A DNA stretch of 64,000 nt from an uncultured Planctomycetia bacterium (GTDB lineage: Bacteria > Planctomycetota > MHYJ01 > WSZJ01): NCBI GenBank assembly GCA_963706735.1, contig CAVPNQ010000072.1, positions 4,932-68,931 of the forward strand. The letters run 5' to 3'. Below the pieces are notes generated by a model. That model ran no database searches. It saw nothing but the letters and a program-made list of their open reading frames with translations, and was not told where the DNA came from. Below, piece by piece: positions 1 through 64,000 of the stretch (positions are counted from its first letter, which is position 1; the number at the start of each line of letters is the position of its first letter). The position numbers and the translations under genes were made by a program.

Positions 1-11
1 AAGCCTCGGCC

Positions 12-1991
12 ATGAACCCGCGCAACGGCGGAACGCTCCAGCGCCTCCTCCAGTTCCACATCGACCACAACCAGCTCGACAAGGCCAAGGCCCTCGCGGC
101 CGACATCCTCAAGGCCCCGGCGCGGTTGATGGCCTACAGCGAAGCGACCCGCCGCTACCTCGCTTTCCTCGGCGGCGACAATGACGAGTGGACGAAGCCC
201 TGGGACATGGACGTGGCGCAGCTCGTCAAGGACGCCCCGTCCCCCGACAGCTTCGGCAAGACGCTCCACACCGCGGTGCTGTTCGAGCAGCGCCTCGTGC
301 GCGTCCTCGGCGCCGATTTCAAGTGGATCGAGGAAGACGAGCACCGCGTCGTCATGATCCTCTCCAAGGACGGCGGCGAGCAGTACGGCCAGCTCCCCCT
401 CGGCCGCGGCGACTGGGAACACTTCCGCATCCGCGAACTCCGCGTCTTCACCCCCGACGGCCGCATCCTCGAGGCCGACGACGCCCAGGACCGCGGCGGC
501 ATCCGCATGCCCGAACTCGAGCGCGGCGCCGTCCTCGAGTACCGCACGTCCCGCTCGCGCGGCCCCATCGGCGTCGATCAGCCCGCCTTCGCCGTCGAGG
601 CCCCCGGCGCTTTCCGTCACTTCAATGAGCCCGTCCGCCTCAGCCGCTACGTGGTCGTCATGCCCAAGGACGCGAACGTCCGCATGATCGCGAACCGCTT
701 CGACGAGGCCAAAGTCACCGAGACCGCGGACGCGAAGACGTACGCGTGGGAATTCCGCGACATGGCGGAGATCGAGGAAGAGCTGATGCCGGCGCCGGAG
801 GAGGAGTGGCTCCCGACGGTGCGGTTCCTGTCCGGCAAGCCGTCGATGGAAGCGGAGATCGAGGCGTTCCGGGGGCAGGCGCTCGGGTTGCCCGTGACGC
901 AGGACGTCGCGGCGAAGGCGGCGGAGCTGACGAAGGGCTGCGCGGACCGCGAGTCGAAGGTCCGGGCGATCTTCAAGTTCGTGGTGAGCGAGATCAAGGC
1001 CGGGCAGAACCGGGTCCCGAGCCACACGCTGGTCGAGAAGGAAGGCCAGGCGGACGACCTGTTCATGACGCTTCTGCGCGCTGCAGAGATCCCGTTCGGC
1101 GTCGCGTTCGCGCGCGTCCCGCGGCCGATGTGGCAGGAGTACGACCCCGAGCTCGGCCTGCCGCCGTACGGCACGCCGATCTTCCTCGTGCACCTCGACA
1201 AGTCCGACGTCTGGCTCTGGCCCAACCGCTGGAACAGCTGGGGCGCGCTTCCCAACAATCTCTACGGCGGCGACGCGATGGTCGTCGAGGGCCGTAACGT
1301 GAGCTTCAGGGACCTGCCGTCCACTTCGCTCGAGGACAAGGTGATCTCCGTGCGGCTGCACGCGAAGATCGACGAGAACGCGATGTCGGACGTCGGCGGG
1401 GCGCTCGTGTTCCGGCAGGGGATCGCCGGCATGGTGCGCAACCAGCTCGAGCAGGTCGTGGACGCCGCGCAGCTCAAGACGATCGTCCAGCAGCGCGCCA
1501 ACATGTTCTTCAAGGGCGTGACCGTCACGAGCACGAGCGTGAACGACTACGACCTCGACAACCCCGAGCTCGCGATCTCGTTCGAGGGGACCTGCAAGGG
1601 CTTCGCCCAGCGCAAGAAGGACAGCGACGTCATCACGTTCCGCGGGATGGCGCCGCCGCTCAACCTGTCGCAGCAGCTCATCCAGCAGACCGACCGCAAG
1701 CTGCCGATGAGGGCTTACTGGGCGCAGCAGGTCACGACCTACGGCACCATGACCGTCGAGCTCCCCGACTTCGCCGAAATCAAGGTCCCCGACAGCGTCT
1801 CCCTGGCCACCGAGTTCGGCACGTACAACCTCACCTACACGCTCGTCGGCCGCACGCTCACCGTCGAACGCCGCGCGCTCTTCAACTCGATGGACATCGC
1901 CCCCGCCCGCTGGAGCGCCCTGGGCGACATGCTCAAGGCGATTGATGATGCCGAGAAGCGGCAGGTGGTGTTGAGAGTGAAGGCGAAGTGA
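12..1991 (+). CDS. DUF3857/transglutaminase-like family protein (659 aa); reading frame is open to the 5' window edge, so N-terminus may be truncated
   Basis: Long ORF with ordinary amino-acid composition. The segment ...KGCADRESKVRAIFKFVV...DDLFMTLLRAAEIPFGVAFARVP resembles the Cys-containing core of transglutaminase-like/DUF3857 proteins. No stop occurs upstream in frame before position 1. Confidence 0.45.
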   Translation: MNPRNGGTLQRLLQFHIDHNQLDKAKALAADILKAPARLMAYSEATRRYLAFLGGDNDEWTKPWDMDVAQLVKDAPSPDSFGKTLHTAVLFEQRLVRVLGADFKWIEEDEHRVVMILSKDGGEQYGQLPLGRGDWEHFRIRELRVFTPDGRILEADDAQDRGGIRMPELERGAVLEYRTSRSRGPIGVDQPAFAVEAPGAFRHFNEPVRLSRYVVVMPKDANVRMIANRFDEAKVTETADAKTYAWEFRDMAEIEEELMPAPEEEWLPTVRFLSGKPSMEAEIEAFRGQALGLPVTQDVAAKAAELTKGCADRESKVRAIFKFVVSEIKAGQNRVPSHTLVEKEGQADDLFMTLLRAAEIPFGVAFARVPRPMWQEYDPELGLPPYGTPIFLVHLDKSDVWLWPNRWNSWGALPNNLYGGDAMVVEGRNVSFRDLPSTSLEDKVISVRLHAKIDENAMSDVGGALVFRQGIAGMVRNQLEQVVDAAQLKTIVQQRANMFFKGVTVTSTSVNDYDLDNPELAISFEGTCKGFAQRKKDSDVITFRGMAPPLNLSQQLIQQTDRKLPMRAYWAQQVTTYGTMTVELPDFAEIKVPDSVSLATEFGTYNLTYTLVGRTLTVERRALFNSMDIAPARWSALGDMLKAIDDAEKRQVVLRVKAK

Positions 1992-1993
1992 CC

Positions 1994-2032
1994 AGCGGCG
2001 AGCGGCGAGCGGCCAGTGGCCAGTGGCCAGTG
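1994..2032. repeat. Tandem heptamer repeat (AGCGGCG x3 then AGTGGCC x2.5) in the intergenic space
   Basis: Direct reading: agcggcg agcggcg agcggcc agtggcc agtggcc agtg, immediately after the stop codon at 1989-1991. Confidence 0.7.
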
Positions 2033-2058
2033 AAAGGCACCGCCGGGCAGAGTGACAC

Positions 2059-2385
2059 GTGGCGGAGCTGAACTACTGTCCGTATTGTTCCGGCAAATTG
2101 CTGGTTCGTGCTGACGGGGAGGGCTCGTGTTCTGTCATGGGCTCGAGATTCTCAGTCCACGCGATCGAGCGGCTGCGAGAAATCTGTGCGACGCCGGAAG
2201 TCATGGTCGTTTCCAACCCGACACCAGTGGCGTCCGGCCCCTTGTGGTTCTGTCCGGCATGCGCGAGTCGAATGATCCGTCATGGCGATCGCGACGTGTC
2301 CTGCTCGACCTGTGGCCGGAAACTCGCGTTTCAGGTGATCTACGAATTGATCGAGCGCAATCCGCACAACCTCCCCTCCAGATAA
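2059..2385 (+). CDS. Small zinc-ribbon protein (108 aa) with two Cys clusters (CPYC...C and CPAC...CSTC); atypical low-GC codon usage
   Basis: ORF MAELNYCPYCSGK...WFCPACASRM...CSTCGRKLAF. Codons such as aaa, ttg, gtt, cgt and tat are rare elsewhere in the window, and local GC is visibly lower (~57%). Confidence 0.45.
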   Translation: MAELNYCPYCSGKLLVRADGEGSCSVMGSRFSVHAIERLREICATPEVMVVSNPTPVASGPLWFCPACASRMIRHGDRDVSCSTCGRKLAFQVIYELIERNPHNLPSR

Positions 2386-2427
2386 GGCACTCCCGCGCCG
2401 CACGCGCAGCAGGCGTGGGGCCGTGCC

Positions 2428-3336
2428 TCACCGGCCGCTGGCCGCTCGCCGCTGGTCACTCGCCGTTCCCAGCTGCATCCACTGCGCGCTCTTCGCCGCG
2501 CCGAGGCGGCCTCTCGCGTCCACGCCTATGATGCCGCACTCCACGCCACGCTTCAGCGCGTACTTCGCCGTCGCGTCGAGCGCCTCCTGGCAGGGCATCT
2601 GCTTCATCAGGTCCACGGCATGGCGGCCCAGGCAGAGGCGCATCACTCCTTCGCCGTGGCCCGTCATCGAGATCGCGCCGAAGCGGTTGGCGCAGGTCCC
2701 GGCGCCGGGAATCGGCGAGTCGCCGACACGCCCGGGGAGCTTCATCCAGATGCCGCCCGTGGACGTCGCCGCGGCGAAGCGGCCGCGCCCGTCGATGGCG
2801 CACGCGCCCACCGTCTCGTACATGCCGTAGGCCTTGCGCCATTTGGCCATGCGTTTCCAGAAGCGGAAGTTGGGACCGTCGCGGCCGCAGCGGAGGTCGT
2901 CGCGGAGCTTCTTCCAGACGGCGACGCGCTCCGGGGTGCGGGGCTCGATGTCGGGGTGGCCCATGAGGCGGGCGAAGCGGGTGGCGCCGTTGCCGACGAG
3001 GAGGTGGTGGTCGGTTTTCTCCATGACGGCGCGGGCGACGGAGACGGGGTGCTGCGTCCGGCGGAGGCCGGCGACGGCGCCGACGCGGCCGTCGTCGGTC
3101 ATGAAGCAGGCATCGAGCTCGCACTGGCCCTCGAGGGTGAGGACGGAGCCGATGGCGGCGTCGAACATCGGGTGGTCCTCGAGGACGCGGATCGAGCGCT
3201 CGATCATGTCGACGGCCGTGCGGCCGCGCATTCCCTCCTGGGCAGCCCGGTCGAGCACGGACTGGCGCTCGCCTGTCGGGCCCGTGGGGCCGAGGCCGGC
3301 GCCTCCGTGGCAGATGAGGGACTTCGTGAAGCTCAT
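2428..3336 (-). CDS. Isoaspartyl peptidase / L-asparaginase (Ntn-hydrolase, asparaginase_2 family), copy 1
   Basis: HGGAG N-terminal motif, the TSTGG autoprocessing/nucleophile region and GHGE are all present. Start chosen at the internal Met (MSFTKSLICHGGAG). The ATG overlaps the stop of copy 2 (ATGA). Confidence 0.8.
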   Translation of the reverse strand: MSFTKSLICHGGAGLGPTGPTGERQSVLDRAAQEGMRGRTAVDMIERSIRVLEDHPMFDAAIGSVLTLEGQCELDACFMTDDGRVGAVAGLRRTQHPVSVARAVMEKTDHHLLVGNGATRFARLMGHPDIEPRTPERVAVWKKLRDDLRCGRDGPNFRFWKRMAKWRKAYGMYETVGACAIDGRGRFAAATSTGGIWMKLPGRVGDSPIPGAGTCANRFGAISMTGHGEGVMRLCLGRHAVDLMKQMPCQEALDATAKYALKRGVECGIIGVDARGRLGAAKSAQWMQLGTASDQRRAASGR

Positions 3337-4232
3337 GATCGCGCGGTCGGCATCCACTCGGCACATGTGGCGGCGCCCGGGCGGCCCTTCGCGTCCACCC
3401 CGATCAGCCCGGCTTCGACCCCTTCGCGACGCGCGAAGGCGATGGCGCGCTCGAGGGCTTTCTGGCAGGGAAGCGCCTTCATGAGGTCGCAGGCGTGTTT
3501 CGCGAGGCCGATGCGGAGGATTCCCTCGCCGTGGCCGGTCGCGGAGACGGCACCGTGCTCGCAGGCGTAGGTCCCGCCACCGAGCACCGCCGAATCACCG
3601 ACGCGCCCCGGGAGCTTGAGCCAGATCCCGCCGGTGGAAGTCGCCACCGCGATCCGGCCCTTCGCGTCGCACGCCACCGCGCCGATCGTGGAGTGATGCC
3701 CGCGCTCCTCGCGCGGAAGGTAGCGCTCCATCCACACGCGCGTCCGGGTCCAGTAGCGGTCTTCCGCTGCCTTTTCCCCGGCCCGCAGCTTCGCCACGAG
3801 CTCTTTCCACCGCTTCCGCCGCTCCGGCGTCCGCGGGTCGTACTTCCCGAACCCCGCGTGCCTCGCAAACGTCGTCGCTCCTTCGCCGACCAGCAGGTGA
3901 TGGTCCGTCTGCTCCATCACCGCCCGCGCGACCGACACCGGGTGCCGCACCCCCGTGATCCCGCCGACAGCGCCGGCTTGCAGGTCCCCCGTCATCACCG
4001 CCGCGTCCATCTCCACCTTCCCCTCCAGCGTCAGCACGCTTCCCGTGCCCGCGTTGAAGAAGGTCGAGTCCTCCAGGAACCGCGCCGCGCGCTCGACCAT
4101 GTCCACGGCCGTCCGGCCGCGCAGGCCTTCCACGACCGCGCGCGCCAGCGCCGCGTCCCGCCCCTCGGGCAAGACCCGCGGGCGACGGCCGCATCCGCCG
4201 TGAACGAGAAGAGTTTTCCGGGGTGTGGGCAT
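3333..4232 (-). CDS. Isoaspartyl peptidase / L-asparaginase, copy 2 (tandem paralog)
   Basis: LLVHGGCG...ATSTGGIW...ATGHGE shows the same family signatures as copy 1. Start is uncertain (Met at 4232 or 4274). The upstream part of the six-frame ORF is R-rich and unlikely to be translated. Confidence 0.75.
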   Translation of the reverse strand: MPTPRKTLLVHGGCGRRPRVLPEGRDAALARAVVEGLRGRTAVDMVERAARFLEDSTFFNAGTGSVLTLEGKVEMDAAVMTGDLQAGAVGGITGVRHPVSVARAVMEQTDHHLLVGEGATTFARHAGFGKYDPRTPERRKRWKELVAKLRAGEKAAEDRYWTRTRVWMERYLPREERGHHSTIGAVACDAKGRIAVATSTGGIWLKLPGRVGDSAVLGGGTYACEHGAVSATGHGEGILRIGLAKHACDLMKALPCQKALERAIAFARREGVEAGLIGVDAKGRPGAATCAEWMPTARS

Positions 4233-4435
4233 GGCGGAGCGGGGAGGGTAGCACCCTCCTCGTGGAAGTGTCATCGGCCGGGAGACGGGGTGATCTTGAC
4301 CCGCGCCGAGGACGTCGGCGTAAAGTCTCCGGGGGATAGCACTTCCGGCGGACCTTCGACCGCGCAAAACCCCGAAATTGGCTCCAAACCGGCCCGCCTC
4401 CATGATAAAGTGGCCCTTCCACTCCAGGAGGATCC

Positions 4436-5848
4436 ATGGTCGACCAGAATCACCTCGTAAACATCGCGCGCGCGATCGAAAAGGGAACGCGCGTGGCCAC
4501 GCTGGACGAGCTGAAGGCGAAGGGGCAGAGCTCGTTCAAGGTCATCAACGCCGCCAAGATCATGGAGCTGATCAAGGAAGCGGTGGACATGGCGGTGGAC
4601 TCCATGGCGGGGCAGAAGCTGACTGGCGAGAAGGAGAAGCTTCAGGCCCTGGCGAAGAAGGAATTTGACGACCTGTTGAAGCGGTACCAGGACACGCAGA
4701 AGACGAAGGGTGAGATCGAGGGGCAGGCCGCGAAGATGCAGGCGGAGATCGACGCGGTGGCGGCGATGCTGGCGGGCGGCGGCGGTGCGGACGCGGCGAA
4801 GATGGGGCTGGCGGGGATTTCCGGGCAGATTGCGCAGCTGGTGCAGAAGCTGCAGGCGTCGGAAAAGAGCCGGATCGACCTGGCGCTCGAGAAGAAGAAG
4901 ACGGACGACGCGCTGGAGGCACTGAAAAAGCAGTATGCCGGTCTGGAACAGGAGAAGGCGGCGGCGGTCGAGACCGGGCAGGGGATGTCGCAGGCGGTGG
5001 ACAAGGCGTACAGCAAGATCGACGCCGGGCTTGGACAGAAGGCGCGGGAGATGGGACTGGTCTCCGGCCCCGAGCCGCGGACGCCCGAGGAAAAGATGGA
5101 GCGCCTCGCGCAGATCGCGCAGGCGGCGGTCGAAGGGATCGAGAAGGAGCGGGCCGAGAAGGCGGATGCGAAGAAGCAGCTCGCCGACCTGGTCGTGAAG
5201 ATCCAGACGGCCGAGCGCGAGCTGGCGCAGGCGAAGCAGGACCTCGCGCAGGTCCGGCAGGAGCTGGCCACGACGCAGTCGAAGGGAAAACTTCTCGAGG
5301 CGGAGCTGTCCACGACGTCCGGGAACAAGTCGTCCGTCGAGAAGGAACTCTCCCAGGCGCGGCAGGAACTGGCGCAGACCAAGGGAGCCAAGCAGCAGGT
5401 CGAACAGACCCTCGCCCAGACGCAGGCCAGAAAGGCCGCTTCCGAGAAGGAACTCGGCGAGCTGCAGGAGTTCAAGAAGCAGCTCGAGGCGAAGGTCGAG
5501 GAGTCCGGCGAGCAGTACGCCGAGGTGCACCAGATGATGGCCCGCATCGGCCAGCGCGCGGACGACCTTATCCGCGAGGTCGAGAGCGGCCGCCTCAAGC
5601 ACCTGAAGCCCGAAGAAAAGAAGATCATCGTCGAGGCGATGAACGCCATCAACGAGGACCTGAAGAAGCTGCAGGACGAGCGGGCGTTCCTGGAGAAGAA
5701 GCTGTTCTACATGAGCATGACGATCGACAGCCTCGAGGCGGAGCTGCTGGCGGCCAAGGGGCTGACGCCGTCGGTCGGCGGAAGCGCCCACCTGAAGGAC
5801 GACGGGCTGCAGATCATTTTCGACGAAGCGGGAGTGGCGGCGTTGTAG
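4436..5848 (+). CDS. Coiled-coil protein (470 aa), function unknown
   Basis: GGAGG ribosome-binding site 8 nt upstream of the ATG. The protein is dominated by E/K/Q/A/L heptad-like repeats (ELAQAKQDLAQVRQELA...). It is followed by a rho-independent terminator. The antisense 626-aa ORF is R/L-rich shadow. Confidence 0.6.
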   Translation: MVDQNHLVNIARAIEKGTRVATLDELKAKGQSSFKVINAAKIMELIKEAVDMAVDSMAGQKLTGEKEKLQALAKKEFDDLLKRYQDTQKTKGEIEGQAAKMQAEIDAVAAMLAGGGGADAAKMGLAGISGQIAQLVQKLQASEKSRIDLALEKKKTDDALEALKKQYAGLEQEKAAAVETGQGMSQAVDKAYSKIDAGLGQKAREMGLVSGPEPRTPEEKMERLAQIAQAAVEGIEKERAEKADAKKQLADLVVKIQTAERELAQAKQDLAQVRQELATTQSKGKLLEAELSTTSGNKSSVEKELSQARQELAQTKGAKQQVEQTLAQTQARKAASEKELGELQEFKKQLEAKVEESGEQYAEVHQMMARIGQRADDLIREVESGRLKHLKPEEKKIIVEAMNAINEDLKKLQDERAFLEKKLFYMSMTIDSLEAELLAAKGLTPSVGGSAHLKDDGLQIIFDEAGVAAL

Positions 5849-5871
5849 GTCCCCGGAAGGTCGATCCACCA

Positions 5872-5908
5872 CCGCCCGGAGGTCTTCACGATCCGGGCGG
5901 TTTTTTTT
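5872..5908 (+). terminator. Rho-independent terminator
   Basis: Stem ccgcccgga / tccgggcgg (9 bp) with an 11-nt loop, followed by T8. It lies 24 nt after the stop of the coiled-coil gene. Confidence 0.8.
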
Positions 5909-5920
5909 CTGCGAGGGAGC

Positions 5921-6244
5921 ATGCCCGAGCACGCCGTGGTCCTGATGACCGCGCCCGACGCGGCGGCCGCCGAGCGCATAGCGCGGGCGCTGGTCGAAGA
6001 GCGGCTGGCCGCGTGCGTCAACATCGTGCCCGAGGTCCGCAGCGTCTACCGGTGGGAAGGGAAGGTCGAGGAGTCCCGCGAAGTGATGCTGGTCGCCAAG
6101 ACGCGGCAGTCGCTGTTCGCGAGGCTTGAAGCCCGCGTGCGCGAGCTTCACCCCTACGAAGTCCCCGAAATCGTCTCGATGCCTCTCACCGACGGCTCCC
6201 GTCCGTATCTTTCATGGCTGGACCAGTCGGTCCTTCCCGCGTGA
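5921..6244 (+). CDS. cutA: Divalent-cation tolerance protein CutA
   Basis: 107 aa containing the CutA1 signature ...CVNIVPEVRSVYRWEGKVEESREVMLVAKT... Confidence 0.85.
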   Translation: MPEHAVVLMTAPDAAAAERIARALVEERLAACVNIVPEVRSVYRWEGKVEESREVMLVAKTRQSLFARLEARVRELHPYEVPEIVSMPLTDGSRPYLSWLDQSVLPA

Positions 6245-8367
6245 AACACCTCCTCGCCACCGTCCTTGCCCTCGCCCTCGCCCCCGCGCTCGCCGCGGCC
6301 GACTCGGAATCCGTGTTTTTCGACGAGGAGAGCGACGTGACGGCGCTGGTGGAGAAGGGGGATGAAGCGCTGAAGAAGGGGGACTGGGAGGGGGCGATCG
6401 ACGCCTGGCAGAAAGTCCTGGGGGACTTCCCGAACTCGGTTCTGCCTGCGGAGGACGGGATCTGGCTGCCCGCGACCGTGACGTGCTCCAGGAAGCTCGC
6501 GGCGCTTCCGCCCCCGGCGATCGCAGCGTACCGCGACCGGTTTGAGGCGCAGGCGGCGCAGAAGCTGTCGCTGGGGACGCTGGAGGGGATGCGGGTCGCC
6601 GCGGAGCGCTTCTTCTGCACGGACTCGGGCGGCGTGGCGATGGAGCGGCTGGGCGGCATGTACGCCGACGCGGGATCGATCGAGCTGGCGGTGAGGTGCT
6701 GGGAAGAAGTCGTGGAGAGGCATCCGGCGAAGAAGGCGACACCCGCGACGGTGGCGCGGCTGGGGCTGGCCTACGTGCGGCTGGGGTTCAAGGAGAAGGC
6801 GAGTGGGCTTGTCGCGAGGTTCGGGGAGCTCAAGGTAAAGGCTCGGGGGGCCCCTGCGACGATCGCGGATGTGATGAAAGACGCGCGGGTGGCGAAGGCG
6901 CTGCCCCCGCGCACGTCCGTGATTCTGCCGGACCTGACGTTCGGGGACATACCGGAGTCCGCGCCGGAGCCGAAGAGCGTCAAGTGGCGGCTCGAGCTGG
7001 GGATCAAGACCGACGAGCGGGTGGCGCCCAACGTCTGGGTCCGCCGCGGCGGCGGGCTCGGATCGCTTCAGACCTACCCTTCCGTCTCGGGCGGAAACCT
7101 GTTCGTCAACCTGGGCCGCTGCCTGATTGCGCTCGACAGCGCGACGGGGGAGTTCCAGTGGCGCATCGGGGAGCCGCTGGGCGACATCGCGCCGGGGAAG
7201 GCGTTCAAGCTGCCCGAGGGGTTCTTCCAGAGCGTGACGCCGGAATTCTGGGGGCACCGGTGGTACGCGGTGATTTCCGACGGGGTCCTGTACGCAAATC
7301 TCACGAAGACGGGGAAGTGGTGCCAGCTGCGGGCGATCCGGGTGAAGGATGCGCGGCTGGCGTGGGGGCCGGAGGCGGGGATCGTGCCGGACTTCGACCT
7401 GACGGGGCCGCCGATGCCCTGGAACGACCATGTTTACGTGGGAGGCACGCCCCGGGAGGAGACGAAGCGCGGGGAGGTGTGGCTGTTCGCGTTCAACCGG
7501 AAAACGGGGGCGCTGGAGTGGAAGACGTTCATTTCGGCGTACCAGCAGCAGGGGAACCGGTGGGGCGGTGCGTCGGAGATGCCCGTCTTTGCGCCTGTGA
7601 TCGCAGCCTCCGGGAGCTACGTCTACATCTGCACGAACAACGGGGCGCTGGCGTGCGTCGGCCACACGGGCCAGATCGTGTGGGCGACCAAGTACCCCAA
7701 GCCCGTGAACTACAACCCGTGGGGCTGGATGGAGCAGGCCGTCGAGGACACCTGGGACCTGAGCCCCATCTTCGCGAGCGGGCGCGACCTGGTGTTCCTG
7801 CCGGCGGACGGGACGCACTGCTGCCGCGTGGACGCGCTGACGGGCCGGGGCTACCTCGCGCCGGCCGACACTTCCAAGCGCGTCGACTACCCGCTGAAGG
7901 CGATGTCCGTCGTCGCCCGCGAGCGCTGCCGCCATCTCGTCGCCATCCGCGGCGACGTCGCGACGCTTCTCGGCAAGGAGTGCAAGGAGTACGACCTGAA
8001 GGACCCGCACATCGTGGACAAGGCATTCGCGGATCTCCCTGACAAGGTGGCCTACTGCGGGCGCGGCCTCATCACCAGCACCCAGGTGTTCGTGCCGGTG
8101 CGCGGCGCAAAACCGCGACTGTTCGTCTACGACCGCAAGTTCGCCACGCGCCGCGAAATCCCGTGGCCGGCCGCAGGTTCCCCGGGAACGCTCATGCTCG
8201 CCGGGAAACTCCTGCTCTCCGTCTCGCCGCACGAAATCGTCGCGCTGTCCGACGAGCCGCCCAGGGAAGAGCCTGAAGCGCCCGAGGACGGGGGCAGGAA
8301 GCCGGGCGACGGGGAAATCCCGCCTCCCGATCCCGACGACACCGACCACAACGAAGACCCCCGATAA
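6241..8367 (+). CDS. Secreted protein with N-terminal TPR-like region and PQQ-like beta-propeller repeats
   Basis: Signal peptide VKHLLATVLALALAPALAAADSE (GTG start overlapping the cutA stop). Repeated motifs ...DSATGEFQWR, GALEWKT, GQIVWATKY are typical of PQQ/BamB-like propeller blades. The C-terminus is acidic and Pro-rich. Confidence 0.7.
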   Translation: MKHLLATVLALALAPALAAADSESVFFDEESDVTALVEKGDEALKKGDWEGAIDAWQKVLGDFPNSVLPAEDGIWLPATVTCSRKLAALPPPAIAAYRDRFEAQAAQKLSLGTLEGMRVAAERFFCTDSGGVAMERLGGMYADAGSIELAVRCWEEVVERHPAKKATPATVARLGLAYVRLGFKEKASGLVARFGELKVKARGAPATIADVMKDARVAKALPPRTSVILPDLTFGDIPESAPEPKSVKWRLELGIKTDERVAPNVWVRRGGGLGSLQTYPSVSGGNLFVNLGRCLIALDSATGEFQWRIGEPLGDIAPGKAFKLPEGFFQSVTPEFWGHRWYAVISDGVLYANLTKTGKWCQLRAIRVKDARLAWGPEAGIVPDFDLTGPPMPWNDHVYVGGTPREETKRGEVWLFAFNRKTGALEWKTFISAYQQQGNRWGGASEMPVFAPVIAASGSYVYICTNNGALACVGHTGQIVWATKYPKPVNYNPWGWMEQAVEDTWDLSPIFASGRDLVFLPADGTHCCRVDALTGRGYLAPADTSKRVDYPLKAMSVVARERCRHLVAIRGDVATLLGKECKEYDLKDPHIVDKAFADLPDKVAYCGRGLITSTQVFVPVRGAKPRLFVYDRKFATRREIPWPAAGSPGTLMLAGKLLLSVSPHEIVALSDEPPREEPEAPEDGGRKPGDGEIPPPDPDDTDHNEDPR

Positions 8368-8423
8368 CCGCAGCGGCCGGGAACGTTCCCCGGCGCATCC
8401 CCACCCATTCGAGGCCTACCGAC

Positions 8424-9242
8424 ATGCGACCCATCCTCGCCACCGTCACGCTTCTCGCTCTCGCCGCAACCGCTTCACTCGCCGAAGACCGCAATTCGAT
8501 CACGGTGCGCGGCAGGGGAACGGTGCGGGTGCGCCCGGACAAGCTGATCCTGGTCGTCGGCGCCACGGGCAAAGCGGAGAAGGCGACGGACGCCGTGGAG
8601 AAGCTCGGGAAGAAGCGCGCGGAGATTTCCGACGCGATCAAGAAGGTGCTGGACGGGAAGCAGGGGCTGGCCTCGAACGTGAAGGACTCGGGGCTGACGT
8701 TTGGGGGCGCCGTGGACGAGATGGCGCAGATGCGGATGCTGGGCGGCCAGCAGCAGGAAGCGGCGGGCGAGACGACGGTGACGACGGAGATGGAGATCAC
8801 CGTGGCCGGGATCGACAAGATGGCGGACGCGGACCTGGCGGCGATCATCAGCGCGCTGATCGACAAGACGTCGGAAGCGGGCGCGGAGATGAAGGCTGCG
8901 GGCAACCGGTACAACCCGTTCCTCGGCGGCGGCACGGGCACCCAGGGCGTGTTCTTCGGGTTCTCGGACTACGACGCGCAGGTCGACAAGGCGTGGGACG
9001 AGGCGGCGAAGAAGGCGAAGGAGCGCGCCGAGGCGATCGCGAAGCGGCTCGGTCTGGGCGTCGGCGATGCGGTGCGCGTGAAGGACGTGACGGGCGAGGG
9101 ATCCGCGGCCATGAAGGCGGTCAATCCGTACGCGGCGATGATGGGCCTGGGCGGCGAGGAGGACGGGCCGAAGATCAAGTCGAGCGGCGAGATGGAGCTG
9201 GCGGTGGAGATGGAAGTCGAGTTCGAGCTGAAGAAGAAGTAG
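8424..9242 (+). CDS. SIMPL-domain (DUF541) periplasmic protein
   Basis: Signal peptide followed by ITVRGRGTVRVRPD, the characteristic opening of the SIMPL fold. Size is 272 aa. Followed by a terminator. Confidence 0.65.
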   Translation: MRPILATVTLLALAATASLAEDRNSITVRGRGTVRVRPDKLILVVGATGKAEKATDAVEKLGKKRAEISDAIKKVLDGKQGLASNVKDSGLTFGGAVDEMAQMRMLGGQQQEAAGETTVTTEMEITVAGIDKMADADLAAIISALIDKTSEAGAEMKAAGNRYNPFLGGGTGTQGVFFGFSDYDAQVDKAWDEAAKKAKERAEAIAKRLGLGVGDAVRVKDVTGEGSAAMKAVNPYAAMMGLGGEEDGPKIKSSGEMELAVEMEVEFELKKK

Positions 9243-9263
9243 CGGCGGAGAGACGACCTGGAA

Positions 9264-9291
9264 GCCCGGCCAGCGTGGCCGGGCTTTTTTT
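9264..9291 (+). terminator. Rho-independent terminator
   Basis: gcccggcc-agcgt-ggccgggc followed by T7, 22 nt after the stop at 9242. Confidence 0.8.
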
Positions 9292-9292
9292 G

Positions 9293-9469
9293 TGCCTGAG
9301 TAGCTCCACGCTGATTCTGTGCCATGCAGCCGCCGCGATTTTCGCCGGCCCGCAAGGCGGAGACCGGAACCGGAGCGGAACGGAGCTCCAGTGAGGATCG
9401 ACAACGAAGCGGGACGGCGAAAGGCGCGCGGATGCATGGCACAGAATCAACGTGGAACTACTTAGCGCA
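9293..9469. repeat. Long imperfect inverted repeat (about 36-bp arms, roughly 33-35 matched positions) flanking a ~104-nt spacer between convergent genes
   Basis: Left arm tgcctgagtagctccacgctgattctgtgccatgca. Right arm tgcatggcacagaatcaacgtggaactacttagcgca, which overlaps the stop of the minus-strand gene at 9462. Confidence 0.6.
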
Positions 9470-9878
9470 TCACGGAGATGCTGCGCACGACCCAGCGGTC
9501 GCCCTTTTTGACCAGCGACACGACGAGCTTCGCCTCCTGGTCCTTCCCGTCCGCGTCCCTGTACTTGTAGTCGTAGATCGCCGAGGGGTTGTTTCCCCCG
9601 TCGTAGCCGTCCTTCTGCACCTTCAGCGACGAGGTCGGGTTGGACTCGAAGTACTTCTTGAGCCGGGCGATCGCCTGGTCGCGCGAATAGGAGCCCTTGT
9701 CGTCGAGCGCCAGCGACACCTTGGCGTCCTTGTCGAAGCTGGCGCCGACACCCTTCGCATCGCTGCCCGACCAGGCGGACTGGACGGACTCAAAGACGGC
9801 GACGGCCGCGTCTTCCGGGTCCTCGGCAAGGACCGGGAGGGCGAGGGCGATGAGAAGGAAGGGGATGAGGGTTTTCAT
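9462..9878 (-). CDS. Small secreted protein (138 aa), possible NTF2-like fold
   Basis: Signal peptide MKTLIPFLLIALALPVLA. The mature protein is hydrophilic. No motif I can name with certainty. Confidence 0.5.
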   Translation of the reverse strand: MKTLIPFLLIALALPVLAEDPEDAAVAVFESVQSAWSGSDAKGVGASFDKDAKVSLALDDKGSYSRDQAIARLKKYFESNPTSSLKVQKDGYDGGNNPSAIYDYKYRDADGKDQEAKLVVSLVKKGDRWVVRSISVMR

Positions 9879-10056
9879 GGTGTGTTGTCCGGGGCCGGAC
9901 CGCGTGTGGCGGTTCCTGCGCAGGACAAGTTTGCAAATGGAGTGCCTTGAGGCGAACCTATAACACCTTGTCCTCTAATGAGTTGCGACTTGTCCGAAAT
10001 CCACTCCCGTCCCCCGTCCCGGACAGTCCGCGCGTTTCGGGGACACTTATCTCACC

Positions 10057-11445
10057 CTACTTCAGACCGTACTTCTCGATCTTCTTGTAGAAGTTGCTTC
10101 GCGGCATATCGAGCTCTTCGGCCGTTTTCGACACGTTTCCGTCGTTCGAGCGGAGGCGTGACTCGAGGAAGAGCTTCTCGCTCATCTCCTTGAACTCCTC
10201 GTACGTCCGGCAGGCGTTGAACGGTCCCATGGGATCCGAGTCCGACGACGCCACGGCCGCGCGGGCGGCCTCGGCGAGCTGGCGCGTGCCGCCCATGGCC
10301 TTCGCCACATCGACTTCGGTGATCACGTCCCGGTCCGCGAGGATCGCCATCCGCTCGACGACGTTCTTCAGCTCGCGCACGTTCCCCGGCCACGCGTGCC
10401 CGGCCAGCCGCGTCTCCGCCGCGCCGTCCAGCCGCCGCGCCGGCAGCCCGCTCACCACGCAGAAGTCCGCGAGAAACCCCCGCGCCAGCACCGGGACGTC
10501 CGCCCGCCGCTCGCGCAACGGCGGCACCCGCACCGGGAAAACGTTCAGGCGATAGTACAGGTCCTCGCGGAACTCTCCCTTCGCAATCATCCCCGGCAGG
10601 TCCCGGTTCGTGGCCGCGACGACGCGCGCATCCACCGCCACCGTCTTCTGCCCGCCCAGCCGCCGCACCTGTCGTTCCTCGAGGACCCGCAGCACCTTGG
10701 CCTGCGCCTGGAGCGGCATATCGCCGATTTCGTCGAGGAAGAGGGTTCCGCCCCTGGCCTGTTCGAACTTCCCCGGCATCGACTTGCTGGCGCCCGTGAA
10801 CGCGCCGGGTTCGTACCCGAACAGCTCGCTCTCGATCAGCGTGTCCGGCAGCGCCGCGCAGTTGACGTCCACGAACGGCCCCTCGGCACGCGCCGACTGC
10901 TCGTGGATGAGCCTCGCAACCAGTTCCTTCCCCGATCCGTTCTCGCCGAGGATCAGGACGCGCGCCTCGGTCGTGGCGACCTTCGTGATCATCGCCCGGA
11001 CTTCCTTCATGGCGTCGCTCTCGCCCAGCATCCGCGTCCGAGACGCCACCCTCGTGCGCAGCACCCGGTTCTCCGTCGCCAGCCGCCCGTGCGCCGCCGC
11101 GTTCCTCACGGCCAGCAGCAGCCGGTCCCGGTCGAACGGCTTCTGGATGAAGTCCAGCGCCCCGCGCCGCGTCGCGTCCAGCGCGTCGTCGATCGTCCCG
11201 TGGCCGCTCATCATCACCACCGGGATGTCGATCCGCCGGTCGTGCAGCGCCGTCAGGAACTCCTTCCCGTCCATCCCCGGCATCTTCAGATCCACCAGCG
11301 CCAGGTCGAACGTGTCCCCCTCCAGCTTCTCCAGCGCCTCCTTCCCGTTCGACGCCTGCGCAGATTCATGCTTCTCGCTTGCCAGTGTCTGCGCGACCGT
11401 CTTGCGGATCGCTTCTTCGTCGTCCACGATCAGGATGCGGGGCAT
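10057..11445 (-). CDS. Sigma54-dependent response regulator (NtrC family: REC + AAA+ + Fis-type HTH)
   Basis: N-terminal REC domain (LIVDDE...D54-like DLKMPGMDG). AAA+ domain with GESGSGKE Walker A and the GAFTGA sigma54-contact motif. ESELFGYEPGAFTGA and [10 protein letters not shown] motifs. C-terminal HTH. Confidence 0.9.
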   Translation of the reverse strand: MPRILIVDDEEAIRKTVAQTLASEKHESAQASNGKEALEKLEGDTFDLALVDLKMPGMDGKEFLTALHDRRIDIPVVMMSGHGTIDDALDATRRGALDFIQKPFDRDRLLLAVRNAAAHGRLATENRVLRTRVASRTRMLGESDAMKEVRAMITKVATTEARVLILGENGSGKELVARLIHEQSARAEGPFVDVNCAALPDTLIESELFGYEPGAFTGASKSMPGKFEQARGGTLFLDEIGDMPLQAQAKVLRVLEERQVRRLGGQKTVAVDARVVAATNRDLPGMIAKGEFREDLYYRLNVFPVRVPPLRERRADVPVLARGFLADFCVVSGLPARRLDGAAETRLAGHAWPGNVRELKNVVERMAILADRDVITEVDVAKAMGGTRQLAEAARAAVASSDSDPMGPFNACRTYEEFKEMSEKLFLESRLRSNDGNVSKTAEELDMPRSNFYKKIEKYGLK

Positions 11446-11489
11446 GGCCCGATTGTAGTCGCCCCAGGCGTCGCCGCGTAACTCCCGCT

Positions 11490-12190
11490 TCAGACCCTCG
11501 CCGCTTCCACCACCATCCGCGGTCCCCGTTCCGCGTACGTCCCCTCATGCCAGTCCCCGAAGATCGCATACAGCTCGAACCCCGCATCCCGCAGTTCCGC
11601 CTCCACCCCGCGCCGGTCCAGCGCCGCCAGCCGCCGCGTCAGCGACGCGGCCGGCTGTCCCCCCGAGAACCACTCCCATTTCACTTCCACGTAACCCCCT
11701 TCCCGTCGCACGGTCTCAAATTTCGAGAAGCGCGTCCCGCCGAGCACGATTTCGCCAACGAGCCTCCTCGGGACCGACGACAGCGCCCGTGGCGAATGGT
11801 TCTCGATGTCGAGCAGGATCAGGCCGTCCGGTGCGAGCGACGCGTGCGCGCAGGCGAGGCAACGGGCCCGGGCCTCGCGGGTGGGAAGGGCCTGCCACGA
11901 CCCGTAGAGGGCGACGACGGCGCCGATGCGGCGGGCGGCGAAGCGCGAGAGGTCGGCGCGGAGGAAGGGGACGCCGGGTGCGTTGCGGCGTGCGCGGTCG
12001 AGCATTTCGGCGGAGGGATCGAGCCCGAGGTACGGGATCGCCTGCCGGCGCAGCAGGGATGCCAGGCGCCCGGTCCCGCACCCGAGTTCGAGGACGAGGC
12101 CGCGCGCCCGGGTCGCCCAGTAGCGGAGATCGCCGTCCTGCGGCGCGCGCTCGGCGTCCAGGAGATCCGCCACCCGCGCCTCCGACGTCA
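11490..12190 (-). CDS. Class I SAM-dependent methyltransferase
   Basis: Motif I VLELGCGTGRLA and motif post-I LGLDPS. GTG start overlapping the TGA of the upstream ORF (GTGA coupling). The long R-rich N-terminal extension in the six-frame ORF is rejected. Confidence 0.7.
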
Positions 12191-12634
12191 CGGCTTCTCG
12201 AGCCGCAGGGAGTCCCAGGCGCGCACAGCCCAGTCGAGATGCCCTTCGGCATCGAACGTGAACGACACGAGAGCGAGCTTCCGCCGCGAAGCCGTGAGCG
12301 TCGTGAGCGTCCAGAGCGCGCGGCCATCCTCGATTTCGCGCGTCATGTAGCCGCGTGCGAATCGACCTTCCTGCCGGAACTCCCACTCTTCCTCGGGCTT
12401 CTCCGCGGGGGAGTAGATCTCGTTCACGGAGCGTTCCGGCTCGCGGAACTGTGATTCGTAGAGGGCGATCCAGACGGTTCGACCGGTGGCGAAGAGACAG
12501 AGGTCGCCGTTCTCGACGCGTCGCCGGAAGCCGGCGCCGACGTCGATGGAACACTGGCGGGTGATGCGCTCGACGGGCACGGGGTGAATTATCTCACATC
12601 GGGGGCGGGCGTGGGAGGCGGCCGGGGAAAACAA
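12188..12634 (-). CDS. Hypothetical small protein, translationally coupled to the methyltransferase
   Basis: ORF with non-shadow composition (…WEFRQEGRFARGYMTREIEDGRALWTL…). Start is uncertain. Confidence 0.35.
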   Translation of the reverse strand: MFSPAASHARPRCEIIHPVPVERITRQCSIDVGAGFRRRVENGDLCLFATGRTVWIALYESQFREPERSVNEIYSPAEKPEEEWEFRQEGRFARGYMTREIEDGRALWTLTTLTASRRKLALVSFTFDAEGHLDWAVRAWDSLRLEKP

Positions 12635-12853
12635 GGCGGGGGGCCCGGCATTTCTGCCGAGCCCCCCGCGCCAGAGAGGGCGCCCCCCGACGGGTCCAGA
12701 GGGGGAAGTCTCCGGAGGGGAAGTTGCCGGAGGACGCCCCGTATGTCCTGAAAGTCAGCCGAAGAAGGGCTCTATATGTCCGCATCTTCGGCCCCAACAC
12801 CGGATCGAACCCGACCCGGTCCCTTCACAAGGCATCCTGCACCTTGGCCCGGC

Positions 12854-14215
12854 CTAGAAGTCGATCTGTACGCGGAAGATGAACATGTCCACGCCGTCCT
12901 CACGACGGCCGGCGATGACCAGCGGCTTCGTGTGTTCGTCGCTCTTGAATTCCTCGTGCACGTAGGCGATCGACACGCGGGTGTTCGCGTTGGGGAACCA
13001 GTTCACCCCTACTGCGTACTCGTCGACCTCGCGTGCGGAGGTGCCCTTGTTGAGAATCCCCTTATCGAACATGTCCCGGTTGAACTCGAACCGGCTGTAC
13101 CGGGCGACAACCTCGATGGCGCCGATGCCGCCGCCGCCACCAAAGAGAGGCTTGTTCGGGCGGATGCGATCCCAGGTCTTCTGGTCGCCGGTCAGGAGGC
13201 ACGACGCGCTCACGAAATACGCGGTGATGTGCGTGCGGCTGTGGCCCTTGTCCGACAAGTCCGTGTAGCCGTCGCTCGTGCGCAGGAACTCGGCCTTGAA
13301 GGACGCGGGACCGAAGAGCCAGTACAGCTCGGCCTGGACGCGGTAACGCTTCTCGTCGAACTTGATGGCGGAGCCACTCGGCCCGATATTCGCAAATGTC
13401 GTGCGCGTCATCGGGTCCGAGAACGTGTACGGCAGCGTGTTATTCTTGAGTTCGCGGCGGCCCGAGCTGGCCGACACCGCCAGGTGGAGGTTTTTGATCC
13501 AGTCGCTTTCCTGCGTGGCCAGCGGGCGGAACCAGATGCGGCCGGTGATGTCCTTGTCGCTGTTCTCGTCAGGGCCGTTACGGCCGTTGCCGTTGGTCAG
13601 GAAGAGGGCGTACCCGAAGATCTTCTCGACGATGTCTCCGTGAAGCTGGATGCCGACTTCGCGCGCTGGCACGAGGCGGTTCAGCAGGCTGCGCTCGGGC
13701 AGGTCGATGAAGCGGGTCGACGTCAGCTCTTCGAGCGACATCGGCGCCTTGAACTGGCCGACCTGCAGCTTCGCGAAGGAGAAGTGCTCGAAGCCGACGT
13801 AGCCGTCATCGAGCGCGAAGCTAGAACCGGTGGTAGAGGCTTCGACCTTGTAGGTCCAGTCCTTCCAGATCTTGCCCTGGAGGTAGATCTTCACCTGCCG
13901 GAAGTCGAACGTGTCGATCTTCTGGCGTTCGTTCATGTTGCTGTACAGCCGGGCGTGCCAGATGACGCGGCCGCCGATGGTGCCTTCGAGATTTCCGTCT
14001 CCGCTCTTGTACTTGAACCCGTCGCTGAAGAAGACGTCGATCTTCTTCGAAAGCGCCTGGGCCGCCGGAGACCCGGGCTCGGGCGCGGTGCCCTCGCTCT
14101 CCTCCTTCACCTCGAGCTTCTCCTCCAGTGCCTTCACCCGCTCCTCGATGGTCTCGGCGCAGGCGAAGCCGGCGCAGAGGGCGAGGAGTCCCAGCGTCCT
14201 GGACAGACGATTCAT
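12854..14215 (-). CDS. Phosphate-selective porin O/P family outer-membrane beta-barrel
   Basis: Signal peptide MNRLSRTLGLLALCAGFACA with an AGGAG ribosome-binding site. N-terminal coiled-coil segment, alternating amphipathic strands and a C-terminal Phe. Sits immediately downstream of phoU-pstBACS on the same strand. Confidence 0.7.
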   Translation of the reverse strand: MNRLSRTLGLLALCAGFACAETIEERVKALEEKLEVKEESEGTAPEPGSPAAQALSKKIDVFFSDGFKYKSGDGNLEGTIGGRVIWHARLYSNMNERQKIDTFDFRQVKIYLQGKIWKDWTYKVEASTTGSSFALDDGYVGFEHFSFAKLQVGQFKAPMSLEELTSTRFIDLPERSLLNRLVPAREVGIQLHGDIVEKIFGYALFLTNGNGRNGPDENSDKDITGRIWFRPLATQESDWIKNLHLAVSASSGRRELKNNTLPYTFSDPMTRTTFANIGPSGSAIKFDEKRYRVQAELYWLFGPASFKAEFLRTSDGYTDLSDKGHSRTHITAYFVSASCLLTGDQKTWDRIRPNKPLFGGGGGIGAIEVVARYSRFEFNRDMFDKGILNKGTSAREVDEYAVGVNWFPNANTRVSIAYVHEEFKSDEHTKPLVIAGRREDGVDMFIFRVQIDF

Positions 14216-14273
14216 CGTGCCTCCTGAGAAAAGGAACCTGTTCGTTTCACTGGTGCGGGAGGGTAGGAGGGGC

Positions 14274-14316
14274 GGATTCAGGCTCCACAAGCGGAGTTTT
14301 AAGAATGCGTAAAGAA
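14274..14316 (-). promoter_or_regulatory. Candidate Pho-box-like array upstream of the porin gene
   Basis: On the minus strand, TTTAC/TTAAA/TTGTG/TGAAT pentamers recur with 11-nt periodicity (tttacgcattc ttaaaactccg cttgtggagcc tgaatcc), about 60 nt upstream of the start. Confidence 0.25.
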
Positions 14317-14425
14317 TGGCCTCGCCGCCGCGAGGATTGTTCCGGACTTCACAGGGGCTTCACGCGCGCGCAACGCGCGGCGCCGATGATCTCCGCACAG
14401 GATCAACCCCTTGCGGAGGTGTTCC

Positions 14426-14815
14426 ATGACGGGACTCACGATCCGGACGGCGGTGATGGGAGACGGGCTGGTCTGCGTCGCTCTCGAGGGCGTGCTCGAC
14501 GGGCGCACGTCGGAGATGCTGGAGCGGGAAGTGCACGATCTGCTCGAACGCGGCCCCAACCGTCTCGCGTTCGACCTCGAGCGACTGAGCGTGCTGACCA
14601 GCGCCGGGGCGGGCGTCTTCGTCGGTGCGGTTGTCATGGCCCAGGAGCACGGGGGCGCGCTGGCGCTCGTCCGCCCGACCCCGCCGGTCAGGCACGTCCT
14701 CGATGTCCTCGGCCTGGGCGATGTCTTCCCGTTCGCCGATACGCTGGACGATGCCGCGACCCGCATGGAGAGGATCTGCGCCGCAAACGCCCCCCGCGTC
14801 GCCGAGACGGCGTAG
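14426..14815 (+). CDS. STAS-domain anti-sigma-factor antagonist (SpoIIAA-like)
   Basis: GGAGG ribosome-binding site. MTGLTIRT...LEGVLDGRTSEMLEREVHDLL...LAFDLERLSVLTSAGAGVF is typical STAS. Opposite orientation to the flanking pst/porin genes. Confidence 0.7.
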   Translation: MTGLTIRTAVMGDGLVCVALEGVLDGRTSEMLEREVHDLLERGPNRLAFDLERLSVLTSAGAGVFVGAVVMAQEHGGALALVRPTPPVRHVLDVLGLGDVFPFADTLDDAATRMERICAANAPRVAETA

Positions 14816-14825
14816 TCGGCGGCCC

Positions 14826-15497
14826 TCACGCGCCGGCGCGCACTCCGCGCCGGTGCCGCACGATCTCGCCCGTCACCAGGTAGATCGTGTCCTCCGCGAT
14901 GTTCGTCGCAAGGTCCGCGATGCGCTCCAGCTCCCGCCCGATCCTGTAAAGCTCAAGCGCCGCATCCACGTGCGCCGGGCCCTTCCGGAGTGTCCGCCGG
15001 GCTTCTTCCGTGATCTCCCCGTCCAGACGGTCGATCGCGTCGTCCGCCGCCACCACCGAGCGCGCTTCCTCCGCATCCTGCCGCCTCAGGGCCCGGATCC
15101 CCCGCGAGATCGCCTCCGTGACCCGCGCCGCCATCTCGCCGGCCTGGGGCGGAAGGGCGAAGGCGCGATCCTGGAGGACGGAGATCGTGAGGCGGCCGAT
15201 GTTGTTCGCGTGGTCGGCGATCCGCTCGAGGTCGTTGTTCACCTTGAGAATCGTCGTCAGGTAGCGCAGATCCCGCGCGACCGGCGCGTACAGCGCGATC
15301 ATCTTGAGGCACTCCTCCTCGATCCGCACTTCCGCCCGGTCCACTTCGCGATCCATCTCCGTCGAGCGCCGGGCCCGTTCGGCGTCGCCCGTGACGAGCG
15401 CGTGGACCGCGTCCTCGACGCAGCGCATCACGAGGTCCTCCTCGCGGGAAAGGAGCTCGTTGAGGGCGTCGACAGCCTGGGCAAAGTGCCGTGACAT
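14826..15497 (-). CDS. phoU: Phosphate transport system regulator PhoU
   Basis: Two PhoU repeats (…NDLERIADHANNI… and …ELERIADLATNIAED…). Adjacent to pstB. Confidence 0.9.
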   Translation of the reverse strand: MSRHFAQAVDALNELLSREEDLVMRCVEDAVHALVTGDAERARRSTEMDREVDRAEVRIEEECLKMIALYAPVARDLRYLTTILKVNNDLERIADHANNIGRLTISVLQDRAFALPPQAGEMAARVTEAISRGIRALRRQDAEEARSVVAADDAIDRLDGEITEEARRTLRKGPAHVDAALELYRIGRELERIADLATNIAEDTIYLVTGEIVRHRRGVRAGA

Positions 15498-15541
15498 CGT
15501 GGGGAGTCTCCTGTTGCGGGTCCGGGACCCGGGCTGGCCGA

Positions 15542-16312
15542 TTAGCCGAATTTGCCCGAGACGTAATCCTCCGTCTCGCGGTGCTTCGGTCTCTGGAAAA
15601 TCTCCGCCGTCGGGCCCTCTTCAACGAGGTCGCCGAGGAGGAAGAACGCGGTGCGGTCGCTGCAGCGGGCGGCCTGCTGCATGTTGTGCGTGACGATGAT
15701 GATCGTGTACTGCTTCCGGAGTTCGCGGAGGGTTTCTTCGATCTTGGCGGTCGAGATGGGATCGAGGGCGCTTGCGGGCTCGTCCATGAGGATGATTTCG
15801 GGATCGTTCGCGAGGGTGCGGGCGATGCAGAGGCGCTGCTGCTGCCCGCCCGACATGTCGATGGCGGAGCGGTCGAGGCGGTTCTTGGCTTCTTCCCACA
15901 TGTCGGCCTGGCGGAGGGAGCGCTCGAGGATCCGTTCGAGGGCGTCGCGGTCGCGGACGCCGGCCATGCGCGGGCCAAACGTGACGTTTTCGCGGATGGA
16001 CATGGGGAACGGGTTCGACTTCTGGAAGACCATGCCGACTTTCTTGCGAAGAGCCTCGAGGGAGACGCGGGGGTCGGCGATGTCTTCGCCGTCGACGAGG
16101 ATGCGGCCGGTCATCCTGAATCCGGTGATGACGTCGTTCATGCGGTTGAGGCAGCGCAAGAGGGTGGACTTGCCGCAGCCGGAGGGCCCGATGAACGCGG
16201 TCACCTGGCGGGCGGGGATGTGGACGGTGACGTCCTTGACGGCGTGGTGGTCGCCATAGAAAACGTCGAGGTTGTGGATGGAGACGGCGGAGGTGTCGGT
16301 AGCCGTGATCAC
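15542..16312 (-). CDS. pstB: Phosphate ABC transporter ATP-binding protein PstB
   Basis: Walker [13 protein letters not shown] signature LSGGQQQRL, Walker [12 protein letters not shown]. PstB-typical length of 256 aa. Confidence 0.95.
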
Positions 16313-17904
16313 AGGGAGGAGCCCTTGAAGCGGCGGCTGAGGCGGTTGCGGAGGATGATGGCGGCGAGGTTGAGGCCGAGGACGAGCAGGAGGAGAGCCA
16401 GGGTGCTGGCGTAGGTCATGGGCTTGGCGGCCTCGACGTTGGGGGACTGCATGGAGACGTCGTAGATGTGGAAACCCAGGTGGGTGAACTTGCGGTCGAG
16501 GTGGAAGAACGGGAAGGCGGAATCGACGAGGGGCTGGGGAGCGAGCTTGACGGCGGCGCCGAGGACCATGAGGGGCGCGACCTCTCCCGCGCCGCGGCCC
16601 ACGGCGAGGATCATGCCGGTGAGGATGCCCGGAAGGGCCTGGGGGAGGACGAGGTTACGGATGGTCTGCCAGCGTGTGGCGCCGAGTGCGAGGGCGCCGT
16701 CGCGGTAGGACTGGGGCACGGAGCGCAGGCCCTCGGACGCGGCGACGATGACGACGGGAACGGTGAGGAGCGCCAGCGTGAGGGCGCCCCAGAGGATGCC
16801 GCCGGTCCCGAACGTCGGGTGGCCCGTGCCGGGAAAGAACGCTCGGTCAACGCCGGCGCCGAGCGTGTACACGAACAGGCCGAGGCCGAAAATCCCGAAC
16901 ACGATGGAGGGCACGCCCGCGAGGTTCGCCATGGCGAGGCGGACGATCCGCAGCGGCCATCCGTCGCGCGCATATTCGTTGAGGTAGATCGCCGCGACCA
17001 CGCCGAGCGGAACCGCGGCGATGGTCATGACGATGACGAGGAAGAGGGTTCCCATGATGACCGGGAAGATTCCGCCTTCCGTGTTCGACTCGCGGGGGCT
17101 GGTGGTGAGGAAAGCCCAGGCCCCGGCCAGGTAGTGACCGATCTTGCTGAAGAAGCCCATCCGGTTCGGCTGCCACGAGCGGACGATCGTGATGGCGGGG
17201 GTGGTCGCAATCGAGCCGTCCGCCTGCCGCCAGTCGATCGTGATCGCCTTGCCGGCCTCCTCGATTTCCTTTCGCTTCTTCTCCAGCCCGGCCAGGCGGG
17301 CGGGGTCGCGGGACGAATTCATGTCCTCGCGAACGGATTCCAGCTGGTGCAGCAGCGTCAATCCGCGGGAGAGCCCTTCATCCAGCGTCGCCGCCCCGTG
17401 GACGCCGGCGAAGTAACCGTAGAGTCTTCCGTACTCGACGCGATCGAGCGTCCAGGCATCGGCGGGGGCGGATTCCGAGGAGACATCCGCATCGTCGATC
17501 CAGACGAAGTCGTTCACACCGGCGGTTTCGCGGCGTCCGGCGTAGATCAGGCGGCGGCCCAGGCCCGTGTTCCTGCCCGGTTCGCGGCGCTCTCCGCGGT
17601 CGCGAACTTCCCCGAGTGTCACCGAGCCGTCTTTACGGCGGATTTCAATGGCGCGCGACGGCCAGAACTGGGCGAATCCCTCGACGACGGTGATCCCGAG
17701 GATGAGCACGAGCATGATCCCCACGATGACGAGCCCCGCGGCCGTGGACCAGATCCAGCCGCGCCCCTGCGACCGGCCGTCGTGCCGGTAAAGCGATTCC
17801 GGCGCCGGCGACGATCCCGTCGGCGCAGGCGGCGGGTTGACGGGCGGCTCCTCCGGCTCCCCCTGCAGGCGATCCGTCTTCTCGAGCACGCTAGACCCTT
17901 CCAT
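16309..17904 (-). CDS. pstA: Phosphate ABC transporter permease PstA, long form (531 aa) with extended periplasmic loop
   Basis: C-terminal half carries the permease core including the EAA-like loop ([16 protein letters not shown]). A ~250-aa N-terminal extension precedes it. Confidence 0.9.
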
Positions 17905-20146
17905 ACTTCCTCCGGAGCCTTGAGCCGACGAGTTCGGCGACGGTGTTGAGGGACGCCGTGAAGGCGAAGAGGAGCAGGCCCGTGAGGAACAGGACGCGAT
18001 AGAGGGAGCCGTTCACGGGCGCTTCGGGAATCTCGATGGCCATGGCGGCGGAGAGGGTGCGCATGCCGTTCCAGGGGGCTGGGTCGAGAATCGGCGTGTT
18101 GCCCGCGGCCATCACCACGATCATGGTCTCGCCCGCGGCGCGGCCGAGACCGAGGATGATGGCGGCGAAGAGTCCCGAGGCGGCGGCAGGTAGGATGACG
18201 TGGCGGACGGTCTGCCAGCGGGTGGCGCCGAGGGCGAGGGCGGCGCTGGTCATCGAGGCAGGGACGTTCGCGATCGCGTCCTCGGCGATGGTGAAGATGA
18301 CGGGGATGACCGCGAAACCAAGGGCGATGCCGACGAGGAAGCCGTTGCGGATGTCGTAAGTGACGTGGAGGACGTCGAAGAGCCACTGGCGGAGGTCGCC
18401 GCGGAAGAAGATGCGCTCGACGGACCCCTGGAGCAGGGCCGCCAGCAGGCAGGTGATGAGGATGACGAGGACCGCGCCGCCGATCTCGACGCCGGCGACG
18501 GGGTGGCGATCCGGCCGGCGCGGGATGCGTCCGCTCAGCGAGACGACGGCCGCGAAGACGCAGGGGAGCAGGAGCCCGCCCACGAGGATCGCGCAGAGAA
18601 GCCTCTCGACCACCGGCGCGAGCCAGAGTGCTGCGATCATTCCCACGACCACGCTGGGAATGCCGGCCATCAGCTCAATCGACGGCTTGACCCAGGAACG
18701 GAGCTTCGCGGGCGCGAACCGCGCCACATAGATGGCCGCCGCCAGCGAAATCGGGACCGAGAACAGAAGGGCGTAGAGCGTTCCCTTGAGCGTCCCGGCG
18801 AGAAGCGGCCAGAGCGAGTACTTCGGCTCGGAGTCCTGCGTTCCCGAGCTCGACTGCCAGATCAGCTCCGGGCCCGTGTAGCTCTCGTACCAGATCGGCG
18901 CGAGAAGGGAGGCCGCCGTGACATCCGGGTGGGGGTTTCGCAGCGTCCACGAGCGGAGGCCGTCGGTCCAGGTGGAGAGCTCTTCGCCGGTCGGCCCGAA
19001 GGCGACGCGAGTGGACGGCATCGGGGCGGGAGGAGGGATGGCCAGGGAGAGATTTTCGCTGGTGGCGTGGAAGACGGAGACTCCGCCCGCGGCGTCGCCC
19101 ACGGCGAAGCACTTGTTGCGCGGGCTGACGGCGATGACGCGGGCGGCCGCAGGCAAGACGGGGAATTCGCGGGCCGGCACGAACCTGTTGCCGCCTGTGG
19201 AAATCGTGACGGGGCCGCCCTTGGGGACGTGTTTCGAGTGGTCGCGGTCGAGAACGATGACGCTTCCACCCGGCGGGATCGCGTCGCCCAGTACCCGAGC
19301 CTCCGCCGCGCCGGCGTTGGCCAGCTTGACGTGCCGCGCCTTCATCCACCCGATGACGCTTCCGCGCTCGTCCGCGGCGAGGAGGGTCTCGTCGCCGAGG
19401 AGGAATGCGAGTGCCGTGCGGGGAGCAGGTCCAGGGGGCAGGTTCTGCACCCGGAGCGGCTCCGCCGCGTCCTCGACGTTCCAGATTTCGATCTCACCCG
19501 ACTTGAGCGCGAGGGCCAGGAGCTTGCCCGATCCCGCAAGCGCGACTGCCACGACAGCCTTCGCTTCCAGCGGCGTTTCCGCCGTGCCGGCGAGCCCCGC
19601 GGGGCCGCAGACCGTCACGACATGATCCCGGAGGACTGCGATCCGGGCGTGTCCTTCGTCGTCCCTCGCCGCCGCAATCTCGCACGGCGCCGGCGGCGAC
19701 ACCGACTGCTCGTCGAGCACGGCCACGCCGACGTTGCCGTCGCGTTTCTTCTCCACCCGCACCAGCGCAATCCGACCGTCCTCAAACAGGATCGCGACCG
19801 AGCGGGAAGTCCCGGCCTGCGCCGCCGCGACGGGCCGCGCGCCGTCATACCCCGGGAGCTGGATCCGCGCAGGGCGGCCGTCTTCGCCGATCTTCCACGC
19901 GCCGTCCCGCGTCACCCACCACGGCTGCCCCAGCCCTTCAATGAAGTCCAGCGCCAGGCACCCGCCGCCGTCCTTCAACACCACTGCGGCCTTCGCCTTC
20001 GCCGGCAGGATCAGCGGAATCGTGACCGCAATCAGGAAGACCAGAATTCCCAGCACGCACGCGACGATGAGCATCCCCCCGGCCGGGATCACTTTAGAAG
20101 CGATCCGGTCGAAGACGACGGCTCGGAGATTCGGTTCGTGGGCCAT
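17891..20146 (-). CDS. pstC: Phosphate ABC transporter permease PstC, long form (751 aa) with large N-terminal periplasmic beta-rich domain
   Basis: C-terminal ~300 aa is the PstC permease (…[16 protein letters not shown]…). N-terminal TM helix plus a ~400-aa periplasmic domain. Confidence 0.85.
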   Translation of the reverse strand: MAHEPNLRAVVFDRIASKVIPAGGMLIVACVLGILVFLIAVTIPLILPAKAKAAVVLKDGGGCLALDFIEGLGQPWWVTRDGAWKIGEDGRPARIQLPGYDGARPVAAAQAGTSRSVAILFEDGRIALVRVEKKRDGNVGVAVLDEQSVSPPAPCEIAAARDDEGHARIAVLRDHVVTVCGPAGLAGTAETPLEAKAVVAVALAGSGKLLALALKSGEIEIWNVEDAAEPLRVQNLPPGPAPRTALAFLLGDETLLAADERGSVIGWMKARHVKLANAGAAEARVLGDAIPPGGSVIVLDRDHSKHVPKGGPVTISTGGNRFVPAREFPVLPAAARVIAVSPRNKCFAVGDAAGGVSVFHATSENLSLAIPPPAPMPSTRVAFGPTGEELSTWTDGLRSWTLRNPHPDVTAASLLAPIWYESYTGPELIWQSSSGTQDSEPKYSLWPLLAGTLKGTLYALLFSVPISLAAAIYVARFAPAKLRSWVKPSIELMAGIPSVVVGMIAALWLAPVVERLLCAILVGGLLLPCVFAAVVSLSGRIPRRPDRHPVAGVEIGGAVLVILITCLLAALLQGSVERIFFRGDLRQWLFDVLHVTYDIRNGFLVGIALGFAVIPVIFTIAEDAIANVPASMTSAALALGATRWQTVRHVILPAAASGLFAAIILGLGRAAGETMIVVMAAGNTPILDPAPWNGMRTLSAAMAIEIPEAPVNGSLYRVLFLTGLLLFAFTASLNTVAELVGSRLRRKYGRV

Positions 20147-20195
20147 GGATTGAAAAGGCGCGGGGGCCGGGACGATGTCCCGGCCCCCGGACCGC

Positions 20196-21185
20196 CTACT
20201 TCGCTTCCAGCTTGACCAGTTCCTTCGTGACCATCGCGGGCGTCAGCGGCATGTAGCCGTCCTTCACCACGATCTCCTGGCCTTCCTTCGACAGCACGAA
20301 CCTCACGAACTCCCTCACCACCGGGTCCGGGCCCTTGGAGGGCACGTTCTCGACGTAGAGCATGAGGAAGCGCGCCAGGGGGTACTTGCCGTTCAGGCAG
20401 TTTTCGTAGGTCGGCTTGTAGACGTTCGCCTGGAAGGTTTTCGCGAGGGGCACGGCGCGGACACCCGGGGTGATGTACCCGATGCCGCCGTAGCCGATGC
20501 CGTACAGGTCCTCGGCGATGCCCTGCACCACCGCGGCGGTGCCGGGCTGCTCCTTGACGCTGGACTTGAAGTCGCCCTTGTAGAGCGCCTTCTCCTTGAA
20601 GTACCCGTAGGTGCCGCTCGCGCTGTTACGGCCGTAGAGGCTGATCGGCTTGTTCGCCCATTCGCCCGTCAGGCCCAGCTGGCCCCAGGTCGTGATGTCC
20701 TCGTGGTGCCCGCTCTTGCGGGTCTTCGAGAAGATCGCGTCCACGAGCTCGAGCGTCAGGTTCTGGACCGGGTTGTCCTTGTGCACCACGATCGCCAGCG
20801 CGTCGATCGCCATGTTCACGCCCGTCGGCTGGTAGCCCCACTTTGCGGCCACCGTGTCGATTTCCTCCGCCTTCATGGGGCGGCTCATCGGGCCGACGTT
20901 TGCCGTGCGGCTCGCCAGCGCCGGCGGCGCCGTCGCCGAACCCTTCGCCTCGACGCTGACGTTCACCTCCGGGTAGACCTTCTTGAACCCCTCGCCCCAC
21001 AGCGTGTCGAGGTTGGCGCACGAATCCGACCCGATGATGTTGACGTTGCCGCGGACCCCGTCGACCTTGGTGTAGGCCGCAATTGCGGGATCGACTTTCA
21101 CTTCCGTGCTGTCGGCCACGACCGCGACCGTCAGGGCCGCCGAACCGACGAGCGATGCCAGCCAGAAACGACCGTTGAAGTTCAT
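20196..21185 (-). CDS. pstS: Phosphate-binding protein PstS
   Basis: Signal peptide followed by the PBP fold motifs (…SASGTYGYF…, …GYGGIGY…). Confidence 0.9.
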   Translation of the reverse strand: MNFNGRFWLASLVGSAALTVAVVADSTEVKVDPAIAAYTKVDGVRGNVNIIGSDSCANLDTLWGEGFKKVYPEVNVSVEAKGSATAPPALASRTANVGPMSRPMKAEEIDTVAAKWGYQPTGVNMAIDALAIVVHKDNPVQNLTLELVDAIFSKTRKSGHHEDITTWGQLGLTGEWANKPISLYGRNSASGTYGYFKEKALYKGDFKSSVKEQPGTAAVVQGIAEDLYGIGYGGIGYITPGVRAVPLAKTFQANVYKPTYENCLNGKYPLARFLMLYVENVPSKGPDPVVREFVRFVLSKEGQEIVVKDGYMPLTPAMVTKELVKLEAK

Positions 21186-21224
21186 CGGGCTCTCCTTTTC
21201 CGTTTGTTGGTGAGCGGAAAGGTA

Positions 21225-21262
21225 GGAGAGCGGCTTAAAGGCCCGATGAGCGGCGGGTTAAG
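21225..21262 (-). promoter_or_regulatory. Candidate Pho-box-like repeats upstream of pstS
   Basis: Minus strand reads cTTAACccgccgctcatcgggccTTTAAGccgct, with TTAAC/TTTAAG cores spaced 22 nt (two helical turns). Confidence 0.2.
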
Positions 21263-21935
21263 GTCCGGTAAATTCGGCCCCCGGCTCAGGGCCGCAAACG
21301 GCTGCCAGCTGGCGGTCGTGCAGGCGCGACAGCGACACCTGCGCACACAGCGCCCCGATCAGCGCCAGGAACATGTCCCACTGTGAATCCCAGATGTCCC
21401 CCTGCGTCCCCAGGAACGCCTCCGCCGCCGTCCCCGTCGCCATCGCCGTCCACCACTCCAGGAACTCGTAGAACGCGCTGAATGCCAGGCACACCGACGT
21501 CACAAGGAAGAACAGCCACTTCCCCTGCCTCAGCGGCGACGTCCGCAGCAGCACTTCGCGCGCCAGGATCGCCGGCACGAACCCCTGCGCAAAATGCCCG
21601 AGCCGGTCGTAGTGGTTCCGCGACATGTGAAACAGGTCCCGCACCCAGTTTCCCGGCGGCACCTCCGCATACGTGTAGTGACCCCCCACCATCAGGATCA
21701 CCCCGTGCAGGAACAGCAGCACGTACAGGAGGGGGGTAAGCGGGAAGCGCTTCCAGGTCGCCATCAGCACCGGGGCCCCGATCAGGACCGGCCCGACTTC
21801 GAGGAACCACGTGAAGCGGTCCTTCGGCGCGATGCCGGACCAGACGAGGACAGCCAGCGTGGCCAGGAGCACGGCCACGGGCAATCGGGGACTCTGCTTC
21901 ACGCCGCGAAATGCTACCCGTAGACTCGAACGCAT
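21258..21935 (-). CDS. DUF2238 (YjdF-like) integral membrane protein
   Basis: Start taken at MRSSLRVAF. Multiple TM helices with …HFAQGFVPAILAREV… and …FYEFLEWWTAM…. The R/S-rich upstream part of the six-frame ORF is rejected. Confidence 0.6.
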   Translation of the reverse strand: MRSSLRVAFRGVKQSPRLPVAVLLATLAVLVWSGIAPKDRFTWFLEVGPVLIGAPVLMATWKRFPLTPLLYVLLFLHGVILMVGGHYTYAEVPPGNWVRDLFHMSRNHYDRLGHFAQGFVPAILAREVLLRTSPLRQGKWLFFLVTSVCLAFSAFYEFLEWWTAMATGTAAEAFLGTQGDIWDSQWDMFLALIGALCAQVSLSRLHDRQLAAVCGPEPGAEFTGP

Positions 21936-23802
21936 GAGCGGAAAATGGGAAGAGCGGTTCCGGGCGCGGAGCGTGTCGCCCGCGGAGGCGGTGAGGTGCG
22001 TGAAGCGCGGCAGCCGGGTGTTCGTGGGCTCGGGCTGCGCGGAGCCGGTGCTGCTGGTGGAGGCGCTGGGCGCGCGGCCGGACCTCGAGGACGTCGAGGT
22101 CATCCACATCATGACGGTCGGCCACGCGCCGTACGCGAAGGCCGAGCAGACGCGGCGCTTCCGCGCGAACGCCTTCTTCATCGGCTCGAACGTCCGCGAG
22201 GCGGTCGCGCACGGGGCGGCGGACTACACGCCGATCTTTCTTTCTGAGATCCCGGGGTTGTTCCGTTCGCGGCGGGCGCGGCTCGACGTCGCGCTCGTCT
22301 CGACGACGCTTCCCGACGCGCACGGGTTCGTCTCGCTCGGCGTCTCGGTGGACGTGGTGAAAGCGGCCGTCGAGTCCGCGGACATCGTCGTGGCCGAGGT
22401 CAATCCCACGATGCCCCGCACGCACGGCGCGAGCTTCGTCCACGTCTCGGACATCGACATGTTCGTGCGGAACGACGCCCCCATCCTCGAATCCGCTCCC
22501 GAGAAGCCCGACGCGATCGCGCTGGGAATCGGCCGCTTCTGCGCCAGCCTCATCGAGAACGGCGCCACGCTCCAGATGGGGATCGGCGACATCCCCAACG
22601 CGGTGCTCGCGAACCTGGGCGACAAGCAGGACATCGGCATCCACACGGAAATGTTCTCGGACGGCATCATCGAGCTGATCGAGAACGGGGTCATCACGGG
22701 GAAGCGCAAGACGCTCCATCCGAGAAAGGTCGTGACCTCGTTCTGCAAGGGCTCGCGCCGCCTGTACGACTACGTTCACGACAACCCGTTCTTCGAATTC
22801 CTCCCGAGCGAGTTCGTGAACGACCCCTTCGTGATCGCGAAGAACGACCGCATGGTCTCGATCAACTCCGCTCTCCAGGTCGACCTCACGGGGCAGGTCT
22901 GTGCCGACTCCATAGGCACGCGTTTTTACTCGGGCATCGGCGGGCAGGTCGACTTCATCCGCGGCGCCGCACGTTCGGCCGGCGGGCGGAGCATCATCGC
23001 GATCGAGTCCACGGCGAAGAAGGGGACCCTGTCGCGCATCGTCCCCACGCTCGCGGAGGGCGCCGGGGTGGTCACGACCCGCGGGGACGTCCACACGGTC
23101 CTCACGGAGTACGGGATTGCGGAGCTCAAGGGCCGCACGGTCCGGGAGCGCGCGCTTTCGCTGATCAGCATCGCCCACCCGGATTTCCGCGCGGAGCTCC
23201 TCGCCGCGGCACGCAACCGGCACATCGTGGCGGCGGACCAGGTGCCGTGGCCCGAGAAGGGCCGTCCGTATCCCGTCGAGCTGGAGGCGCGCGAGCGTTT
23301 CGGCGACTCCGACGTCTTCTTCCGTCCCTTGCGCCCGGCGGACGAACGCCTCCTGCGGGCGTTCTTCTACTCCCACTCGCCCGAGACGGTTTACCAGCGC
23401 TACGGCGCCCCGCTGAAATCCCTGACGCCCCAGCAGATCCAGGACCAGTGCGCGCTCGACTACGACGCGGAAATCGCCCTCGCGGGGTTCGTGAGCGACG
23501 GCGAAGGCGAGCGCATCGTCGCCCTGGGCCGCTACGAGCTCGACCGCGCTTCCGGCTTCGCCGAAATCACCTTCACCGTCTCCGAGTCCTTCCAGGGGCG
23601 CGGCCTCGGCACCTGGCTCTTCAAGCGTCTCTGCCGCGTCGCCCGCGAAAGGGGCATCCGCGGATTCACGGGCACCGTGCTGGCCGAAAACGTGAAGATG
23701 ATGGGAATCTTCCACAAGAGCGGCGAGCCCGTCGAATCCCGCCTGGACGGAGGGAAGTACCGCGTGACCGTGAAATTCGGCGAAAAACCCCCTCCCGGGT
23801 AG
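21934..23802 (+). CDS. Acetyl-CoA hydrolase/transferase (4-hydroxybutyrate CoA-transferase-like) fused to a C-terminal GNAT N-acetyltransferase domain
   Basis: N-terminal 430 aa carry the CoA-transferase signatures (…GSGCAEP…, …IGIHTEMFSDG…, …GGQVDF…). C-terminal ~180 aa is GNAT (…QGRGLGTWLFKRL…). Start codon overlaps the divergent DUF2238 start by 2 nt. Confidence 0.8.
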   Translation: MSGKWEERFRARSVSPAEAVRCVKRGSRVFVGSGCAEPVLLVEALGARPDLEDVEVIHIMTVGHAPYAKAEQTRRFRANAFFIGSNVREAVAHGAADYTPIFLSEIPGLFRSRRARLDVALVSTTLPDAHGFVSLGVSVDVVKAAVESADIVVAEVNPTMPRTHGASFVHVSDIDMFVRNDAPILESAPEKPDAIALGIGRFCASLIENGATLQMGIGDIPNAVLANLGDKQDIGIHTEMFSDGIIELIENGVITGKRKTLHPRKVVTSFCKGSRRLYDYVHDNPFFEFLPSEFVNDPFVIAKNDRMVSINSALQVDLTGQVCADSIGTRFYSGIGGQVDFIRGAARSAGGRSIIAIESTAKKGTLSRIVPTLAEGAGVVTTRGDVHTVLTEYGIAELKGRTVRERALSLISIAHPDFRAELLAAARNRHIVAADQVPWPEKGRPYPVELEARERFGDSDVFFRPLRPADERLLRAFFYSHSPETVYQRYGAPLKSLTPQQIQDQCALDYDAEIALAGFVSDGEGERIVALGRYELDRASGFAEITFTVSESFQGRGLGTWLFKRLCRVARERGIRGFTGTVLAENVKMMGIFHKSGEPVESRLDGGKYRVTVKFGEKPPPG

Positions 23803-23868
23803 TTCGCGAGTTTCCGCCGGCTCTGCTAGATTCCGGGTTCGAGCCCCATTCCCGTGGAGTTCCCGCGC

Positions 23869-24732
23869 ATGAAGCACCTCCTGTCCCGGATGAGCCTTGC
23901 CCTCGCCATCGCGGCCTTCGCCGGCGACGCTTCCGCCCAGCTCGTGACCGAGAACGCCGGAGTGGTGTCACCGGAGACGCCGATGGCGCGGCTGACGATC
24001 CGGGGAAGCCAGTGGCGGCACGTGGACGAGGCGCAGGCGGTCGGGGAGTTTCGTTACTCCTTCCACCCGAGGTTCGAGGGCGCGGCATTTGTCCCGCTCA
24101 TCACGCGCCGCTTCGAGCTCGGAGGCGACCACGAACGCATCACCGGCATCGGCGACGTCGCGGTGCAGGGCAAGGTCAACATCCTCAAACAGGACGCCGT
24201 CATGTCCTCGATGCGCGCGGCGGTGTTCGGCGGAATCGAGTTCCCGACCGGCGAGTGGGACGACACCATCGGGAATGCCACTTTGCCGTATACGCGCAAA
24301 CTGCAGCTGGGAAGCGGGACGTTCGACTTCAAGCTGGGCGCGGTCTTCACGTACATCGCCGACCGGCACCGCTTCTCCATCGACGCCTGGGGGCAGGCGA
24401 GCACGTCGCGCGGCGAGGTCAGCCCGGGGCCGATCATTCGCGTTGACGCCTCGTACTGGTTCCGTCTGTTTCCGGCAGTTTTCGAGCCGGGGGAGGCGGG
24501 AATGGAACTCCGGCTGGTGGTGGACGCGTGGTACCTGCACCGCTATCACACGCGCGGCGAATCGGTCGATGACAGTGCCGACCAGGTCTGGGTCGCGCCC
24601 GGCGTGCAGTTCCACGTGACGAAGTGGCTGACCCTGGAAGCGAGCATCGGTTTCAATCTCGCCGACAGCTCCGACGACGAGTACGGCCGGGCGCAATGGA
24701 CCGGGTTCGTGGCGGCCAGCATCCACTTTTGA
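23869..24732 (+). CDS. Outer-membrane beta-barrel protein (~290 aa; MetA/phenol-degradation-like transporter family candidate)
   Basis: Signal peptide MKHLLSRMSLALAIAAFAGDASA. Alternating beta-strand pattern. C-terminal …AASIHF. Confidence 0.6.
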   Translation: MKHLLSRMSLALAIAAFAGDASAQLVTENAGVVSPETPMARLTIRGSQWRHVDEAQAVGEFRYSFHPRFEGAAFVPLITRRFELGGDHERITGIGDVAVQGKVNILKQDAVMSSMRAAVFGGIEFPTGEWDDTIGNATLPYTRKLQLGSGTFDFKLGAVFTYIADRHRFSIDAWGQASTSRGEVSPGPIIRVDASYWFRLFPAVFEPGEAGMELRLVVDAWYLHRYHTRGESVDDSADQVWVAPGVQFHVTKWLTLEASIGFNLADSSDDEYGRAQWTGFVAASIHF

Positions 24733-24743
24733 CCGGAGGTCCC

Positions 24744-25187
24744 GTGCGTCGCGCGACGTACTTTGCCCTCCTCCTCTCCGGTTGCGCCGTGGCGCCGCCC
24801 GCGCCGGTCACGGCCCCGGCGGAGGGACTGCTTCGGATGATCGTCGAGGTCTCCGGGATGGAGTGAAGTCCCTGAGTGAAGGGCGTCGAGGACGCCCTGG
24901 GACGCCTGGATGGCGTCGCGGCCGTGACGGTGGATCTGCAGGCAGGGCGGGCGACGGTCACGCCGAGGGTCGGGGCGCGCATCGAACCCGAAGTCGTATT
25001 TGCAGCCCTGCGGAACGCGGGTTTCCGTCCCGACGCGGTGAACATCGAGGCGACCGGAGAGATCAGGCGGAGCAACGGCGTGGCAAGGCTGTTCCTGCCC
25101 GGGCAGCCCGACGCCTGGATTGCCGTGCCCGAACCGGCTCCCCCCGACGGGCAGGCCCGCATCGAGCTGCGGATCACGCCGCGCTAG
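24744..25187 (+). CDS. Periplasmic HMA (heavy-metal-associated) domain lipoprotein with two in-frame TGA codons at the CxxC positions (candidate UxxU selenoprotein, or a pseudogene)
   Basis: GGAGG then GTG start. Lipoprotein signal MRRATYFALLLSGC. One continuous frame from 24744 to 25187, interrupted only by TGA at 24864-24866 and 24873-24875, reads …VEVSGME-U-SP-U-VKGVEDALGRLDGVAAVTVDL…. This matches the HMA consensus GMxCxxCxxxVExAL with both Cys replaced by TGA. A 8-bp hairpin (24880-24898) follows. Confidence 0.5.
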
Positions 25188-25540
25188 CTGCCGAACCGCG
25201 CCGCGTACGCCTGCTTCGCTTCTCCCATGAACGCCTGAAGCGCGAGCAAGCGCAGGATGCCGCCCTTCGCGCGTACGGCGCCGGTCGCCGCGGCCTGCGC
25301 GGGGGGCAGCCGGCCGGAAAGGAGCTCGTGCGCCGCGGCGACGGTGAGGGTCAGCTCGACGCCGGGTTGGGCGTGCTCGTCCCCGGATACGGAGAAGGGC
25401 TCGAGCGAGAGATCCAGCACCACGAAGGATGCCGGCGCCAGCAGCCGGAACTGCAGCACGACGCCGGACTTCTTCGCCGCGGCGCGGGCGTCCGCGCTCG
25501 CCTTCAGGTCCTCGAACAGGGCGATGAACTCGGCGCTCAT
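25184..25540 (-). CDS. SCP2 sterol-carrier-like domain protein (118 aa)
   Basis: MSAEFIALFEDLK…LLSGRL…GGILRLLALQAF carries the SCP2 pattern. ATG overlaps the cysS stop. Confidence 0.65.
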   Translation of the reverse strand: MSAEFIALFEDLKASADARAAAKKSGVVLQFRLLAPASFVVLDLSLEPFSVSGDEHAQPGVELTLTVAAAHELLSGRLPPAQAAATGAVRAKGGILRLLALQAFMGEAKQAYAARFGS

Positions 25541-26946
25541 CTGCGGGACCGCCGGGGGCGCTGTCCGCGCGGCGAGTCCTCGATCACCACGCCCTTCGCC
25601 TCCAGCTCCTTGCGGAGCCGGTCGCTCTCGGGCCAGTTCTTGGAAGCGCGGGCCGTCGCGCGCGCGTCGATCAGCTTCTGCTCGTCGTCCGTGAACACGT
25701 CCGGCGGCGCGCTCCCGATGTTGAACACCGTGTCGAGCTTGTCGAACGCGTCCCTCACGTAGATCGCCGCCGCAGGGTCCGGGTCGAGCCGGTTGACCTC
25801 GCGCGCCATCGTGAAGAGCGCCGCGGTCGCCTCGGAGACGTTCAGGTCGTCGTCCATCCCCTTCTCGAAATCCTTCCGGGCCTTCTCGACGATCGGCTTG
25901 ACCGCATCCAGCGGCGCCTTGCCGTGCGCGTCCGACAGCCGCCGACGGAACTCGATCAGCTTGTCCACGGACCCCTGCGCCGCCTGCATCCCTTCCCACG
26001 AGAAGTTCATCTGCTGCCGGTAGTGCGACGTGGCGAGGCCCCAGCGGAGCGCGGGCGCCGAGACGCCGTGCTTGAAGACGTCCTCGACGGTGTAGAAGTT
26101 GCCCTTCGACTTGGACATCTTCTCCCCGTCGACGAGCAGGAAGCGCGCATGCATCCACATGTTGCAGAACGGCTTGCCGTTGGCGGCCTCGCTCTGCGCG
26201 ATTTCGCATTCGTGGTGCGGGAAGATGTTGTCCTCGCCGCCCGTGTGGATGTCGAGCGTCTCGCCGAGGAACTTCATCGCCATCGCGGAGCACTCGATGT
26301 GCCAGCCGGGGAAGCCGCGTCCCCAGGGCGAGTCCCACTGCATGATGTGCTTCGGGTCGTGCTTCCAGAGCGCGAAATCGCGCGGGTCCTTCTTGTCGGG
26401 GTGCGGCTCGATGCGCGCGCCCGACTCGAGATCGTCGAGGAGGTTCCCCGAGAGCTGCCCGTACTTCGGGAACGTCGCGACGGAGAAGTACACGTTGTTC
26501 CCCACGACGTACGCATTCCCCTTCGCGACCAGCTTCTCGATGATCGCGATCATCTCCGGGATGTGTTCCGTCGCCTTCGGGTGCGCCAGCGCGTCCGCGA
26601 ACCCGAGCTGCTTGCGCAGGTCGAGGAAGATCCCCCCATAGTGCGCCGCGATCTGCCAGGGGTCCTTCTTCTCCTTCCTGGCCTGCGCTTCCATCTTGTC
26701 CTCGCCGTCGTCCGCATCCGCCGTGATGTGGCCCACGTCGGTGATGTTCATCACCTGCTTCACCTCGTACCCGCGGTACTCGAGGTAGCGCCTCAGCACG
26801 TCCGCGAACGCGAACGACCGGAAGTTCCCGATGTGCGGGTACGAGTACACCGTCGGCCCGCAGTTGTACATGCGGACCACGCCCTTTTCCTGGGGGACGA
26901 ACTCTTCCTTGTGCTTGGTCAGCGTGTTGTAGAACTGGATCGCCAC
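25537..26946 (-). CDS. cysS: Cysteinyl-tRNA synthetase
   Basis: HIGH motif (PHIGN), zinc-binding and KMSKS motifs. Size 469 aa. Confidence 0.95.
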   Translation of the reverse strand: MAIQFYNTLTKHKEEFVPQEKGVVRMYNCGPTVYSYPHIGNFRSFAFADVLRRYLEYRGYEVKQVMNITDVGHITADADDGEDKMEAQARKEKKDPWQIAAHYGGIFLDLRKQLGFADALAHPKATEHIPEMIAIIEKLVAKGNAYVVGNNVYFSVATFPKYGQLSGNLLDDLESGARIEPHPDKKDPRDFALWKHDPKHIMQWDSPWGRGFPGWHIECSAMAMKFLGETLDIHTGGEDNIFPHHECEIAQSEAANGKPFCNMWMHARFLLVDGEKMSKSKGNFYTVEDVFKHGVSAPALRWGLATSHYRQQMNFSWEGMQAAQGSVDKLIEFRRRLSDAHGKAPLDAVKPIVEKARKDFEKGMDDDLNVSEATAALFTMAREVNRLDPDPAAAIYVRDAFDKLDTVFNIGSAPPDVFTDDEQKLIDARATARASKNWPESDRLRKELEAKGVVIEDSPRGQRPRRSRR

Positions 26947-27058
26947 GGGTGTCTCCGGGTGTTCATCGCTCTGTGGGAAGCGGCGGTTCGGCGAAGGTAG
27001 CCGAAAGGGGCGGGGAATTGAAGAAGCGGCGGGTGGGCCGCAGCGGTGACGCAGACTC

Positions 27059-27574
27059 TCAGGACCGCCCGCGGGGCTTCTTCACGGGCCTGGGCGTTTC
27101 TTCGAGAACGACCAGCACCTGCGCTGCGATCGCCTCGCCCGCGCCGATGGCGCCGAGGCCCTCCATCGTCTTCGCCTTCACGCAGGCCGCCGTTTTCGGG
27201 ATCCCGAGCAGCCGCGCGAGTTCCGCTGCCAGCTCCGGCTTGCGCTTCTTCAGCTTCGGCAGCTCCAGGAACACGGTCGCGTCCACCTGCGCCGGCTTCC
27301 AGCCCTTCGCCGCCACGAGTGCGAGTGCTTTCCTGACGAAGACCTCGCCAGCGGTGCCCTTCCATTTCGGGTCGGTATCGGGAAAGTGATCGCCGATGTC
27401 GCCGAGCGCCGCGGCGCCGAGGAGGGCGTCCACGAGGGCGTGGAGGAGGACATCGCCGTCGGAATGCCCCGACGGGCCGCGCGGGTGGTCGAACGTGAGC
27501 CCGCCGAGGATGAACGGCCGTCCGGGGACGAGGCGGTGGATGTCGAAGCCGAGGCCGTGGCGCATGGGCGTCAC
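27059..27574 (-). CDS. ispF: 2-C-methyl-D-erythritol 2,4-cyclodiphosphate synthase
   Basis: GFDIHRL…GHSDGDVLLHAL…DIG motifs. Size 171 aa. Confidence 0.9.
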   Translation of the reverse strand: MTPMRHGLGFDIHRLVPGRPFILGGLTFDHPRGPSGHSDGDVLLHALVDALLGAAALGDIGDHFPDTDPKWKGTAGEVFVRKALALVAAKGWKPAQVDATVFLELPKLKKRKPELAAELARLLGIPKTAACVKAKTMEGLGAIGAGEAIAAQVLVVLEETPRPVKKPRGRS

Positions 27575-27614
27575 ATTAATCCGCGCAGCGTACGAAGGCG
27601 GAGGGAAATCGGGG

Positions 27615-29120
27615 TCAGAACCCCACGTTCAGCTGCACGCCGCCCACGAAGGCCCTTCGCGTCCGCGTATTGAACGCCTCGCGCGCCGCGAGCCACTGCG
27701 AGTCGAGGAGAGCGCCGGCGAAGATCGAGAAGGAGGCGTGCTCGGAGAAATCGAACTTCACGCGGAGGTCGATTTCGTGGCCGAGGTTGCGGCCGGGGTT
27801 GCGGCGGGTGGGGCCGCCGGCGTAGTCGGGTTCGCGGTAGAAGCGGAACCAGGCGTAGAGAAGTTCGAAGTGGAGGTCGTCGGGGTTGAGGACCTTGGCG
27901 GTGGCGGTGGCCTTGAGGCGCGGGGAGAAGTAGTTGGAATCGATGTCGAGGCCGTAGAGGGCGTCCTCGACGACGAGGGCTTCGTTGATGTTCTCGTAGG
28001 AGACGAAGTCGCGGTTGGTGTGGTCGCCCGGGTTGCCGTGATCGCCGGAGAGGAGCCAGACGGAGCCCTCGAGCGTCGGCTTGAGCGGCAGCGGAAGGGG
28101 GATTTTCGCGCCGACGCGGCCGGCGAACGCGCGCTGGCGGACGCCGTGGTCGGGCGTGTCGGCGTAGCGGCCCCACTGGCCGTAGAGCTCGAGGTAGATG
28201 TCGAGGTTCTCGGGGGTCATGGGCGAGAAGTCGAGGCCGAGGCCGGCGGTCCAGATCTGCGAGCCGGTGCGGTGGTTGTCGATGCCGGCGATCAGGACGT
28301 TCACGAGCGACGGCCGTTCCTCCGTCAGCGGGATGAGGAGGTCGGCGTTGATGCCGAAGAAGCGTTCGTCCGCGTGGCGGACTCCGCCCTCGAGCGTGGT
28401 GAAGAAGAAGGCATCGACGAAGAGGAGGGATTTTTTCGCGACGTTCCAGGTCACGCGGGCGCCGCCGGCGTCGGTGCGGTCGCGGAAGACGCCATCGGTG
28501 GCGGGCGTCGTCCCTTCAGGCGCGCGCATGCCGTAGAGGCTCCCCGGAACAACCGCTTCAGCGACGGGCGAGACCAGCGCGAACTCGCTCTCCTGCAGGT
28601 CCGCGAAGAACGAATCGCCCGGGCCGCGCAGCGCCAGCGCGAAATCCTGGAGGCCGATCTTCACGGACAGCTGGTCCCAGAAGAGGTTGTCCACGCGGAG
28701 GTAGGCCTGCTCGAGGAGGGCGCGGAACTCGTCGGCGCGCCCCGGGACGACGTGGTTGGCGCCGGTCCCCCAGGTGTCGCTGTCGAACAGGTCCGAACGC
28801 AGGCGGGCGTTCTCGATCTCGACGACCACCTCGACCGACTTCGGCAGGCGGGCCTCGGCGCGGAGGGTGAAGCGCGGCGCGAGGAATGCCTCGGAGTGCC
28901 GCGAAGGGTCGCGGTCGAGGACGCGGGTGATCGCGCGGCTTCGGTACGCGCCGGGGAGCTCGGCGTCGAGGAAGAAGTCGATGCGGAGGCGGTCGGCCGC
29001 CTTCTGCTTCGCCTCGGGAGTCTGGCCGGAAGCGGGAATCGCACCGAGAGCCGCCAGCGCGACGAGCGTCGCGAGCCTCAGGAAGCGGGGTAGGGCCAGG
29101 AGCGGAAAGGGCAACTTCAA
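27615..29120 (-). CDS. Outer-membrane beta-barrel, alginate-export (AlgE-like) family candidate, paralog 1
   Basis: TTG start with AAGGTG ribosome-binding site, directly after the stop of paralog 2. Signal peptide. C-terminal …VQLNVGF. About 40% identity to paralog 2 (…RDFISLEGNNELVVLEDDVLGLDVDSNY… versus …RDFVSYENINEALVVEDALYGLDIDSNY…). Confidence 0.6.
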   Translation of the reverse strand: MKLPFPLLALPRFLRLATLVALAALGAIPASGQTPEAKQKAADRLRIDFFLDAELPGAYRSRAITRVLDRDPSRHSEAFLAPRFTLRAEARLPKSVEVVVEIENARLRSDLFDSDTWGTGANHVVPGRADEFRALLEQAYLRVDNLFWDQLSVKIGLQDFALALRGPGDSFFADLQESEFALVSPVAEAVVPGSLYGMRAPEGTTPATDGVFRDRTDAGGARVTWNVAKKSLLFVDAFFFTTLEGGVRHADERFFGINADLLIPLTEERPSLVNVLIAGIDNHRTGSQIWTAGLGLDFSPMTPENLDIYLELYGQWGRYADTPDHGVRQRAFAGRVGAKIPLPLPLKPTLEGSVWLLSGDHGNPGDHTNRDFVSYENINEALVVEDALYGLDIDSNYFSPRLKATATAKVLNPDDLHFELLYAWFRFYREPDYAGGPTRRNPGRNLGHEIDLRVKFDFSEHASFSIFAGALLDSQWLAAREAFNTRTRRAFVGGVQLNVGF

Positions 29121-29136
29121 CGTTTCACCTTCCACG

Positions 29137-30660
29137 CTAAAACGTAACTCCCACCTCAAACGTCCAGACCCACATCGTCCGGTTCCCGGTCTTGAACCCG
29201 AGCGCATCGGCGTGCGACCTCCGCGTGCCGAAGAACTTCGCGTCCCACAGCACCCCGAACCCCGTCCCGAACGTCACGAGTTCCGACTGGTGCCAGCGCA
29301 GCTTGACGTCCACTTCGTGCCCGAGCTGCCGGTGCGTGTCAGCTCCGCCGATCCCGAAGTTCACGGTCTTGAGGACGCGGTTGTACGCGTACATCGCCCC
29401 GATCTCGAAGTCCGCCGGCGAGAGCAGGCTCAGGCGCACGCCGCCGCCGGCCCGCAGCGACCAGTAGTTCGAGTCCACGTCCAGCCCCAGCACGTCGTCC
29501 TCCAGCACCACCAGCTCGTTGTTCCCTTCCAGGCTGATGAAATCGCGGTTCGTGCGGCGCTTGGGCGAATTCCCCGTCGCGTCCGCGATCGCGTCCTTGC
29601 CGTTGTCGCCGCTGACGGCCCGCGCGCTGAACGAGAAGAACGGCACGAGAACCTTGGCGTCCTGCGCTTCCGCCGTGACCTCGGGGCGGTAATGCACGCC
29701 CAGGATCCCGGCCCACGCGCGCTGGTTCACGACGTCCTCGTCCGTGGCCGATTCGAACCTGCCGAACTGCCCGAACTGCCCGTACGCCTCGAGCTGGAAC
29801 GTGAAGTCCTTCACGCGCAGCCCCGTCCCGCCCCCGTACGTGTACACCCGGTAGGCGTTCCCGTGATTCGACAGCACGCTCGCCAGCAGCACGAGGTTCG
29901 AGGGCTTGTCCTTGTCGAGGAAGTTCATGTCAAAGCGTGCGCCGTAGAGCATCTGGTCGCGGTGCGCCACGCCCCGTTCGAACGTCGTGAACCAGAACCC
30001 CGAGATCTCCACGTTCTCGTTCAGCGCATACCCGACCTTGAACCCTCCCGCGTCGTACTGGCGGTCCTTGACCAGCCCGTCCGTAGACGCCTGCCCGTCG
30101 TACCCCGCCGCCGCATTCCCCTGCACCAGCTGCCCTTCCTGCACGCTCGACCAGAACGCCGACTCGCTCCGCCGCAGGTCGATGAAGAACGGGTTTCCTG
30201 TCCCCGCAGGGTCCACTTTGAAATTCTGGATCCCCGCCCGGAAGTTGAACCCGGTGATGAACACGTCCTGGATGTTCACGTACGCCTGCCCGTACCGCAC
30301 CTCGAAGTCCGCGTTCCGCTCCCCGCCCCACAGGCTCGCCACCGCCTGCGTCCCCTCGCCCTCCCGGTTCAACTCGCGGTTCTCCACCTCCAGCACGACC
30401 GACACCCGCTTCTCCAGCAGCACCCTCAGCCCGATCCGCGCCGTCAGGTAGCTCCCGTTGTCGCTCGCCGAGTCGTTCCCCCCCACGTTCTGCCGGTCCA
30501 GCACCTCGTTCAGCATCCGGTTCCGCCCGAACGTCTTGATGAATAAGTCCCCGTACACCTCCACGCCCTGCGCGGCCGGCGCCTTGATGTTGGTCGCGCT
30601 TTCGGCGGCGGCGGGAAGTGCTGCGGCGAGAACGGCCAGGGCGACGAACGGGAAGCGCAT
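29137..30660 (-). CDS. Outer-membrane beta-barrel, alginate-export family candidate, paralog 2
   Basis: Signal peptide MRFPFVALAVLAAALPAAA. C-terminal …FEVGVTF. Confidence 0.6.
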   Translation of the reverse strand: MRFPFVALAVLAAALPAAAESATNIKAPAAQGVEVYGDLFIKTFGRNRMLNEVLDRQNVGGNDSASDNGSYLTARIGLRVLLEKRVSVVLEVENRELNREGEGTQAVASLWGGERNADFEVRYGQAYVNIQDVFITGFNFRAGIQNFKVDPAGTGNPFFIDLRRSESAFWSSVQEGQLVQGNAAAGYDGQASTDGLVKDRQYDAGGFKVGYALNENVEISGFWFTTFERGVAHRDQMLYGARFDMNFLDKDKPSNLVLLASVLSNHGNAYRVYTYGGGTGLRVKDFTFQLEAYGQFGQFGRFESATDEDVVNQRAWAGILGVHYRPEVTAEAQDAKVLVPFFSFSARAVSGDNGKDAIADATGNSPKRRTNRDFISLEGNNELVVLEDDVLGLDVDSNYWSLRAGGGVRLSLLSPADFEIGAMYAYNRVLKTVNFGIGGADTHRQLGHEVDVKLRWHQSELVTFGTGFGVLWDAKFFGTRRSHADALGFKTGNRTMWVWTFEVGVTF

Positions 30661-30697
30661 GGGGTGCCTCCAGGGGAGCGAAAGGGAAGCGGGCACT

Positions 30698-31348
30698 CTA
30701 CCCGCGGGGGCGGGCTTTCAGTAGTTTCCAGTCCGAGGGAGTGGTGACCTTGACGTTGCGTGGATCGCCCTCGACGACGGCGACCGGCCGGCCGGCTTTC
30801 TCGAGGAGCATCGCCTCGTCCGTCACCTCCCAGTGCTCCCGCGCCGCCCGCGCGAACGCCTCGAAGAGCCAGTCGGCGCGCGCCCCCTGCGGCGTCTGCA
30901 CGCGCCAGAGCCCTTCGCGCGACACCGTCTCCGCGACCAGGCCGCCCTTCACGCGCTTCAGCGTATCCGCCACCGCCAGCCCCGGGATCGCCGCTCCCAC
31001 CTTCAGCGTCGCCTCCATCACGCGCATCACCGTCTCCCTCCCGGGAAACGGCCGCGCGGCATCATGCACCAGCACGTGCGTCGGCTCCTCGGCCGCGACC
31101 AGCGCCCGCTCGACCGAGTCCTGCCGCCGCGCGCCGCCCTCGACGTAGGTCGCCTCGATCCCGAGCAGCTTCTTCCAGCGCGTCGTCTCGCCGGGCGGTA
31201 CCGCAATCACGATGTCCACGATCCCGCGGAACGCCGCGAGCGCGTGGACGATCAGCGGCTTGCCGTCGATGCGGAGAAGGGGCTTCTTCTTTCCGCCCAT
31301 GCGGCTGCCGGAACCGGCGGCGGGGATCAGGAGGGACCAGCGGGGCAT
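30698..31348 (-). CDS. ispD: 2-C-methyl-D-erythritol 4-phosphate cytidylyltransferase
   Basis: LIPAAGSGSRMG (the P-loop-like motif of IspD). Size 216 aa. Confidence 0.85.
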   Translation of the reverse strand: MPRWSLLIPAAGSGSRMGGKKKPLLRIDGKPLIVHALAAFRGIVDIVIAVPPGETTRWKKLLGIEATYVEGGARRQDSVERALVAAEEPTHVLVHDAARPFPGRETVMRVMEATLKVGAAIPGLAVADTLKRVKGGLVAETVSREGLWRVQTPQGARADWLFEAFARAAREHWEVTDEAMLLEKAGRPVAVVEGDPRNVKVTTPSDWKLLKARPRG

Positions 31349-31384
31349 CGGGACGGAATACCAGATCGGGCGGGTGAGCGGGAG

Positions 31385-31777
31385 CTAAACCTTGGGACCC
31401 TCGGGCAGGGACGAAGCCTCCTTCTCCCTCAGTTCGGCGTCCCGGGCGACCAGCTGGACGGCCTTGACGAACAGGATCGCCGGGAGAATGGCCATGACGA
31501 GCGCGAACATGGAGTCCGCCGGGCGCCCAGGGAGCAGTCGTCCGACTGAGATCCCCCACAGCACCAGGCCCAGCAGCGGGTAGACGAATCGCTCCCGGCC
31601 TTCCACCCGCTCCATCCCGGCCGAGAGCGCGGCGTACACCAAGATGCTCGCCGCGATCGCAATCGCCACGAACCGCGTCGGATCGTATCGGGGAAGCGAA
31701 TGGTCCTGCAGCCAGAACGCTTGGGCTGCCCAGGCGATCACCGCGAGTGAAAGGACCGCGAGAGTTGTGCGCATCAC
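31385..31777 (-). CDS. Small integral membrane protein (130 aa, ~4 TM), unknown function
   Basis: Hydrophobic segments throughout. No recognisable motif. Confidence 0.45.
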   Translation of the reverse strand: MMRTTLAVLSLAVIAWAAQAFWLQDHSLPRYDPTRFVAIAIAASILVYAALSAGMERVEGRERFVYPLLGLVLWGISVGRLLPGRPADSMFALVMAILPAILFVKAVQLVARDAELREKEASSLPEGPKV

Positions 31778-31830
31778 CCTTTCATTGTAGCGCGAGACCG
31801 TCTCCGTCGGATGCGGCTACACTGCGCTGG

Positions 31831-32919
31831 ATGACTCCCGCCACTGTCACCTCCCACGACCGCGACAGCCTCCGCGACGCCTTCGTCACGATGGGCGAGA
31901 AGGCGTTCCGGGCGGACCAGGTGCTGCGCCACGTCTACAAGCGCTGCGCGACGTCGTACGACGAGATGACGGACCTCGGGGCGGCGTTGCGGGAAAAGCT
32001 GAAGGTCGAGCTGCCGATCATGGCGACGGGGGAGCCCGAGGAGAACAAGTCGAAGGACGGGACGGCGAAGCTGCTGGTGCCGTGCGCGGACGGGCAGCCG
32101 GTGGAGTGCGTGCTGATCCCGGAGCCGCCGGGGAAGTCGCCGCCGGAGCGGCGGACGGTGTGCGTCTCGACGCAGGCCGGGTGTCCCGTGGGGTGCGTCT
32201 TCTGCGCGAGCGGGCTGGCCGGGCTCGCCCGCAACCTCTCCGCAGCCGAGATCGTCGAGCAGGCGATCCGCGTCGGGCGATTCGTGCGCCGGCGCTGGGA
32301 CGACATGGACCACCCGATCTCCAACGTCGTCTTCATGGGCATGGGCGAGCCGTTCTACAACCTCGACCGCGTCATCGCCGCCATCGAGCGCCTCAACGCC
32401 GACTGGGGCATGGGCATCGGCCTCAACCGCATGACCGTCTCCACCGTCGGTGTCGAGGGGGGCGTCATGAAGCTCGCCGCCCACCCGCTCGCCCCCAATC
32501 TCGCCCTCTCCCTCCACGCCCCCAACGACGAAATCCGCGCCCGCGTCGTGCCGTTCCCCAGGGCGCTTCCCGTCTCCGAGTGCATCTCCGAGGGCGTGAA
32601 GTACCAGCAGAAGACGGGCAAGGAAGTCACCTGCGAGTACGTGATGCTGGGAGGCATCAACTCGGCGCCGGAGCACGCGCGGGAGCTGGCGAAGCGGCTT
32701 TCCGGGCGGGGGCTGAAGGTGAACCTGATTCCGTACAACGGTGTGGAAGGGCTGCCCTACGAGGCGCCGGGGGCGAAGGACGTCGCGGAGTTCTCGCGGA
32801 TTCTCGAGGCGGCGGGGATCCCGGCGCCGGTGCGGCGGGCGCGCGGCGACCGGATTGCGGCGGCGTGCGGGCAGCTGAGGCTGAGGAAGATCGAAGGGAA
32901 GAGCCCGGCGCCGGCGTAG
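31831..32919 (+). CDS. rlmN: 23S rRNA/tRNA adenine C2-methyltransferase RlmN (radical SAM)
   Basis: CPVGCVFC radical-SAM cluster motif and the RlmN-typical …GMGEP…. Length 362 aa. Confidence 0.9.
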   Translation: MTPATVTSHDRDSLRDAFVTMGEKAFRADQVLRHVYKRCATSYDEMTDLGAALREKLKVELPIMATGEPEENKSKDGTAKLLVPCADGQPVECVLIPEPPGKSPPERRTVCVSTQAGCPVGCVFCASGLAGLARNLSAAEIVEQAIRVGRFVRRRWDDMDHPISNVVFMGMGEPFYNLDRVIAAIERLNADWGMGIGLNRMTVSTVGVEGGVMKLAAHPLAPNLALSLHAPNDEIRARVVPFPRALPVSECISEGVKYQQKTGKEVTCEYVMLGGINSAPEHARELAKRLSGRGLKVNLIPYNGVEGLPYEAPGAKDVAEFSRILEAAGIPAPVRRARGDRIAAACGQLRLRKIEGKSPAPA

Positions 32920-32928
32920 TTCGTGGTT

Positions 32929-33711
32929 CTACCTCGGCGGCGGCGCGCCGAAGCGGCGCGTCTTGTGCTCGCGCTTCCTTTGAGACAGGTGCTGGTCGGC
33001 GGCCATGATGAGCTCGGAGAAAGACCGGCCATTTTCGCCGCTGACGGCGATCCCGGAGCTGATGGTGTGACCGGTGCGATCCTCGACCGCCCGGCGGGCA
33101 CGCTCGCTGACGGCGTCCGCGCCTTCCCTGCCCCCGGGCGCGACGATCAGGAACTCGTCGCCGCCGTAACGGCCGAGGGTGTCCCCGCGCCGAAGCGCTT
33201 CTTTCAGGGCGCCTGCGACGTCGCGGAGGAGCTTGTCCCCGGCGAGGTGCCCCTGGGTGTCGTTGACCTCCTTGAAATTATCCATGTCCATGAGGATGAC
33301 GGACACGGGCTCGATCGACCGCTCGGAACGGGCGAGGGCGCGCTCAAGCTCCTCGAGGACAAATCGCCGGGAACTGGCGCCGGTGAGGGAGTCGGTGGTC
33401 GCCTCGATCTCGAGCCTCGAGATGAGGTCGCGGTTGTGCGTGCTGAGGTCCTCGAGGATGGTGCCGATCGCGCCGAAGACGATGGCGAACAGCGGAGGGT
33501 GGGCGAGGAAGAGGATGTGCCAGGGGTGCTCCAGGAGGATGGTGAAGAGGGAGCGGTGTTCCCAGTCGTCCAGAAGCATGTGGTCAATCGAGAGCGAGAA
33601 GATGGGAATGGGGAGGCCCCAGAAGAGCCCGAACCATGCGAAGGGGTTACGCCTGAGGTTATAGGTGTGAGGGCGCGCGAGGGCGCGAAAGAAACTGGCC
33701 AGGGTCTTCAT
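32929..33711 (-). CDS. Membrane-anchored diguanylate cyclase (GGDEF domain)
   Basis: …RYGGDEFLIV… active-site motif. Hydrophobic N-terminus. Confidence 0.8.
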   Translation of the reverse strand: MKTLASFFRALARPHTYNLRRNPFAWFGLFWGLPIPIFSLSIDHMLLDDWEHRSLFTILLEHPWHILFLAHPPLFAIVFGAIGTILEDLSTHNRDLISRLEIEATTDSLTGASSRRFVLEELERALARSERSIEPVSVILMDMDNFKEVNDTQGHLAGDKLLRDVAGALKEALRRGDTLGRYGGDEFLIVAPGGREGADAVSERARRAVEDRTGHTISSGIAVSGENGRSFSELIMAADQHLSQRKREHKTRRFGAPPPR

Positions 33712-33863
33712 CGCACCGAAAAAGGCTGCAAAGGGGAGACCGCAGGAGGAAGTCCCTGCGGGATCGGATCGGAAGAAGCCGCGCGAACATGTGAAATTCC
33801 CCACTTGTGCGTAAAATCACGATTCGAAAGTGTCCCATCCCCCAGATTTCCGCGTGTTTGCGG

Positions 33864-33880
33864 CGGCACTTCCCTTGCAT
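33864..33880 (+). promoter_or_regulatory. Sigma54 (-24/-12) promoter
   Basis: cGGCACttcccTTGCAt shows GG and GC at the canonical 12-nt spacing. The -12 TTGCA ends 31 nt upstream of the regulator start codon. Confidence 0.6.
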
Positions 33881-33910
33881 ATCAGTTCCCACCCTAATCG
33901 CGGTGAATCC

Positions 33911-35308
33911 ATGAACATCCTTGTCGTCGACGACGAAAAACTCATCCGCTGGTCGCTCAAGGAGCGCCTCACGCGCGAGGGCCACTCCGTCACGGAAGCC
34001 GAGGACGGCAAGTCCGCCCTCGAGGCCTTCCACCGCGAGACGCCCGAACTCGTGCTGCTCGACATGAAACTGCCCGACACCGACGGGCTCAGCATCCTCC
34101 GCGCGATCCAGAAGGAATCCCAGGGCGGCCCCGAAATCCCGGTCATCGTGATCACGGCCTATTCGACCGTCGATACCGCCGTCGAGGCGATGAAACTCGG
34201 CGCCTTCGACTACGTCGCCAAGCCGTTCAACATGGACGAACTCGCCATCACCGTCCGCCGCGCCCTCGAGACCAGCTCCCTCAAGCGCGACGTCCGCGCC
34301 CACGTCTCCGAGCGCCGCTCTTCGTTCGGCGTCCACAACCTCGTCGGCAAATCGAAGTCGATGCGCGACGTCATCGAGCTCGTCCGCCGCGTCTCCCAGA
34401 GCGGCGCCTCCACCGTCCTCGTCCGTGGCGAAAGCGGCACCGGCAAGGACGTCATCGCCAAGGCCATCCACTACGAGTCCAACCGCAGCGACAAGCCCTT
34501 CATGAACATCACCTGCACCGCCCTCCAGGACACGCTGCTCGAGAGCGAATTGTTCGGGCACGAAAAGGGAAGCTTCACGGACGCAAAGATGCAGAAGAAG
34601 GGCCTCTTCGAGCTCGCCAACGGCGGCACCCTCTTCCTCGACGAAATCGGCGACATGTCGCCCACGCTCCAGTCCAAGGTGCTGCGCGCCCTGGAGGAAA
34701 AGGCGTTCCGGCGGATCGGCGGCACGGTGGACATCAAGGTCGATGTGCGCGTGATCGCGGCGACCAACAAGGACCTGGAGAAGGCGATCGCCGAAGGCCG
34801 CTTCCGCGAGGACCTGTACTACCGGCTCAACATCATCACGATCCTGGTGCCGCCGCTGCGCGCCCGCAAGGAGGACGTTCCGCTGCTGGTGCAGCATTTC
34901 CTGAAGCGCTTCGCGGAGGAATTCCGCAAGGAAGTGAAGGACCTGACGAAGGAAGCGTACGACAAGCTGTCGGGGTACGACTGGCCCGGGAACGTGCGCG
35001 AGCTGAAGAACGCGATCGAGCGCGCGGTGCTGCTGGGGCAGGGGCCGACGATGGGGGCGGACGACCTGGCGCTGGGGAGGCCGGGGCCGGCATCGACGGG
35101 GGAGGAGGGCGCGAGGCTCCTGAAGCTGCCCTCGAAGGGGATCGTGCTGGAGGACCTGGAGAAGGACCTGGTGGTGCAGGCGCTGGAGCGGACGGCGGGG
35201 AACCAGACGCGGGCCGCGGACCTGCTGGGGATCACGCGGGACCAGATCCGGTACCGGATGGAGAAGTTCGGGTTGATGAAGGGCGAAGAGGCGCACCATA
35301 ACAGCTAG
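33911..35308 (+). CDS. Sigma54-dependent response regulator (NtrC family)
   Basis: REC domain, AAA+ ([14 protein letters not shown] sigma54-contact variant of GAFTGA) and C-terminal HTH. Preceded by a sigma54 promoter. Confidence 0.9.
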
Positions 35309-35342
35309 CTTCCGTGCCGGCCGGCGGCGAGCATGGTGATTC

Positions 35343-36191
35343 ATGGAACAGCCGACCGGGGTTGACGCGTACGCTCCCGCCGAGATGGCGGCGAGGGTCG
35401 AAGACACGGGGGTGAAGAAGGCCGCCCTCGGGATGGGCTCGATGCTGGCGCTGGCGGTGCTCGCCGGGGCGTTCATCGGCCTGGGCGCGGCGTTCTCGAC
35501 GGTGGCCGCGACGGACACGCGGATGGGATACGGGCCGACGAAGCTGCTCTCGGGGCTCGCGTTCTCGCTCGGGCTGATCCTCGTCGTCGTCGCAGGCGCG
35601 GAGCTCTTCACCGGAAACGTCCTGGTCATCATGGCCTGGGCGAGCCGCCGCGTGACGACGGCGCGGCTGCTGCGCAACTGGGTGTGCGTCTACGCGGGGA
35701 ACTTCGCGGGCGCCGCCGCGACGGCAGCCGCCTTCTACGCCTCTCATCGCTGGGCCGATGCCGGCGCCCAGCCCGGCGCGACGGCTCTTCGCATCGCCCT
35801 CGCCAAGTGCACCCTGCCGTTCGGGACGGCGTTCGTGCTGGGTGCGCTGTGCAACGCGCTCGTGTGCCTCGCCGTCTGGCTGTGTTTCAGCGCCCGCAGC
35901 ACGACGGACAAGATCCTGTCGATCCTGTTTCCCATCACGGCGTTCGTGGCCCTCGGCCTCGAGCACAGCGTCGCCAACATGTACTTCATCCCGCTGGGAA
36001 TGATGCTCCGGTCGGAGCCCGCGGTGCTCGCCGCGGGCGGGTGGACGCCCGACGCCCTCGCGCCGGTCGGCTGGGCCGGGCTCGCCGCCAACCTCGTCCC
36101 CGTCACCCTCGGCAACATCGCCGGCGGCGGACTCATGGTGGCCGCCATCTACTGGTACGTCTACCTGCGCGAGGGCCGTCGCAGCCCCTGA
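35343..36191 (+). CDS. Formate/nitrite transporter family channel (FocA/NirC-like)
   Basis: FNT signatures (…LSGLAFSLGLILVVVAGAELFTGN…, …LCNALVCLAVW…). Length 282 aa. Lies 34 nt downstream of the regulator. Confidence 0.8.
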   Translation: MEQPTGVDAYAPAEMAARVEDTGVKKAALGMGSMLALAVLAGAFIGLGAAFSTVAATDTRMGYGPTKLLSGLAFSLGLILVVVAGAELFTGNVLVIMAWASRRVTTARLLRNWVCVYAGNFAGAAATAAAFYASHRWADAGAQPGATALRIALAKCTLPFGTAFVLGALCNALVCLAVWLCFSARSTTDKILSILFPITAFVALGLEHSVANMYFIPLGMMLRSEPAVLAAGGWTPDALAPVGWAGLAANLVPVTLGNIAGGGLMVAAIYWYVYLREGRRSP

Positions 36192-36315
36192 GAGCGCGAG
36201 AAGCACTCGCCCTGCGGCACGCGCCACCAGCCCGTCCGGCGCGCGAGGTGGTGTGGAGGAAAAATTGTGGTTTTCGAGGCGCGCCGGACGTGCCGGCGCC
36301 GGTCGAACCGCGCGC

Positions 36316-36343
36316 CCCGACGTCGAGCCGTTACGACGTCGGG
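36316..36343 (+). promoter_or_regulatory. Perfect 10-bp inverted repeat (cccgacgtcg-N8-cgacgtcggg) in the intergenic region upstream of the globin-coupled kinase
   Basis: Read directly. Lies 125 nt after the transporter stop. Followed by two GAATTTT(T)CA-type direct repeats. Confidence 0.35.
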
Positions 36344-36462
36344 CGTGCGCGGTGAGACCGGTGACGGCGCTCGAATTTTTCACGCGCTCTGAGCGGCGCC
36401 GCGGGAATTTTCAATGCCCGCAGGCTGTGCATTCGTCCCCCGCCGGATAGAATCCGCCCGCC

Positions 36463-37674
36463 ATGCTCTCCCTGACCGATCGCGATATCCAGTCCCGCAA
36501 AGCCTTCGTGCAGCTCACCGCCGAAGACGAACGGCTGCTCCGCGAAGTCCACTCGCTGCTCTCACAGCACGCCGACACGATCATCAACCGGTTCTACGAG
36601 TTCCTCCTGTCCCACGATCGGACGCGCAGGATGCTCGAGGCCCCCGGCCAGGTAGAGCGGCTCAAGGCCCTTCAGCGCACCTACTTCAACCGCCTGACTG
36701 CGGGGAACTACGACGCCGAGTATTTCCGGGAGAGGGTCCGGGTCGGTCTCACCCACGAAAGGGTCGGGCTGCCCCCGGAGATGTACCTGGGCGCCTATCA
36801 CCGTTACTTCCAGATCGCTTCCGATGTGCTTCGCGGCGCCTTCCCGCCCGGCGACGCGCGCTACCACCGCACCGTGGCCGCCCTAGGCAAGATCATCACG
36901 CTCGACATGAGCCTCGCGATCGATTCCTACATCGACCAGGCCCACTCCACCCTCCACAACCGCAACGCCGAGCTCGTCCGCCTCCAGGGCGCCAAGCGCA
37001 TCCTGAGCGACATGATCATCCACGACCTCCAGAACCCCCTCGCCGGCATCCGCGCGTTCCTCGAGCTCCTCTCCACCCGCGAGCAGGGACTGAGCCCCAA
37101 CGAGGACGAAGCGCTCACCGAGGCCCTCCGCCGCTGCGACGATCTCGGCCAGATGATCATGAACGTCCTCCAGGTCAGCCGCGCCGAGGCGGGAAGCCTC
37201 GAGGTCAATGTCGAGAATTTCGACGTGGCGGAACTCGCGCGGCGAAGCGTCGCAGCGTTCGACCTGCATGCAGGACAGGAAGGGCGCTCAATTGAGCTGG
37301 AAGCTCCAGGGTCGCTGACCCTCCGGTCGGACCAGTCGCTTCTCAAGAGAGTGTTTTACAACCTCATCCGCAACGCGGTCAGGCATACCCCGCGCGGGAC
37401 GAAGATCCTGGTGCGCGTCACGGAGGCGGCGGAAGGGAAGGCGGAGATCTCCGTGGTGGACGACGGGCCGGGAATCCCGAAGAACGTGCAGCATCTGTTG
37501 TTCGAGCGGTACGGCGGGCAGGCCCTGCGCGAAGCGGGATTGCGGGTGGACACCGGGCTCGGGCTGTCGTTCTGCCGCTCCGCCGTGGAGGCCATGGGCG
37601 GCACGATTGCCGTCGAAAGCGACGGCCGCTGCGGGACCGCGTTCCGGCTCGTGGTCGGGCAACCGACGGTCTAG
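36463..37674 (+). CDS. Globin-coupled sensor histidine kinase (protoglobin sensor domain + HisKA + HATPase)
   Basis: N-terminal globin-coupled-sensor pattern (…INRFYEFLLSH…LKALQRTYFNRL…YFRERVRVGLTHERVGL…YLGAYHRY…). H-box IIHDLQNPL. G-boxes in the C-terminus. Confidence 0.85.
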   Translation: MLSLTDRDIQSRKAFVQLTAEDERLLREVHSLLSQHADTIINRFYEFLLSHDRTRRMLEAPGQVERLKALQRTYFNRLTAGNYDAEYFRERVRVGLTHERVGLPPEMYLGAYHRYFQIASDVLRGAFPPGDARYHRTVAALGKIITLDMSLAIDSYIDQAHSTLHNRNAELVRLQGAKRILSDMIIHDLQNPLAGIRAFLELLSTREQGLSPNEDEALTEALRRCDDLGQMIMNVLQVSRAEAGSLEVNVENFDVAELARRSVAAFDLHAGQEGRSIELEAPGSLTLRSDQSLLKRVFYNLIRNAVRHTPRGTKILVRVTEAAEGKAEISVVDDGPGIPKNVQHLLFERYGGQALREAGLRVDTGLGLSFCRSAVEAMGGTIAVESDGRCGTAFRLVVGQPTV

Positions 37675-37678
37675 ATCT

Positions 37679-38530
37679 CTACTTCGACCGCACCACGAGC
37701 ATCGGCACCGTCGCCGAACGCAGCACCTTCTCCGTCACGCTTCCCATCACCCACCGCGACGGCCCGCTGCGACCGTGCGTGCTCATCGCGAGCAGGTCCA
37801 CTCCGTGACGCTTCGTCGCGTCCAGGATCTCCGAGGCGGGATCCCCGAGCCGGATGACCGGGTCCACGGGGATGCCGGCCTGCGCGAGGTCCTTCACCGC
37901 GATCCGCACCAGCGGCTCGCCTTCGCCCGCCTTGCCCTCCGAGGTGGGCTCGACCACCCCGAGCACCAGCACGCTCGCCCCGACTGCCTTCGCGAACGTC
38001 TTCACGTACGGAAGCACCGCCAGCGACTTCTCGCTGCCGTCGATCGGGACGAGGATCTTCTTGAAGGGGATTTCCTGGACCGGCGTCCGATCGGCGCCGA
38101 CGGCGCTGTCCTTGTAGGAGCGCACCATGAGAACGGGAACCTCGCTGGCCCGCATGACTTTCTCCGCGACGCTGCCGAACACGAACCGCGAGAAACCGCT
38201 GCGGCCGTGAGTCGCCATGGCGATCATGGTCGCTTTTTCCTCCTTTGCCGCGTCGAGGATCGCGGTCGCCTCGCCGCCGACCCGGACGACACCGCGGGAC
38301 TTGACTCCCTCCTTCGCGAGCTGGCGCTCGAGCGCCGCGATGTAGCGTTCGGCTTCCGCCTTGAGGTCAGACAGCAGAGGCGCGAATTCGACCCCGGGCT
38401 GAACGGGGACGGGGACCGCTTCAAAGAGGATCACGCTGGAGTCATTCAGGCGGAGCAGCCGGCAGACCTGCCCGAGGATGGCCTCTGCGATTTCCGAACC
38501 GTCGAGCGGGACGAGGATGCGTTCGAGCAT
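37679..38530 (-). CDS. Tandem universal stress protein (2x UspA domain)
   Basis: Two …ILVPLDGSE…ATHGRSG…VLRSATVPMLVV… units. Confidence 0.85.
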   Translation of the reverse strand: MLERILVPLDGSEIAEAILGQVCRLLRLNDSSVILFEAVPVPVQPGVEFAPLLSDLKAEAERYIAALERQLAKEGVKSRGVVRVGGEATAILDAAKEEKATMIAMATHGRSGFSRFVFGSVAEKVMRASEVPVLMVRSYKDSAVGADRTPVQEIPFKKILVPIDGSEKSLAVLPYVKTFAKAVGASVLVLGVVEPTSEGKAGEGEPLVRIAVKDLAQAGIPVDPVIRLGDPASEILDATKRHGVDLLAMSTHGRSGPSRWVMGSVTEKVLRSATVPMLVVRSK

Positions 38531-38727
38531 GGCTCACCTCTTGAATTGGAAGGCCGATCAGGACTCCGGTCGACGCACCTGCGCCCGGAATATACCCGCA
38601 CAAGGTGTGCCGTGGAGTCCTGCATGGAAACGCGGCCAGCGAATCACCAACAGGGGAAAATTACGCTCTTCCCGGTAGAATCTACCTCCTGATCGGGCCG
38701 GATGCGGGGATTTCCCACTCTTCAGGC

Positions 38728-38743
38728 GGCCCTGCGTTTGCGC
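38728..38743 (+). promoter_or_regulatory. Sigma54-type promoter upstream of the USP gene
   Basis: cGGCCCtgcgtTTGCg shows GG and GC at the 12-nt spacing. The -12 GC lies ~46 nt upstream of the ATG. Confidence 0.45.
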
Positions 38744-38788
38744 TTCCGTTCATCCCCCCCTTACTCTCACTCAGCCGCGGAGGGCCCC

Positions 38789-39694
38789 ATGTACCGGACC
38801 ATTCTCGTTCCCATCGACGGCTCCACCCTGTCCGAGCACGCGATTCCCTTCGCCATCGAAATCGCCCGCCGAGCCAAGGGACGCGTCAGGCTCCTGCGGG
38901 CCCTTCCAGAGTCGCTCATCGTCACGGACATCCCCGTCTCGGTCCAGGCCTCCGCCCGCAAGCTCGCCCACGCCGAGGTCGACCGGCTCGTGAAGACCTA
39001 CAACTCGGCCGAGGTTCCCGTCGAGGCCGAAGTCCGTATCGGATTCCCCCTCGAGGAAATCAATCGCGCCGCCACCAAGGCCGACCTCGTCGTCATGACC
39101 ACCCACGGCCGCGGTGGAGTCCAGAGATGGGTCATGGGAAGCGTGGCCGACAAAGTCATCCGCCTCGCCGCGACCCCGGTTCTCGTCATTCACCCGCCGC
39201 AGAAGCGGACCCGCGCGATGGCCGAGGCAGGCGCGCTCCGCATGTTCCGCGACGCCATGGTTTCCCTCGACGGTTCTCCCCTCTCCGCCCAGGCCCTCCG
39301 CGAACTCCGCCAGTTCGCCGAAGGCGGCACCCGCATCCACCTCCTTCGGGTCGTCGCCAGCGACGCTTCCCCCGCCTCGGTTGACCTCGCCGCCAACCAG
39401 CTCAAGGACGCCGCCAGTGATCTTGTCGCCCGCGGCGTGAACGTGGTGCAGGCGGTGGCGAAGAGCGACAGCCCGGCGGAGGCGATCGTGGAGTACGCGC
39501 TGCAGAAGGGCTGCGGCGTGATCGTGATGACGACGCGCGGCGCCGGGGGGATCGAGCGGTGGATGCTGGGCGGGATCACTGACAAGGTGGTCCGGCATGG
39601 TCCGACGCCGGTCCTCGTCATCCGCGCTTCGAGGGCACTCTGGAAGGGCGGCAAGCGGCCGCTCGGCGGCAGGCGGAATATCCGGGTGATCTGA
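38789..39694 (+). CDS. Tandem universal stress protein
   Basis: GGAGGG ribosome-binding site. Two UspA units (…TTHGRGG… and …TTRGAGG…). Confidence 0.85.
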   Translation: MYRTILVPIDGSTLSEHAIPFAIEIARRAKGRVRLLRALPESLIVTDIPVSVQASARKLAHAEVDRLVKTYNSAEVPVEAEVRIGFPLEEINRAATKADLVVMTTHGRGGVQRWVMGSVADKVIRLAATPVLVIHPPQKRTRAMAEAGALRMFRDAMVSLDGSPLSAQALRELRQFAEGGTRIHLLRVVASDASPASVDLAANQLKDAASDLVARGVNVVQAVAKSDSPAEAIVEYALQKGCGVIVMTTRGAGGIERWMLGGITDKVVRHGPTPVLVIRASRALWKGGKRPLGGRRNIRVI

Positions 39695-39723
39695 GCGGGG
39701 ACGGCCCACGAGAAGAGGTTGCC

Positions 39724-40560
39724 ATGCTGAAGCACATCCTGGTCCCGCTCGATGCCTCGCCGGCGGCGGAGTCGGTGATCGACCGGCTGCTGCCGCTTCT
39801 GGCTCGCGCCGGAACGGACGTCGTGCTGCTTCACGTCGCCGAACCGCCGCTGGCCGCTTCGCTCGAGCCCGGCCGTGCGGACGATGCGCGGGCCGAGGCA
39901 CAGGGATATGTGAGGGACCTGGCGAAGCGTGTTTCGGGGAAGGGAGTGCGTTGTCGCGGGATCGTGAAGCCGGCTCCGGCGGCGGAGGCGATTGTGGCGG
40001 AGGCGGCGGCGAGGCCCAACGGGATGATTGCGATGGCGACGCACGGGCGGAAGGGTCTGGCGCGGCTGGCGTACGGGAGCATTGCCGAGAGTGTGCTTCG
40101 GGCGAGTCCGGTGCCGGTGCTGCTGGTGCGGACGGCGGGGGAGCCGAAGAAGCCCGAGCCGCTCGTGATCCGGAGGATCGTCGTTCCGGTGGATGGAAGC
40201 ACGCACGCGCTGGGGATCGCGCCGCACGTCACGGAGCTTGTCACGGCGTTTCACGCGCAGGTCACGCTCGTGCACGTCCTGCCGCCCCGGCCGGCGCTGG
40301 GGGAAACGGTGGCCCATGCAGAACGAGTCATCGAGACGGCCAAGGCTGTCTTTGCGGATGCCGGAGTGACGTGCGACAGCCTGATCAGCACGGGGGATGC
40401 GGCGGAGGAGATTCTTGAAGCGGCGGCAGGGAAGAAGGCGGACCTGATCGCCTGTTCCACGCATGGACGGACCGGGATCGTGAGGGCCGTGATGGGGAGC
40501 ATCGCGGAGAATGTGTTGCGTTCGGGCAACCTGCCGATGCTGGTGGTCCGGAGCGCCTGA
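39724..40560 (+). CDS. Tandem universal stress protein
   Basis: Two UspA units (…ATHGRKG… and …STHGRTG…). Confidence 0.85.
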   Translation: MLKHILVPLDASPAAESVIDRLLPLLARAGTDVVLLHVAEPPLAASLEPGRADDARAEAQGYVRDLAKRVSGKGVRCRGIVKPAPAAEAIVAEAAARPNGMIAMATHGRKGLARLAYGSIAESVLRASPVPVLLVRTAGEPKKPEPLVIRRIVVPVDGSTHALGIAPHVTELVTAFHAQVTLVHVLPPRPALGETVAHAERVIETAKAVFADAGVTCDSLISTGDAAEEILEAAAGKKADLIACSTHGRTGIVRAVMGSIAENVLRSGNLPMLVVRSA

Positions 40561-40701
40561 GACCGCGAGCAAAATCCTCCCTGCGGCGCACGGCACGGGT
40601 CCGACCGGCGCGCGACGAGGGATTGGGCGGTGCCGAGGCTTGAGGCGCGCGCCGACCGGACCCGCGCCGCGCGTCCTCGGTCGGGTTTTGCTCGCGGTCT
40701 C
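40559..40701. repeat. Inverted repeat with 16-19-bp arms (gagaccgcgagcaaaa / ttttgctcgcggtctc) enclosing ~110 nt of GC-rich near-palindromic sequence
   Basis: Read directly. The left arm begins inside the TGA of the USP gene. Confidence 0.55.
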
Positions 40702-40785
40702 AAGGTTCCCGGTGAGCGGCTTGCGGCTTCCGGGGAGAGGTTCAGGCCTGCGCGAGCAATCTGAGCGCGTTGTAAGCGATCGAGG

Positions 40786-40827
40786 CTGCCCATGCGCTGG
40801 CCCGGACTGCCCATGCGCTGGCCCGGA
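40786..40827. repeat. Exact 21-nt tandem duplication (tgcccatgcgctggcccggac x2)
   Basis: Read directly. Confidence 0.7.
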
Positions 40828-41250
40828 CGCGGGTGCCGTCCTGCGCGACGCGCTTGAGTTCGACGGCGTCGTGGCGCAGAAGCGCCGCGAGGACCTGGGT
40901 CATCATGTCGTCCAGAGCTTCCTTGTGGTCGACGCGGAAATCGGACAGCGTGTGCGGGCAGACCGCAACCCCGCCGAGCAGCCCATCCAGCTATGTCGGC
41001 GTGAGCAGTACCTGGTTTCTCGCCGCCCGAAGAAGCTTCGCCGGCCCTTGCTTCCTCGTGCGCTCCACCGCAGGTCTCGACTCCGCTGATTCATCGAACA
41101 GATTCGCTTCTTTCACGCGCTCTGACAGGGGGGGGGATTTCCGCGGGCGAGGGGAATTGTCCGCAAAGCGGACCTCGTCATCCGCATTTCCTCGATTTCC
41201 CGAGTGGCATCCGATTCGCGACTGTTCCGTCACCCTCTGGAGACCGTGCC

Positions 41251-41805
41251 ATGAAGCTGATTGCGTTCTGCGGACCGTCGGATTCCGGCAAGACCTGGAT
41301 GATCGAGCGCCTGGTGCGGCTCTGGACCTCGCGTGGTCTCAAGGTCGGGGTCGTCAAGCACTGCTCCAAGGGCTACCAGCTGGACCGCGAGGGGAAAGAC
41401 TCGAGCCGCTTCTGGGAAGGAGGGGCCGCGGCCGTCGCGGTCGTCGGGCCCGGCGAGTGGGCGGTCCGCCGTCGCGAACCCGAGGCCGACCCGGTTCGCA
41501 TTGCCGAAGAGGCGTTTCCCGGAGTCGACGTGGCCATCGTGGAAGGATTCCGCGACGTCGCGATCCCGCGCGTCCGGGTCTTCGGGGCGAGCGAGCTGCC
41601 CTCATGCACGGACGCGGACCACGACATCATCGCCGCAGTGTCCCGCACCCCGGGTACGGCCCAGAACATTCCCATCTTCGCGCTGACCGACGCCGACGGG
41701 CTCTCGGACTTTCTCGCACACAGGCTCGGGCTGAATCTCGCCCTCTCCACGGATCCGGAGGCCGCCGTGCTGAGACACGAAAGAGCGGGCGCTCGTCCGG
41801 CTTAG
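41251..41805 (+). CDS. mobB: Molybdopterin-guanine dinucleotide biosynthesis adapter protein MobB
   Basis: P-loop GPSDSGKT, …VVKHC… and size 184 aa are typical for MobB. Confidence 0.8.
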   Translation: MKLIAFCGPSDSGKTWMIERLVRLWTSRGLKVGVVKHCSKGYQLDREGKDSSRFWEGGAAAVAVVGPGEWAVRRREPEADPVRIAEEAFPGVDVAIVEGFRDVAIPRVRVFGASELPSCTDADHDIIAAVSRTPGTAQNIPIFALTDADGLSDFLAHRLGLNLALSTDPEAAVLRHERAGARPA

Positions 41806-43436
41806 CGCAGTCCGCCGATGCCCGTCCGCGCCGCCGCGTTCTCGAGCGGAAGCGAGATCTTCACCTCGGTCCCCTTGCCCAGCTCGCTGTCGATCTCCAC
41901 CCGCCCGCCGTGCGCTTCGATCATCCTCTTCGAAATCGCCAGCCCGAGCCCCGTGCCGCGGGTCTTGGTCGTGAAGAACGGCGAGAAGAGTCGCGGAATG
42001 TGATCCGGGGCGATTCCGCTTCCGGTATCGCGGACCCGGATGACGGCCATTCCCGGGGTCTCCTTGATGTCCACGCGGATCTCGCCGCCGTGCGGCATCG
42101 CATCGACGGCATTCTGGAGGATGTTGAAGAAGACCTCCTGGACGAGCCTGGGGTCGGCCGAAAGCATGAGTGAAGCGGGTGTGTCGCAGCGAAGAGCAAT
42201 CGTGGACATCCGCTCCTGCTGCTTCAGGATCCGCGTGACCCTGCCGAGGAGCTCGACCAGGTCGGTCGTCTGCGGCTCCGGCGTCCACGGGCGTGCGAAG
42301 ACCAGCAGGTCCCGCACCGTCTCGTCGAGCCGCTGCACCTGCGCCAGGATTTCCGACACGATTTCGCGCCGCGGGTCCGTCGAGGGAATCGCGTCCGCGA
42401 TCACCTGGATCGCCCCGCTGATCCCCGCCAGCGGGTTCTTGATCTCGTGCGCCACCGTCGCCGCCAGCTCGCCCACCGCGGCCAGGCTCTGCGACCGCAC
42501 CAGGTCCGTTTGCAGCCGCTTCACCTTCGTCATGTCCCGCAGGATCGCGCTTCGGCCCACGATCTTTCCCGACTTGTCCCGGATGGCGGTGCTTGTGATG
42601 CTCATCGCCAGCCGGCGTCCGTCGCGGGAGACGCGGACCGTTTCGTAACCCTCGAGAAACCCCTCGCGTTCGACTTCCGTGCGGATGCGGCGCAACTCGC
42701 CCGCGTCGCGGAGCTCCTCCGGGATCAGCGCTTCGATCGGCTGGCCGATGATCTCGGTCGCCGGCCATCCGAACATCCGCTCGGCGCCGCGATTCCAGCT
42801 CCGGATCAGGTCGGACTGGTCCACCGTCACGATCGCGTCCGCCGAGTTCTCGAGGATGTTCTCCAGGTGCTCCTTGCTCTTGCGGAGCTCTTCGACGAGA
42901 AGCGACCGTTCGAGGGCGACAGAGATGTGTCCGGCGACGTTGCGTGTGAAAGTGGCGTGATCGGCGGTGTAGGCGTCGCGGTGGCGGGACGAGATGAAGA
43001 GCACGCCGAAGGGGTTGCCGCGGGCGATGAGGGGGAGGGAGAGGGAGGAGAGCATGCCTTCCCGGACGATGAGACGCGTGGCCTCGGAAGTGGGGTGGGC
43101 GCGGACGTAGGCGTCGAGGTCGGGGATGATGCGGGGTTCGCCGGTGCGAAGGAGCGGCTCGAGGCTGGAACCCCGGAGGCGCGCGCTGTACCCCTCGTGG
43201 AGGAGGATCGGGCCGTCGCTGCGGCAGGCGTGGATGGTGAGCGAGTCGCGCGCGGGATCGTAGACGGACACGGCCAGCCGGTTGCACGGCAGGTGGCCGC
43301 GCATCCGCGCATAGATGGAGTCGAGGATGTCCTGGAAGCCGCGGCCGGCGTTCAGGTCCTGGACGATTTCGTTGAGGATGTCGCTGCTCACGGCTCCCTG
43401 GTCAGCTATGGAGGCACTTCCGAGGAAGCAAGCCAC
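41802..43436 (-). CDS. GAF-PAS sensor histidine kinase
   Basis: N-terminal GAF-like region. PAS (…IVTVDQSDLIRSWNRGAERMFGW…). H-box VAHEIKNPL. HATPase_c N/G1/G2 boxes. Confidence 0.85.
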   Translation of the reverse strand: MACFLGSASIADQGAVSSDILNEIVQDLNAGRGFQDILDSIYARMRGHLPCNRLAVSVYDPARDSLTIHACRSDGPILLHEGYSARLRGSSLEPLLRTGEPRIIPDLDAYVRAHPTSEATRLIVREGMLSSLSLPLIARGNPFGVLFISSRHRDAYTADHATFTRNVAGHISVALERSLLVEELRKSKEHLENILENSADAIVTVDQSDLIRSWNRGAERMFGWPATEIIGQPIEALIPEELRDAGELRRIRTEVEREGFLEGYETVRVSRDGRRLAMSITSTAIRDKSGKIVGRSAILRDMTKVKRLQTDLVRSQSLAAVGELAATVAHEIKNPLAGISGAIQVIADAIPSTDPRREIVSEILAQVQRLDETVRDLLVFARPWTPEPQTTDLVELLGRVTRILKQQERMSTIALRCDTPASLMLSADPRLVQEVFFNILQNAVDAMPHGGEIRVDIKETPGMAVIRVRDTGSGIAPDHIPRLFSPFFTTKTRGTGLGLAISKRMIEAHGGRVEIDSELGKGTEVKISLPLENAAARTGIGGLR

Positions 43437-43682
43437 GGGCCGTAGCGCAAATCAGCGGGATGCGGCGTTCGTCCAGGTGCTCTGGGTCAATTCCCAACGA
43501 TTTCTGTCTAATCTCGCAGTGACCCGTGTGTCCGGGTTCCGCATTCCCCGGACTAAAGCGCATCCGGTGCGGGTTTCCGGGCATCTGTGGTAAAGATACG
43601 GTGGCAGGGGAATTGGAAGCAGCCGCAGTCAGGCGCGGTGAGGCGCGAGGATCAGTTGCCGCGCCGGGCGACGTGACAGGGC

Positions 43683-43724
43683 AAAAAAAAAGCGGAGTCG
43701 GCGCCCGCCACAGACGCCGACTCC
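43683..43724 (-). terminator. Rho-independent terminator of the oxidoreductase operon
   Basis: On the minus strand: stem ggagtcggcg, 11-nt loop, stem cgccgactcc, then T9. Begins 16 nt after the chaperone stop (43740). Confidence 0.8.
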
Positions 43725-43739
43725 TGAAGCGACCGTGGT

Positions 43740-44504
43740 CTACACACCGCAGTCGCTGCTTTCGTTTTCTTCGGGACCGTCTTCGGGCTCGGCAGCCGGT
43801 TCGGGCGGAATCGCAATCGGTTCCGCGCTGACTTCCCCCGGCGTCACTTCCAGACGGGAAGCATCAGATTGCAAAACAGAGGCCAGAAGCGCGCCCAAGG
43901 CGCGATGCAGGGTGTTAGGGGCCTTTTTCGCGAGAATTTCCCCAAACACTGGGCCCCATCGCCCAATGTGGTCCTTCAAGAACGCCCGCGCGGCCTCCAG
44001 CGTCCGTTCCGCGCCCTCCACTTCTCCACGCTCCAGCGCCACGAGCTGCTTCACCGCGAGAAAGTGCACGAATTCCAGCTCAAGCCAGGCATGGTCAGCC
44101 CGTTCTCCGGTTCCTCCGCGAACCTGCAGCCCGAACGCCCTGTAAAACGCAGTAACGTCCGCCAGGTCCTGGGTCTCCTGGAACGGATGGGCGCTGCCGT
44201 ATCGCGTCTCGTGCGGCGGGAACGTCTCGGAAATCGTGTGGCCGTACGTCGCGAGGTGCATCGACTCCATGCCCCCGTCCGTCAGCCCCTGCAGCACCGC
44301 CTTCACCTCCGCCAGTCTTCCTTTCACGCAGTCGCCAGCCTTCCCCCAGAGTTCCGCCGTGTCGGAATCAGGAAGCTCATTCCGAAGCGCTTCCGCCGTG
44401 CCAGCGCTCGGGTACGCGAAGGCGCGAGCAAGGAACCGGTAATACCCGGCGCGAACGAACGCAAGTTCCGAGTCCATCGTCAGTTCCGGAAGAGTGGCTG
44501 GCAT
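43740..44504 (-). CDS. TorD/NarJ-family redox-enzyme maturation chaperone with extended acidic C-terminus
   Basis: Start at MPATLPEL. …YRFLARAFAYP…LEFVHFLAV… matches the TorD/NarJ delta-subunit pattern. Lies 10 nt downstream of the beta subunit. Confidence 0.75.
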   Translation of the reverse strand: MPATLPELTMDSELAFVRAGYYRFLARAFAYPSAGTAEALRNELPDSDTAELWGKAGDCVKGRLAEVKAVLQGLTDGGMESMHLATYGHTISETFPPHETRYGSAHPFQETQDLADVTAFYRAFGLQVRGGTGERADHAWLELEFVHFLAVKQLVALERGEVEGAERTLEAARAFLKDHIGRWGPVFGEILAKKAPNTLHRALGALLASVLQSDASRLEVTPGEVSAEPIAIPPEPAAEPEDGPEENESSDCGV

Positions 44505-44514
44505 CCGTGTTCCC

Positions 44515-45789
44515 CTAGATGGAGTTGGCGTGCTTGTCGGGCCGGATGTGGAATGGCTCCTCAACTGCCGTCCGGAACAGCTCCTGCCGGTCCTTCCCGA
44601 AGGCGATAATCGTGTCGTTGAAGAGCTCAAATTTCTTCCCGCGGATGGTCGTTTCGAAGCGCTTCTCTCCCGGTTCGATCTCGTAGCTGTAGATGATCCG
44701 CTGGTCTTTGCGGAAGAGCTGGAGGACAGCGAGGAGTTCGCGGTTGGGGATGGTGTAGTTCTCGATCGCGTCGTCGACGCCCGGCCCGAACATCTGCTTC
44801 AGGTACTCGCGAGGAACCCACCGCGGCGGGATGTAGAAACCGTTGGGCTCCGTCCCGAACTGCGGGTAGAGCGGCAGGGCGACTTTTGCCACCTTGACGA
44901 GGTGGTAGAGAGGGCTCTTCTTGTTTTCCGTCCACGACCCGTCCTTCTCGACCTTCACGAGTCCCTGCAGGCGGATCTGGCCGACGCAGCTCGTCATGCA
45001 CCGCGTTTCCATCGGCACGCCGCCGCACTGGGGGTCCTTGCCCTCGATGCGCGGGAAGCAGGCCACGCACTTTTCCGAAGTCCGCGTCGAAGGCCGGTAC
45101 ATCGCCTTCTTGTAAGGGCACGCTTCGACGCACCGGCGGTACCCGCGGCAGCGTTCCTGGTCGATGAGCACGATCCCGTCTTCGGGACGCTTGTAGATCG
45201 CCTTGCGCGGACATGCCGCGAGGCAGCCGGGATAGGTGCAGTGGTTGCAGATGCGCTGGAGGTAGAAGAACCAGGTCTTGTGTTCGGGGAGCGAGGCGCC
45301 GTCCCTGGAGAGGCCGAACGGACCGCCCTCGTAGGGGGTCGCGTTGTCTTCGAAGATGTTCGGGGCGGTCCACTCGGACTCGGTGGGGAGGTACCCGAGG
45401 ACGCGCTGCTGCGAATCGGGATTCAGCGCCTTCTTTGCCGCTTCGAAGATCGTCATGCCCTTGTACTGGCCGTAGACGGCCCTGTCCGACTTCTTGCCCG
45501 CCCAAGCCATTTCCTCGCCGGCGCGGGCATGAGCCTGATCGAGGAGCTGGAGGATTTTCGAATCCCAGTTCTGCGGGTAGCCGCCGTAGGGTTTTGTCTC
45601 GACGTTGTTCCACCACATGAGTTCCTGGCCCTTGGAAAACGTCCAGGTGGACTTGCAGCTCATGGTGCACGTCTGGCACGCGATGCAGCGGTTCGTGTTG
45701 AACACGAACGCAAACTGGTGATCGGGGTGGTGCTCCTCGTACGGGTATTCCATCTGCCGCCCGAGTTGCCAGTTATAGACCTGGGACAT
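44515..45789 (-). CDS. Fe-S beta subunit of a type II DMSO-reductase-family enzyme (NarH/NxrB-like, 424 aa)
   Basis: MSQVYNWQLGRQMEYPYEE…FVFNTNRCIACQTCTMSCKSTW…WWNNVETKPYGGYP is the NarH/NxrB N-terminal signature. Multiple Cys ferredoxin motifs. The 424-aa length matches Nitrospira/anammox-type NxrB rather than the 512-aa NarH. Confidence 0.9.
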   Translation of the reverse strand: MSQVYNWQLGRQMEYPYEEHHPDHQFAFVFNTNRCIACQTCTMSCKSTWTFSKGQELMWWNNVETKPYGGYPQNWDSKILQLLDQAHARAGEEMAWAGKKSDRAVYGQYKGMTIFEAAKKALNPDSQQRVLGYLPTESEWTAPNIFEDNATPYEGGPFGLSRDGASLPEHKTWFFYLQRICNHCTYPGCLAACPRKAIYKRPEDGIVLIDQERCRGYRRCVEACPYKKAMYRPSTRTSEKCVACFPRIEGKDPQCGGVPMETRCMTSCVGQIRLQGLVKVEKDGSWTENKKSPLYHLVKVAKVALPLYPQFGTEPNGFYIPPRWVPREYLKQMFGPGVDDAIENYTIPNRELLAVLQLFRKDQRIIYSYEIEPGEKRFETTIRGKKFELFNDTIIAFGKDRQELFRTAVEEPFHIRPDKHANSI

Positions 45790-45802
45790 GCGTGAAGCCT
45801 CC

Positions 45803-46075
45803 TTAGTTGCCCGCCTGCGGAGACGGGCTCCACTCGCGGAGCACGTCGTCGATCACCCGTTCCACGAACTGTTGACCGTGCTGGGCCCAGACCCTGTGGG
45901 TGCCGGCGTAGAACGGGTCCTTGAAGAGCCGCACGAGGCGCTCCCTGTCGAACCCGTTCAGCAGGAACTCCTCGACGACCGCGCGGGTCATGTCTTCGTC
46001 CGCCTGCGGCCCGGCCGGGATCGCCATACCGACGAACTCCAGCGGGTCGTCCTGTTCGCTTTCTTTTTCCGGCAT
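45803..46075 (-). CDS. Small acidic hypothetical protein (90 aa) encoded between the alpha and beta subunits
   Basis: ORF with normal composition (MPEKESEQDDPLEFVGMAIPAG…FLLNGFDRERLVRLFKDPFY…). Tight 14-nt and 28-nt spacing to its neighbours. Confidence 0.5.
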   Translation of the reverse strand: MPEKESEQDDPLEFVGMAIPAGPQADEDMTRAVVEEFLLNGFDRERLVRLFKDPFYAGTHRVWAQHGQQFVERVIDDVLREWSPSPQAGN

Positions 46076-46103
46076 CGTTTCCTCCTGGTCCCGGGACGGT
46101 CGT

Positions 46104-49100
46104 CTAACCTCTGGTGACCTTGCCCTGCATGTACTTCTTCATGAAGTCGTTCTCGCCGCCTGGCGCGAACCCGCTGGCAGCCGGCGCCCACACGCCCACG
46201 CCGTTCAACCCGCCGTTTTCGGCCTTCGTAATCTTGACCAGCGTCTCCTTCGGCGTTGTGTTTACTGCGTGGTTGTCAGCTTCGCCGCCGAAGAGGAATC
46301 CCATGCGGGCCTTGGTCTTGTGGAAGAGCGAGTCGAGCTGGTGCATCGGCATGAGCCAGCCGCGTGTGACGGACTGCTGCGAGCCGTAACGGAAGCTCGA
46401 CTGGTAGCCGGTTCCCTCGGACTGCGCCCGTCCGTCTTCGCGCGACTCGTGCGCCTTGACCGACTTCTCCGTCGCAATGAAGGGCGCGTGTTTCATCATC
46501 ACGGCGCTATACGGGTAGGCGGCGTTGTACTTCGCCCGCAGCATGAGCCTCCCGACCTTGTAGTGCGGGTCATCCGGTTTCCACCCGATATACGGACGAT
46601 CCGCGGGATTCGCATCGACGTACACGTAGTCCCCGTCCGCGATCCCCATGTCCTTCGCAGCCGCCGGGTTGATGTGAATCTGGTGCTCACCCACCCCCGC
46701 CTGGCGCTTGTCGCGCCGGTACGGGTCGCCGAACTGGTTGTTCCAGATGAACTGCCAGTCCGTGACCTGCCACTGCGAGTGCGTCGAGTGCCGCGACTTC
46801 GGTGTAATGCAGTAGAACTTGAAGCCCGCTTCCCAGAGCGGGTTCTTCGTGTTCTTCACCTCGCTCCAAGGTTTCTTGATGTTGCGAACCTGCCGCTCCT
46901 CGACCCCCATGGCGTCCTCCGGGATGCCATAGGACTCCGGGCGGACCCAGGGGTTCGAACTCACGATCACGTTCGGCAGGTACGGCGTCGCTTCCGGCCC
47001 CTCGCGATGGACGATGAAGTTCTCGCCGTACTCGATGACCTCGTCCTCATCGTTGTACGACTGCAGCCGGCCCGTGGGGGTGTAGAAGGGGAGGTTGTCC
47101 TTGATCTGCTCATAGAACGGAACCCGCGGGTACGTCCGGAACAGGAAGAGCGCCGCCCCGGGTTCGCCGTATTTTCCGTCGTTGATGTCCTTGACCTTGT
47201 AGCCGCGCGTCGTCGTCGAGGCGTCCAGCAGGCGCTGGATATAGACCTCCGTCTTCCCCTCGTGCGTGAACTTCCAGAGATCCGTGAGACGCGGTTCCCC
47301 GATCAGCTCGCCGACGGCTTTCGAGGCATTCGCCAGGATCACCGGGTCGTCCATCGTGTCGTATACCGGCTTGATCCCGCGCCCCCAGATCTGCAGGAAC
47401 GGGTTCGAACACGACCCCGTCACCTCGTACTGCTGGAACTCCATCCAGCAGTTCGCCGCAAACACCAGGTCGCTGTACTCGACGCTCGAAGTCATCTCGA
47501 TGTCCGTCGAACAGATCATCTCGATCTTCGTGTTCGTCTTCATCAACATCTGGTAGGCCCACTTCGCGTTATTGAAGAGATTCACGTTGGTGAACCAGAG
47601 GAACTTGGTCGGCGTGGGCATGTGCGACTTCCCTGTGAAGCACTTGTGTCCCTTGCCGGGCGTCTCGACCAGGAGAGGCTTGTCGTCGTAGTTCCAGTAG
47701 GCCGGCTCTTCATCCTGTGTGAAGGCGTGGGCATGGATGTCTTTGCCGTCTGCGTTCTCGTCCAGGTTCAGGTGCCAGGGATCTTCCGCGACCCAGCCCT
47801 TGAAGCCGGGGCCTGTCCACGTGGAGCCCTGGAACAGCGCGGCCTTGTAGTTGCCGGCCCACGTGTGGGAACCGGCGCCCGGAAGACCGATGTTTCCCGT
47901 CAGCATGAGCGGCAGGTAGCTCGCCCGGTTCGCTTCCGTCGCGTGGAACCAGTGGTTGATTCCTTCACCCTGGTGGATCGCGACCGGCTTGATCGTCGCG
48001 ATGTCGTCCGTCAGCCGGCGGATCAGTTCCTTCGGGGCGCGCGTGATCTCGTGAACTGTGTCGAGGTCGTAGTCCTTCAGGTGGATGTTCTTGTAGAGGT
48101 CGAAAAGCGGACGAACGACGATTTCCTTCCCGTCCACCGTCTTCACCTTGAACGTGCCCTTGAGCGCCGCATCCAGGCCGAGGCTGTCGAAGAGCCCGCC
48201 GACGGCGTCCCGCGTCACCACCTTCGGCCCGTTCGTCTTCGTGTCCCAGACCATGAAGTCGCCGATGCGGTCCCGCTGTTCCTTCGTCATGCCGTGGATC
48301 TGGAAGGATGCCCCCGCGGACAGGTCCGGCGCCGCGTAGCCCTTGATCACGTCCTTCGCCTGCAGTCGCTTGAGGTTGTCCTCGCGCACGAGCAGGGGGA
48401 AATCCGTGAAGCGCTTCACGAAGTCCGCGTCGTATTTGTTCTCGTCCATCATGAGCTTCGTGATGCCGAGGAGGAGCGCCGTGTCGCTGTTCGGGCGGAT
48501 CGGGATCCAGTAGTCGGCCTTGGACGCCGGCGGCGAGTACTCCGGCGTGATGACGACGATTTTGGCGCCGCGCTCCATGCACTCCGTGAAGAAGTGATTG
48601 TCGGCGCGCTTGTTCTCGATGAGGTTCTTGCCCATCTGGATATGGAGCTTGGAGTACCGGAAATCGTTCAGGTCGCAGTCCGAGGCCTGAAGTCCGTGTA
48701 CGAACGGGTGGCCGGGGGCCTGGTCGCCGTGCCAGGTGTAGTTCGACCAGATGCGCGAGCCCTTCGCATCATGCTCCCCGACGCCGCGGATCTTGGCATC
48801 GGCGAGGGCGAGGCCCTGGCCGAAGCGGTACATGCCGTATTTGCCCATGACGCCGAGGAGGCCCATGCCGCCGCGGACCTTGCAGACGCGGGCGCCGGAA
48901 TTCTCGTGGTAGAGGAGCATTTCCTCGGGGTAGCCCTCGTCGACCAGGCGCTTGCGCCCCTGCTCCCCCGAGTACTTCTTCATGATGTGGACGACGCCCT
49001 TCGCCAGGTACTTGAACGCGTCGTCCCAGGCGATCTTCACGAGCTCGTCCGTCCCGCGCGAGTCGAACTTGTACTTCTTGTGGTTGTCGGGGGTGAGCTC

Positions 49101-49544
49101 GGGGAAGCCGTCGTCGGCCCACTGCTTCCACATTTTGCGGATCATGGGGTAGCGGAGGCGGTACGGGCCGTACATGCGGCGCTGCATCGTGAACCCGTTG
49201 GAGCAGCCACGCGGGTTCCAGTTGACCGTGGCCTTGTTGCCGTAGAGGTCGCCGACGCGCCCGCTGTCGTAGTTCTGCTCGCTGCGGAGCACGACGCCAT
49301 TGCGGACGTACGCTCTCATGCGGCACGAGTGCGTGCAGTTCGGGGAGCACACCCAGGCGAAGCTCGAGTCGTACCGATACTGTTCGCGGTACACCTCTTC
49401 CCAGTCGCGCGCCGGGTAGGCCGCCAGCGGGTCGACGTCGGGAAACGGTTCGAAAGCCCCGAGCCTCAGGCCGCCCGAGGCCAGCCACGCGGCGCTTCCC
49501 GCAATTCCTGCGGACTTCAGGAAGTCGCGACGGTTAATGGCCAT
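46104..49544 (-). CDS. Molybdopterin (bis-MGD) catalytic alpha subunit of a periplasmic type II DMSO-reductase-family enzyme (NxrA/NarG-like, 1146 aa from the Tat-signal Met)
   Basis: Twin-arginine signal MAINRRDFLKSAGIAGSAAWLASG. NarG/NxrA-like N-terminus …WEEVYREQYRYDSSFAWVCSPNCTHSCRMRAYVRNGVV… with a C-x3-C-x3-C FS0-type motif. Size matches Nitrospira/Kuenenia NxrA (~1146 aa). Confidence 0.9.
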   Translation of the reverse strand: MAINRRDFLKSAGIAGSAAWLASGGLRLGAFEPFPDVDPLAAYPARDWEEVYREQYRYDSSFAWVCSPNCTHSCRMRAYVRNGVVLRSEQNYDSGRVGDLYGNKATVNWNPRGCSNGFTMQRRMYGPYRLRYPMIRKMWKQWADDGFPELTPDNHKKYKFDSRGTDELVKIAWDDAFKYLAKGVVHIMKKYSGEQGRKRLVDEGYPEEMLLYHENSGARVCKVRGGMGLLGVMGKYGMYRFGQGLALADAKIRGVGEHDAKGSRIWSNYTWHGDQAPGHPFVHGLQASDCDLNDFRYSKLHIQMGKNLIENKRADNHFFTECMERGAKIVVITPEYSPPASKADYWIPIRPNSDTALLLGITKLMMDENKYDADFVKRFTDFPLLVREDNLKRLQAKDVIKGYAAPDLSAGASFQIHGMTKEQRDRIGDFMVWDTKTNGPKVVTRDAVGGLFDSLGLDAALKGTFKVKTVDGKEIVVRPLFDLYKNIHLKDYDLDTVHEITRAPKELIRRLTDDIATIKPVAIHQGEGINHWFHATEANRASYLPLMLTGNIGLPGAGSHTWAGNYKAALFQGSTWTGPGFKGWVAEDPWHLNLDENADGKDIHAHAFTQDEEPAYWNYDDKPLLVETPGKGHKCFTGKSHMPTPTKFLWFTNVNLFNNAKWAYQMLMKTNTKIEMICSTDIEMTSSVEYSDLVFAANCWMEFQQYEVTGSCSNPFLQIWGRGIKPVYDTMDDPVILANASKAVGELIGEPRLTDLWKFTHEGKTEVYIQRLLDASTTTRGYKVKDINDGKYGEPGAALFLFRTYPRVPFYEQIKDNLPFYTPTGRLQSYNDEDEVIEYGENFIVHREGPEATPYLPNVIVSSNPWVRPESYGIPEDAMGVEERQVRNIKKPWSEVKNTKNPLWEAGFKFYCITPKSRHSTHSQWQVTDWQFIWNNQFGDPYRRDKRQAGVGEHQIHINPAAAKDMGIADGDYVYVDANPADRPYIGWKPDDPHYKVGRLMLRAKYNAAYPYSAVMMKHAPFIATEKSVKAHESREDGRAQSEGTGYQSSFRYGSQQSVTRGWLMPMHQLDSLFHKTKARMGFLFGGEADNHAVNTTPKETLVKITKAENGGLNGVGVWAPAASGFAPGGENDFMKKYMQGKVTRG

Positions 49545-50517
49545 GAATGCCCTCCTGAACCAGGTTGGAAGAGCGGGTCGCCACGGTCGGCGCGAACCGC
49601 GTGCGGAAGACGTAGGAGTCGAGGCACTGGCGGCACGCGCCATCGGCCGTATTCCAGGTCGGGGAATCCGCCTGGACCATGGCGAGGGTGGTGGCGGGAA
49701 GAGCGGCGGGGTTCTCGTGCCACTCGAAAGTGGGGAAGCTGCAGAGCGGGCAGAGGGATCCCGGGCCGCGCGGGCTCTCGTCCTGCCGGATCCCCGAGAA
49801 ACGAAGGAGTTTCCTGGGATCGAGGGCCAGTTCGATGAGCTGCGGCCAGGTCGCCTCGGGTGTTTCCCAGAGCCGGGTCAGGATGCGGTCGCGAGTGGCA
49901 GGGGGAAAGCCAGGGTAATTCCGCATGACCATCGTGCCCCATTCCTCGAGCGTCGCCGCGCCGAGCTTTCCCGAACGGGCGATGGCGCCGGCGGCGACGA
50001 GGTTCCAGAGGAGGCGGAGACGGGCCCGGACGAGATTCTCTTCGGCTGGCCGAGAGGCGATCCGGCCGAGCGCGCGGTAGACGAAGGCGGGCCGGAGCAT
50101 GTCCTCGACGTGGCGGAGCTCGTGGCGCAGGAATCCGGCGAGCGCGACTGGATCGTCGAACCGCTGGACGCGGATGCGAATGCGAACGTGAGGCTTGCCT
50201 CCGTCGCGCACGAGAAGGTCTGCCTCCTCGTCCGTCGCCGCCGCGCCGCGGTCGAGAATCAGCTCGTCAATCTGCGGTGCAATCGACGGGTAATCGGCGA
50301 CGGCGGTCTCGATCGGCCGGGCCAGGCCAAGGTGCCGGAAGAAAACGGCGTGGGCGTCGCGGAAGCGCGCCTCGCGCTCGGTGCCCTGGAGCGAGTAGAT
50401 CGGGTCGGACACGGCGTGCAGGTCTCGGGACGACGAAGCGTCCCCGGCGGCTTCGCGGCGAAGCACCTCGCGCGCGACCGCTTCTTCGAGCAACTCGGGG
50501 GCGAATCGAAGTTCCAC
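49537..50517 (-). CDS. Hypothetical protein (327 aa) with C-terminal CxxC…CxxC zinc-ribbon, encoded between the gamma and alpha subunits
   Basis: …CPLCSFPTFEWHE…ACRQCLDSY…. Stop abuts the alpha start. Confidence 0.55.
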
Positions 50518-50529
50518 GTTTGATCTCCC

Positions 50530-52185
50530 TTATTTCAGGATGAGCCGATACCAGGTTGTGACGGACTTCTGGCCGGCACGGTCGCCCGCGGCGCCGTCCC
50601 ATACGGCGAAGGCCATCGGGATTTCCGTCCCCGCCTTCAAGGCGATGCAGCACGGGTCCGGCGGAGCGAAGGATCGGCCCATCTGCACCGTCCAGAGCCC
50701 TTCCTTCCAGGCGCCTTTGCCGGTGACCGACTGCTTGTCCGCCGCGAGGCTCGTGAGCGTGCCGAAGCCCGCCGCGACCGCGTCCTCGACGGGGGACTTG
50801 CGGTCGGGGTTGGAGAACGGATTGCCCGCGGCGCGCCCCGACTGGTACGCGGGGTCGTGGTTCGGCATCGCCGAAGGGTTGTTCCCCTTGTTCTCGTTCG
50901 TCCTGTCGCCCTTCTCGAACGGGTACATCTCCACCGACATCCCGGGGTGAATCCCCTCGACGTCCTGCCACTTCGCGAGGTCGATCTGCCAGTCCGCTTT
51001 CCACTGCCACAGGTTTACCGGCATCTTGGCCGAGCCCATCGTGACCGGCGTGTCGATCCCTTCGAGCGCAAACATCAGGGCGACGGCATCGCGGAAGTCC
51101 TCGGCGCGGAGCGGCGCGTGATTGTCGGCGCCGTCGAGCCAGGAGAGCTGGAACGCCACGGCGCTTCCGTCGTGCGCGGCCCGGACTTTCAGGAGGCGCG
51201 GCGCGGCGATGCGGCTGAAGAGCAGCTGGAGCGGCACCTCGACGGCCGGAATCGCGTCCCATGCGGGATCGGTCGGGTCCTTGGGAAGAGCCGCGACCTT
51301 CGTGGCGGGGAGCTGGCTTCCCGACGGAAGTGCGGCGGCGAAGTGCTTCGGCGCGTCGCCCGAGAGGCTCATGACGTAGTGAACGAGGCCCCAGCGTTCC
51401 TTGTCGGACATCTGGTCGGGGCCGTAAGCGGGCATCGGCGTGCCGGAGAGACCCGTGGCAAAGCGGAGGTAGACGTCCTTGGGGGTCGAGCCGCCGCGGA
51501 AGATACCCTGCGTGAAATCGTTCGGGCGGATCGGCTGGTCCGCGTCGTCCTTGAGATCGGCGGCCGAGGGGCCGTCAGCCCGGCCGGTTTCGCCGTGGCA
51601 CTTGACGCAGCTCATCTTGATGTACATGTCCTTGCCGATGGCGCGGGACTTGTCGTCATCGGCCGGCTCAGCGGGGACGGCGAGCGACTTGCCCTGGCCG
51701 CGCTCTTTGAAGTAGTTGTAGGGCGCGTCCATGTCCGGGTCCTGGAACTGGCTGAGATCCTTGATGTAGGCGATGAGCGCCTTGCGGTCGGCTTCGGGGA
51801 AGTGTCGCCAGGCCGGCATCGCTGTGCCCGGCATGCCGTTTACGAGAACGGCCATGATGTCTTCGTCGGTGGGGAGAGCCCCGCTCTCGGTTGAGCGGAT
51901 CTTGAACTTGCCTTTGGAGAAGTCGCGTGGGCGGGGCCAGAGAAGGTAGGCCGCCGTGCCGTCGCCGAGGCCCTTGAGCCCGTGGCAGACGGCGCAATTG
52001 GCCTCGAAGAGGAATTTGCCGGTGGCGTTCGCGTCGCCGCCCGGGTCGCCGCCGGCCCCATCACCACCGAGCGCCGACGGGACCGTTTTTTGCGGATCCC
52101 GAGGCTGGCAGGCGGACAGAGTGACGATGCAGAGAGCGCAGGCGGCGAAGGCCGCCAGTTTCCAGGCGTGAGTTCGACAGGGCAT
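50530..52185 (-). CDS. Lipoprotein diheme cytochrome c fused to an EB_dh-type heme-b domain (candidate gamma subunit of the oxidoreductase)
   Basis: Lipoprotein signal MPCRTHAWKLAAFAACALCIVTLSAC. Two CxxCH motifs (CAVCHG, CVKCHG). C-terminal ~250 aa resembles the ethylbenzene-dehydrogenase gamma / DOMON-like heme-b domain (…AFAVWDGAAGDRAGQKSVTTWYRL…). Confidence 0.75.
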   Translation of the reverse strand: MPCRTHAWKLAAFAACALCIVTLSACQPRDPQKTVPSALGGDGAGGDPGGDANATGKFLFEANCAVCHGLKGLGDGTAAYLLWPRPRDFSKGKFKIRSTESGALPTDEDIMAVLVNGMPGTAMPAWRHFPEADRKALIAYIKDLSQFQDPDMDAPYNYFKERGQGKSLAVPAEPADDDKSRAIGKDMYIKMSCVKCHGETGRADGPSAADLKDDADQPIRPNDFTQGIFRGGSTPKDVYLRFATGLSGTPMPAYGPDQMSDKERWGLVHYVMSLSGDAPKHFAAALPSGSQLPATKVAALPKDPTDPAWDAIPAVEVPLQLLFSRIAAPRLLKVRAAHDGSAVAFQLSWLDGADNHAPLRAEDFRDAVALMFALEGIDTPVTMGSAKMPVNLWQWKADWQIDLAKWQDVEGIHPGMSVEMYPFEKGDRTNENKGNNPSAMPNHDPAYQSGRAAGNPFSNPDRKSPVEDAVAAGFGTLTSLAADKQSVTGKGAWKEGLWTVQMGRSFAPPDPCCIALKAGTEIPMAFAVWDGAAGDRAGQKSVTTWYRLILK

Positions 52186-52246
52186 GCAGTGCCTCCTCGG
52201 GTAGTCCCTCGCGCCGCCGGGCGCGAACGGGACTCGAGCGCTGTGC

Positions 52247-52263
52247 GCAAACTTCGCACCCGC
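52247..52263 (-). promoter_or_regulatory. Possible sigma54-type promoter for the oxidoreductase operon
   Basis: Minus strand gGGtgcgaagtTTGCg shows GG/GC at the 12-nt spacing. The start codon is ~62 nt downstream. Weak -24 region. Confidence 0.3.
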
Positions 52264-52333
52264 TGAAATCATCGAATTCGAATAACGGACAGGGAAGTCC
52301 GTGGCAATTCGCGCTGGAGGTGCGCGAATTTAC

Positions 52334-52346
52334 TTAATGTCATTAA
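52334..52346. promoter_or_regulatory. AT-rich perfect palindrome TTAATG-T-CATTAA, flanked by GCGAATTCGC palindromes, in the divergent control region
   Basis: Read directly. The only strongly AT-rich patch in the region. Lies between the two divergent operons. Confidence 0.4.
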
Positions 52347-52668
52347 CTAAAGCGCTGTGCGAATTCGCGGCGCTTCGCGGAAATAACCAGCCTGTCCCCG
52401 ACCCCAACGCAGCCTTTCAAAAAAAAATAGCCCGGCGCCCCCGACCGGCGGGATCGGAAGCGCAGGGCCGGGCGGGAGGTCCCGCCCACGACTTTCCCCG
52501 GCCCGGAGGCCAGGGAGGGGTACCGAGGGCAATCCCGACGCCAACGCAAATCCAGTTCCCCGGCTCCTACGCTTGAAGGCGCTCTCAATACTGGGAAATT
52601 TTCCGCGCCCACTGCGGACAGCTCCATGCCGTTCTTCTCGAATCCACCTTTCTGTCGCGTGTGACCCG

Positions 52669-52684
52669 TGGTCCCTCGTTTGCG
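52669..52684 (+). promoter_or_regulatory. Possible sigma54-type promoter for the cupredoxin/oxidase operon
   Basis: tGGtccctcgtTTGCg shows GG/GC at the 12-nt spacing. The -12 GC lies ~50 nt upstream of the ATG at 52734. Confidence 0.35.
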
Positions 52685-52733
52685 GGACTGCCTTCGTCCT
52701 TTTCCTCGCTCGTTCCATTTCCGGAGCTGCGTG

Positions 52734-53501
52734 ATGCCACTCAAGTTCCTCGCTGTATCCCTCGCACTGCTCGCGGCCGCCGGATGCGGCGCCCCGGCTT
52801 CCCAAGGCGGTCCTGCTTCGCCGCAAGGTTCGAAAGGCGGCGACTTCCTGTGCGATGGAAGTGCCGGGGGGAGTGCGATCAAGGGCAAGATCACCTTCGA
52901 GGGTCCCGTGCCCGAGCCCAGGAAACTGGTTGTGGACAGCGACGCCCTCTGCGCTTCCCTCCACAAGGACGGACTGCTGGCCGAGGACATCAAGGTGAAG
53001 GACGGCGCGCTCGCGAACGTCTTCCTGTGGGTCAAGAAGGGCGTGACGGGGAGCTATCCCGCGCCCGCGGAAGCAAAGATCCTCACCCAGAAGGCCTGCC
53101 GTTACGAACCGCACGTCCTCGGCGTGCAGGTCGGGCAGCCGCTCGCGATCCACAACGAAGACGAGACGATGCACAACGTGCATTCGCTTCCGAAGCTGAA
53201 CGAAGAATTCAACTTTGCGCAGACGAAGAAGGGCGACGTCGCGACGAAGAAGTTCAGCTCGGCGGAGACGATGGTGAAGTTCAAGTGCGACGCGCACGGC
53301 TGGATGAGCGCCTGGGTCGGGGTGGTGAAGCATCCGTTTTATGCGGTGAGCGCCGAGGACGGGACGTTCGAGATCAAGGGGTTGCCGGCGGGCGAGTACG
53401 TGCTGGGCGCGTGGCACGAGAAGTTCAGGGCGCAGGAACTCACGCTCAAGGTCGGGGACAAGGACACGCAGACCGCGAACTTCACGTTCAAGGCCGAGTA
53501 G
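52734..53501 (+). CDS. Cupredoxin-like (amicyanin-type C-x2-H-x2-M) copper lipoprotein, copy 1
   Basis: Lipobox LAAAGCG. Ligand set H(NVH)…38 aa…CDAHGWM. C-terminal beta-sandwich extension. 50-55% identity to copy 2. Confidence 0.7.
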   Translation: MPLKFLAVSLALLAAAGCGAPASQGGPASPQGSKGGDFLCDGSAGGSAIKGKITFEGPVPEPRKLVVDSDALCASLHKDGLLAEDIKVKDGALANVFLWVKKGVTGSYPAPAEAKILTQKACRYEPHVLGVQVGQPLAIHNEDETMHNVHSLPKLNEEFNFAQTKKGDVATKKFSSAETMVKFKCDAHGWMSAWVGVVKHPFYAVSAEDGTFEIKGLPAGEYVLGAWHEKFRAQELTLKVGDKDTQTANFTFKAE

Positions 53502-53555
53502 GCCATTCCCTGGGAATCAGCCGGGGAATCCCGGCGCATTGCGAGGAGACCGGAA

Positions 53556-53852
53556 ATGTCGGGACACGCGCAGTCGGCGGCGCCTGCAGCGCACGGAGCG
53601 TCCAGCTACAAGACCTACTGGTTTGCGTGGCTGCTGCTCCTCATCCTGACGGTGCTCATGGTGCAGATTCACAACAAGGCCCTGTTGCTCACCGGCATCG
53701 GGATCAAGTCCACGATCATCTGCCTGTGGTTCATGCACCTGAAGCACGAGTCGAAGCTGCTTCTGTTCAGCGTGGCGCTCGGATTCGGGTTCGCCGTGTT
53801 CCTGTTCTTCCTGATCCAATTTGACGTGAAGGTCCTGACGGGGATCGCGTAG
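53556..53852 (+). CDS. Prokaryotic cytochrome c oxidase subunit IV family protein, copy 1 (98 aa)
   Basis: …YKTYWFAWLLLLILTV…FMHLKHE…. Two TM helices. Paralog of the gene at 59093. Confidence 0.7.
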   Translation: MSGHAQSAAPAAHGASSYKTYWFAWLLLLILTVLMVQIHNKALLLTGIGIKSTIICLWFMHLKHESKLLLFSVALGFGFAVFLFFLIQFDVKVLTGIA

Positions 53853-54205
53853 CCCGGAATGCCCGGCGAACACCAGCCCGGCGGGGGTGCGGCATTGTGG
53901 TCGCCCCCGGAGCAGGATCAGCGGACCCGCGAGTCCGCCGAAGCGTTCGAAACGGCCGGAACTTCCGGCGCCGCTGACGCCGCAAGTCCCTTTGTCACCA
54001 AGGGGAACGGGCGTTTCCGCGCGCGGTGCGGCATCCTTCGCAACCCTTCGGTCCGTTATGGTCCCGGGTTTGCGATTTTTCCTTGCCGTTCCGAGGCGGA
54101 TGTTGTCTTGTGACCCGCCCGTAACCATGCGGCGGACCTCAAAAACCAGCGGCTCGGCTTGCCGGAAAGCACCGGGCTTTTCCCCATCCAAGGAGGACGA
54201 TTTTC

Positions 54206-55009
54206 ATGCTTAAGACACCTCTTCTCGTGGCCTCGATTGTCCTGAGCGCTCTGCTCGTGGCGGGCTGCGGCGACAGCAAGAAGCCCGATGCTAACGGCAA
54301 TACCGGTGCGGGTGGCGGCGGTGGCGAAGGCGGCGGCGGCGGCGGCGCGGTGAAGACGGCCGACATGGCCAATGGCGCGGTCGTCAAGGGCGTCATCAAG
54401 TTCGACGGCACTCCTCCGACCGAGAAGGCCCTCGGCATCGACGGCGACGACTTCTGCAAGGGCCAGCACCCGGAAGGCCTCAAGACCGAGTACTACAAGG
54501 TCAAGGACGGCAAGGTCGCCAACTGCCTCGTCTACGTGAAGGATGGCCTCTCCGGCAAGTACGCGCCGGTCAACCCCAGCCCGGTGATCGACCAGAAGGG
54601 CTGCCAGTACCTCCCGCACGTCATCGGCGTCGTTGCGGGCCAGGACGTCATCATCAAGAACAGTGACTCGATCGCGCACAACATCCATGCGCTTCCCAAG
54701 AAGAGCCAGGAGTTCAACTTCGCGCAGACGAAGGCCGGGGAAGAGACGAAGAAGTCGTTCTCGTCGGCGGAAGTGCCTGTGAAAGTGAAGTGCGACATTC
54801 ACGGCTGGATGGGCTGCGTGGTCGGGGTGTTCAACCACCCGTTCTTCGCGGTGACGGGGGAAGACGGCTCGTTTGAGATCAAGGGTCTTCCGGCCGGGAA
54901 GTACAAGCTCGAGGTCTACCACGAGAAGTTCGGGACGCAGACGGTGGATGTCGAGGTGAAGGAGAAGGAGACGAAGTCCGTCGATTTCCCGGCCCTGAAG
55001 AGCGAATAA
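54206..55009 (+). CDS. Cupredoxin-like copper lipoprotein, copy 2
   Basis: Lipobox LVAGCG. Gly-rich linker. H(NIH)…CDIHGWM ligand set. Confidence 0.7.
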   Translation: MLKTPLLVASIVLSALLVAGCGDSKKPDANGNTGAGGGGGEGGGGGGAVKTADMANGAVVKGVIKFDGTPPTEKALGIDGDDFCKGQHPEGLKTEYYKVKDGKVANCLVYVKDGLSGKYAPVNPSPVIDQKGCQYLPHVIGVVAGQDVIIKNSDSIAHNIHALPKKSQEFNFAQTKAGEETKKSFSSAEVPVKVKCDIHGWMGCVVGVFNHPFFAVTGEDGSFEIKGLPAGKYKLEVYHEKFGTQTVDVEVKEKETKSVDFPALKSE

Positions 55010-55022
55010 GCAGCGAGGATTC

Positions 55023-55859
55023 ATGCACCGACGCAACAGGGGAGCGGTGACGCCGGTATTGCTGGCGTCGTTCATGCTGGTTTTCACCGTGATCACGGTG
55101 TGGATGTGGTTTGCCCGGGAGTGGCGGCCCGCCCAGATGAGCGTGCACTCCAAGGGCGTGGACAAGATGATCACGTACATCGTCGGCGCCGCGGGGTTCA
55201 TCTTCATTGTCGGGCACCTGGTGCTGTCGAAGTTCATCATGAACCGTTCGAAGCCGGACGGGCAGCCCTGGAAGCCGATGTCCCACGGGGCCGAGACGTT
55301 CTTCACGGTGGCGCCGGTGATCCTCATGGTGCTGGTCTCGGAAATCGGGACGATCGTGATCGGCGCGCCGGTGTGGAACGAGGTGTACACGCACGAGGCG
55401 GGCGACGTTGAGGTTGAGATCACGGGGATGCAGTACGAATGGGTGGCCCGCTATGCCGGGGCAGACGGCAAGTGGGGGAAGCGGGTGGTCGAGAAATTCG
55501 ACTCCGCGGACAATCCGCTCGCGCTGGACCCGAAGGACAAGGACGGGAAGGACGACATCGTGAGCCGCGGCGTGGTGGTCCTGCCCGCGGGCAAGCCGGT
55601 CTGGTTCAACATCCGCTCGTGGGACGTGCTGCACAGCTTCAACATCCCCGAGTTCCGCACGAAGCAGGATGCGGTGCCGGGCATCTACACGCACACGCGG
55701 GTCACGCCGCTCAAGCCGACCGAGAACGGGAAACCGATCGAGGTTGCCTGCGCGGAGATCTGCAACTTCGGCCACTACAAGATGAAGGCGAAGGTGATCG
55801 TGAAGACGCCCGAGGATTTCGCGAAGTGGCTGGAAACGACAACGAAGTTCGGCGACTAA
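55023..55859 (+). CDS. coxB: Heme-copper oxidase subunit II (CuA; no fused cytochrome c domain)
   Basis: Two N-terminal TM helices. …WDVLHSFNIPEFRTKQDAVPG…. CuA motif ACAEICNFGHYKM. Confidence 0.9.
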   Translation: MHRRNRGAVTPVLLASFMLVFTVITVWMWFAREWRPAQMSVHSKGVDKMITYIVGAAGFIFIVGHLVLSKFIMNRSKPDGQPWKPMSHGAETFFTVAPVILMVLVSEIGTIVIGAPVWNEVYTHEAGDVEVEITGMQYEWVARYAGADGKWGKRVVEKFDSADNPLALDPKDKDGKDDIVSRGVVVLPAGKPVWFNIRSWDVLHSFNIPEFRTKQDAVPGIYTHTRVTPLKPTENGKPIEVACAEICNFGHYKMKAKVIVKTPEDFAKWLETTTKFGD

Positions 55860-56008
55860 GCCGGGCCGCGGAAGAGTCTTCTGGAGTCTATGCCCGTCTC
55901 GGCCCGGCTTATCCTGAGCGAGCCCGTAGGGCGAGTCGAAGGATGCTGTTGAAGTAAGCGGGTGGCAAGGTAAGAGACTTACCCTTGTTCGCTTAGGGAG
56001 AGATCATC

Positions 56009-57769
56009 TTGGCGATCACGCATACGCACGGCTCGGACGCGTCGCACACGCACGACGACCATGGCCACGGACATGGCGACGGGCATGGGCACGACCACCA
56101 CACGCCCGGGTTCATCGGGAAGTACATCTTCAGCTTCGACCACAAGACGATCGGCATCCAGTACCTGCTGCTGGCGATGTTCATGAGCCTGATCGGCGTG
56201 GGACTGTCGTTCTGGTTCCGCGCGCAGCTGGCGTGGCCGGGCAAGGAGATGATGACTCCCGAGCAGTACGTCATGGCCGTCACGATGCACGGCACGATCA
56301 TGATCTTCTTCGTCGTGTCGGCGGCGCTCTCCAGCGGCCTGGGTAACCTGGCGATCCCGCTCCAGATCGGCGCGCGCGACATGGCGTTCCCGCTGCTGAA
56401 CATGCTGTCGTTCTGGACGAACGTCCCCGGTGCGATCCTGATGATCGCGTCGTTCTTCGTCGAAGGCGGCGCTTCCGCCGGCGGCTGGACGGCCTACCCG
56501 CCGCTCTCCGCGCTGCGCAACGCCGGCGCCGGGACCCACCTGGGCACGACGCTCTGGCTCCTCGGCATCGCGATGTTCATCGTGTCCTTCACCCTGGGCG
56601 GCCTGAACTACACGGCCACGATCCTGAACCTGCGCGCCCGCGGCATGAACCTCATGAAGATGCCGCTGTCCGTCTGGACCTGGTTCATCGCGACGCTGCT
56701 CGGCCTGCTCAGCTTCCCGGCCCTCACCGCCGGGGCGATCATGCTCCTCCTCGACCGCCACGGCGGGACGAGCTTCTTCCTCCCGAGCGGCCTGATCGTG
56801 TCCGGCACCCCGATGGCCAACGTCGGCGGAACCCCCCTCCTGTTCCAGCACCTGTTCTGGTTCCTCGGCCACCCCGAGGTGTACGTCCTCGTGCTGCCGG
56901 CCATCGGCATCGCCTTCGAGGTCATCCCCGCGTTCGGCCGCCGACCCGTCCACGGCTACAAGTGGAGCGTCTACGGGCTCATCATCATCGCCTTCCTCGG
57001 CATGATCGTGTGGGGCCACCACATGTTCGTGTCCGGCATGAACCCGTTCCTCGGCAAATACTTCTCCATCTCCACCCTGCTCATCACCGCGCCGTTCGCC
57101 ATCCTCGGCGTGAACCTCGTCGCCTCCCTCTGGAAGGCGCGCATCCGCTTCACGACCCCCATGCTCTTCGCCCTCGCCCTCGTCTCCGCCGTCGGCACCG
57201 GCGGCATCGGCGGCCTGTTCCTCGCCACCTCCGCCGCCGACCTCCACTTCCACGACACTTACTTCGTCGTCGGCCACTTCCATCTCATGATCGGCGTCGT
57301 CACCCTGACCGGGACCTTCGCCGGGATCTACTACTGGTTCCCCAAGATGTTCGGGCGCACCATGAACGACACCCTCGGCAAGCTCCACTTCTGGCCCACC
57401 ATGATCGGTACCTTCATGGTCTTCACCATCCAGCACTTCCAGGGCCTCGGAGGCATGACACGCCGCTACTTCGAGTACGGCCACGAGGTCTTCAAGCCCG
57501 TCGTCGCCCTCAACCACATGGTCACGATGTTCGCCTTCCTCGCAGGCGCAGGCCAGATCGTGTTCTTCGTGAACTTCTTCTGGAGCGCCTTCCGCGGACC
57601 CAAGGCTTCGCAGAATCCGTGGGAAGCGACCGGCATGGAGTGGACGACGGCGTCGCCCCCGGGGCACGGCAACTGGCAGGGCCCGATTCCTCCCGCGCCC
57701 GGGATTCCGTACCAGTACGCCACCGGCGCTGACGGGAACGGTTTCCGCATGCAGACCGAGAAGGATTAG
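56009..57769 (+). CDS. ctaD: Heme-copper oxidase subunit I with His-rich N-terminal extension
   Basis: TTG start with AGGGAGAG ribosome-binding site. 12 TM core with canonical His ligands (…HHMF…, …GHFHLMIG…, …WAHHMF-type). N-terminus THTHGSDASHTHDDHGHGHGDGHGHDHH. Confidence 0.95.
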   Translation: MAITHTHGSDASHTHDDHGHGHGDGHGHDHHTPGFIGKYIFSFDHKTIGIQYLLLAMFMSLIGVGLSFWFRAQLAWPGKEMMTPEQYVMAVTMHGTIMIFFVVSAALSSGLGNLAIPLQIGARDMAFPLLNMLSFWTNVPGAILMIASFFVEGGASAGGWTAYPPLSALRNAGAGTHLGTTLWLLGIAMFIVSFTLGGLNYTATILNLRARGMNLMKMPLSVWTWFIATLLGLLSFPALTAGAIMLLLDRHGGTSFFLPSGLIVSGTPMANVGGTPLLFQHLFWFLGHPEVYVLVLPAIGIAFEVIPAFGRRPVHGYKWSVYGLIIIAFLGMIVWGHHMFVSGMNPFLGKYFSISTLLITAPFAILGVNLVASLWKARIRFTTPMLFALALVSAVGTGGIGGLFLATSAADLHFHDTYFVVGHFHLMIGVVTLTGTFAGIYYWFPKMFGRTMNDTLGKLHFWPTMIGTFMVFTIQHFQGLGGMTRRYFEYGHEVFKPVVALNHMVTMFAFLAGAGQIVFFVNFFWSAFRGPKASQNPWEATGMEWTTASPPGHGNWQGPIPPAPGIPYQYATGADGNGFRMQTEKD

Positions 57770-57771
57770 CG

Positions 57772-58323
57772 ATGGCCCAGGCCTGGAAAGAGGACGGTTG
57801 GGAACGCGCGGTCGCCGCCGAGCGGCGCATCGACACGTTCCAGACCCTCACTTTCTTCATGGTCGGCGGCGCCATCATGCTGTTCACCTGCTTCACCGCT
57901 TCCTACCTCGTCCGGCGCGAAAGCGCCGACTGGGTCAAGCTCGCCCTTCCCCCCATCCTCTGGGTGAATACCGCCGTGATCGTCCTGAGCAGCCTGACGC
58001 TCGAGGCCGCACGGCTCGTCAAGCCCGCCGCGTCGCGCCGCTGGGTCGGCGTCACGATCGGGCTCGGCGTGGCGTTCGTCGCCGGGCAGGTCCTGGCGTG
58101 GCGGGAGCTGGCCCTGAAGGGCGTCTTCGCCACGACGGATCCGCACGCGTCATTCTTCTACATGTTGACGGGGGTCCACGCGGTGCACATCGCCGCGGGA
58201 ATCGCCGTGCTCGCGTACGCGTTCAGGCGCGCCGGAAGGGCCCCCCTGGGGCTCTGCGCGGCGTGGTGGCATGTCGTGGGGGCCGCGTGGGTCTGGGTGG
58301 CGGTCCTGATCTCGGTCCTCTAG
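57772..58323 (+). CDS. Cytochrome oxidase subunit III-like protein (short, 183 aa)
   Basis: …FYMLTGVHAVHIAAG…WWHVVGAAWVWV… matches COX3-family motifs. Confidence 0.7.
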   Translation: MAQAWKEDGWERAVAAERRIDTFQTLTFFMVGGAIMLFTCFTASYLVRRESADWVKLALPPILWVNTAVIVLSSLTLEAARLVKPAASRRWVGVTIGLGVAFVAGQVLAWRELALKGVFATTDPHASFFYMLTGVHAVHIAAGIAVLAYAFRRAGRAPLGLCAAWWHVVGAAWVWVAVLISVL

Positions 58324-58462
58324 AAAGTGACAGGCCGGGGGAGATCGAGTGTGCCCCTGGAGAAGAGATCCTTCGACTCGCTTCGCTCGCTCAGGATAAG
58401 CCGGGCCTGAGTGGGGCTTGTGGAAGTCGAAGGGCGGTTCCCGGCCCGGCTTAGGAGCGGCG

Positions 58463-59080
58463 ATGAGCACGACGGCAGTGGCGGAACATCATCACGATGC
58501 GGCGGACGAATCCGAACCCGGGTTTTACGGGACGTCGTGGCAGAAGCTGATGATGTGGTGGTTCATCATCGGCGACGCGATCCTGTTCGGGTCGTTCCTG
58601 GCCGCCTACGGGTTCGCGCGGATGTCGGTCACCAACTGGCCGGATCCCGCGAAGGTCTTCAGCATGAACTTCATCACCGTGATGACCTTCGTGCTGATCA
58701 CGTCGAGCGCCACGATGGCGACCGCGGTCGGCGCTTCCCGCGCCGGCAATCACAAGATGGCGTGCAACTTCACGATCCTCACCGCGATCGGCGGCCTGGT
58801 GTTCCTCGGGATGCAGGTCGTGGAGTGGTCGCACATGATCCACGACGGCGCCCGCCTGAACACGAACCCCTGGGGCGCGCCCGCCTTCTCGGCGTTCTTC
58901 TTCACCATCACCGGCTTCCACGGCTCGCACGTCCTCTCGGGCGTCGTCATCCTGCTCATCACGGCCATCAACGCCCTTCGCGGAAAATCCGGACCCGAAG
59001 GCGTCGAGCTCGCCGGGCTATACTGGCACTTCGTCGACCTCGTCTGGGTCTTCGTCTTCGGCACCTTTTACCTGCTCTAG
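58463..59080 (+). CDS. ctaE: Cytochrome c oxidase subunit III
   Basis: AGGAG ribosome-binding site. …FFFTITGFHGSHVLSG…LYWHFVDLVWVFVF…. Confidence 0.85.
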   Translation: MSTTAVAEHHHDAADESEPGFYGTSWQKLMMWWFIIGDAILFGSFLAAYGFARMSVTNWPDPAKVFSMNFITVMTFVLITSSATMATAVGASRAGNHKMACNFTILTAIGGLVFLGMQVVEWSHMIHDGARLNTNPWGAPAFSAFFFTITGFHGSHVLSGVVILLITAINALRGKSGPEGVELAGLYWHFVDLVWVFVFGTFYLL

Positions 59081-59092
59081 GAACCGCCACCC

Positions 59093-59374
59093 ATGAGCGA
59101 ACAGCACGCTGAGCACGCTTCACACGGATACAAGGGCTACTGGATCGCCTGGTTGCTCCTGCTGATCCTGACCGTGGTCATGATCAGCATCCACAACAAG
59201 ACCGTCCTCCTCGCCGGGATCGCGGTGAAGTCGATCGTGATCTGCATGTTCTTCATGCACCTGAAGTTCGAGCGCAAGATGCTCGTCTACAGCGTCGCGC
59301 TGGGATTCATTGCGGTGTTCGCGCTGTTCTTCTTCATCCAGTACGACGCGCAGCTCGGGAAGATCGGGCTTTAA
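59093..59374 (+). CDS. Prokaryotic cytochrome c oxidase subunit IV family protein, copy 2 (93 aa)
   Basis: …YKGYWIAWLLLLILTV…FMHLKFE…. About 60% identical to copy 1. Confidence 0.7.
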   Translation: MSEQHAEHASHGYKGYWIAWLLLLILTVVMISIHNKTVLLAGIAVKSIVICMFFMHLKFERKMLVYSVALGFIAVFALFFFIQYDAQLGKIGL

Positions 59375-59385
59375 GCCGCGGCTCC

Positions 59386-59673
59386 ATGAAGCGCCTCCTC
59401 TACCGGACGGCCCTCGCCTTCGCGCTGCTCCTGGCGTTCGCGCCGGCGGTGTACGCGGCGGACTGCTGAAAGCAGGCGCAGCCGGGTGCGGATCAGGTTG
59501 ATCCGAAGCGGACGCCGGGCTTCAAGCAGGGGACGGCGCTGATGATGGCGGTGCCGTACTTGCTGATGGCCGGCCTCGGGACGCTCGCGTGGCGCCAGTA
59601 CCGGCGCAAGCTCCGCTTCGAGGAGCGGGGCGGGTGGACGGATCCTGTCCCGGTGCGGCCGGACGCAGAGTAG
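59386..59673 (+). CDS. Small signal-peptide/C-terminal-TM protein with in-frame TGA directly after Cys (candidate Cys-Sec selenoprotein, 95 aa)
   Basis: ATG 12 nt after the subunit IV stop. MKRLLYRTALAFALLLAFAPAVYA-ADC-TGA-KQAQPG… continues in frame to TAG at 59671. TM helix AVPYLLMAGLGTLAW then a basic tail. Hairpin cggatc-aggtt-gatccg lies 20-38 nt after the TGA. Confidence 0.4.
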
Positions 59674-59682
59674 CCGCTCGGG

Positions 59683-62472
59683 CTATCGGGAAGCGCGCCG
59701 CGAGACCAGGAACAGCGCGAGCGCCCTTCCGGCCCCGACCTGGATCGCGCGGGCGCGGAGCTGGGTCGCCTTGCTGAGCTGGCGGCGGCCGGCGAAGACC
59801 TCGGCCATGAGCAGGTAGAGCTCCGCGGCGAGGTTCGGGGACATGCTGGTCGCGAAGGACCACAGCGACTCGAGCGGTTCCGAACCTGCGATGACCCCCG
59901 CGACGGGCGACCACTCGGGCACCGCCGCCACCGTCTCGGCCAGCCGCGAGATCGCTTCCTCTTGGCGGTTCATCCCCGCCAGCGCGGCGCATTCGAGCAG
60001 CACGCGGAACAGTTCCTGAAGCGACTTGCTGGCGGTGTACGCCGCCGCTTCGCGTTCGAGAATGGAGAGGCACTCCGTCGGGTTGCCGTCGAGAAGCGCG
60101 ACGAGGGCGAGCCAGTTGCGCGCCCAGGCGCCCTCGTTGGAGGGGTGGGTGGCGCCGCCCATGACGACGGTGAGGGAAGCGCGTGCGGCGCGGAGGTCGC
60201 CCTCGGCGACCTGGGTTTCCGAGAGGCGGAGCATGGTGAGCCAGCGGTCGCGGGCGGCGAGGTTGACGCTGAGCTGAAGGGTTTCCTGGAGTTCCAGGCG
60301 GCAGCGAGCGATCAGGTCCGGCGTGACGCCGGCCCGCGCGAGCGCCGCGTGGCACTCCATGCGCACCTCGACCGCGAATTTCTCGCGTCCCAGCTGCCGC
60401 ATCGCTTCGTCGCGCACGCGCGCCGGCCCGCCCAGCGTCCCGCAGAGCCGCAGCATTTCCGCGCACACCTGCGCCGCTTCCGTCGCGTCGAGCCACCGCT
60501 GGCGCAGCAGTTCCTGGTACATCGCCGCGGCCTTGTCGGCGGACTCGCGCTCCATGCGGTCGATCGTTTCGAGGAGCAGCGTCCAGAGCTCGATGCGGAC
60601 GGGATCGCCGGGGTACCGCTGGCAGCCTTCCTGGAGCGCGACGACGGCGTCGTACGTGTTTCCCGCCTTGAGCTCCAGGCGCGCCTGGCCGAGCGGGATC
60701 ACGGCTTCGAGCGGCGTCCCGTCGAGCTTCCTCAGCGCCTCGAGCGCCTCCAGCCGTTCGCCGAGTTCGATCGAGCACAGCGCCGCCTTGTAGTGCGCGA
60801 GCAGCCCTTCCTCGCGGTCCGGGTGCGTCTCTCCCATCTCCCGGTACATTTCGCGCGCTTCCGAGATCTTCCCGAGCTGGTAGAGCTTGTCTGGAAGCGC
60901 GAGGAAGGTGAGCTGGAGGGGGGCGCCGCGTCCCTCGAGCTTGACGTCGCGGAACGAAGCGCCTTCGTCGTCGCAGGAGAGGCCGACGCGGTCGCCGCGG
61001 AGGGGGAAGAGGTCGCGGTATTCGAGGGCGCGGACGCCGTTGATGGTGAGGCTGATGCGGTCGCCTTCGCGGAGGACGAGGATGCGGTAGCGCGTGCGTG
61101 CGGCGAGGCGGATATCGAGGCGGCGGACGGCGGCGACGCCGTGGCGGATGAGCTCGACGCGGCCTTCGGGGCCGGCGGCGAGGCGGACCTGGTAGCCCTC
61201 GAGGGAGAATCCGCCGCGGATGGCGAGCCAGACGGAGGCTTCCCATGTGCTGCGATCGACGTCGGCGGACAGCGTGAACTCGAGGCGGATGTCGCCGGTG
61301 ACGCGCGGCACGGCGACGACGCGCGCGGACTGTCCGCCGCCGCAGACGAGGTCGCGGCCTTTGCGCGACCAGCGGCCGCTCACCTGGTCCCAGGCTTCGG
61401 CGCCCTTGCCCTCGGACACGTCGCGCCACGGCACGCGCCCGGCGAGGAACTCATCCACCGCACGCGCCAGCTCGCGCGCCGTCGGGTAGCGCCTCGCGGG
61501 GTCCGCGTCCATCGCGTGCTCCACGATCTGGCAGAGCGCGCGGGGTGCGAAGCGCCCCGGGCCGCGCTTGTGGACGGGGGTGATTTCGCCCTTGAGGGTG
61601 GCGCGAAGGGCCTCGTCGGGGTCGCTGGTATCGACGGGGGGCTGGAGGGTGAGGATTTCGTAGAGGATGGTGCCGAGGGAGTAGACGTCGCTGGGGGGGC
61701 CGACGAGCGTGCCCATGCCGGCGGCCTGCTCGGGGGACATGTAGCCGGGGGTTCCCACGATGATTCCGTCGCGCGTCAGGCCGCCCTCCGCCGGCGCGAT
61801 GACCTGCTTCGTCTCCCCGCGCTTGCGCTTCTCCCCCAGCGTCCGCGCCAGCCCCCAGTCGAGGACGAGCACTTCGCCGAACTCTCCCAGCATGATGTTG
61901 CCGGGCTTGAGGTCGCGGTGGACGACGTCATTGAAGTGCGAGAACGCGATGGCCTCGCAGACGCGGGCGAACGCACTCAGAAGGGCATTGAGCGGCCAGG
62001 TTTCCTCTTCGCGCGGCTTGCGCTCGCGCAGTCCCTCGAGGATGTCGGAGAGGGGGCGGCCCTGGACGAGCTTCATGGTGTACCACGGTCCCCAGGTCTT
62101 GTCGTAGCCGAGCTGGTGGACGGGGACGATGCCGGGGTGGGCGAGGCGGCCGGTGACGATGGCTTCCTCGGCAAGGCGCTCGGCGAATTCGGCGGAGAAC
62201 ACGTCGGGGCGGAGGACCTTGAGGGCGACGTCGCGGTCGAGGACGGGGTCGTGGGCGAGGTAGACCGTGCCCATGCCGCCTTCGCCGAGGACGGAGAGGA
62301 TGTCGTACGTGCCGATCCGCGAGGGCTGGCCCTGCGGCATGGCCGCGCCCATGGCCTGCACGGTCGCGGGTTTCAGCGAGGACGGCGGCTGGCAGGTGTC
62401 GCACAGGCGCGACGGCTCGCCAGCCGGAAGCTCGGCGCCGCACTGCGGACAGCATGGGACGGCTTCGGGCAA
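59683..62472 (-). CDS. Hanks-type Ser/Thr protein kinase with N-terminal zinc-ribbon and C-terminal jelly-roll (DUF1080/LamG-like candidate) plus TPR-like helical repeats
   Basis: Putative TTG start before PEAVPCCPQCGAEL…CDTC. Kinase subdomains (VALKVLRP, HRDLKPGNIML, DWGLA, GTPGYMSPE). The R/P-rich upstream part of the six-frame ORF is rejected because the upstream paralog ends at 62547. Confidence 0.8.
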   Translation of the reverse strand: MPEAVPCCPQCGAELPAGEPSRLCDTCQPPSSLKPATVQAMGAAMPQGQPSRIGTYDILSVLGEGGMGTVYLAHDPVLDRDVALKVLRPDVFSAEFAERLAEEAIVTGRLAHPGIVPVHQLGYDKTWGPWYTMKLVQGRPLSDILEGLRERKPREEETWPLNALLSAFARVCEAIAFSHFNDVVHRDLKPGNIMLGEFGEVLVLDWGLARTLGEKRKRGETKQVIAPAEGGLTRDGIIVGTPGYMSPEQAAGMGTLVGPPSDVYSLGTILYEILTLQPPVDTSDPDEALRATLKGEITPVHKRGPGRFAPRALCQIVEHAMDADPARRYPTARELARAVDEFLAGRVPWRDVSEGKGAEAWDQVSGRWSRKGRDLVCGGGQSARVVAVPRVTGDIRLEFTLSADVDRSTWEASVWLAIRGGFSLEGYQVRLAAGPEGRVELIRHGVAAVRRLDIRLAARTRYRILVLREGDRISLTINGVRALEYRDLFPLRGDRVGLSCDDEGASFRDVKLEGRGAPLQLTFLALPDKLYQLGKISEAREMYREMGETHPDREEGLLAHYKAALCSIELGERLEALEALRKLDGTPLEAVIPLGQARLELKAGNTYDAVVALQEGCQRYPGDPVRIELWTLLLETIDRMERESADKAAAMYQELLRQRWLDATEAAQVCAEMLRLCGTLGGPARVRDEAMRQLGREKFAVEVRMECHAALARAGVTPDLIARCRLELQETLQLSVNLAARDRWLTMLRLSETQVAEGDLRAARASLTVVMGGATHPSNEGAWARNWLALVALLDGNPTECLSILEREAAAYTASKSLQELFRVLLECAALAGMNRQEEAISRLAETVAAVPEWSPVAGVIAGSEPLESLWSFATSMSPNLAAELYLLMAEVFAGRRQLSKATQLRARAIQVGAGRALALFLVSRRASR

Positions 62473-62546
62473 GTCTCGTTCCCCCAGGGGCCTCTCCGTG
62501 TGGCGCGGATTATCGCATTCCGCCCCGCGGAATTCAGACTGCGCTG

Positions 62547-64000
62547 CTACCGTGCACTGGCGAGTCTCCGGACGAACTCCCTTTCTCCGCCGATCGACAG
62601 CGCCTGCCGGCGGAGGCTCGTCGCGGAAGCATCCCGCTGCCGGGCCATCTGCAGCTCGGCGCCCGCGATGTAGAACTCGGCCTGGAGGTTCGGGGTGAGG
62701 CCGGCCGCGTACTTGTTGAACGCATCCATCGGCTCGCGGCCCGAGAGCGCGTCCATCACGGCCTTCCACTCCGGGTGCGCGCCTTCGCCCTCGAGCGACG
62801 GCACCAGGCGGTCGCGCATCCCCATCCACGAAAGCGCCGCCGCCTCGAGAATCGCGCCGATCAGGTGCTGCGGCTGCGGCGTCGCCGAATACTCCTTCGA
62901 GTGCGACGCCAGCGACGTCAGCGCCTCCTGCGGGCCGCTTCCCACGATCCAGCACAGCGCGAGCCAGTTGCGCGCCCAGGCGCCCTCGACGGACGGGTGC
63001 GGCGTCTCCTTCATGACGACGGAGAGCCAGCGGCGGGCGTTCTCGAGTTCGCCGGAAGCGATCAGGGTTTCGCAGAGCCAGAGGATGACGCGCCAGCGGT
63101 CGCGCTTGCCGAGGCGTGCGCCGAGGGCGAGGGTGGCGTGGAGCGCGAGCCGCGAGCCCTGGACGAGCGCGGGGGTCATGCCGGCGCGCGCGAGCGCCGT
63201 GTGGCACTCGAGGCGGACGGGGACGTTGTGCGGGTAGACGGAGAGGATGCGAAGCGACTCGGCGCGGATCTTCGGCTTGCCGCCCATGAGGCCGGCGAGC
63301 GCCATGAGTTCGGAGATGACTTGGCCGGTCTCGTGCGGCTCGAGCCAGGGCTCGCGGAGGAGCTGTTCGTAGAGGGAAGCGCCGAGCTCGGCGGACTCGC
63401 GGCTGACGCGGTCGGCCGTGGTCATGAGCAGCGTCCAGATCTCGACGCGGACGGGGGCGTCCACGAAGCGGCGGCAGCCGTCGCGCAGCGCTTCCCAGGC
63501 TTCCATGATGTTCTTGGAGCGGAAGCCGAGGCGGGCGCGGCCGAGGGCGGAGAGGGCTTCGAGCGTGGTGCCCTCGAGCTGGCGGAGTTCCTCGAGGGCG
63601 GCGTCGTTTTCGCCGAGCTCGATGGAGCAGAGGGCGGACTTGTATCGGGCGATGAGGCCTTCGTCGCGGTCGGGGTGGGAGAGGGCGAGTTCGCGGTAGA
63701 GCTCGCGGGCCTCGGTGAGCTGGCCGAGCTGGAAGAGCTTGTCGGGGAGGGCGAGGAACGCGAGCTGGAGCGGGGCGCCGCGGGTTTCGACCATGACGCG
63801 GCGGAGGAAGATCCCGGGCCCGTCGGCGGCGATGGCGACGCGGTTGCCGCGGAGGGGGAAGACGTCGCGGTATTCGAGGGCGCGTGCGCCGTTGATGAAG
63901 AGCGAGATGCGGTCTCCTTCGCGCATGACGAGGAGCTCGTAATCGGCGCCGGCGGACAGGCGCAGGTCGAGGCGGCGGATCGCGATCACGCCGTCCCGCA
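62547..64000 (-). CDS. Paralog of the kinase C-terminal region (jelly-roll + TPR-like), 3' part of a gene whose start lies beyond the window
   Basis: About 60% identity to the C-terminal half of the adjacent kinase (…PLQLAFLALPDKLFQLG…HPDRDEGLIARYKSALCSIELGE…). Frame is open to the window edge. Confidence 0.7.
   Translation of the reverse strand, partial: RDGVIAIRRLDLRLSAGADYELLVMREGDRISLFINGARALEYRDVFPLRGNRVAIAADGPGIFLRRVMVETRGAPLQLAFLALPDKLFQLGQLTEARELYRELALSHPDRDEGLIARYKSALCSIELGENDAALEELRQLEGTTLEALSALGRARLGFRSKNIMEAWEALRDGCRRFVDAPVRVEIWTLLMTTADRVSRESAELGASLYEQLLREPWLEPHETGQVISELMALAGLMGGKPKIRAESLRILSVYPHNVPVRLECHTALARAGMTPALVQGSRLALHATLALGARLGKRDRWRVILWLCETLIASGELENARRWLSVVMKETPHPSVEGAWARNWLALCWIVGSGPQEALTSLASHSKEYSATPQPQHLIGAILEAAALSWMGMRDRLVPSLEGEGAHPEWKAVMDALSGREPMDAFNKYAAGLTPNLQAEFYIAGAELQMARQRDASATSLRRQALSIGGEREFVRRLASAR

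Follow-up and report, generated by a model that had tools for sequence, protein, structure and literature searches.

The first gene of a molybdoenzyme operon in the 64-kb stretch of DNA analysed here (hereafter, the window) encodes a single protein in which a diheme cytochrome c is followed by an EB_dh heme-b domain, and we consider it likely that this protein, gamma, acts as the lipid-tethered electron-exit or electron-entry subunit of a periplasmic NXR-type molybdoenzyme (NXR/Nar-like, type II DMSO-reductase family). The gene lies on the minus strand (52185..50530) and was delimited from the open reading frame and its translation, together with Pfam and PDB matches; it starts with the ATG at 52185, ends with the TAA stop at 50530-50532 and specifies 551 aa, and the public gene call is identical. 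A longer frame of 580 aa, opening at the ATG at 52272, was dropped because the homologues begin at the position of 52185, and both a Shine-Dalgarno sequence (GAGGAGG, 7 nt upstream of that ATG) and the public 551-aa call agree with the shorter form. A sigma-70 promoter scan of the intergenic region found no candidate, and a scan for sigma-54 promoters gave 52 matches against 49 expected by chance, of which the 2 intergenic matches each carry two mismatches.

The heme-b domain spans aa 306-541 (50563..51270, minus strand), as placed by Pfam and by alignments to the PDB chains 7b04_C and 2ivf_C. The original prediction had assigned an EB_dh-like domain to the C-terminal part of gamma, and profile-HMM, PDB sequence and fold matches now agree on this assignment. 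Pfam EB_dh (PF09459) is matched over its whole profile (1-236 of 236) with E=8.1e-27 and 95.2 bits against a cut-off of 33.3, aa 332-549 match Kuenenia NxrC (7b04_C) at E=1e-29, and EbdC (2ivf_C) is matched at E=1e-12. When the AlphaFold model of gamma (pLDDT 80, pTM 0.76) was used for a fold search, the same chains were recovered (6h5l_B, 7b04_C and 2ivf_C); the possibility that the C-terminal domain has no EB_dh match was examined in this way, and an EB_dh fold was found. The predicted axial ligands of heme b are Met383 (codon 51037-51039) and Lys540 (codon 50566-50568), both of which are invariant in 27 diverse homologues. They align to Met108/Lys201 of EbdC and Met155/Lys305 of KsNxrC, the heme-b ligands of those proteins (PMC8387239), and the Met/Lys pair of EbdC that was proposed for checking is thus present in gamma. 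The best-scoring family is TIGR03477 (type II gamma subunit), whose 115.2 bits fall below the curated cut-off of 169.85 and mark gamma as a divergent member.

Ahead of this domain, gamma carries two cytochrome c domains. Domain 1 (aa 54-150, 51736..52026, minus strand; Pfam and alignment to Kustc0457) contains CAVCH at aa 64-68 (51982-51996) and Met123 as the predicted distal ligand, and domain 2 (aa 177-274, 51364..51657, minus strand; Pfam and Foldseek) contains CVKCH at aa 193-197 (51595-51609) and Met251 as the predicted distal ligand. C64, C67, H68 and M123 in the former and C193, C196, H197 and M251 in the latter are invariant in 27 diverse homologues. Both heme motifs had been named in the original prediction; they are read directly from the DNA, and the accompanying Pfam and PDB matches lie far beyond chance. 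Pfam Cytochrom_C matches gamma in two stretches (E=3e-22) and Cytochrome_CBB3 at E=7.5e-22, so that these two profiles and PF09459, the three put forward for profile-HMM assignment, are all assigned. In the PDB, aa 54-274 match the sequence of the diheme cytochrome Kustc0457 (6h5l_B, E=4e-53), the partner of the HAO-like nitrite reductase Kustc0458, and Foldseek superimposes the same chain with a TM score of 0.89 and an rmsd of 1.6 Å. The N-terminal module of gamma is 43-45% identical to Kustc0457, the alignment matches the two CxxCH motifs and the two Met ligands, and gamma shows the two tandem class-I cytochrome c folds, each with CxxCH and a distal Met, that define this type; Kustc0457 itself is a stand-alone protein.

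The operon in which gamma comes first is arranged on the minus strand (52185..43740) in the order gamma–X327–alpha–small–beta–delta. Alpha (46104..49544, 1146 aa) is an NxrA-type molybdopterin subunit with a Tat signal (RRDFLK), identified by Pfam Molybdopterin and 7b04_B; beta (44515..45789, 424 aa) is an NxrB-type Fe-S subunit, identified by Pfam Fer4_11 and 7b04_A; and delta (43740..44504, 254 aa from an internal Met) is a TorD/NarJ-type chaperone, identified by Pfam Nitrate_red_del and TIGR03482 (DMSO_red_II_cha). X327 (49534..50517) is a conserved accessory gene of 327 aa that lacks a signal peptide and has a CPLC...CRQC pair in its C-terminal part; it found no match in Pfam, NCBIfam or PDB, and homologues of 25-86% identity are present in most related clusters. 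Between alpha and beta, translation reveals a small acidic, conserved open reading frame of 90 aa (45803..46075), which likewise has no family match in Pfam, NCBIfam or PDB and whose homologues hold the same position in most loci. The best NCBIfam matches of the operon are TIGR03477, TIGR03478, TIGR03479 and TIGR03482, all below their curated cut-offs.

In the original prediction, gamma had been described as the gamma subunit of a type II DMSO-reductase enzyme. The operon and the EB_dh domain bear out this part, whereas the comparison had been confined to Ebd, Ser, Ddh and Nar enzymes, and similarity places the enzyme specifically within the Kuenenia/Nitrospira NXR type. Alpha matches Kuenenia NxrA (7b04_B) over its full length with 1774 bits, while PcrA gives 196 and NarG 124 bits, and beta matches Kuenenia NxrB (7b04_A) over its full length with 616 bits. 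The alpha and beta partners of the Kuenenia NXR are thus close full-length homologues of those in the window. NXR-C of Kuenenia stuttgartiensis (Kustd1704, 7B04 chain C) shares the EB_dh fold of gamma (E=1e-29, ~31% identity over 218 aa), the conserved Met/Lys heme-b ligands and a Sec-type signal (PMC8387239), but at 322 aa it is soluble, has heme b as its only heme and depends on a separate redox partner, whereas gamma adds an N-terminal diheme module and a lipobox. EbdC, SerC, DdhC and ClrC have in common with the window operon the EB_dh domain, the Met/Lys ligation and the alpha-beta-gamma-delta gene set; they are, however, soluble monoheme-b proteins that depend on a free cytochrome c, and their enzymes act on another substrate class.

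Because gamma is the only EB_dh/CxxCH gene in the window and lies within the alpha/beta/delta operon, the gamma-subunit label is reasonable: tblastn with each domain found no second EB_dh gene in the 64 kb, and a scan of all called genes in the window found no other CxxCH gene. One could nevertheless regard the fusion as a separate tethered carrier of the alt_NxrC kind that contacts the enzyme only transiently, with the true heme-b gamma encoded elsewhere in the genome. Precedents exist in Nitrospinaceae, whose fusion homologues are not linked to nxrAB, and both Nitrospina and Nitrospira also possess heme-b-only NxrC proteins (PMC3578206, PMC6606698). In Nitrospira, transcript levels of the diheme alt_nxrC_2 are 2.5- to 4-fold below those of nxrAB (PMC6606698). 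The unlinked Nitrospinaceae fusions and this low transcription mean that the fusion may be a separate carrier in some lineages, and the portion of the present genome covered here is 64 kb. Against this reading, 64 of 86 loci from many phyla have the fusion directly next to alpha, beta and delta and in the same orientation, no second EB_dh gene occurs in those 64 clusters or in the window, and the EB_dh domain has retained both the heme ligands and the fold seen in the crystallised NxrC subunit. We therefore hold a separate carrier to be very improbable here, and treat gamma as the heme-b subunit of the enzyme.

The likeness to alt_NxrC is nonetheless close and bears on the question of novelty. 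A heme-c plus heme-b "alt_NxrC" was described in Nitrospina in 2013 and in Nitrospira in 2019 (PMC3578206, PMC6606698), and gamma has the heme composition by which alt_NxrC is defined (PMC3578206). The Nitrospinaceae homologues align over aa ~36-550 with 31-35% identity and the same domain order. They differ in setting: alt_NxrC genes (Nitrospina gracilis; Nitrospira moscoviensis alt_nxrC_2) are usually unlinked from nxrAB and coexist with heme-b-only NxrC copies, whereas gamma leads the alpha/beta operon and is the only gamma candidate within the 64-kb window. More broadly, the c::b fusion architecture is present in 120 of the 120 best database homologues, and 80 or more species genomes, spread over about 10 phyla, carry full-length copies. 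Among the 86 loci fetched, alpha, beta and delta adjoin the fusion in 64, with alpha co-oriented; these syntenic loci come from Planctomycetota, Verrucomicrobiota, Methylomirabilota, Acidobacteriota, Binatia, Omnitrophota and Marinimicrobia. Public databases already contain the exact gamma sequence along with hundreds of relatives. The fusion is thus the usual design of a large, already sequenced enzyme group and is ordinary rather than new, and the novelty implied by the original prediction was overstated, as a very widespread clade normally carries the fusion and alt_NxrC is already in the literature.

The N-terminus suggests that gamma is probably tethered to the membrane by a lipid. Sequence reading places a lipoprotein-type signal peptide at aa 1-26 (52108..52185, minus strand), with R4 and K9 in the n-region, a hydrophobic helix (aa 7-25 in the AF2 model) and the predicted lipobox LSAC at aa 23-26 (52108-52119), whose last residue is Cys26. 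We used a PROSITE-like rule that asks for [LVI][ASTVI][GAS]C after a hydrophobic region, a positive n-region and a Cys at position 15-35, and the gamma N-terminus satisfies it, as expected from the LSAC motif that had been predicted. The signal is followed by a flexible tether rich in Gly, Pro and Asp (aa 27-53, 52027..52107, minus strand; from pLDDT and alignment) that joins the lipobox Cys to the first heme domain; pLDDT is below 50 for aa 26-49 in the AF2 model, and the region is of low complexity and variable in length among the aligned homologues. The residue after Cys26 is Gln, which varies among relatives and gives no guide to inner- versus outer-membrane sorting. The chain ends in ...TTWYRLILK; no C-terminal hydrophobic segment was found in gamma, and the lipoprotein signal is its only hydrophobic stretch. 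The TM-helix anchor of N. moscoviensis alt_nxrC_2 and N. gracilis alt_NxrC1 is absent from gamma, and alt_NxrC proteins, which are helix-anchored or predicted to be soluble, lack the lipobox that gamma has.

Gamma might instead escape lipidation through cleavage by signal peptidase I, or keep an uncleaved anchor, so that the enzyme would be soluble or helix-anchored in the periplasm. The lipobox occurs in 21 of the best 120 homologues and is missing from most of those below about 45% identity, the remaining ~100 having ordinary signal peptides or N-terminal hydrophobic anchors, which means that the family can do without the anchor. For Planctomycetota and Verrucomicrobiota MAGs, related NXR-like clusters have been read as soluble (bioRxiv 10.1101/2020.05.19.103440), and the hydrophobic region of gamma contains two further Cys (C16 and C19). 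Closer to gamma the picture changes. The original prediction would have been refuted by a lipobox Cys that is not conserved, but of the 15 closest homologues, at 46-75% identity, 14 were found to have a Cys at the equivalent position, amid surrounding residues that vary. In addition to the agreement of LSAC and the position of Cys26 with the lipobox rule, the disordered Gly/Pro tether after Cys26 is typical of lipoproteins, and both neighbouring cupredoxin-like proteins have the same design of lipobox plus Gly tether. From the alignments, the lipobox is specific to gamma's own clade, and we judge a non-lipidated gamma unlikely.

We therefore favour a lipid-tethered gamma. Its domain make-up, conserved ligands, place in the operon and broad synteny are shown, while in the mechanism that we propose for it lipidation, heme occupancy, subunit docking, partner identity and wiring to carriers are all inferred from sequence. 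Gamma would be exported via the Sec pathway, signal peptidase II would most likely cut at Cys26, and Cys26, once lipidated, would attach the protein to a membrane through a disordered tether of ~27 residues. Gamma would gain two covalent His/Met c-type hemes and one Met/Lys-ligated b-type heme in the periplasm, and the EB_dh domain would dock it onto the Tat-exported alpha-beta dimer. Electrons could then pass from Mo-bisMGD through FS0-FS4 to heme b (Met383/Lys540), on to the two c hemes and to a one-electron periplasmic partner, or in the reverse direction. The fused diheme module would stand in for the soluble cytochrome c that subunits of the EbdC, SerC and NxrC type meet by diffusion, and would most likely serve as an integral high-potential wire that links NxrB to periplasmic carriers. 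A comparable arrangement is the QcrC 'cyt cc' of the actinobacterial CIII2CIV2, in which a complex-fixed diheme c module also replaces a diffusible cytochrome c, and the QcrC chains 7rh6_O and 7qhm_C are among the fold matches of gamma; QcrC-type modules belong to different complexes, however, and have no EB_dh, and the likeness is limited to the generic cytochrome c fold. The diheme NarC of the Thermus nitrate reductase is another built-in diheme cytochrome, attached to a different complex and without EB_dh.

As nearby candidate carriers, the window offers only a pair of cupredoxin-like lipoproteins and, from an aa3 oxidase, the CuA subunit; all are divergently encoded next door and may be the partners of gamma. 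The first lipoprotein (52734..53501, plus strand; 255 aa in the public call) has an AAGC lipobox, a cupredoxin-like H...CxxHxxM motif and a C-terminal CarboxypepD_reg domain, as identified by translation and Pfam. The second (54206..55009, plus strand) has a VAGC lipobox, a poly-Gly tether, the same cupredoxin-like motif and CarboxypepD_reg, and is weakly similar to 5fc9_A, a type-1 blue copper protein (E=0.07), in an alignment that pairs the HNI and CxxH motifs. Pfam identifies the genes at 55023..59374 (plus strand) as those of an aa3-type heme-copper oxidase (COX2, COX1, two COX3 and COX4), of which COX2 has the CuA site CAEICNFGHYKM and no fused cytochrome c; an additional COX4_pro-like open reading frame lies at 53556-53852. 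The cupredoxin-like lipoproteins and the aa3 oxidase adjoin the cluster here and in L005, L007 and L008, and COX adjacency is thus seen in just 4 of the loci examined. CarboxypepD_reg/cupredoxin-like homologues near the cluster also occur in L023, L025, L035, L051, L065 and L076.

As to the direction of catalysis, we would give nitrite oxidation to O2 and nitrate reduction via complex III and c-type or copper carriers equal weight, each a little short of an even chance, with action on some other oxyanion improbable. Should the complex be the respiratory nitrate reductase of a facultative anaerobe, for which the chances are close to balanced, the diheme module would be the port through which electrons enter from complex III/ACIII via a cupredoxin or cytochrome c. 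Thermogutta terrifontis (PMC5673643, PMC10732223) and Limisphaera (PMC13608581) are cultured, reported nitrate reducers with an enzyme of the clade, a grouping by enzyme clade that leaves the gamma architecture aside. A Fnr/Crp-type regulator lies directly upstream of the fusion in L004, and NXRs are reversible (PMC8387239). Also in favour of nitrate reduction are the neighbours of the window operon, namely hypoxia-type regulators and an FNT nitrite/formate channel, with a sigma54 regulator, a GAF-PAS kinase, a protoglobin sensor kinase and three tandem-USP genes among the genes carried there. Nitrate reduction is countered by the divergent aa3-type O2 reductase with its two cupredoxin-like lipoproteins, conserved in the three other loci named above, and by alpha and beta, whose nearest characterised relatives belong to an enzyme that oxidises nitrite. 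A stronger version of nitrite oxidation, in which the lipid-tethered gamma, the two lipoprotein cupredoxins and the aa3 oxidase form a complete membrane-surface chain from nitrite to O2, strikes us as doubtful. If true, it would make this high-GC, non-anammox Planctomycetia lineage an unrecognised aerobic nitrite oxidiser, and would show how electrons get from periplasmic NXRs without a membrane subunit into the respiratory chain.

Almost all nitrate on Earth is made by NXR. The onward transfer of electrons from the NxrC heme of periplasmic NXRs is still an open question (PMC8387239), and the locus represents one very widespread, uncharacterised NXR-like branch with a built-in cytochrome c partner, a branch known from Planctomycetota, Verrucomicrobiota, Acidobacteriota, Methylomirabilota and further phyla. 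Within gamma's own clade the enzyme is probably lipid-anchored as well. Gamma reveals no new protein type, the heme-c/heme-b design having been known as alt_NxrC since 2013, but it defines an electron route that can be put to the test, and lends itself to expression or structural work. In a weaker version of the proposal, diheme cytochromes of the Kustc0457 family may be the long-sought partners of the NXR-C heme in anammox bacteria, because the fused module belongs to that family; Kustc0457 groups within the fused diheme domains, with which it shares 35-49% identity. Used as a query, it matched 5811 relatives at E<=1e-10. The best 120 of these are all stand-alone cytochromes from many taxa, which makes the diheme module generic and any specific inference weak. 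We accordingly set aside a Rosetta-stone link between NxrC and Kustc0457.

The gamma gene lies on the minus strand, from an ATG at 52185 to a TAA at 50530-50532, and encodes 551 amino acids; a ribosome-binding site (GAGGAGG) stands 7 nt 5' of the start codon, and the public gene call of an independent assembly yields the identical protein, which is present in NCBI, ENA and Logan. A longer version starting at the ATG at 52272, up to which the frame is open, was rejected because close homologues all start at the residue matching 52185. The original prediction described this polypeptide as a lipoprotein-type signal followed by two c-type heme motifs and an EB_dh-like heme-b domain, and each element was recovered: LSAC at aa 23-26, as read from the sequence, CAVCH at aa 64-68 (51982-51996, minus strand) and CVKCH at aa 193-197 (51595-51609, minus strand), together with a Pfam EB_dh match covering the whole profile (E=8.1e-27) and matches to Cytochrom_C in two stretches (E=3e-22) and to Cytochrome_CBB3 (E=7.5e-22). 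These domain assignments are far beyond chance. Among solved structures, aa 54-274 matched the Kuenenia diheme cytochrome Kustc0457 (6h5l_B, E=4e-53), aa 332-549 matched the gamma subunit of Kuenenia nitrite oxidoreductase (NXR; 7b04_C, E=1e-29) and the C-terminal region matched EbdC (2ivf_C, E=1e-12).

An AlphaFold2 model built from 27 homologues (mean pLDDT 80, pTM 0.76) opens with a signal helix (aa 7-25) and a region of disorder (aa 26-49), followed by a confidently predicted diheme domain (aa 50-285) and a beta-rich EB_dh domain (aa 291-551) that is confident apart from one floppy loop (aa 406-456). Foldseek returned the same three structures as top matches, with 6h5l_B the best (TM 0.89, rmsd 1.6 Å). 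The structural interpretation first proposed is supported to the extent that sequence allows. In Kuenenia NXR-C, Met155 and Lys305 ligate the heme b, an arrangement shared with EBDH (PMC8387239); the original prediction called for a check of gamma for such a Met/Lys pair. In HMMER alignments, Met383 (codon 51037-51039, minus strand) and Lys540 (codon 50566-50568, minus strand), the predicted heme-b ligands, align with Met108/Lys201 of EbdC and with the NXR-C pair. Across 27 homologues with 37-75% identity, M383 and K540 are invariant, as are C64, C67 and H68 and C193, C196 and H197 of the two CxxCH motifs and M123 and M251, the expected distal ligands in MP motifs. The gamma sequence thus fully fits a complement of two c hemes with His/Met ligation and one b heme with Met/Lys ligation, the occupancy of which we infer.

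Downstream of gamma on the same strand lie X327 (50517..49534), a conserved 327-aa protein without a known domain; alpha (49544..46104), a molybdopterin subunit with a Tat signal; a 90-aa ORF (46075..45803); beta (45789..44515), a four-cluster Fe-S subunit; and delta (44504..43740), a TorD/NarJ-like chaperone. Alpha matches Kuenenia NxrA over its full length with 1774 bits, compared with 196 bits for PcrA (perchlorate reductase), 166 bits for EbdA and 124 bits for NarG, and beta matches Kuenenia NxrB over its full length with 616 bits. At the sequence level, the enzyme is specifically a periplasmic NXR-type enzyme and not a generic type II one. The 64-kb window contains no second EB_dh or diheme gene, and among its called genes no CxxCH protein other than gamma was found. 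X327 lacks a signal peptide, and searches of Pfam, NCBIfam and PDB found no match for it; its C-terminus carries a CPLC...CRQC pair, and its homologues (25-86% identity) occur at varying positions in most related NXR-like clusters. Candidate identities are a maturation factor and the 'putative zinc finger' protein that belongs to the conserved nxr cluster (PMC3578206). The small acidic 90-aa ORF matches no known family; most related loci have a counterpart between alpha and beta, which is 92 aa long in L001 and 85 aa in L005. In locus L005, an additional 101-aa ferredoxin-like (Fer4) gene (1998-2303) stands directly 5' of alpha; the window lacks such a gene.

The novelty implied for the heme-c/heme-b fusion was not borne out. 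PF09459 and both cytochrome c families were found in all 120 top cluster representatives, which lie at 36-75% identity and comprise one truncated fragment; among their record names are 'ethylbenzene dehydrogenase-related protein', 'c-type cytochrome' and 'DMSO reductase family type II enzyme heme b subunit'. Scanning a single genome for each species gave at least 565 relatives; the best 80 are full-length matches and belong to Planctomycetota, Methylomirabilota, Verrucomicrobiota, Acidobacteriota, Binatia, Omnitrophota, Marinimicrobia and Nitrospinaceae. When the window proteins were compared by tblastn with all 86 fetched loci carrying fusion homologues, alpha adjoined the fusion on the same strand in 64, and beta and/or delta were present on truncated contigs in two more. 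Three gene orders recur: most commonly gamma-alpha-small-beta-delta-X327, where small is the 90-aa ORF; second, X327-alpha-small-beta-delta-gamma; and third, gamma-X327-alpha-small-beta-delta, which the window shares with L001, L007 and L008, its closest relatives. The remaining 20 loci have no NXR gene nearby, and 16 of them are from Nitrospinaceae, where the homologue, with 31-35% identity and an unchanged order of domains, stands alone. Four loci (L014, L016, L021 and L033) carry a Planctomycete/Verrucomicrobia-type cluster on contigs whose MAG records name Bifidobacteriaceae, Akkermansia muciniphila or Methanothrix, probably through mis-binning or mislabelling.

The alt_NxrC proteins, heme-c and heme-b NxrC-like proteins, were described in Nitrospina, with the proposal that they hand on electrons from NXR (PMC3578206), and in Nitrospira; alt_nxrC_2 of Nitrospira moscoviensis is listed with a signal peptide, a single transmembrane helix and a diheme cytochrome c, and its transcription is high (PMC6606698). 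MAGs of non-anammox Planctomycetota and Verrucomicrobiota have been reported to contain NXR-like clusters that include a co-localised nxrC, with c hemes unmentioned (bioRxiv 10.1101/2020.05.19.103440; PMC10732223). The fusion is therefore a known, widespread and already noticed design, on which the clade-specific lipobox anchor and the lead position in the operon are modest variations. No statement was found in the literature that this large clade has the fusion, encoded in the operon, as its standard and apparently only gamma.

Kustc0457, the partner of an NO-forming HAO-like nitrite reductase (PMC8042395), is homologous to the fused diheme module and nests among the fused modules, and the fusion could point to it as the acceptor of the anammox NXR-C heme. 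This idea was weakened by a search that returned 5811 Kustc0457 relatives, the closest 120 of which are all stand-alone cytochromes from many lineages; the diheme module is thus generic, and the acceptor assignment would be just a family-level hint.

A PROSITE-style lipobox rule (uncharged hydrophobic region, [AGS]-C cleavage site, Cys at position 15-40, basic n-region) identified gamma and 14 of its 15 closest homologues but just 21 of the top 120; more distant relatives carry ordinary signal peptides or N-terminal hydrophobic anchors instead. The predicted lipid anchoring is therefore a conserved trait of gamma's own clade, not of the whole family. Cys26 is followed by Gln in gamma, this residue varies among relatives, and we know of no established lipoprotein sorting rules in Planctomycetes; hence gamma may reside in either the inner or the outer membrane. 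Two homologues labelled Bdellovibrionota and Deltaproteobacteria (P0101 and P0102) lack the lipobox and have a C-terminal extension (GGGC, then hydrophobic residues and a tail rich in Arg) that resembles a sorting or anchoring signal and would be a third mode of tethering.

In the most likely mechanism, gamma is exported via Sec, probably lipidated at Cys26 and supplied with hemes in the periplasm, its EB_dh domain docks on NxrB in a 7B04-like manner, and electrons pass from Mo through FS0-FS4, heme b and the two c hemes to a one-electron carrier, or in reverse. The link between the second cytochrome domain and EB_dh is short and confidently modelled (pLDDT ~90 over aa 270-300), which would fit a fixed wire better than a swinging arm.

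Divergent from the gamma operon lies an aa3-type heme-copper oxidase cluster (53556-59374, plus strand; COX4-like, COX2, COX1, two COX3 and COX4), whose COX2 has a CuA site and lacks a cytochrome c fusion. Embedded in it are two paralogous cupredoxin-like lipoprotein genes (52734-53501 and 54206-55009, plus strand), each encoding a lipobox, a Gly-rich tether, a C-terminal CarboxypepD_reg domain and an H...C-x2-H-x2-M motif of the kind typically seen at type-1 copper sites; one product gave a weak match, with the ligand motifs in register, to 5fc9_A (E=0.07), a blue copper protein. L007, L008 and the more distantly related L005 likewise have NXR next to COX, which most other loci do not, and CarboxypepD_reg/cupredoxin-like genes occur near the NXR-like cluster in L005, L023, L025, L035, L051, L065 and L076. 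On the other side of the operon, a regulatory/stress island (33830-43436) contains a GAF-PAS histidine kinase directly after delta, a sigma54 response regulator, three tandem-USP proteins, an FNT nitrite/formate channel (35343-36191), a protoglobin-coupled sensor histidine kinase (36463-37674) and MobB (41251-41805), suggesting that O2, NO or redox state controls the operon; the remainder of the window consists of housekeeping genes. In the Verrucomicrobia locus L004, an Fnr/Crp-family regulator gene (7115-7834; cNMP_binding and HTH_Crp_2) stands immediately 5' of the fusion gene, a hint that the homologous enzyme is anaerobically induced in that locus.

The adjoining O2 reductase speaks for nitrite oxidation, as does the closest characterised homologue, whereas the hypoxia-type regulators, the L004 regulator and the cultured nitrate reducers included in the enzyme clade (PMC5673643, PMC10732223, PMC13608581) favour nitrate reduction. 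NXRs work reversibly (PMC8387239), and the two directions appear about equally likely here. In the intergenic region upstream of gamma, a promoter scan found no sigma-70 and no convincing sigma-54 promoter; a palindromic motif resembling GCGAATTCGC occurs several times, in direct and inverted repeats, at 52273-52369, 90-180 nt 5' of the gamma start codon, and could be an operator.

Follow-up and report, generated by a model that had tools for sequence, protein, structure and literature searches.

RpoN (sigma-54) promoters with −24/−12 elements and NtrC-family activators include divergent pairs that share an activator site, and their enhancer-binding proteins can work from distant sites, whichever way these are oriented. 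Sigma-54-dependent small RNAs are known as well, namely Qrr1-5 (LuxO), GlmY/GlmZ (GlrR), CrcZ (CbrB) and NrsZ (NtrC). Other small RNAs are C-rich and anti-Shine-Dalgarno in character, such as the alphaproteobacterial CcsR/cuckoo RNAs with their CCUCCUCCC motif and RsaE with its UCCC motifs. In Nitrospira, according to the summary in PMC6606698, the nxrAB loci are accompanied by sigma-54-dependent regulators (Lucker 2010, Koch 2015), and sigma-54-interaction regions have been drawn beside cox/nar/nxr clusters in MAGs of Planctomycetota (PMC10732223).

We analysed a 64-kb stretch of DNA (the window) from an uncultured MAG of a non-anammox planctomycete, in which an NXR-like molybdenum (Mo) operon and a haem-copper oxidase operon lie head-to-head. 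The spacer between the leftward and rightward genes covers 548 bp (52186-52733) and is bounded by:

50530 to 52185, minus strand: leading gene of the Mo-enzyme operon, whose product joins a dihaem cytochrome c to a domain of the EB_dh (gamma-subunit-like) type (Pfam and NCBIfam); ATG at 52185, Shine-Dalgarno (SD) sequence GAGGAGG at 52198->52192
52734 to 53501, plus strand: leading gene of the oxidase side, for a lipoprotein whose ligand pattern resembles that of cupredoxins and whose C-terminus is CarboxypepD_reg-like; ATG at 52734

The locus has several traits in common with the periplasmic NXR loci of Nitrospira as these are described in that summary: the same broad clade of the type II DMSO-reductase family, a gamma subunit of the EB_dh type and an association with sigma-54-dependent activators. 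The evidence for the association is of another kind, since in Nitrospira it consists of regulator genes adjoining nxrAB, whereas here it consists of conserved promoter elements, the regulators lying 17-40 kb off within the window; the host and the head-to-head position with an oxidase operon differ too. The Mo enzyme, a member of the type II DMSO-reductase family, scores under every equivalog cut-off, and the role in nitrite/nitrate metabolism given to it in the original prediction is an assumption. The two operons may plausibly be co-regulated.

Homologous-protein searches and contig look-ups yielded four orthologous regions, L001, L065, L067 and L076, which together with the window make up the five genomes compared; L065 stems from Hainich groundwater. 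The flanking-gene proteins of these regions are 86%, 75%, 72% and 69% identical, respectively, to those of the window, while the spacers average only 65% identity over the five regions. Nine further loci that we looked up had another upstream context or came without upstream DNA, and relatives of the flanking protein on metagenome contigs were all distant (<=40% identity) and useless for footprinting. Four distant homologues of the Mo operon (L075, L078, L073 and L002) stand beside unrelated upstream genes. From these comparisons we read the spacer as a compound sigma-54-dependent control region that would serve three transcription units rather than two, a reading to which we give a probability of roughly 0.55.

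Firstly, we considered the promoter elements. Every feature listed for the spacer in the original prediction was found where it had been placed, including GG-N10-GC elements pointing both ways, which are GG-N8-TTGC at 52260->52247 (minus) and at 52670-52683 (plus) and keep their position, spacing and orientation in all five regions. With one more element of this kind, the gap between the Mo-enzyme and oxidase genes probably holds three conserved sigma-54-type promoters, listed here with the related matches:

52247 to 52260, minus strand: Mo-operon promoter, sigma-54-type −24/−12 element GGTGCGAAGTTTGC; predicted transcription start site (TSS) ~52235, giving a 50-nt 5'UTR
52186 to 52235, minus strand: predicted 5'UTR of the dihaem cytochrome c/EB_dh gene, delimited by the inferred TSS; five-region pairwise identity 0.63-0.75
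52546 to 52559, minus strand: small-RNA promoter, sigma-54-type element GGAACTGGATTTGC; predicted TSS ~52534
52670 to 52683, plus strand: oxidase-side promoter, sigma-54-type element (T)GGTCCCTCGTTTGC; predicted TSS ~52695, giving a 39-nt 5'UTR to the ATG at 52734
52529 to 52542, minus strand: overlapping second −24/−12-like match TGGCGTCGGGATTGC, absent from the other four regions
54060 to 54073, plus strand: duplicate oxidase-side promoter, GGTCCCGGGTTTGC, preceding a second set of lipoprotein-COX2-COX1 genes by 133 nt

In all five regions the Mo-operon promoter has an invariant GG and TTTGC, and its −12 C precedes the start codon by 61-66 nt; at the oxidase-side promoter GGTCC(C/T)-N4-TTTGCG is invariant (5/5) and the corresponding distance is 51-82 nt. 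The small-RNA promoter recurs as GG-N8-TTGC at the equivalent place in every region, 25 nt ahead of CCCCTCCC in three of them and 45 nt ahead in L067 and L076, where there is an additional 5' hairpin. The predicted 5'UTR of the Mo operon contains a hairpin (GUCCC..GGGAC, 52233->52204) ahead of the SD sequence. The sequence at 54060-54073, TGGTCCCGGGTTTGC, ahead of a paralogous gene, is near-identical to the oxidase-side promoter, and the single oxidase promoter of L065, L067 and L076, CGGTCCCGGATTTGCGA, is in turn nearly identical to that copy. The match at 52529-52542, which is not conserved, is probably due to chance.

These matches could also have nothing to do with sigma-54: another promoter type would then be used, and the conserved blocks would be bound by repressors or activators, or be structural elements of the DNA. 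Over the whole window GG-N8-TTGC is not enriched (38 found, 37.4 expected), rpoN was not seen in the 64 kb, planctomycete promoters are poorly characterised, and the agreement with the extended consensus TGGCACG-N4-TTGCW is moderate, each of the three promoters matching by inspection ~8 of its 12 specified positions, with −24 halves GGTCCC, GGTGCG and GGAACT where the consensus has GGCAC. Within the 548-bp spacer there are four copies for 0.33 expected (Poisson P ~4e-4), three of which occupy equivalent positions in all four compared regions. Against the alternative, GG and TTGC keep an exact spacing at three places in the five genomes, with drifting sequence around them, GG and GC being exactly 10 bp apart in all three window elements and in all 15 orthologous sites; genes for two sigma-54 activators lie nearby; a search of 51900-54400 for sigma-70-like sites gave none; and distant homologues are preceded by near-perfect TGGCAC-N5-TTGC sites. 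Of such homologues of the leftward operon, which stand among other genes, L075 has TGGCACGCGATTTGCA (at −93) and L078 has TGGCACGACACTTGCG (at −60), with similar sites in L073 and L002; those of L075 and L078 are near-perfect matches to the extended consensus, as are the window promoters at 9946 and 33865. Canonical GGCAC-N5-TTGCA promoters occur elsewhere in the window, where 7 of the 11 GG-N7-TTTGC sites lie upstream of genes. A promoter of another type is, given these points, quite improbable, and the sigma-54 reading of the GG-N8-TTGC elements is computationally well supported, because the elements are kept in four orthologous regions and near-consensus sites stand at the distant homologues.

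Compared with known RpoN promoters and their NtrC-family activators, the likeness consists in the invariant GG and GC of GG-N8-TTGC, conserved palindromic elements 60-110 bp upstream, plausible 5'UTRs of 39-50 nt and neighbouring genes for NtrC-type response regulators. The differences are −24 halves other than GGCAC, no visible IHF consensus (WATCAANNNNTTR) and an unusual loop in one nearby regulator. The two NtrC-family regulators announced for the window are indeed response regulators with Sigma54_activat and HTH_8 domains, one of them encoded at 10057-11445; in the other, whose gene is nearest the Mo operon (33911-35308), GSFTDA replaces the canonical GAFTGA loop. Both are ~40% identical to the regulator that adjoins the operon in L002, so that this homologue is uninformative as to which of them would act here.

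Secondly, we considered the sites from which these promoters might be activated:

52319 to 52353, no strand: AT-rich element TAGTTAA-N5-TTAAGTA(A/T)TT with core TTAATGTCATTAA, candidate site for an activator or DNA-bending protein
52306 to 52370, no strand: GCGAATT(C)GC palindromes, made up of the inverted repeat AATTCGCGC/GCGCGAATT (52306-52330) and TGCGAATTCGCG (52359-52370); lineage-specific
52589 to 52628, no strand: element between the divergent small-RNA and oxidase-side promoters, GGGAAATTTTCC (52593-52604) overlapping TCCGCGCCCACTGCGGA (52602-52618); candidate upstream activating sequence (UAS), identity 0.52-0.67

It had been proposed that one enhancer, formed by the AT-rich palindrome and the GCGAATTCGC repeats, serves both outer promoters and puts Mo operon and oxidase under common control. 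The strongly AT-rich patch exists (GC falls to 0.47 at 52250-52349, lower than anywhere else in 50000-55000), and its palindrome TTAATGTCATTAA is exact at 52334-52346 and is the sole TTAA-N5-TTAA in 64 kb (0 expected). Its centre lies at ~-105 from the predicted Mo-operon TSS, and its core is conserved only as TTAA-N5-TTAA, in 4/5 regions (identity 0.60-0.72); inspection of both strands of 52260-52360 gave no match to the IHF consensus, this dyad being found instead. The GCGAATT(C)GC copies are likewise present, with four of the window's 10 GCGAATT (a chance-level total) clustered in 63 bp (52306-52368) and a perfect 9-bp inverted repeat in AATTCGCGC/GCGCGAATT, but they are lineage-specific: L065, L067 and L076, three of the four orthologous regions, lack them, in L001 they are only fragmentary and even the perfect inverted repeat is missing, and the stretch with the copy at 52359-52370 aligned only with L001 (five-region pairwise identity <0.1). 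Two promoters that are real candidates, a patch unique in the window and partly conserved, and the established ability of enhancer-binding proteins to work at a distance and in either orientation all accord with a single enhancer. Against it, the patch is ~330 bp from the oxidase-side promoter; a conserved, terminator-bounded unit of promoter and RNA, of which only the A9 tail had been noticed, lies between them; and the oxidase-side promoter has a conserved element of its own 60-90 bp upstream, at 52589-52628, which it shares with a third, divergent sigma-54-like promoter. That the patch feeds both outer promoters as their single UAS is, on this comparison, unlikely.

We regard the conserved TTCCGCG..GCGGA / GGAA-N3-TTCC element at 52589-52628 as the likely shared enhancer of the divergent pair. 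A weight matrix made from the four other genomes scored the window site at 28.7 bits, the shuffled maximum being 10.9+/-2.8 (largest 20.3), and detected nothing but this site above the shuffled maximum in the window. The GGs of the small-RNA and oxidase-side promoters are 109-121 bp apart in the five regions, and both this element and TTAA-N5-TTAA are conserved dyads whose distance upstream of promoters falls in the range expected of a UAS (~60-150 bp). Motifs of the GGGAATTT/GAAATTCCCCAC type, also put forward at the outset as recurring ahead of other promoters, did not exceed chance (19 versus 13+/-4), and GGAA-N1-3-TTCC, GRAATTYCCCAC and the weight matrix gave signals at noise level at the other promoters of the window. 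TTCCGCG-N3-8-GCGG occurs seven times in the window for 2.3 expected, with three copies ahead of −24/−12 sites, an excess that is only suggestive of a regulon motif.

Thirdly, we analysed the block between the small-RNA promoter and the AT-rich patch:

52419 to 52534, minus strand: candidate sigma-54-dependent small RNA of ~115 nt, with three hairpins, conservation and a terminator

The A9 run seen earlier is there, at 52419-52427, not as a free-standing A-tract but as the U-tract of a minus-strand terminator, and we propose 52419-52534 as a candidate for a conserved, previously undescribed small RNA gene of which this run is the terminator tail. Hairpin 1 (52516->52495) is preceded by the invariant CCCCUCCC; hairpin 2 (52487->52470) follows, and then a 17-bp hairpin (52469->52429) with U9 behind it (52427->52419). 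A terminator scan flagged a terminator-like site in the block, and a GC-rich hairpin followed by a T-run on the same strand, as in intrinsic terminators, is kept in all five regions. The predicted fold has an energy of −74.5 kcal/mol (z = −3.86), and 52519->52424 is the best-conserved stretch of the whole region (identity 0.7-0.95). The 29 pairs are 99.3% paired over the five genomes, compared with 35-61% for slid controls. Two of them show compensatory changes, five show G-C/G-U changes and 22 never vary, so that support from covariation is thin; control shuffles reached the observed covariation values in 20-149 of 500. Coding potential was rejected because the block has no conserved ORF and contains 1-nt frame-breaking indels; the mechanical ORF at 52301-52576 is spurious. 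The block is thus conserved and non-coding, with a promoter and a terminator of its own by prediction, as is characteristic of small RNAs. A search with its covariance model R1 through 281 kb (23 sources) matched only at the syntenic spot and brought up no further copies, and the RNA is so far restricted to five related genomes of uncultured Planctomycetota.

Two other explanations of the GC-rich block have to be weighed. It might be a DNA-level element that is not transcribed, either a cluster of protein-binding palindromes or a dispersed REP-like repeat, as the conservation of the primary sequence even within stems (22/29 pairs invariant) would allow, together with the opposite strand folding almost as well in three of the five genomes (L001, L067 and L076). 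The block is single-copy in the window and found nowhere else in the 281 kb of related loci, and therefore is not a dispersed repeat; moreover, in each of the five genomes only one strand has a T-run behind its last hairpin, a −24/−12 element precedes the block at a fixed distance, and every one-sided change keeps G-U pairs on the minus-strand RNA, which makes a DNA-level element highly improbable. Alternatively, the block might be a cis-acting leader or attenuator, in which case 52559->52546 would serve the Mo operon as a distal promoter, and hairpin and U-tract would make up a conditional terminator, riboswitch-like or controlled by a protein. In all five genomes the block precedes the Mo operon and points the same way, the sequence of the terminator arms is conserved at 0.8-0.95, unusually strongly for a plain terminator, and the RNA has no obvious single-stranded seed. 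On the other side, 235 nt separate the terminator from the start codon, a separately conserved −24/−12 promoter and the AT-rich element intervene, and neither minimum-energy nor centroid folds contain an evident alternative anti-terminator pairing. A search of Rfam 15 (including Moco and other riboswitches, Qrr, GlmY/Z and CrcZ) yielded nothing at gathering score across the 64 kb, and 52150-52780 gave no match even at E <= 5; a Moco or other riboswitch was rejected because of this lack of Rfam hits, and an attenuator in general appears doubtful.

A small RNA with its own transcription unit thus remains our preferred reading of the block. Like Qrr1-5, GlmY/GlmZ, CrcZ and NrsZ, it would be a short non-coding RNA with its own −24/−12 promoter and intrinsic terminator (here predicted), it is intergenic and beside genes of a pathway that it possibly regulates, and it is presumably driven by a two-component NtrC-type activator. 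It differs from them in having no homology of sequence or structure (no Rfam hit) and no evident Hfq-type seed or A/U-rich site except for the terminator U-tract; a long conserved single-stranded stretch, typical of base-pairing seeds, is missing. With the C-rich anti-Shine-Dalgarno RNAs it shares, in the invariant CCCCUCCC on the 5' side of hairpin 1, a sequence complementary to GGAGG-type sites, for example the GAGGAGG of the adjacent operon. Unlike in those RNAs, half of CCCCUCCC would be base-paired within hairpin 1 according to the predicted fold, inspection shows that no more than 5 base pairs in a row could form with the neighbouring SD, and no reliable target prediction was obtained for the ~115-nt RNA: when duplexes were folded without restriction, the GC-rich sequence paired meaninglessly over its full length, and a survey of GGGAGGG-type sites gave no conserved target.

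Taken as a compound control region, the spacer would work as follows. The leftward promoter at 52260->52247 would drive the type II DMSO-reductase-family (NXR-like) operon, with TTAA-N5-TTAA, ~105 bp upstream of the predicted start, as the place where an activator or a DNA-bending protein would probably bind. The rightward promoter at 52670-52683 would drive the cupredoxin-like lipoprotein and oxidase genes, and back-to-back with it (~110 bp) the third promoter, 52559->52546, would drive the ~115-nt minus-strand RNA, whose terminator with its U9 would stop transcription from reaching the Mo-operon promoter. We infer that one enhancer-binding protein at TTCCGCG..GCGGA / GGAA-N3-TTCC activates both the oxidase-side and the small-RNA promoter; the small RNA would therefore be produced together with the oxidase operon. 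More tentatively, the RNA may act in trans and represent a new family of sigma-54-dependent riboregulators that, co-induced with the haem-copper oxidase through the shared enhancer, tunes the adjacent NXR-like electron-donor module; we see this as a possibility with the odds against it.

In kind, the result is unsurprising, because respiratory operons under sigma-54 and small RNAs that depend on this factor are both established already. Non-anammox Planctomycetota with NXR-type enzymes are known from metagenomes only. For the head-to-head NXR-like/oxidase arrangement, the analysis offers concrete regulatory parts, that is, three promoters, a candidate enhancer and an undescribed small RNA, with promoter coordinates that suit them to heterologous reporters or metatranscriptome searches. 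It would extend the association of sigma-54 with NXR from Nitrospira to another phylum. If the RNA is indeed a riboregulator, it would be a means by which electron input and output are balanced in an uncultured, possibly nitrite-oxidising, non-anammox lineage of the Planctomycetota.

The spacer under study is 548 bp long (52186-52733) and separates a leftward operon for an NXR-like molybdenum enzyme (Mo operon) from rightward lipoprotein and cytochrome oxidase genes. The leftward operon encodes an enzyme of the type II DMSO-reductase family; its proteins missed every NCBIfam equivalog cut-off, so 'NXR-like' designates a type of enzyme and not a substrate. The nearest public relatives of the window are uncultured Planctomycetota MAGs. 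We compared the spacer with those of four relatives that have the same head-to-head layout (L001, L065 (=L066), L067 (=L068) and L076), whose flanking proteins are 69-86% identical to those of the window and whose spacers, 556-579 bp long, share a mean column identity of 65% with it. A sliding-window footprint of the five regions revealed six conserved blocks, given here with the flanking genes.

Minus strand: further Mo-operon genes (unknown 327-aa protein; 1179-aa molybdopterin subunit; 90-aa ORF; 4Fe-4S subunit; NarJ-like chaperone)
50530-52185, minus: dihaem cytochrome c fused to an EB_dh domain (ATG 52185, SD GAGGAGG)
52233-52189: footprint block, Mo-operon 5'UTR
52263-52239: footprint block, Mo-operon promoter
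52353-52319: footprint block, AT-rich element
52519->52424, minus: footprint block, GC-rich stretch, by far the most strongly conserved
52628-52589: footprint block, dyad element
52693-52664: footprint block, oxidase-side promoter
52734-53501, plus: lipoprotein, first oxidase-side gene
Plus strand, between the two lipoprotein genes: small membrane protein
54206-55009, plus: paralogous lipoprotein
Plus strand: COX2, COX1 and COX3-like genes

The 90-aa ORF (45803-46075, minus), between the molybdopterin and iron-sulfur subunit genes, is conserved (L065 11172-11444) and has no Pfam match. Both lipoproteins, like those of L065 (3644-4444) and L067 (3612-4421), carry an invariant H-N-x-H ... C-D-x-H-G-W-M, a pattern resembling type-1 copper (cupredoxin) ligands; Pfam returned no cupredoxin-like pattern on them, its sole report being a C-terminus of the CarboxypepD_reg-like type. 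The lipoproteins may serve as the electron carrier linking Mo enzyme and oxidase. The window (53502-54205) and L001 (about 4240-4672) share an extra module absent from L065, L067 and L076, made up of a small COX4_pro-like membrane protein (53556-53852), the second lipoprotein and a second sigma-54-like promoter, TGGTCCCGGGTTTGC (54059-54073).

The original prediction read the spacer as one upstream activator site (UAS, the enhancer for an NtrC-family activator) serving two divergent sigma-54 promoters. Its features are all present, among them both promoter elements, GGTGCGAAGTTTGC (52260->52247, minus) and GGTCCCTCGTTTGC (52670-52683, plus). The pattern GG-N8-TTGC occurs at chance level across the window (38 against 37.4 expected) and four times in the spacer, against an expectation of 0.33 (P about 4e-4). 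Three equivalent positions recur in all five spacers: an oxidase-directed site with its -12 C 51-82 nt ahead of the start codon, a Mo-operon-directed site at 61-66 nt, and a third site, also in Mo-operon orientation, 329-373 nt upstream of that operon. At all 15 sites the -12 element is TTTGC. Four distant homologues of the Mo operon, preceded by unrelated genes, likewise have such a site within 200 nt upstream (TGGCACGCGATTTGCA in L075, TGGCACGACACTTGCG in L078, similar in L073 and L002; -93, -60, -183 and -149, respectively, from the start of the cytochrome c/EB_dh gene), where about 0.06 per locus would be expected at the window-wide rate; two of the four match TGGCAC-N5-TTGC perfectly. Since the pattern persists in entirely different neighbourhoods, sigma-54 control appears to characterise this operon across the clade. 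In L002, the divergent oxidase region is replaced by a DDE transposase gene (4129-5349) directly upstream of the Mo operon; this relative also has an NtrC-type regulator gene at 34-1458. Agreement of the three local sites with the consensus is limited to about 8 of 12 positions, and rpoN lies outside the 64-kb window. Given the conserved sites, the distant homologues, near-consensus sites elsewhere in the window and the failure to find any sigma-70-like site in 51900-54400, we accept sigma-54 as the best reading of the -24/-12 elements.

Downstream of the third promoter (52559->52546) come an invariant CCCCTCCC, at a constant 25 nt in three genomes, and a block of about 95 nt that is 70-95% identical. 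L067 and L076 have a spacing of 45 nt here, the added sequence folding as an extra 5' hairpin. The minus-strand RNA running from a predicted start at about 52534 to a U-tract at 52419 is predicted to form three hairpins (-74.5 kcal/mol, z = -3.86; none of 200 shuffles as stable), the third a 17-bp stem followed by U9, inside which a terminator scan independently flagged a terminator-like site. The A9 run noticed originally (52419-52427), the only part of this candidate gene then seen, would thus be its terminator tail. A consensus structure of the five sequences has 29 pairs, with 99.3% of cells paired against 35-61% with slid partners. Compensatory changes affect 2 of the 29 pairs and G-C/G-U-only changes 5. 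As the alignment has five sequences and 22 of the pairs never vary, covariation lends weak support, and the main argument is conservation together with the promoter-terminator anatomy. A coding role was ruled out by 1-nt indels and the lack of an ORF common to the five genomes. In the main alternative, which we consider less likely, the block would act in cis on the Mo operon as its leader or attenuator; against this, 235 nt separate it from that operon's start codon, and a separately conserved promoter lies between them. We regard the block as a conserved, previously undescribed small RNA candidate. Sigma-54-dependent small RNAs (Qrr, GlmY/Z, CrcZ, NrsZ) are an established class, which the candidate resembles in its predicted anatomy but not by homology to any Rfam family: Rfam searches returned no hit at gathering score in the 64-kb window or at E <= 5 in the spacer. 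A covariance model from the five copies found no further copy in 281 kb searched, and full-text literature on Planctomycetes, sigma-54 and small RNA together yielded nothing relevant. The invariant CCCCUCCC, half of it predicted to be paired within the RNA itself, could pair with GGAGG-type ribosome-binding sites; target predictions were uninformative.

The small RNA and oxidase-side promoters form a divergent pair, 109-121 bp apart (GG to GG) in all five genomes. Between them lies a conserved element, GGGAAATTTTCC (52593-52604) overlapping TCCGCGCCCACTGCGGA (52602-52618), which scores 28.7 bits with a weight matrix built from the other four genomes (best shuffled sequence, 20.3) and is the leading candidate for a UAS shared by the two. 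The idea of one enhancer for two divergent promoters thus probably holds, but for a different pair than proposed: the sigma-54 reading and the shared enhancer stand, while the elements and promoters had been wrongly assigned. The AT-rich dip (GC 0.47) and its exact palindrome TTAATGTCATTAA, the sole TTAA-N5-TTAA in 64 kb, were confirmed. Four of the five genomes retain the AT-rich element as TAGTTAA-N5-TTAAGTA, its centre about 105 bp ahead of the predicted Mo-operon start; it has no match to the IHF consensus and could be the Mo promoter's own UAS or a bending-protein site. The GCGAATT copies do cluster (4 of the window's 10 heptamers within 63 bp) but are lineage-limited: the part holding the clearest palindrome, GCGAATTCGC (52359-52370), aligns with L001 only and has no counterpart in the other three regions, and a perfect 9-bp inverted repeat (52306-52330) is not preserved even in L001. 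Motifs of the GGGAATTT type, claimed to recur at other promoters, occur there no more often than by chance. TTCCGCG-N3-8-GCGG is mildly enriched (7 against 2.3), with three copies directly ahead of -24/-12 elements (33848, 52601 and 54015), and is a lead only. The predicted Mo-operon mRNA has a stable hairpin, GUCCCGUUCGCGCC..GGCGCGAGGGAC, at its extreme 5' end (52204-52233, minus), whose GCGC..GCGC core is kept in the other genomes.

Near-consensus sigma-54-type sites adjoin the window's two Sigma54_activat response-regulator genes. CGGCACTTCCCTTGCA (33864-33879, plus) lies immediately upstream of the NtrC-type gene 33911-35308, which suggests autoregulation; this protein has GSFTDA in place of the usual GAFTGA of enhancer-binding proteins. 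AGGCACTCCATTTGCA (9933-9946, minus) lies just downstream of the enhancer-binding-protein gene 10057-11445, whose GAFTGA is intact, and upstream of the next minus-strand ORF. A sensing and stress cluster beside the Mo operon (35343-43436) has genes for a FocA/NirC-type transporter, two histidine kinases (one with a protoglobin domain, one of GAF-PAS type) and three tandem-Usp proteins, all of them kinds represented among the neighbours of the two activators; sigma-54-like GGCCCTGCGTTTGC (38728-38741) lies ahead of one Usp gene. Sigma-54 activators adjoining nxrAB loci are documented in Nitrospira (PMC6606698), and maps of Planctomycetota MAGs show sigma-54-interaction regions drawn next to cox/nar/nxr clusters (PMC10732223).

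From the observed elements, their positional conservation and the fold and non-coding nature of the RNA, we propose that RpoN holoenzyme would use the three -24/-12 sites. An NtrC-type activator bound at 52589-52628, which may be one of the window's two regulators, would fire the oxidase operon and the small RNA together; the Mo operon would be served by a separate site (52319-52353), its promoter insulated from upstream transcription by the small-RNA terminator.

Follow-up and report, generated by a model that had tools for sequence, protein, structure and literature searches.

Within the 64,000-nucleotide stretch of DNA analysed here (the window), a series of plus-strand genes joins a haem-copper oxidase to two cupredoxin lipoproteins. 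It opens with cup1 (52734..53501), which encodes a 255-residue lipoprotein where a linker and an N-terminal beta segment lead into an amicyanin-like type-1 cupredoxin, with a CarboxypepD_reg beta-sandwich after it. Next comes su4a (53556..53852), an additional gene for small subunit IV (98 residues, about three transmembrane helices). After a gap (53853..54205), a second lipoprotein cupredoxin gene, cup2 (54206..55009; 267 residues), lies 13 nt 5′ of coxB (55023..55859), encoding subunit II. Then come ctaD (56009..57769), a short subunit III-like gene (57772..58323; 183 residues, about five transmembrane helices), ctaE (58418..59080; subunit III of the 5-TM type, 220 residues) and a second subunit IV gene, su4b (59093..59374), which closes the operon. 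This gene order, the CuA-only CoxB, the lipoboxes, the type-1 ligand set with its spacing and a palindrome in the gap had all been described in the original prediction, and each was found where it had been placed. By pairwise comparison, cup1 and cup2 are 44% identical, su4a and su4b 61%, and the short subunit III-like protein and CtaE 30%.

The proteins of the operon match the COX2, COX1, COX3 and COX4_pro/caa3_sub_IV families, and the oxygen reductase specified here is a haem-copper enzyme of the A1 type, with a CuA-only CoxB, CtaD, subunit IV and a pair of 5-TM proteins of the subunit III type. CoxB, with COX2 and CoxB matches, carries the CuA motif CAEICNFGHYKM, and no CxxCH was found in its sequence. 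CtaD, an A1-type subunit I (COX1, 440 bits), contains GHPEVY, WGHHMF, HFH and the D-channel motif DMAFPLLN, has a His-rich N-terminus and lacks the canonical K-channel lysine, the Lys of PTGIK being replaced by Leu. CtaE matches COX3 (E = 5e-16) as well as CyoC and QoxC-like families, and su4b exceeds the COX4_pro cut-off (31.4 bits). For the remaining two proteins all matches lie under curated cut-offs: aa3_CtaE_Actin for the short subunit III-like protein (E = 3e-13), and COX4_pro and caa3_sub_IV for su4a. The short gene is nevertheless a conserved partner, since single-copy operons at six loci (L017, L019, L034, L063, L084, L089) carry both subunit III-like genes. The pair is thus a fixed feature of this operon type, and the earlier suggestion that its members are alternative isoforms does not hold. 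The su4a gene is lineage-specific, being found in the nearest relative (L082) and missing from L084 and L087.

Both cupredoxins contain the motif HN-x-H ... C-D-x-H-G-W-M, with the amicyanin spacing H-38-C-x2-H-x2-M and a His-to-Cys distance of exactly 38; the ligands are H147, C185, H188 and M191 in cup1 and H158, C196, H199 and M202 in cup2. In an hhalign alignment, those of cup2 fall on amicyanin H53, C92, H95 and M98. AlphaFold2 models (pLDDT 86.2 for cup1; pLDDT 86.4 and pTM 0.78 for cup2) had as their best Foldseek matches amicyanin, plastocyanin, other small cupredoxins and the cupredoxin-fold domains of NirK and CuA enzymes, with target-normalised TM scores of 0.65-0.81 against the small cupredoxins. 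Structure prediction therefore bears out the fold originally proposed, the middle domain of each lipoprotein being the part that resembles amicyanin and plastocyanin. All four ligands are present in 246 of 247 homologues, as expected if the type-1 site is conserved among orthologs, and both proteins are predicted to bind copper there. The signal peptides end at a lipobox-like cysteine (AAGC and VAGC) that is invariant across a 34-sequence homologue alignment, and the C-terminal beta-sandwich is the part matching CarboxypepD_reg. Not mentioned in the original prediction are about 70 structured residues preceding the cupredoxin domain, which include an invariant cysteine pair (C84/C133 in cup2).

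The arrangement of a cupredoxin gene followed by a subunit IV gene resembles two operon ends, and su4a is absent from L084 and L087. On this basis cup1 and su4a might be what is left, in decay, of a second oxidase operon that arose by duplication and has lost coxB to ctaE; the gap would then be the former 5′ region of the operon that survived, and cup2 alone would be functional. We consider this very improbable, as both genes are intact and cup1 retains all its ligands and its lipobox. Compared with L082, moreover, cup1 is 89% identical, and cup1 and su4a share 94-96% identity at codon positions 1 and 2 and 66-76% at position 3, which, being the least conserved, points to purifying selection on both. 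A cup1-type copy also stands beside a cup2-type copy, with all ligands intact, in L082 and in L087/L088, and occurs alone in L083. Judged from these alignments, cup1 and cup2 are an old, conserved paralogue pair, both under purifying selection, so that the idea of alternative isoforms remains reasonable for the cupredoxins.

The gap between su4a and cup2, which contains the palindrome CCGGAACTTCCGG (53956-53968), had been put forward as a possible internal promoter. That sequence occurs as a single exact copy in the window, is disrupted in L082 and is not plausible as a hairpin or promoter mark; by a rough estimate a 6+1+6 palindrome is expected about 0.1-0.7 times per gap of 350 nt at 65% GC, so its occurrence is not above chance. 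It lies in the 5′ part of the gap (53853..53972), where identity to L082 (62%) is at or below that of third-codon positions (66-82%). In the 3′ part of about 230 nt (53973..54205, plus strand), identity reaches 86%, exceeding third-codon positions, and an internal regulatory region plausibly sits here, away from the palindrome; this stretch might serve the cup2-coxB operon as promoter, 5′ UTR or other control region. This part has a marginal RNA fold score (z = -1.9) and a weak sigma-54-like element, TGGTCC-N5-TTTGCG at 54059-54074, whose three mismatches to consensus leave it not above chance; it gave no Rfam or sigma-70 match. The divergent intergenic region 5′ of cup1 (52273..52733) is 80% identical to L082 with long invariant blocks and contains a terminator-like hairpin on the minus strand (52448-52432); searches of it likewise returned no sigma-70 or Rfam match.

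More than 1,553 homologues of cup2 were counted, and at least 597 species genomes in several phyla carry this lipoprotein family, whose cupredoxin domain is scarcely picked up by Pfam. When 80 loci taken from different species were compared, 41 had an A-family oxidase no more than 10 kb away: in 29 of them coxB or ctaD stands directly 3′ of cup on the same strand, and 12 more have the oxidase within that distance. The position of cup varies: it may precede coxB, lie between coxB and ctaD (L089, L090), or precede ctaD with coxB last. The CuA motif is present in all 42 linked CoxB matches except one ended by a contig edge, and none of the 42 contains CxxCH or a cytochrome c domain; the absence of a fused cytochrome c, first claimed for the window CoxB, thus extends to every linked CoxB. 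Gene linkage conserved across phyla likewise backs the proposed functional tie between cupredoxin and oxidase. The pairing of an oxidase with a tethered blue-copper protein is real; far from being confined to this genome, it is widespread, and its annotation is poor.

In the other 39 loci, at least 23 have cup at the head of a cluster for haem A synthase (ctaA), often with haem O synthase (ctaB), DUF420 or SCO1, and not of structural genes (CtaA 23, CtaB 16, DUF420 9, SCO1 3). Such linkage suits an assembly or stabilising role equally well, in which the cupredoxins would supply CuA with copper or buffer that copper, or shield the CuA domain, and would not be the main electron donors; it does not discriminate between the two roles, because cta clusters commonly mix structural and assembly genes. 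Also in favour of this role, invariant residues outside the type-1 site (H138, C84/C133, E189, D154) could make another site. Against it stands the complete, nearly universal type-1 site of one Cys, two His and one Met, whose ligand loop is the shortest known; such a site is the hallmark of electron carriers, and the known copper chaperones with a cupredoxin fold (PCuAC, CopC, CupA) do not share it, their sites being rich in Met and His. We therefore regard an assembly role as unlikely, even with the precedent of AcoP from Acidithiobacillus ferrooxidans, for which a stabilising role has been proposed and which is reported to maintain oxidase activity (PMC10804444).

Divergent from the oxidase cluster, on the minus strand, runs an operon whose first gene (50530..52272; likely true start Met at 52185) encodes a lipoprotein (lipobox LSAC) with two Cytochrom_C domains and a haem b-type EB_dh domain. 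The remainder (43740..50517) comprises orf327 (49534-50517), nxrA (46104-49643; likely start 49544), a 90-residue ORF (45803-46075), nxrB (44515-45789) and a gene for a NarJ-like chaperone (43740-44630). NxrA aligns over its full length with Kuenenia NxrA (7b04_B, 1774 bits), Fer4_11 and Nitrate_red_del matches were found among the operon proteins, and these are 80-84% identical to proteins of Planctomycetota MAGs; on this sequence evidence the adjacent Mo enzyme can be called a true NXR of the periplasmic kind. The original prediction had raised a possible supercomplex of the oxidase with this enzyme; the two gene clusters are syntenic in the window, in L082 and in L084, but not in L085, L086 or L087. 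A nitrite/formate transporter and sensor kinases are encoded nearby. The cupredoxins might accordingly be general periplasmic carriers that serve NXR, whether it reduces nitrate or oxidises nitrite, or further enzymes of the periplasm, and their proximity to the oxidase would reflect co-regulation only. We give this little credence: an NxrA homologue occurs in 0 of the 80 other-species loci, most of which keep linkage to the oxidase or its biogenesis genes; L087 has no NXR but retains the oxidase island with its two cupredoxins; and L085 and L086 have NXR without an adjacent oxidase and with no cupredoxin in the flanks examined. The dihaem/EB_dh gene itself holds the same position in L082, L084, L085 and L086, and the same architecture adjoins cup without NXR at five loci (L008, L047, L053, L067, L068), four of them with a linked oxidase; in several phyla it lies directly 5′ of cup-coxB-ctaD. 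This lipoprotein is a candidate link between NXR and the cupredoxin/oxidase system.

Our best reading, to which we assign a probability of roughly 0.55, is that the family represents a membrane-tethered type-1 copper carrier that feeds, or is a partner of, the aa3-type oxidase. In the window, two lipid-anchored blue-copper proteins probably feed electrons to the oxidase. The operon begins with the gene for a predicted periplasmic protein in three parts, at the centre of which is a type-1 (blue) cupredoxin domain with a ligand loop of the amicyanin type. An N-terminal lipid and a disordered linker of about 30 residues would hold this domain on the outside of the cytoplasmic membrane. There it would take single electrons from a periplasm-facing donor and hand them to CuA of CoxB, thus filling the role played by a soluble, tethered or fused cytochrome c in other aa3/caa3 oxidases. 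The candidate donor encoded closest by is the NXR operon's dihaem-c/haem-b lipoprotein, an alternative being a quinol-oxidising complex encoded elsewhere, and further cytochrome c donors may lie outside the window. With a dihaem cytochrome c encoded next door, the original phrase "instead of cytochrome c" is an inference. The two cupredoxins probably serve different donors or conditions, and cup2 to su4b probably form a second transcription unit controlled from the conserved 3′ part of the gap.

Comparison with known systems helps to place this arrangement. Amicyanin (MauC, Paracoccus) has identical ligand spacing, with M-P-H-N-V-H against M/A-H-N-V/I-H here, and is among the best structural matches, the sequence similarity being marginal (HMM E 0.03-0.1; hhalign probability 58%). 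It is, however, a soluble protein of 105 residues that carries electrons from methylamine dehydrogenase to cytochrome c-551i, whereas the cup products are lipoproteins of 255-267 residues that have extra domains and belong to an oxidase operon; the ORFs scanned in the window revealed no mau genes. Of the cupredoxins with solved structures, the one that matches best in sequence (E = 1e-4) is the "purple cupredoxin" Nmar_1307 of Nitrosopumilus maritimus (PDB 5fc9), which shares a C-x2-H-x-W loop but aligns an Arg at the axial Met position and is a single domain of 95 residues. In function, parallels to our reading are plastocyanin (cyanobacterial aa3), sulfocyanin (Sulfolobus SoxM), halocyanins and auracyanin (alternative complex III), systems in which electrons reach a CuA-containing oxidase from a periplasmic or extracellular type-1 cupredoxin in place of cytochrome c, several of these carriers being lipid- or helix-anchored. 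They belong to other cupredoxin subfamilies, architectures and taxa, and none is known to have CarboxypepD_reg flanks. The neighbouring operon shares its alpha subunit, NxrB, NarJ-like chaperone and EB_dh haem-b subunit with the periplasmic NXR of Kuenenia, Nitrospira and Nitrospina (PDB 7b04), but in the present operon the EB_dh subunit is a lipoprotein that includes two cytochrome c domains in the same chain. The MAG is that of a non-anammox member of the Planctomycetota, and the operon stands back-to-back with the aa3-type oxidase cluster.

The nearest precedent is the cup gene upstream of coxB in Acidithiobacillus, whose product in A. ferrooxidans, AcoP, binds the oxidase and receives electrons from a dihaem cytochrome c (PMC10804444). 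As in the AcoP-encoding rus operon and other COX operons with membrane-bound Cup cupredoxins, a gene for a single-copper cupredoxin lies immediately 5′ of coxB in an A-family oxidase operon with subunits III and IV, the protein is membrane-attached with a periplasmic domain and the classical His/Cys/His/Met set, and a dihaem cytochrome c is encoded nearby. AcoP differs in its anchor (a transmembrane helix in place of lipid), in its C-x6-H-x4-M loop and green site as opposed to C-x2-H-x2-M, and in lacking a CarboxypepD_reg domain; its structure (7Z3B) gave no sequence or fold match among the PDB matches of our cupredoxins, and acidophilic iron oxidation is not known from the organisms considered here. 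Beyond Acidithiobacillus, rus-like COX clusters with duplicated COX3 have previously been noted in Gemmatimonadetes MAGs (PMC10804444; PMC8239418; bioRxiv 10.1101/2020.03.01.968255).

Between 52734 and 59374, the plus strand encodes eight genes, whose open reading frames bear out the gene order given in the original prediction; overall, that observation is confirmed and its interpretation supported in part. The first is the cupredoxin lipoprotein gene cup1 (52734-53501, 255 aa), followed by the subunit IV gene su4a (53556-53852, 98 aa; matched to subunit IV only below curated cut-offs), a gap of 353 nt, and the second cupredoxin lipoprotein gene, cup2 (54206-55009, 267 aa), which ends 13 nt before coxB. 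The remainder comprises coxB (subunit II, 55023-55859), ctaD (subunit I, 56009-57769) and ctaE (subunit III, 58418-59080), assigned by Pfam and NCBIfam to COX2, COX1 and COX3, respectively, together with a short subunit III-like gene between ctaD and ctaE (57772-58323, 183 aa; again matched only below curated cut-offs) and su4b (59093-59374), a prokaryotic subunit IV gene. The predicted paralogue pairs are real, with identities of 44% between cup1 and cup2, 61% between su4a and su4b, and 30% between the short subunit III-like protein and CtaE. Directly downstream of the operon lie two Ser/Thr protein kinases, paralogues arranged in tandem and rich in TPRs in their C-terminal regions (59683-63207 and 62547-63989, both minus strand), which are both found in L082 too, the nearest relative among the loci compared with the window. 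No tRNA genes were found in the window.

Current domain models capture the two lipoproteins poorly. Pfam assigns them a C-terminal CarboxypepD_reg domain and otherwise a single sub-threshold Cupredoxin_1 match, in cup1; any cupredoxin-family match was obtained for just 4 of 34 homologues, and databases label the proteins "carboxypeptidase regulatory-like domain-containing protein" (NCBI) or "plastocyanin" (IMG). AlphaFold2, run on an alignment of 34-35 sequences, gave confident models of both (pLDDT 86.4 and 86.2; pTM 0.78 and 0.79), in which some 25-30 residues following the lipobox form a disordered linker. In Foldseek searches of the PDB, the central 90-100 residues matched amicyanin, plastocyanin, the Nitrosopumilus purple cupredoxin, pseudoazurin, CuA domains and a NirK domain, with target-normalised TM scores to amicyanin and plastocyanin of 0.65-0.81. 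Alignment to Paracoccus amicyanin with hhalign placed H158, C196, H199 and M202 of cup2 on amicyanin H53, C92, H95 and M98. The ligand loop, C-x2-H-x2-M, reads CDAHGWM in cup1 and CDIHGWM in cup2, and the His-to-Cys distance is exactly 38 in both, as expected from the amicyanin-type spacing originally proposed. All four ligands and the lipobox Cys are invariant in the 34-sequence alignment. Loss of the ligands in orthologues, or assignment to a non-cupredoxin fold, had been named as outcomes that would refute the original prediction; among 247 homologues, 243 carry HN...C-x2-H-x2-M and three more keep the ligands with another residue after the first His, so that all four are retained in 246 and a ligand is missing in one. 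Since the predicted fold and the conservation of the ligands both came out in favour, we regard the lipoproteins as cupredoxins. Outside the type-1 site, C84, C133, H138, D154, H161 and E189 of cup2 are also invariant in the 34-sequence alignment, H161 being variable in the wider homologue set; C84 and C133 probably form a disulphide that connects the cupredoxin domain with the N-terminal segment.

The family is large. A word-indexed search returned more than 1,553 relatives, and an HMM search of 1.84 billion representatives yielded 4,098 clusters at E ≤ 1e-30, a figure that takes in long CarboxypepD_reg repeat proteins and tandem-fused double copies of the cupredoxin family; scanning one genome per species placed the family in at least 597 species. 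The best 80 loci, whose neighbourhoods were probed by tblastn with the window proteins, come from Acidobacteriota, Planctomycetota, Gemmatimonadota, Ignavibacteria/Kapaibacteria/Bacteroidota, Verrucomicrobiota, Omnitrophota, Marinimicrobia and others. Directly 3' of the cupredoxin gene (cup), on the same strand, we found coxB or ctaD in 29 of these 80 loci, and 12 further loci have an A-family oxidase within 10 kb. Gene order varies: cup precedes coxB in loci from Planctomycetota, Thermoanaerobaculia and Gemmatimonadota, precedes ctaD, with coxB last, in those from Bacteroidota, Ignavibacteria, Verrucomicrobiota, Omnitrophota and Marinimicrobia, and lies between coxB and ctaD in two (L089, L090). 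The linked CoxB matches all carry the CuA motif C-x-E/Q-x-C-x3-H-x2-M, bar one that ends at a contig end, and a fused cytochrome c was found in none of them. By guilt by association, this linkage across the best 80 loci argues strongly that the family is part of the aa3 oxidase system. The best-supported reading, to which we assign a probability of roughly 0.55, is that these lipoproteins act as tethered electron carriers: a lipid-tethered type-1 copper protein would pass electrons from a periplasm-facing donor to the CuA centre of a CuA-only, aa3-type oxidase. In this reading, copper binding, the membrane face, the redox potential and the partners of the proteins are inferred.

The other 39 of the 80 loci have no linked oxidase. 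Neighbours were clustered for the 33 of them with usable flanks, and in 23 of these the gene after cup encodes the haem A synthase COX15/CtaA, followed by CtaB (16 loci), DUF420 (9) or SCO1 (3), all assignments being confirmed by Pfam. Linkage to ctaA, ctaB, SCO1 and DUF420 suggests a stabilising or assembly role, by analogy with the oxidase-operon cupredoxin AcoP. We consider this main rival improbable as the explanation of the family; it is also not exclusive of the carrier role.

In the oxidase that would receive the electrons, the window CoxB has a CuA site, present as H-x34-CAEICNFGHYKM, and a check of its sequence revealed no CxxCH, in agreement with the original view of a subunit II with CuA and no fused cytochrome c. 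CtaD contains GHPEVY, and is therefore of A1 type, along with WGHHMF, HFH, MHG and the D-channel motif DMAFPLLN; the six His ligands, the cross-linked Tyr, the GHPEV glutamate and the D-channel Asp/Asn of A1 subunits I are all present. The helix VIII Lys and Thr of the K-channel are replaced by Leu and Phe, the stretch around residues 360-372 reading APFAILGVN in the window against VPTGIKFFN in references. In the 41 CtaD sequences linked to cup, which come from 40 loci, the lysine position is occupied by Lys in 17, Leu in 6 and Ile/Phe in 18, while HPEVY or YSHPAVY plus the D-channel motif is kept in all 41. Leu marks a Planctomycete clade (window, L017, L019, L034, L069, L082, L084), and Ile/Phe a second large clade (e.g. 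L029, L045, L048, L061, L072). The window CtaD also has a His-rich N-terminal tail, THTHGSDASHTHDDHGHGHGDGHGHDHH, ahead of the first transmembrane helix (56009-56100), which may bind metal; the His-containing CtaD tails of relatives are much shorter.

Comparison with close relatives helps put the duplicated genes into context. L082 is fully syntenic with the window, including cup1, su4a and the gap, and its cup2 is 89% identical. L084, a groundwater Planctomycetota MAG whose oxidase operon lies back-to-back with an operon for nitrite oxidoreductase (NXR; NxrA 84% identical), has one cup and one su4, yet both subunit III-like genes. In L087 and L088, a cup1-type gene (64% to cup1) is directly followed by a cup2-type gene (60% to cup2), coxB and ctaD, in a sensor-kinase neighbourhood like that of the window; su4a and NXR are absent. 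These comparisons show that operons of this type consistently carry both subunit III-like proteins, contrary to the proposal that they are alternative isoforms, that cup1 and cup2 represent an old paralogy with ligands intact in both, and that su4a is specific to the window/L082 lineage. A recent tandem duplication of cup is ruled out by the 44% identity of the copies and by the orthologous pairs in L087. Relative to L082, cup1 and su4a are 94-96% identical at codon positions 1+2 and 66-76% at position 3; this contrast indicates purifying selection on both genes and rules out that they are decaying remnants.

Between su4a and cup2, the gap (53853-54205) falls into two parts. Its 5' 120 nt are 62% identical to L082 and contain the reported palindrome, CCGGAACTTCCGG, at the predicted position (53956-53968). 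The palindrome is disrupted in L082, occurs at about the chance rate, and cannot form a hairpin because its loop would be 1 nt, and on these findings it is rejected as a regulatory site. The 3' 233 nt (53973-54205) are 86% identical, exceeding the identity at third codon positions, which suggests that a promoter, leader or other regulatory element serving cup2-coxB is under constraint here. Scanning 52200-59700 identified no sigma-70 promoter sites and no convincing terminators, merely weak and mostly intragenic matches; Rfam gave no match (E ≤ 1) in 52200-54300, and RNA folding of the conserved part of the gap gave a marginal score (z = -1.9). One invariant block contains a sigma-54-like element, TGG-N9-TTGC (54059-54074), with three mismatches to consensus and a frequency not above chance; the window overall is not enriched in sigma-54 consensus matches. 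Genes for two sigma-54 activators lie upstream. We treat this element as a candidate, and as a lead only. In the divergent intergenic region at 52273-52733, the window and L082 share invariant stretches of about 100 nt, and within this region an A-run followed by a GC-rich hairpin (52448-52432, minus strand) resembles a terminator.

On the other side of this region, a complete periplasmic NXR-type operon occupies 43740-50517 on the minus strand of this Planctomycetota MAG. Its alpha subunit aligns over its full length with Kuenenia NxrA (7b04_B; 1774 bits), and after nxrA come a 90-aa ORF and genes for an NxrB-type ferredoxin subunit and a NarJ-like chaperone. A Tat signal (RRDFLK), a Fer4_11 beta subunit, a Nitrate_red_del chaperone and an EB_dh haem-b protein accompany the similarity to NxrA, and the closest named relatives of the latter are from Planctomycetota MAGs (80-84% identical), with Nitrospinaceae at 67%. 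Taxonomy was read from the nearest NxrA and CtaD relatives, cluster names having given no information, and relatives of this lineage were recovered from groundwater metagenomes. On these sequence features, the neighbouring Mo enzyme is a genuine periplasmic NXR of the type II DMSO reductase family, which may work in the direction of nitrite oxidation or of nitrate reduction. The ORF of about 90 aa between nxrA and nxrB (45803-46075, minus strand; MPEKESEQDDPLEF...) is gene-called in L084, L085 and L086 as well (90-96 aa). A conserved 327-aa protein with a HELRH (HExxH-like) motif and CxxC pairs, encoded between the NxrC-like gene and nxrA (49534-50517, minus strand), matched no Pfam family and is equally placed in L082, L084, L085 and L086. 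Upstream of NXR, 33830-43436 holds a regulatory and transport cluster (sigma-54 response regulator, formate/nitrite transporter, protoglobin-sensor histidine kinase, Usp protein and GAF-PAS histidine kinase), most genes of which recur beside the oxidase in L087 and beside NXR in L084.

The first gene of the NXR operon (50530-52272, minus strand) encodes a lipoprotein with two cytochrome c domains and an EB_dh haem-b domain. This dihaem-c/EB_dh architecture adjoins cup, without NXR, in five loci from other phyla: it is directly upstream of cup-coxB-ctaD in four of them (L047, L053, L067 and L068), while in L008 it lies downstream of cup and on the other strand, on a short contig that shows no oxidase. 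Its recurrence beside cup in these NXR-free loci makes it plausible that the protein is a general electron-input partner of the cupredoxin/oxidase module and, here, the physical link to NXR. The arrangements in L085 and L086 (NXR with no adjacent oxidase) and in L087 (an oxidase island without NXR) count against obligatory coupling of NXR and oxidase.

More speculatively, the back-to-back operons may encode a compact aerobic nitrite-oxidising chain, leading from NXR through the dihaem-c/haem-b lipoprotein and the lipid-anchored cupredoxin to a CuA, aa3-type oxidase without the canonical K-channel lysine, in a non-anammox lineage of Planctomycetota; we hold this to be doubtful. If true, it would mean a new nitrite-oxidiser lineage and a route, defined by its genes, between periplasmic NXR and the terminal oxidase; to our knowledge, that route is unresolved for Nitrospira-type NXR. 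An oxidase cluster beside a genuine NXR offers a testable route connecting nitrite oxidation or nitrate reduction to an oxygen-reducing branch. More broadly, the dihaem-c/EB_dh protein and the cupredoxin would together feed electrons into A-family oxidases as a module that is widespread and so far unrecognised. Were the cupredoxins the electron donors, a large share of aa3-type oxidases, covering Acidobacteriota, Planctomycetota, Gemmatimonadota, Ignavibacteria/Bacteroidota, Verrucomicrobiota, Omnitrophota and Marinimicrobia, would not rely on cytochrome c in the manner of textbook models. In metabolic reconstructions built from MAGs, the putative carrier at present goes under a wrong label, "carboxypeptidase regulatory-like" protein. 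A new Pfam/NCBIfam model and one biochemical study would have a clear target in this family, its value lying in its breadth, the recurrent dihaem-c/EB_dh partner and the back-to-back NXR, less so in the window's duplication.

Blue-copper donors of terminal oxidases are well known, including plastocyanin, sulfocyanin, halocyanin and auracyanin. Literature searches on the present lipoprotein family turned up no paper specific to it; a lead to a Caldithrix "plastocyanin" was dropped, as it concerns genes elsewhere in that genome. With amicyanin (MauC), the window proteins share the C-x2-H-x2-M loop, and their sequence match to it is marginal. Amicyanin is small, soluble and encoded in the mau cluster, whereas cup1 and cup2 are lipoproteins of 255-267 aa with extra domains in an oxidase operon, a setting and architecture for which we reject functional identity with amicyanin. 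The name "Cup" is already in use for membrane-bound cupredoxins of COX operons, and rus-like COX clusters in which COX3 is duplicated and the cytochromes c are different ones have been noted in Gemmatimonadetes MAGs (bioRxiv 10.1101/2020.03.01.968255; PMC8239418). AcoP, the product of the "cup" gene just upstream of coxB in the rus operon of Acidithiobacillus ferrooxidans, is a cupredoxin anchored in the membrane; it binds the oxidase and takes electrons from a dihaem cytochrome c (PMC10804444). PDB sequence and fold searches returned no match to AcoP, and homology beyond the fold was not detectable in them. AcoP is anchored by a transmembrane helix and has a C-x6-H-x4-M ligand loop, whereas the window family has a lipobox with an invariant Cys, predicted to carry lipid, a C-x2-H-x2-M loop and, unlike AcoP, flanking beta domains. 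The family described here, very large, experimentally untouched and poorly annotated, is known in kind as an oxidase-operon cupredoxin, and AcoP, through the place of its gene in an A-family oxidase operon, is its closest precedent.
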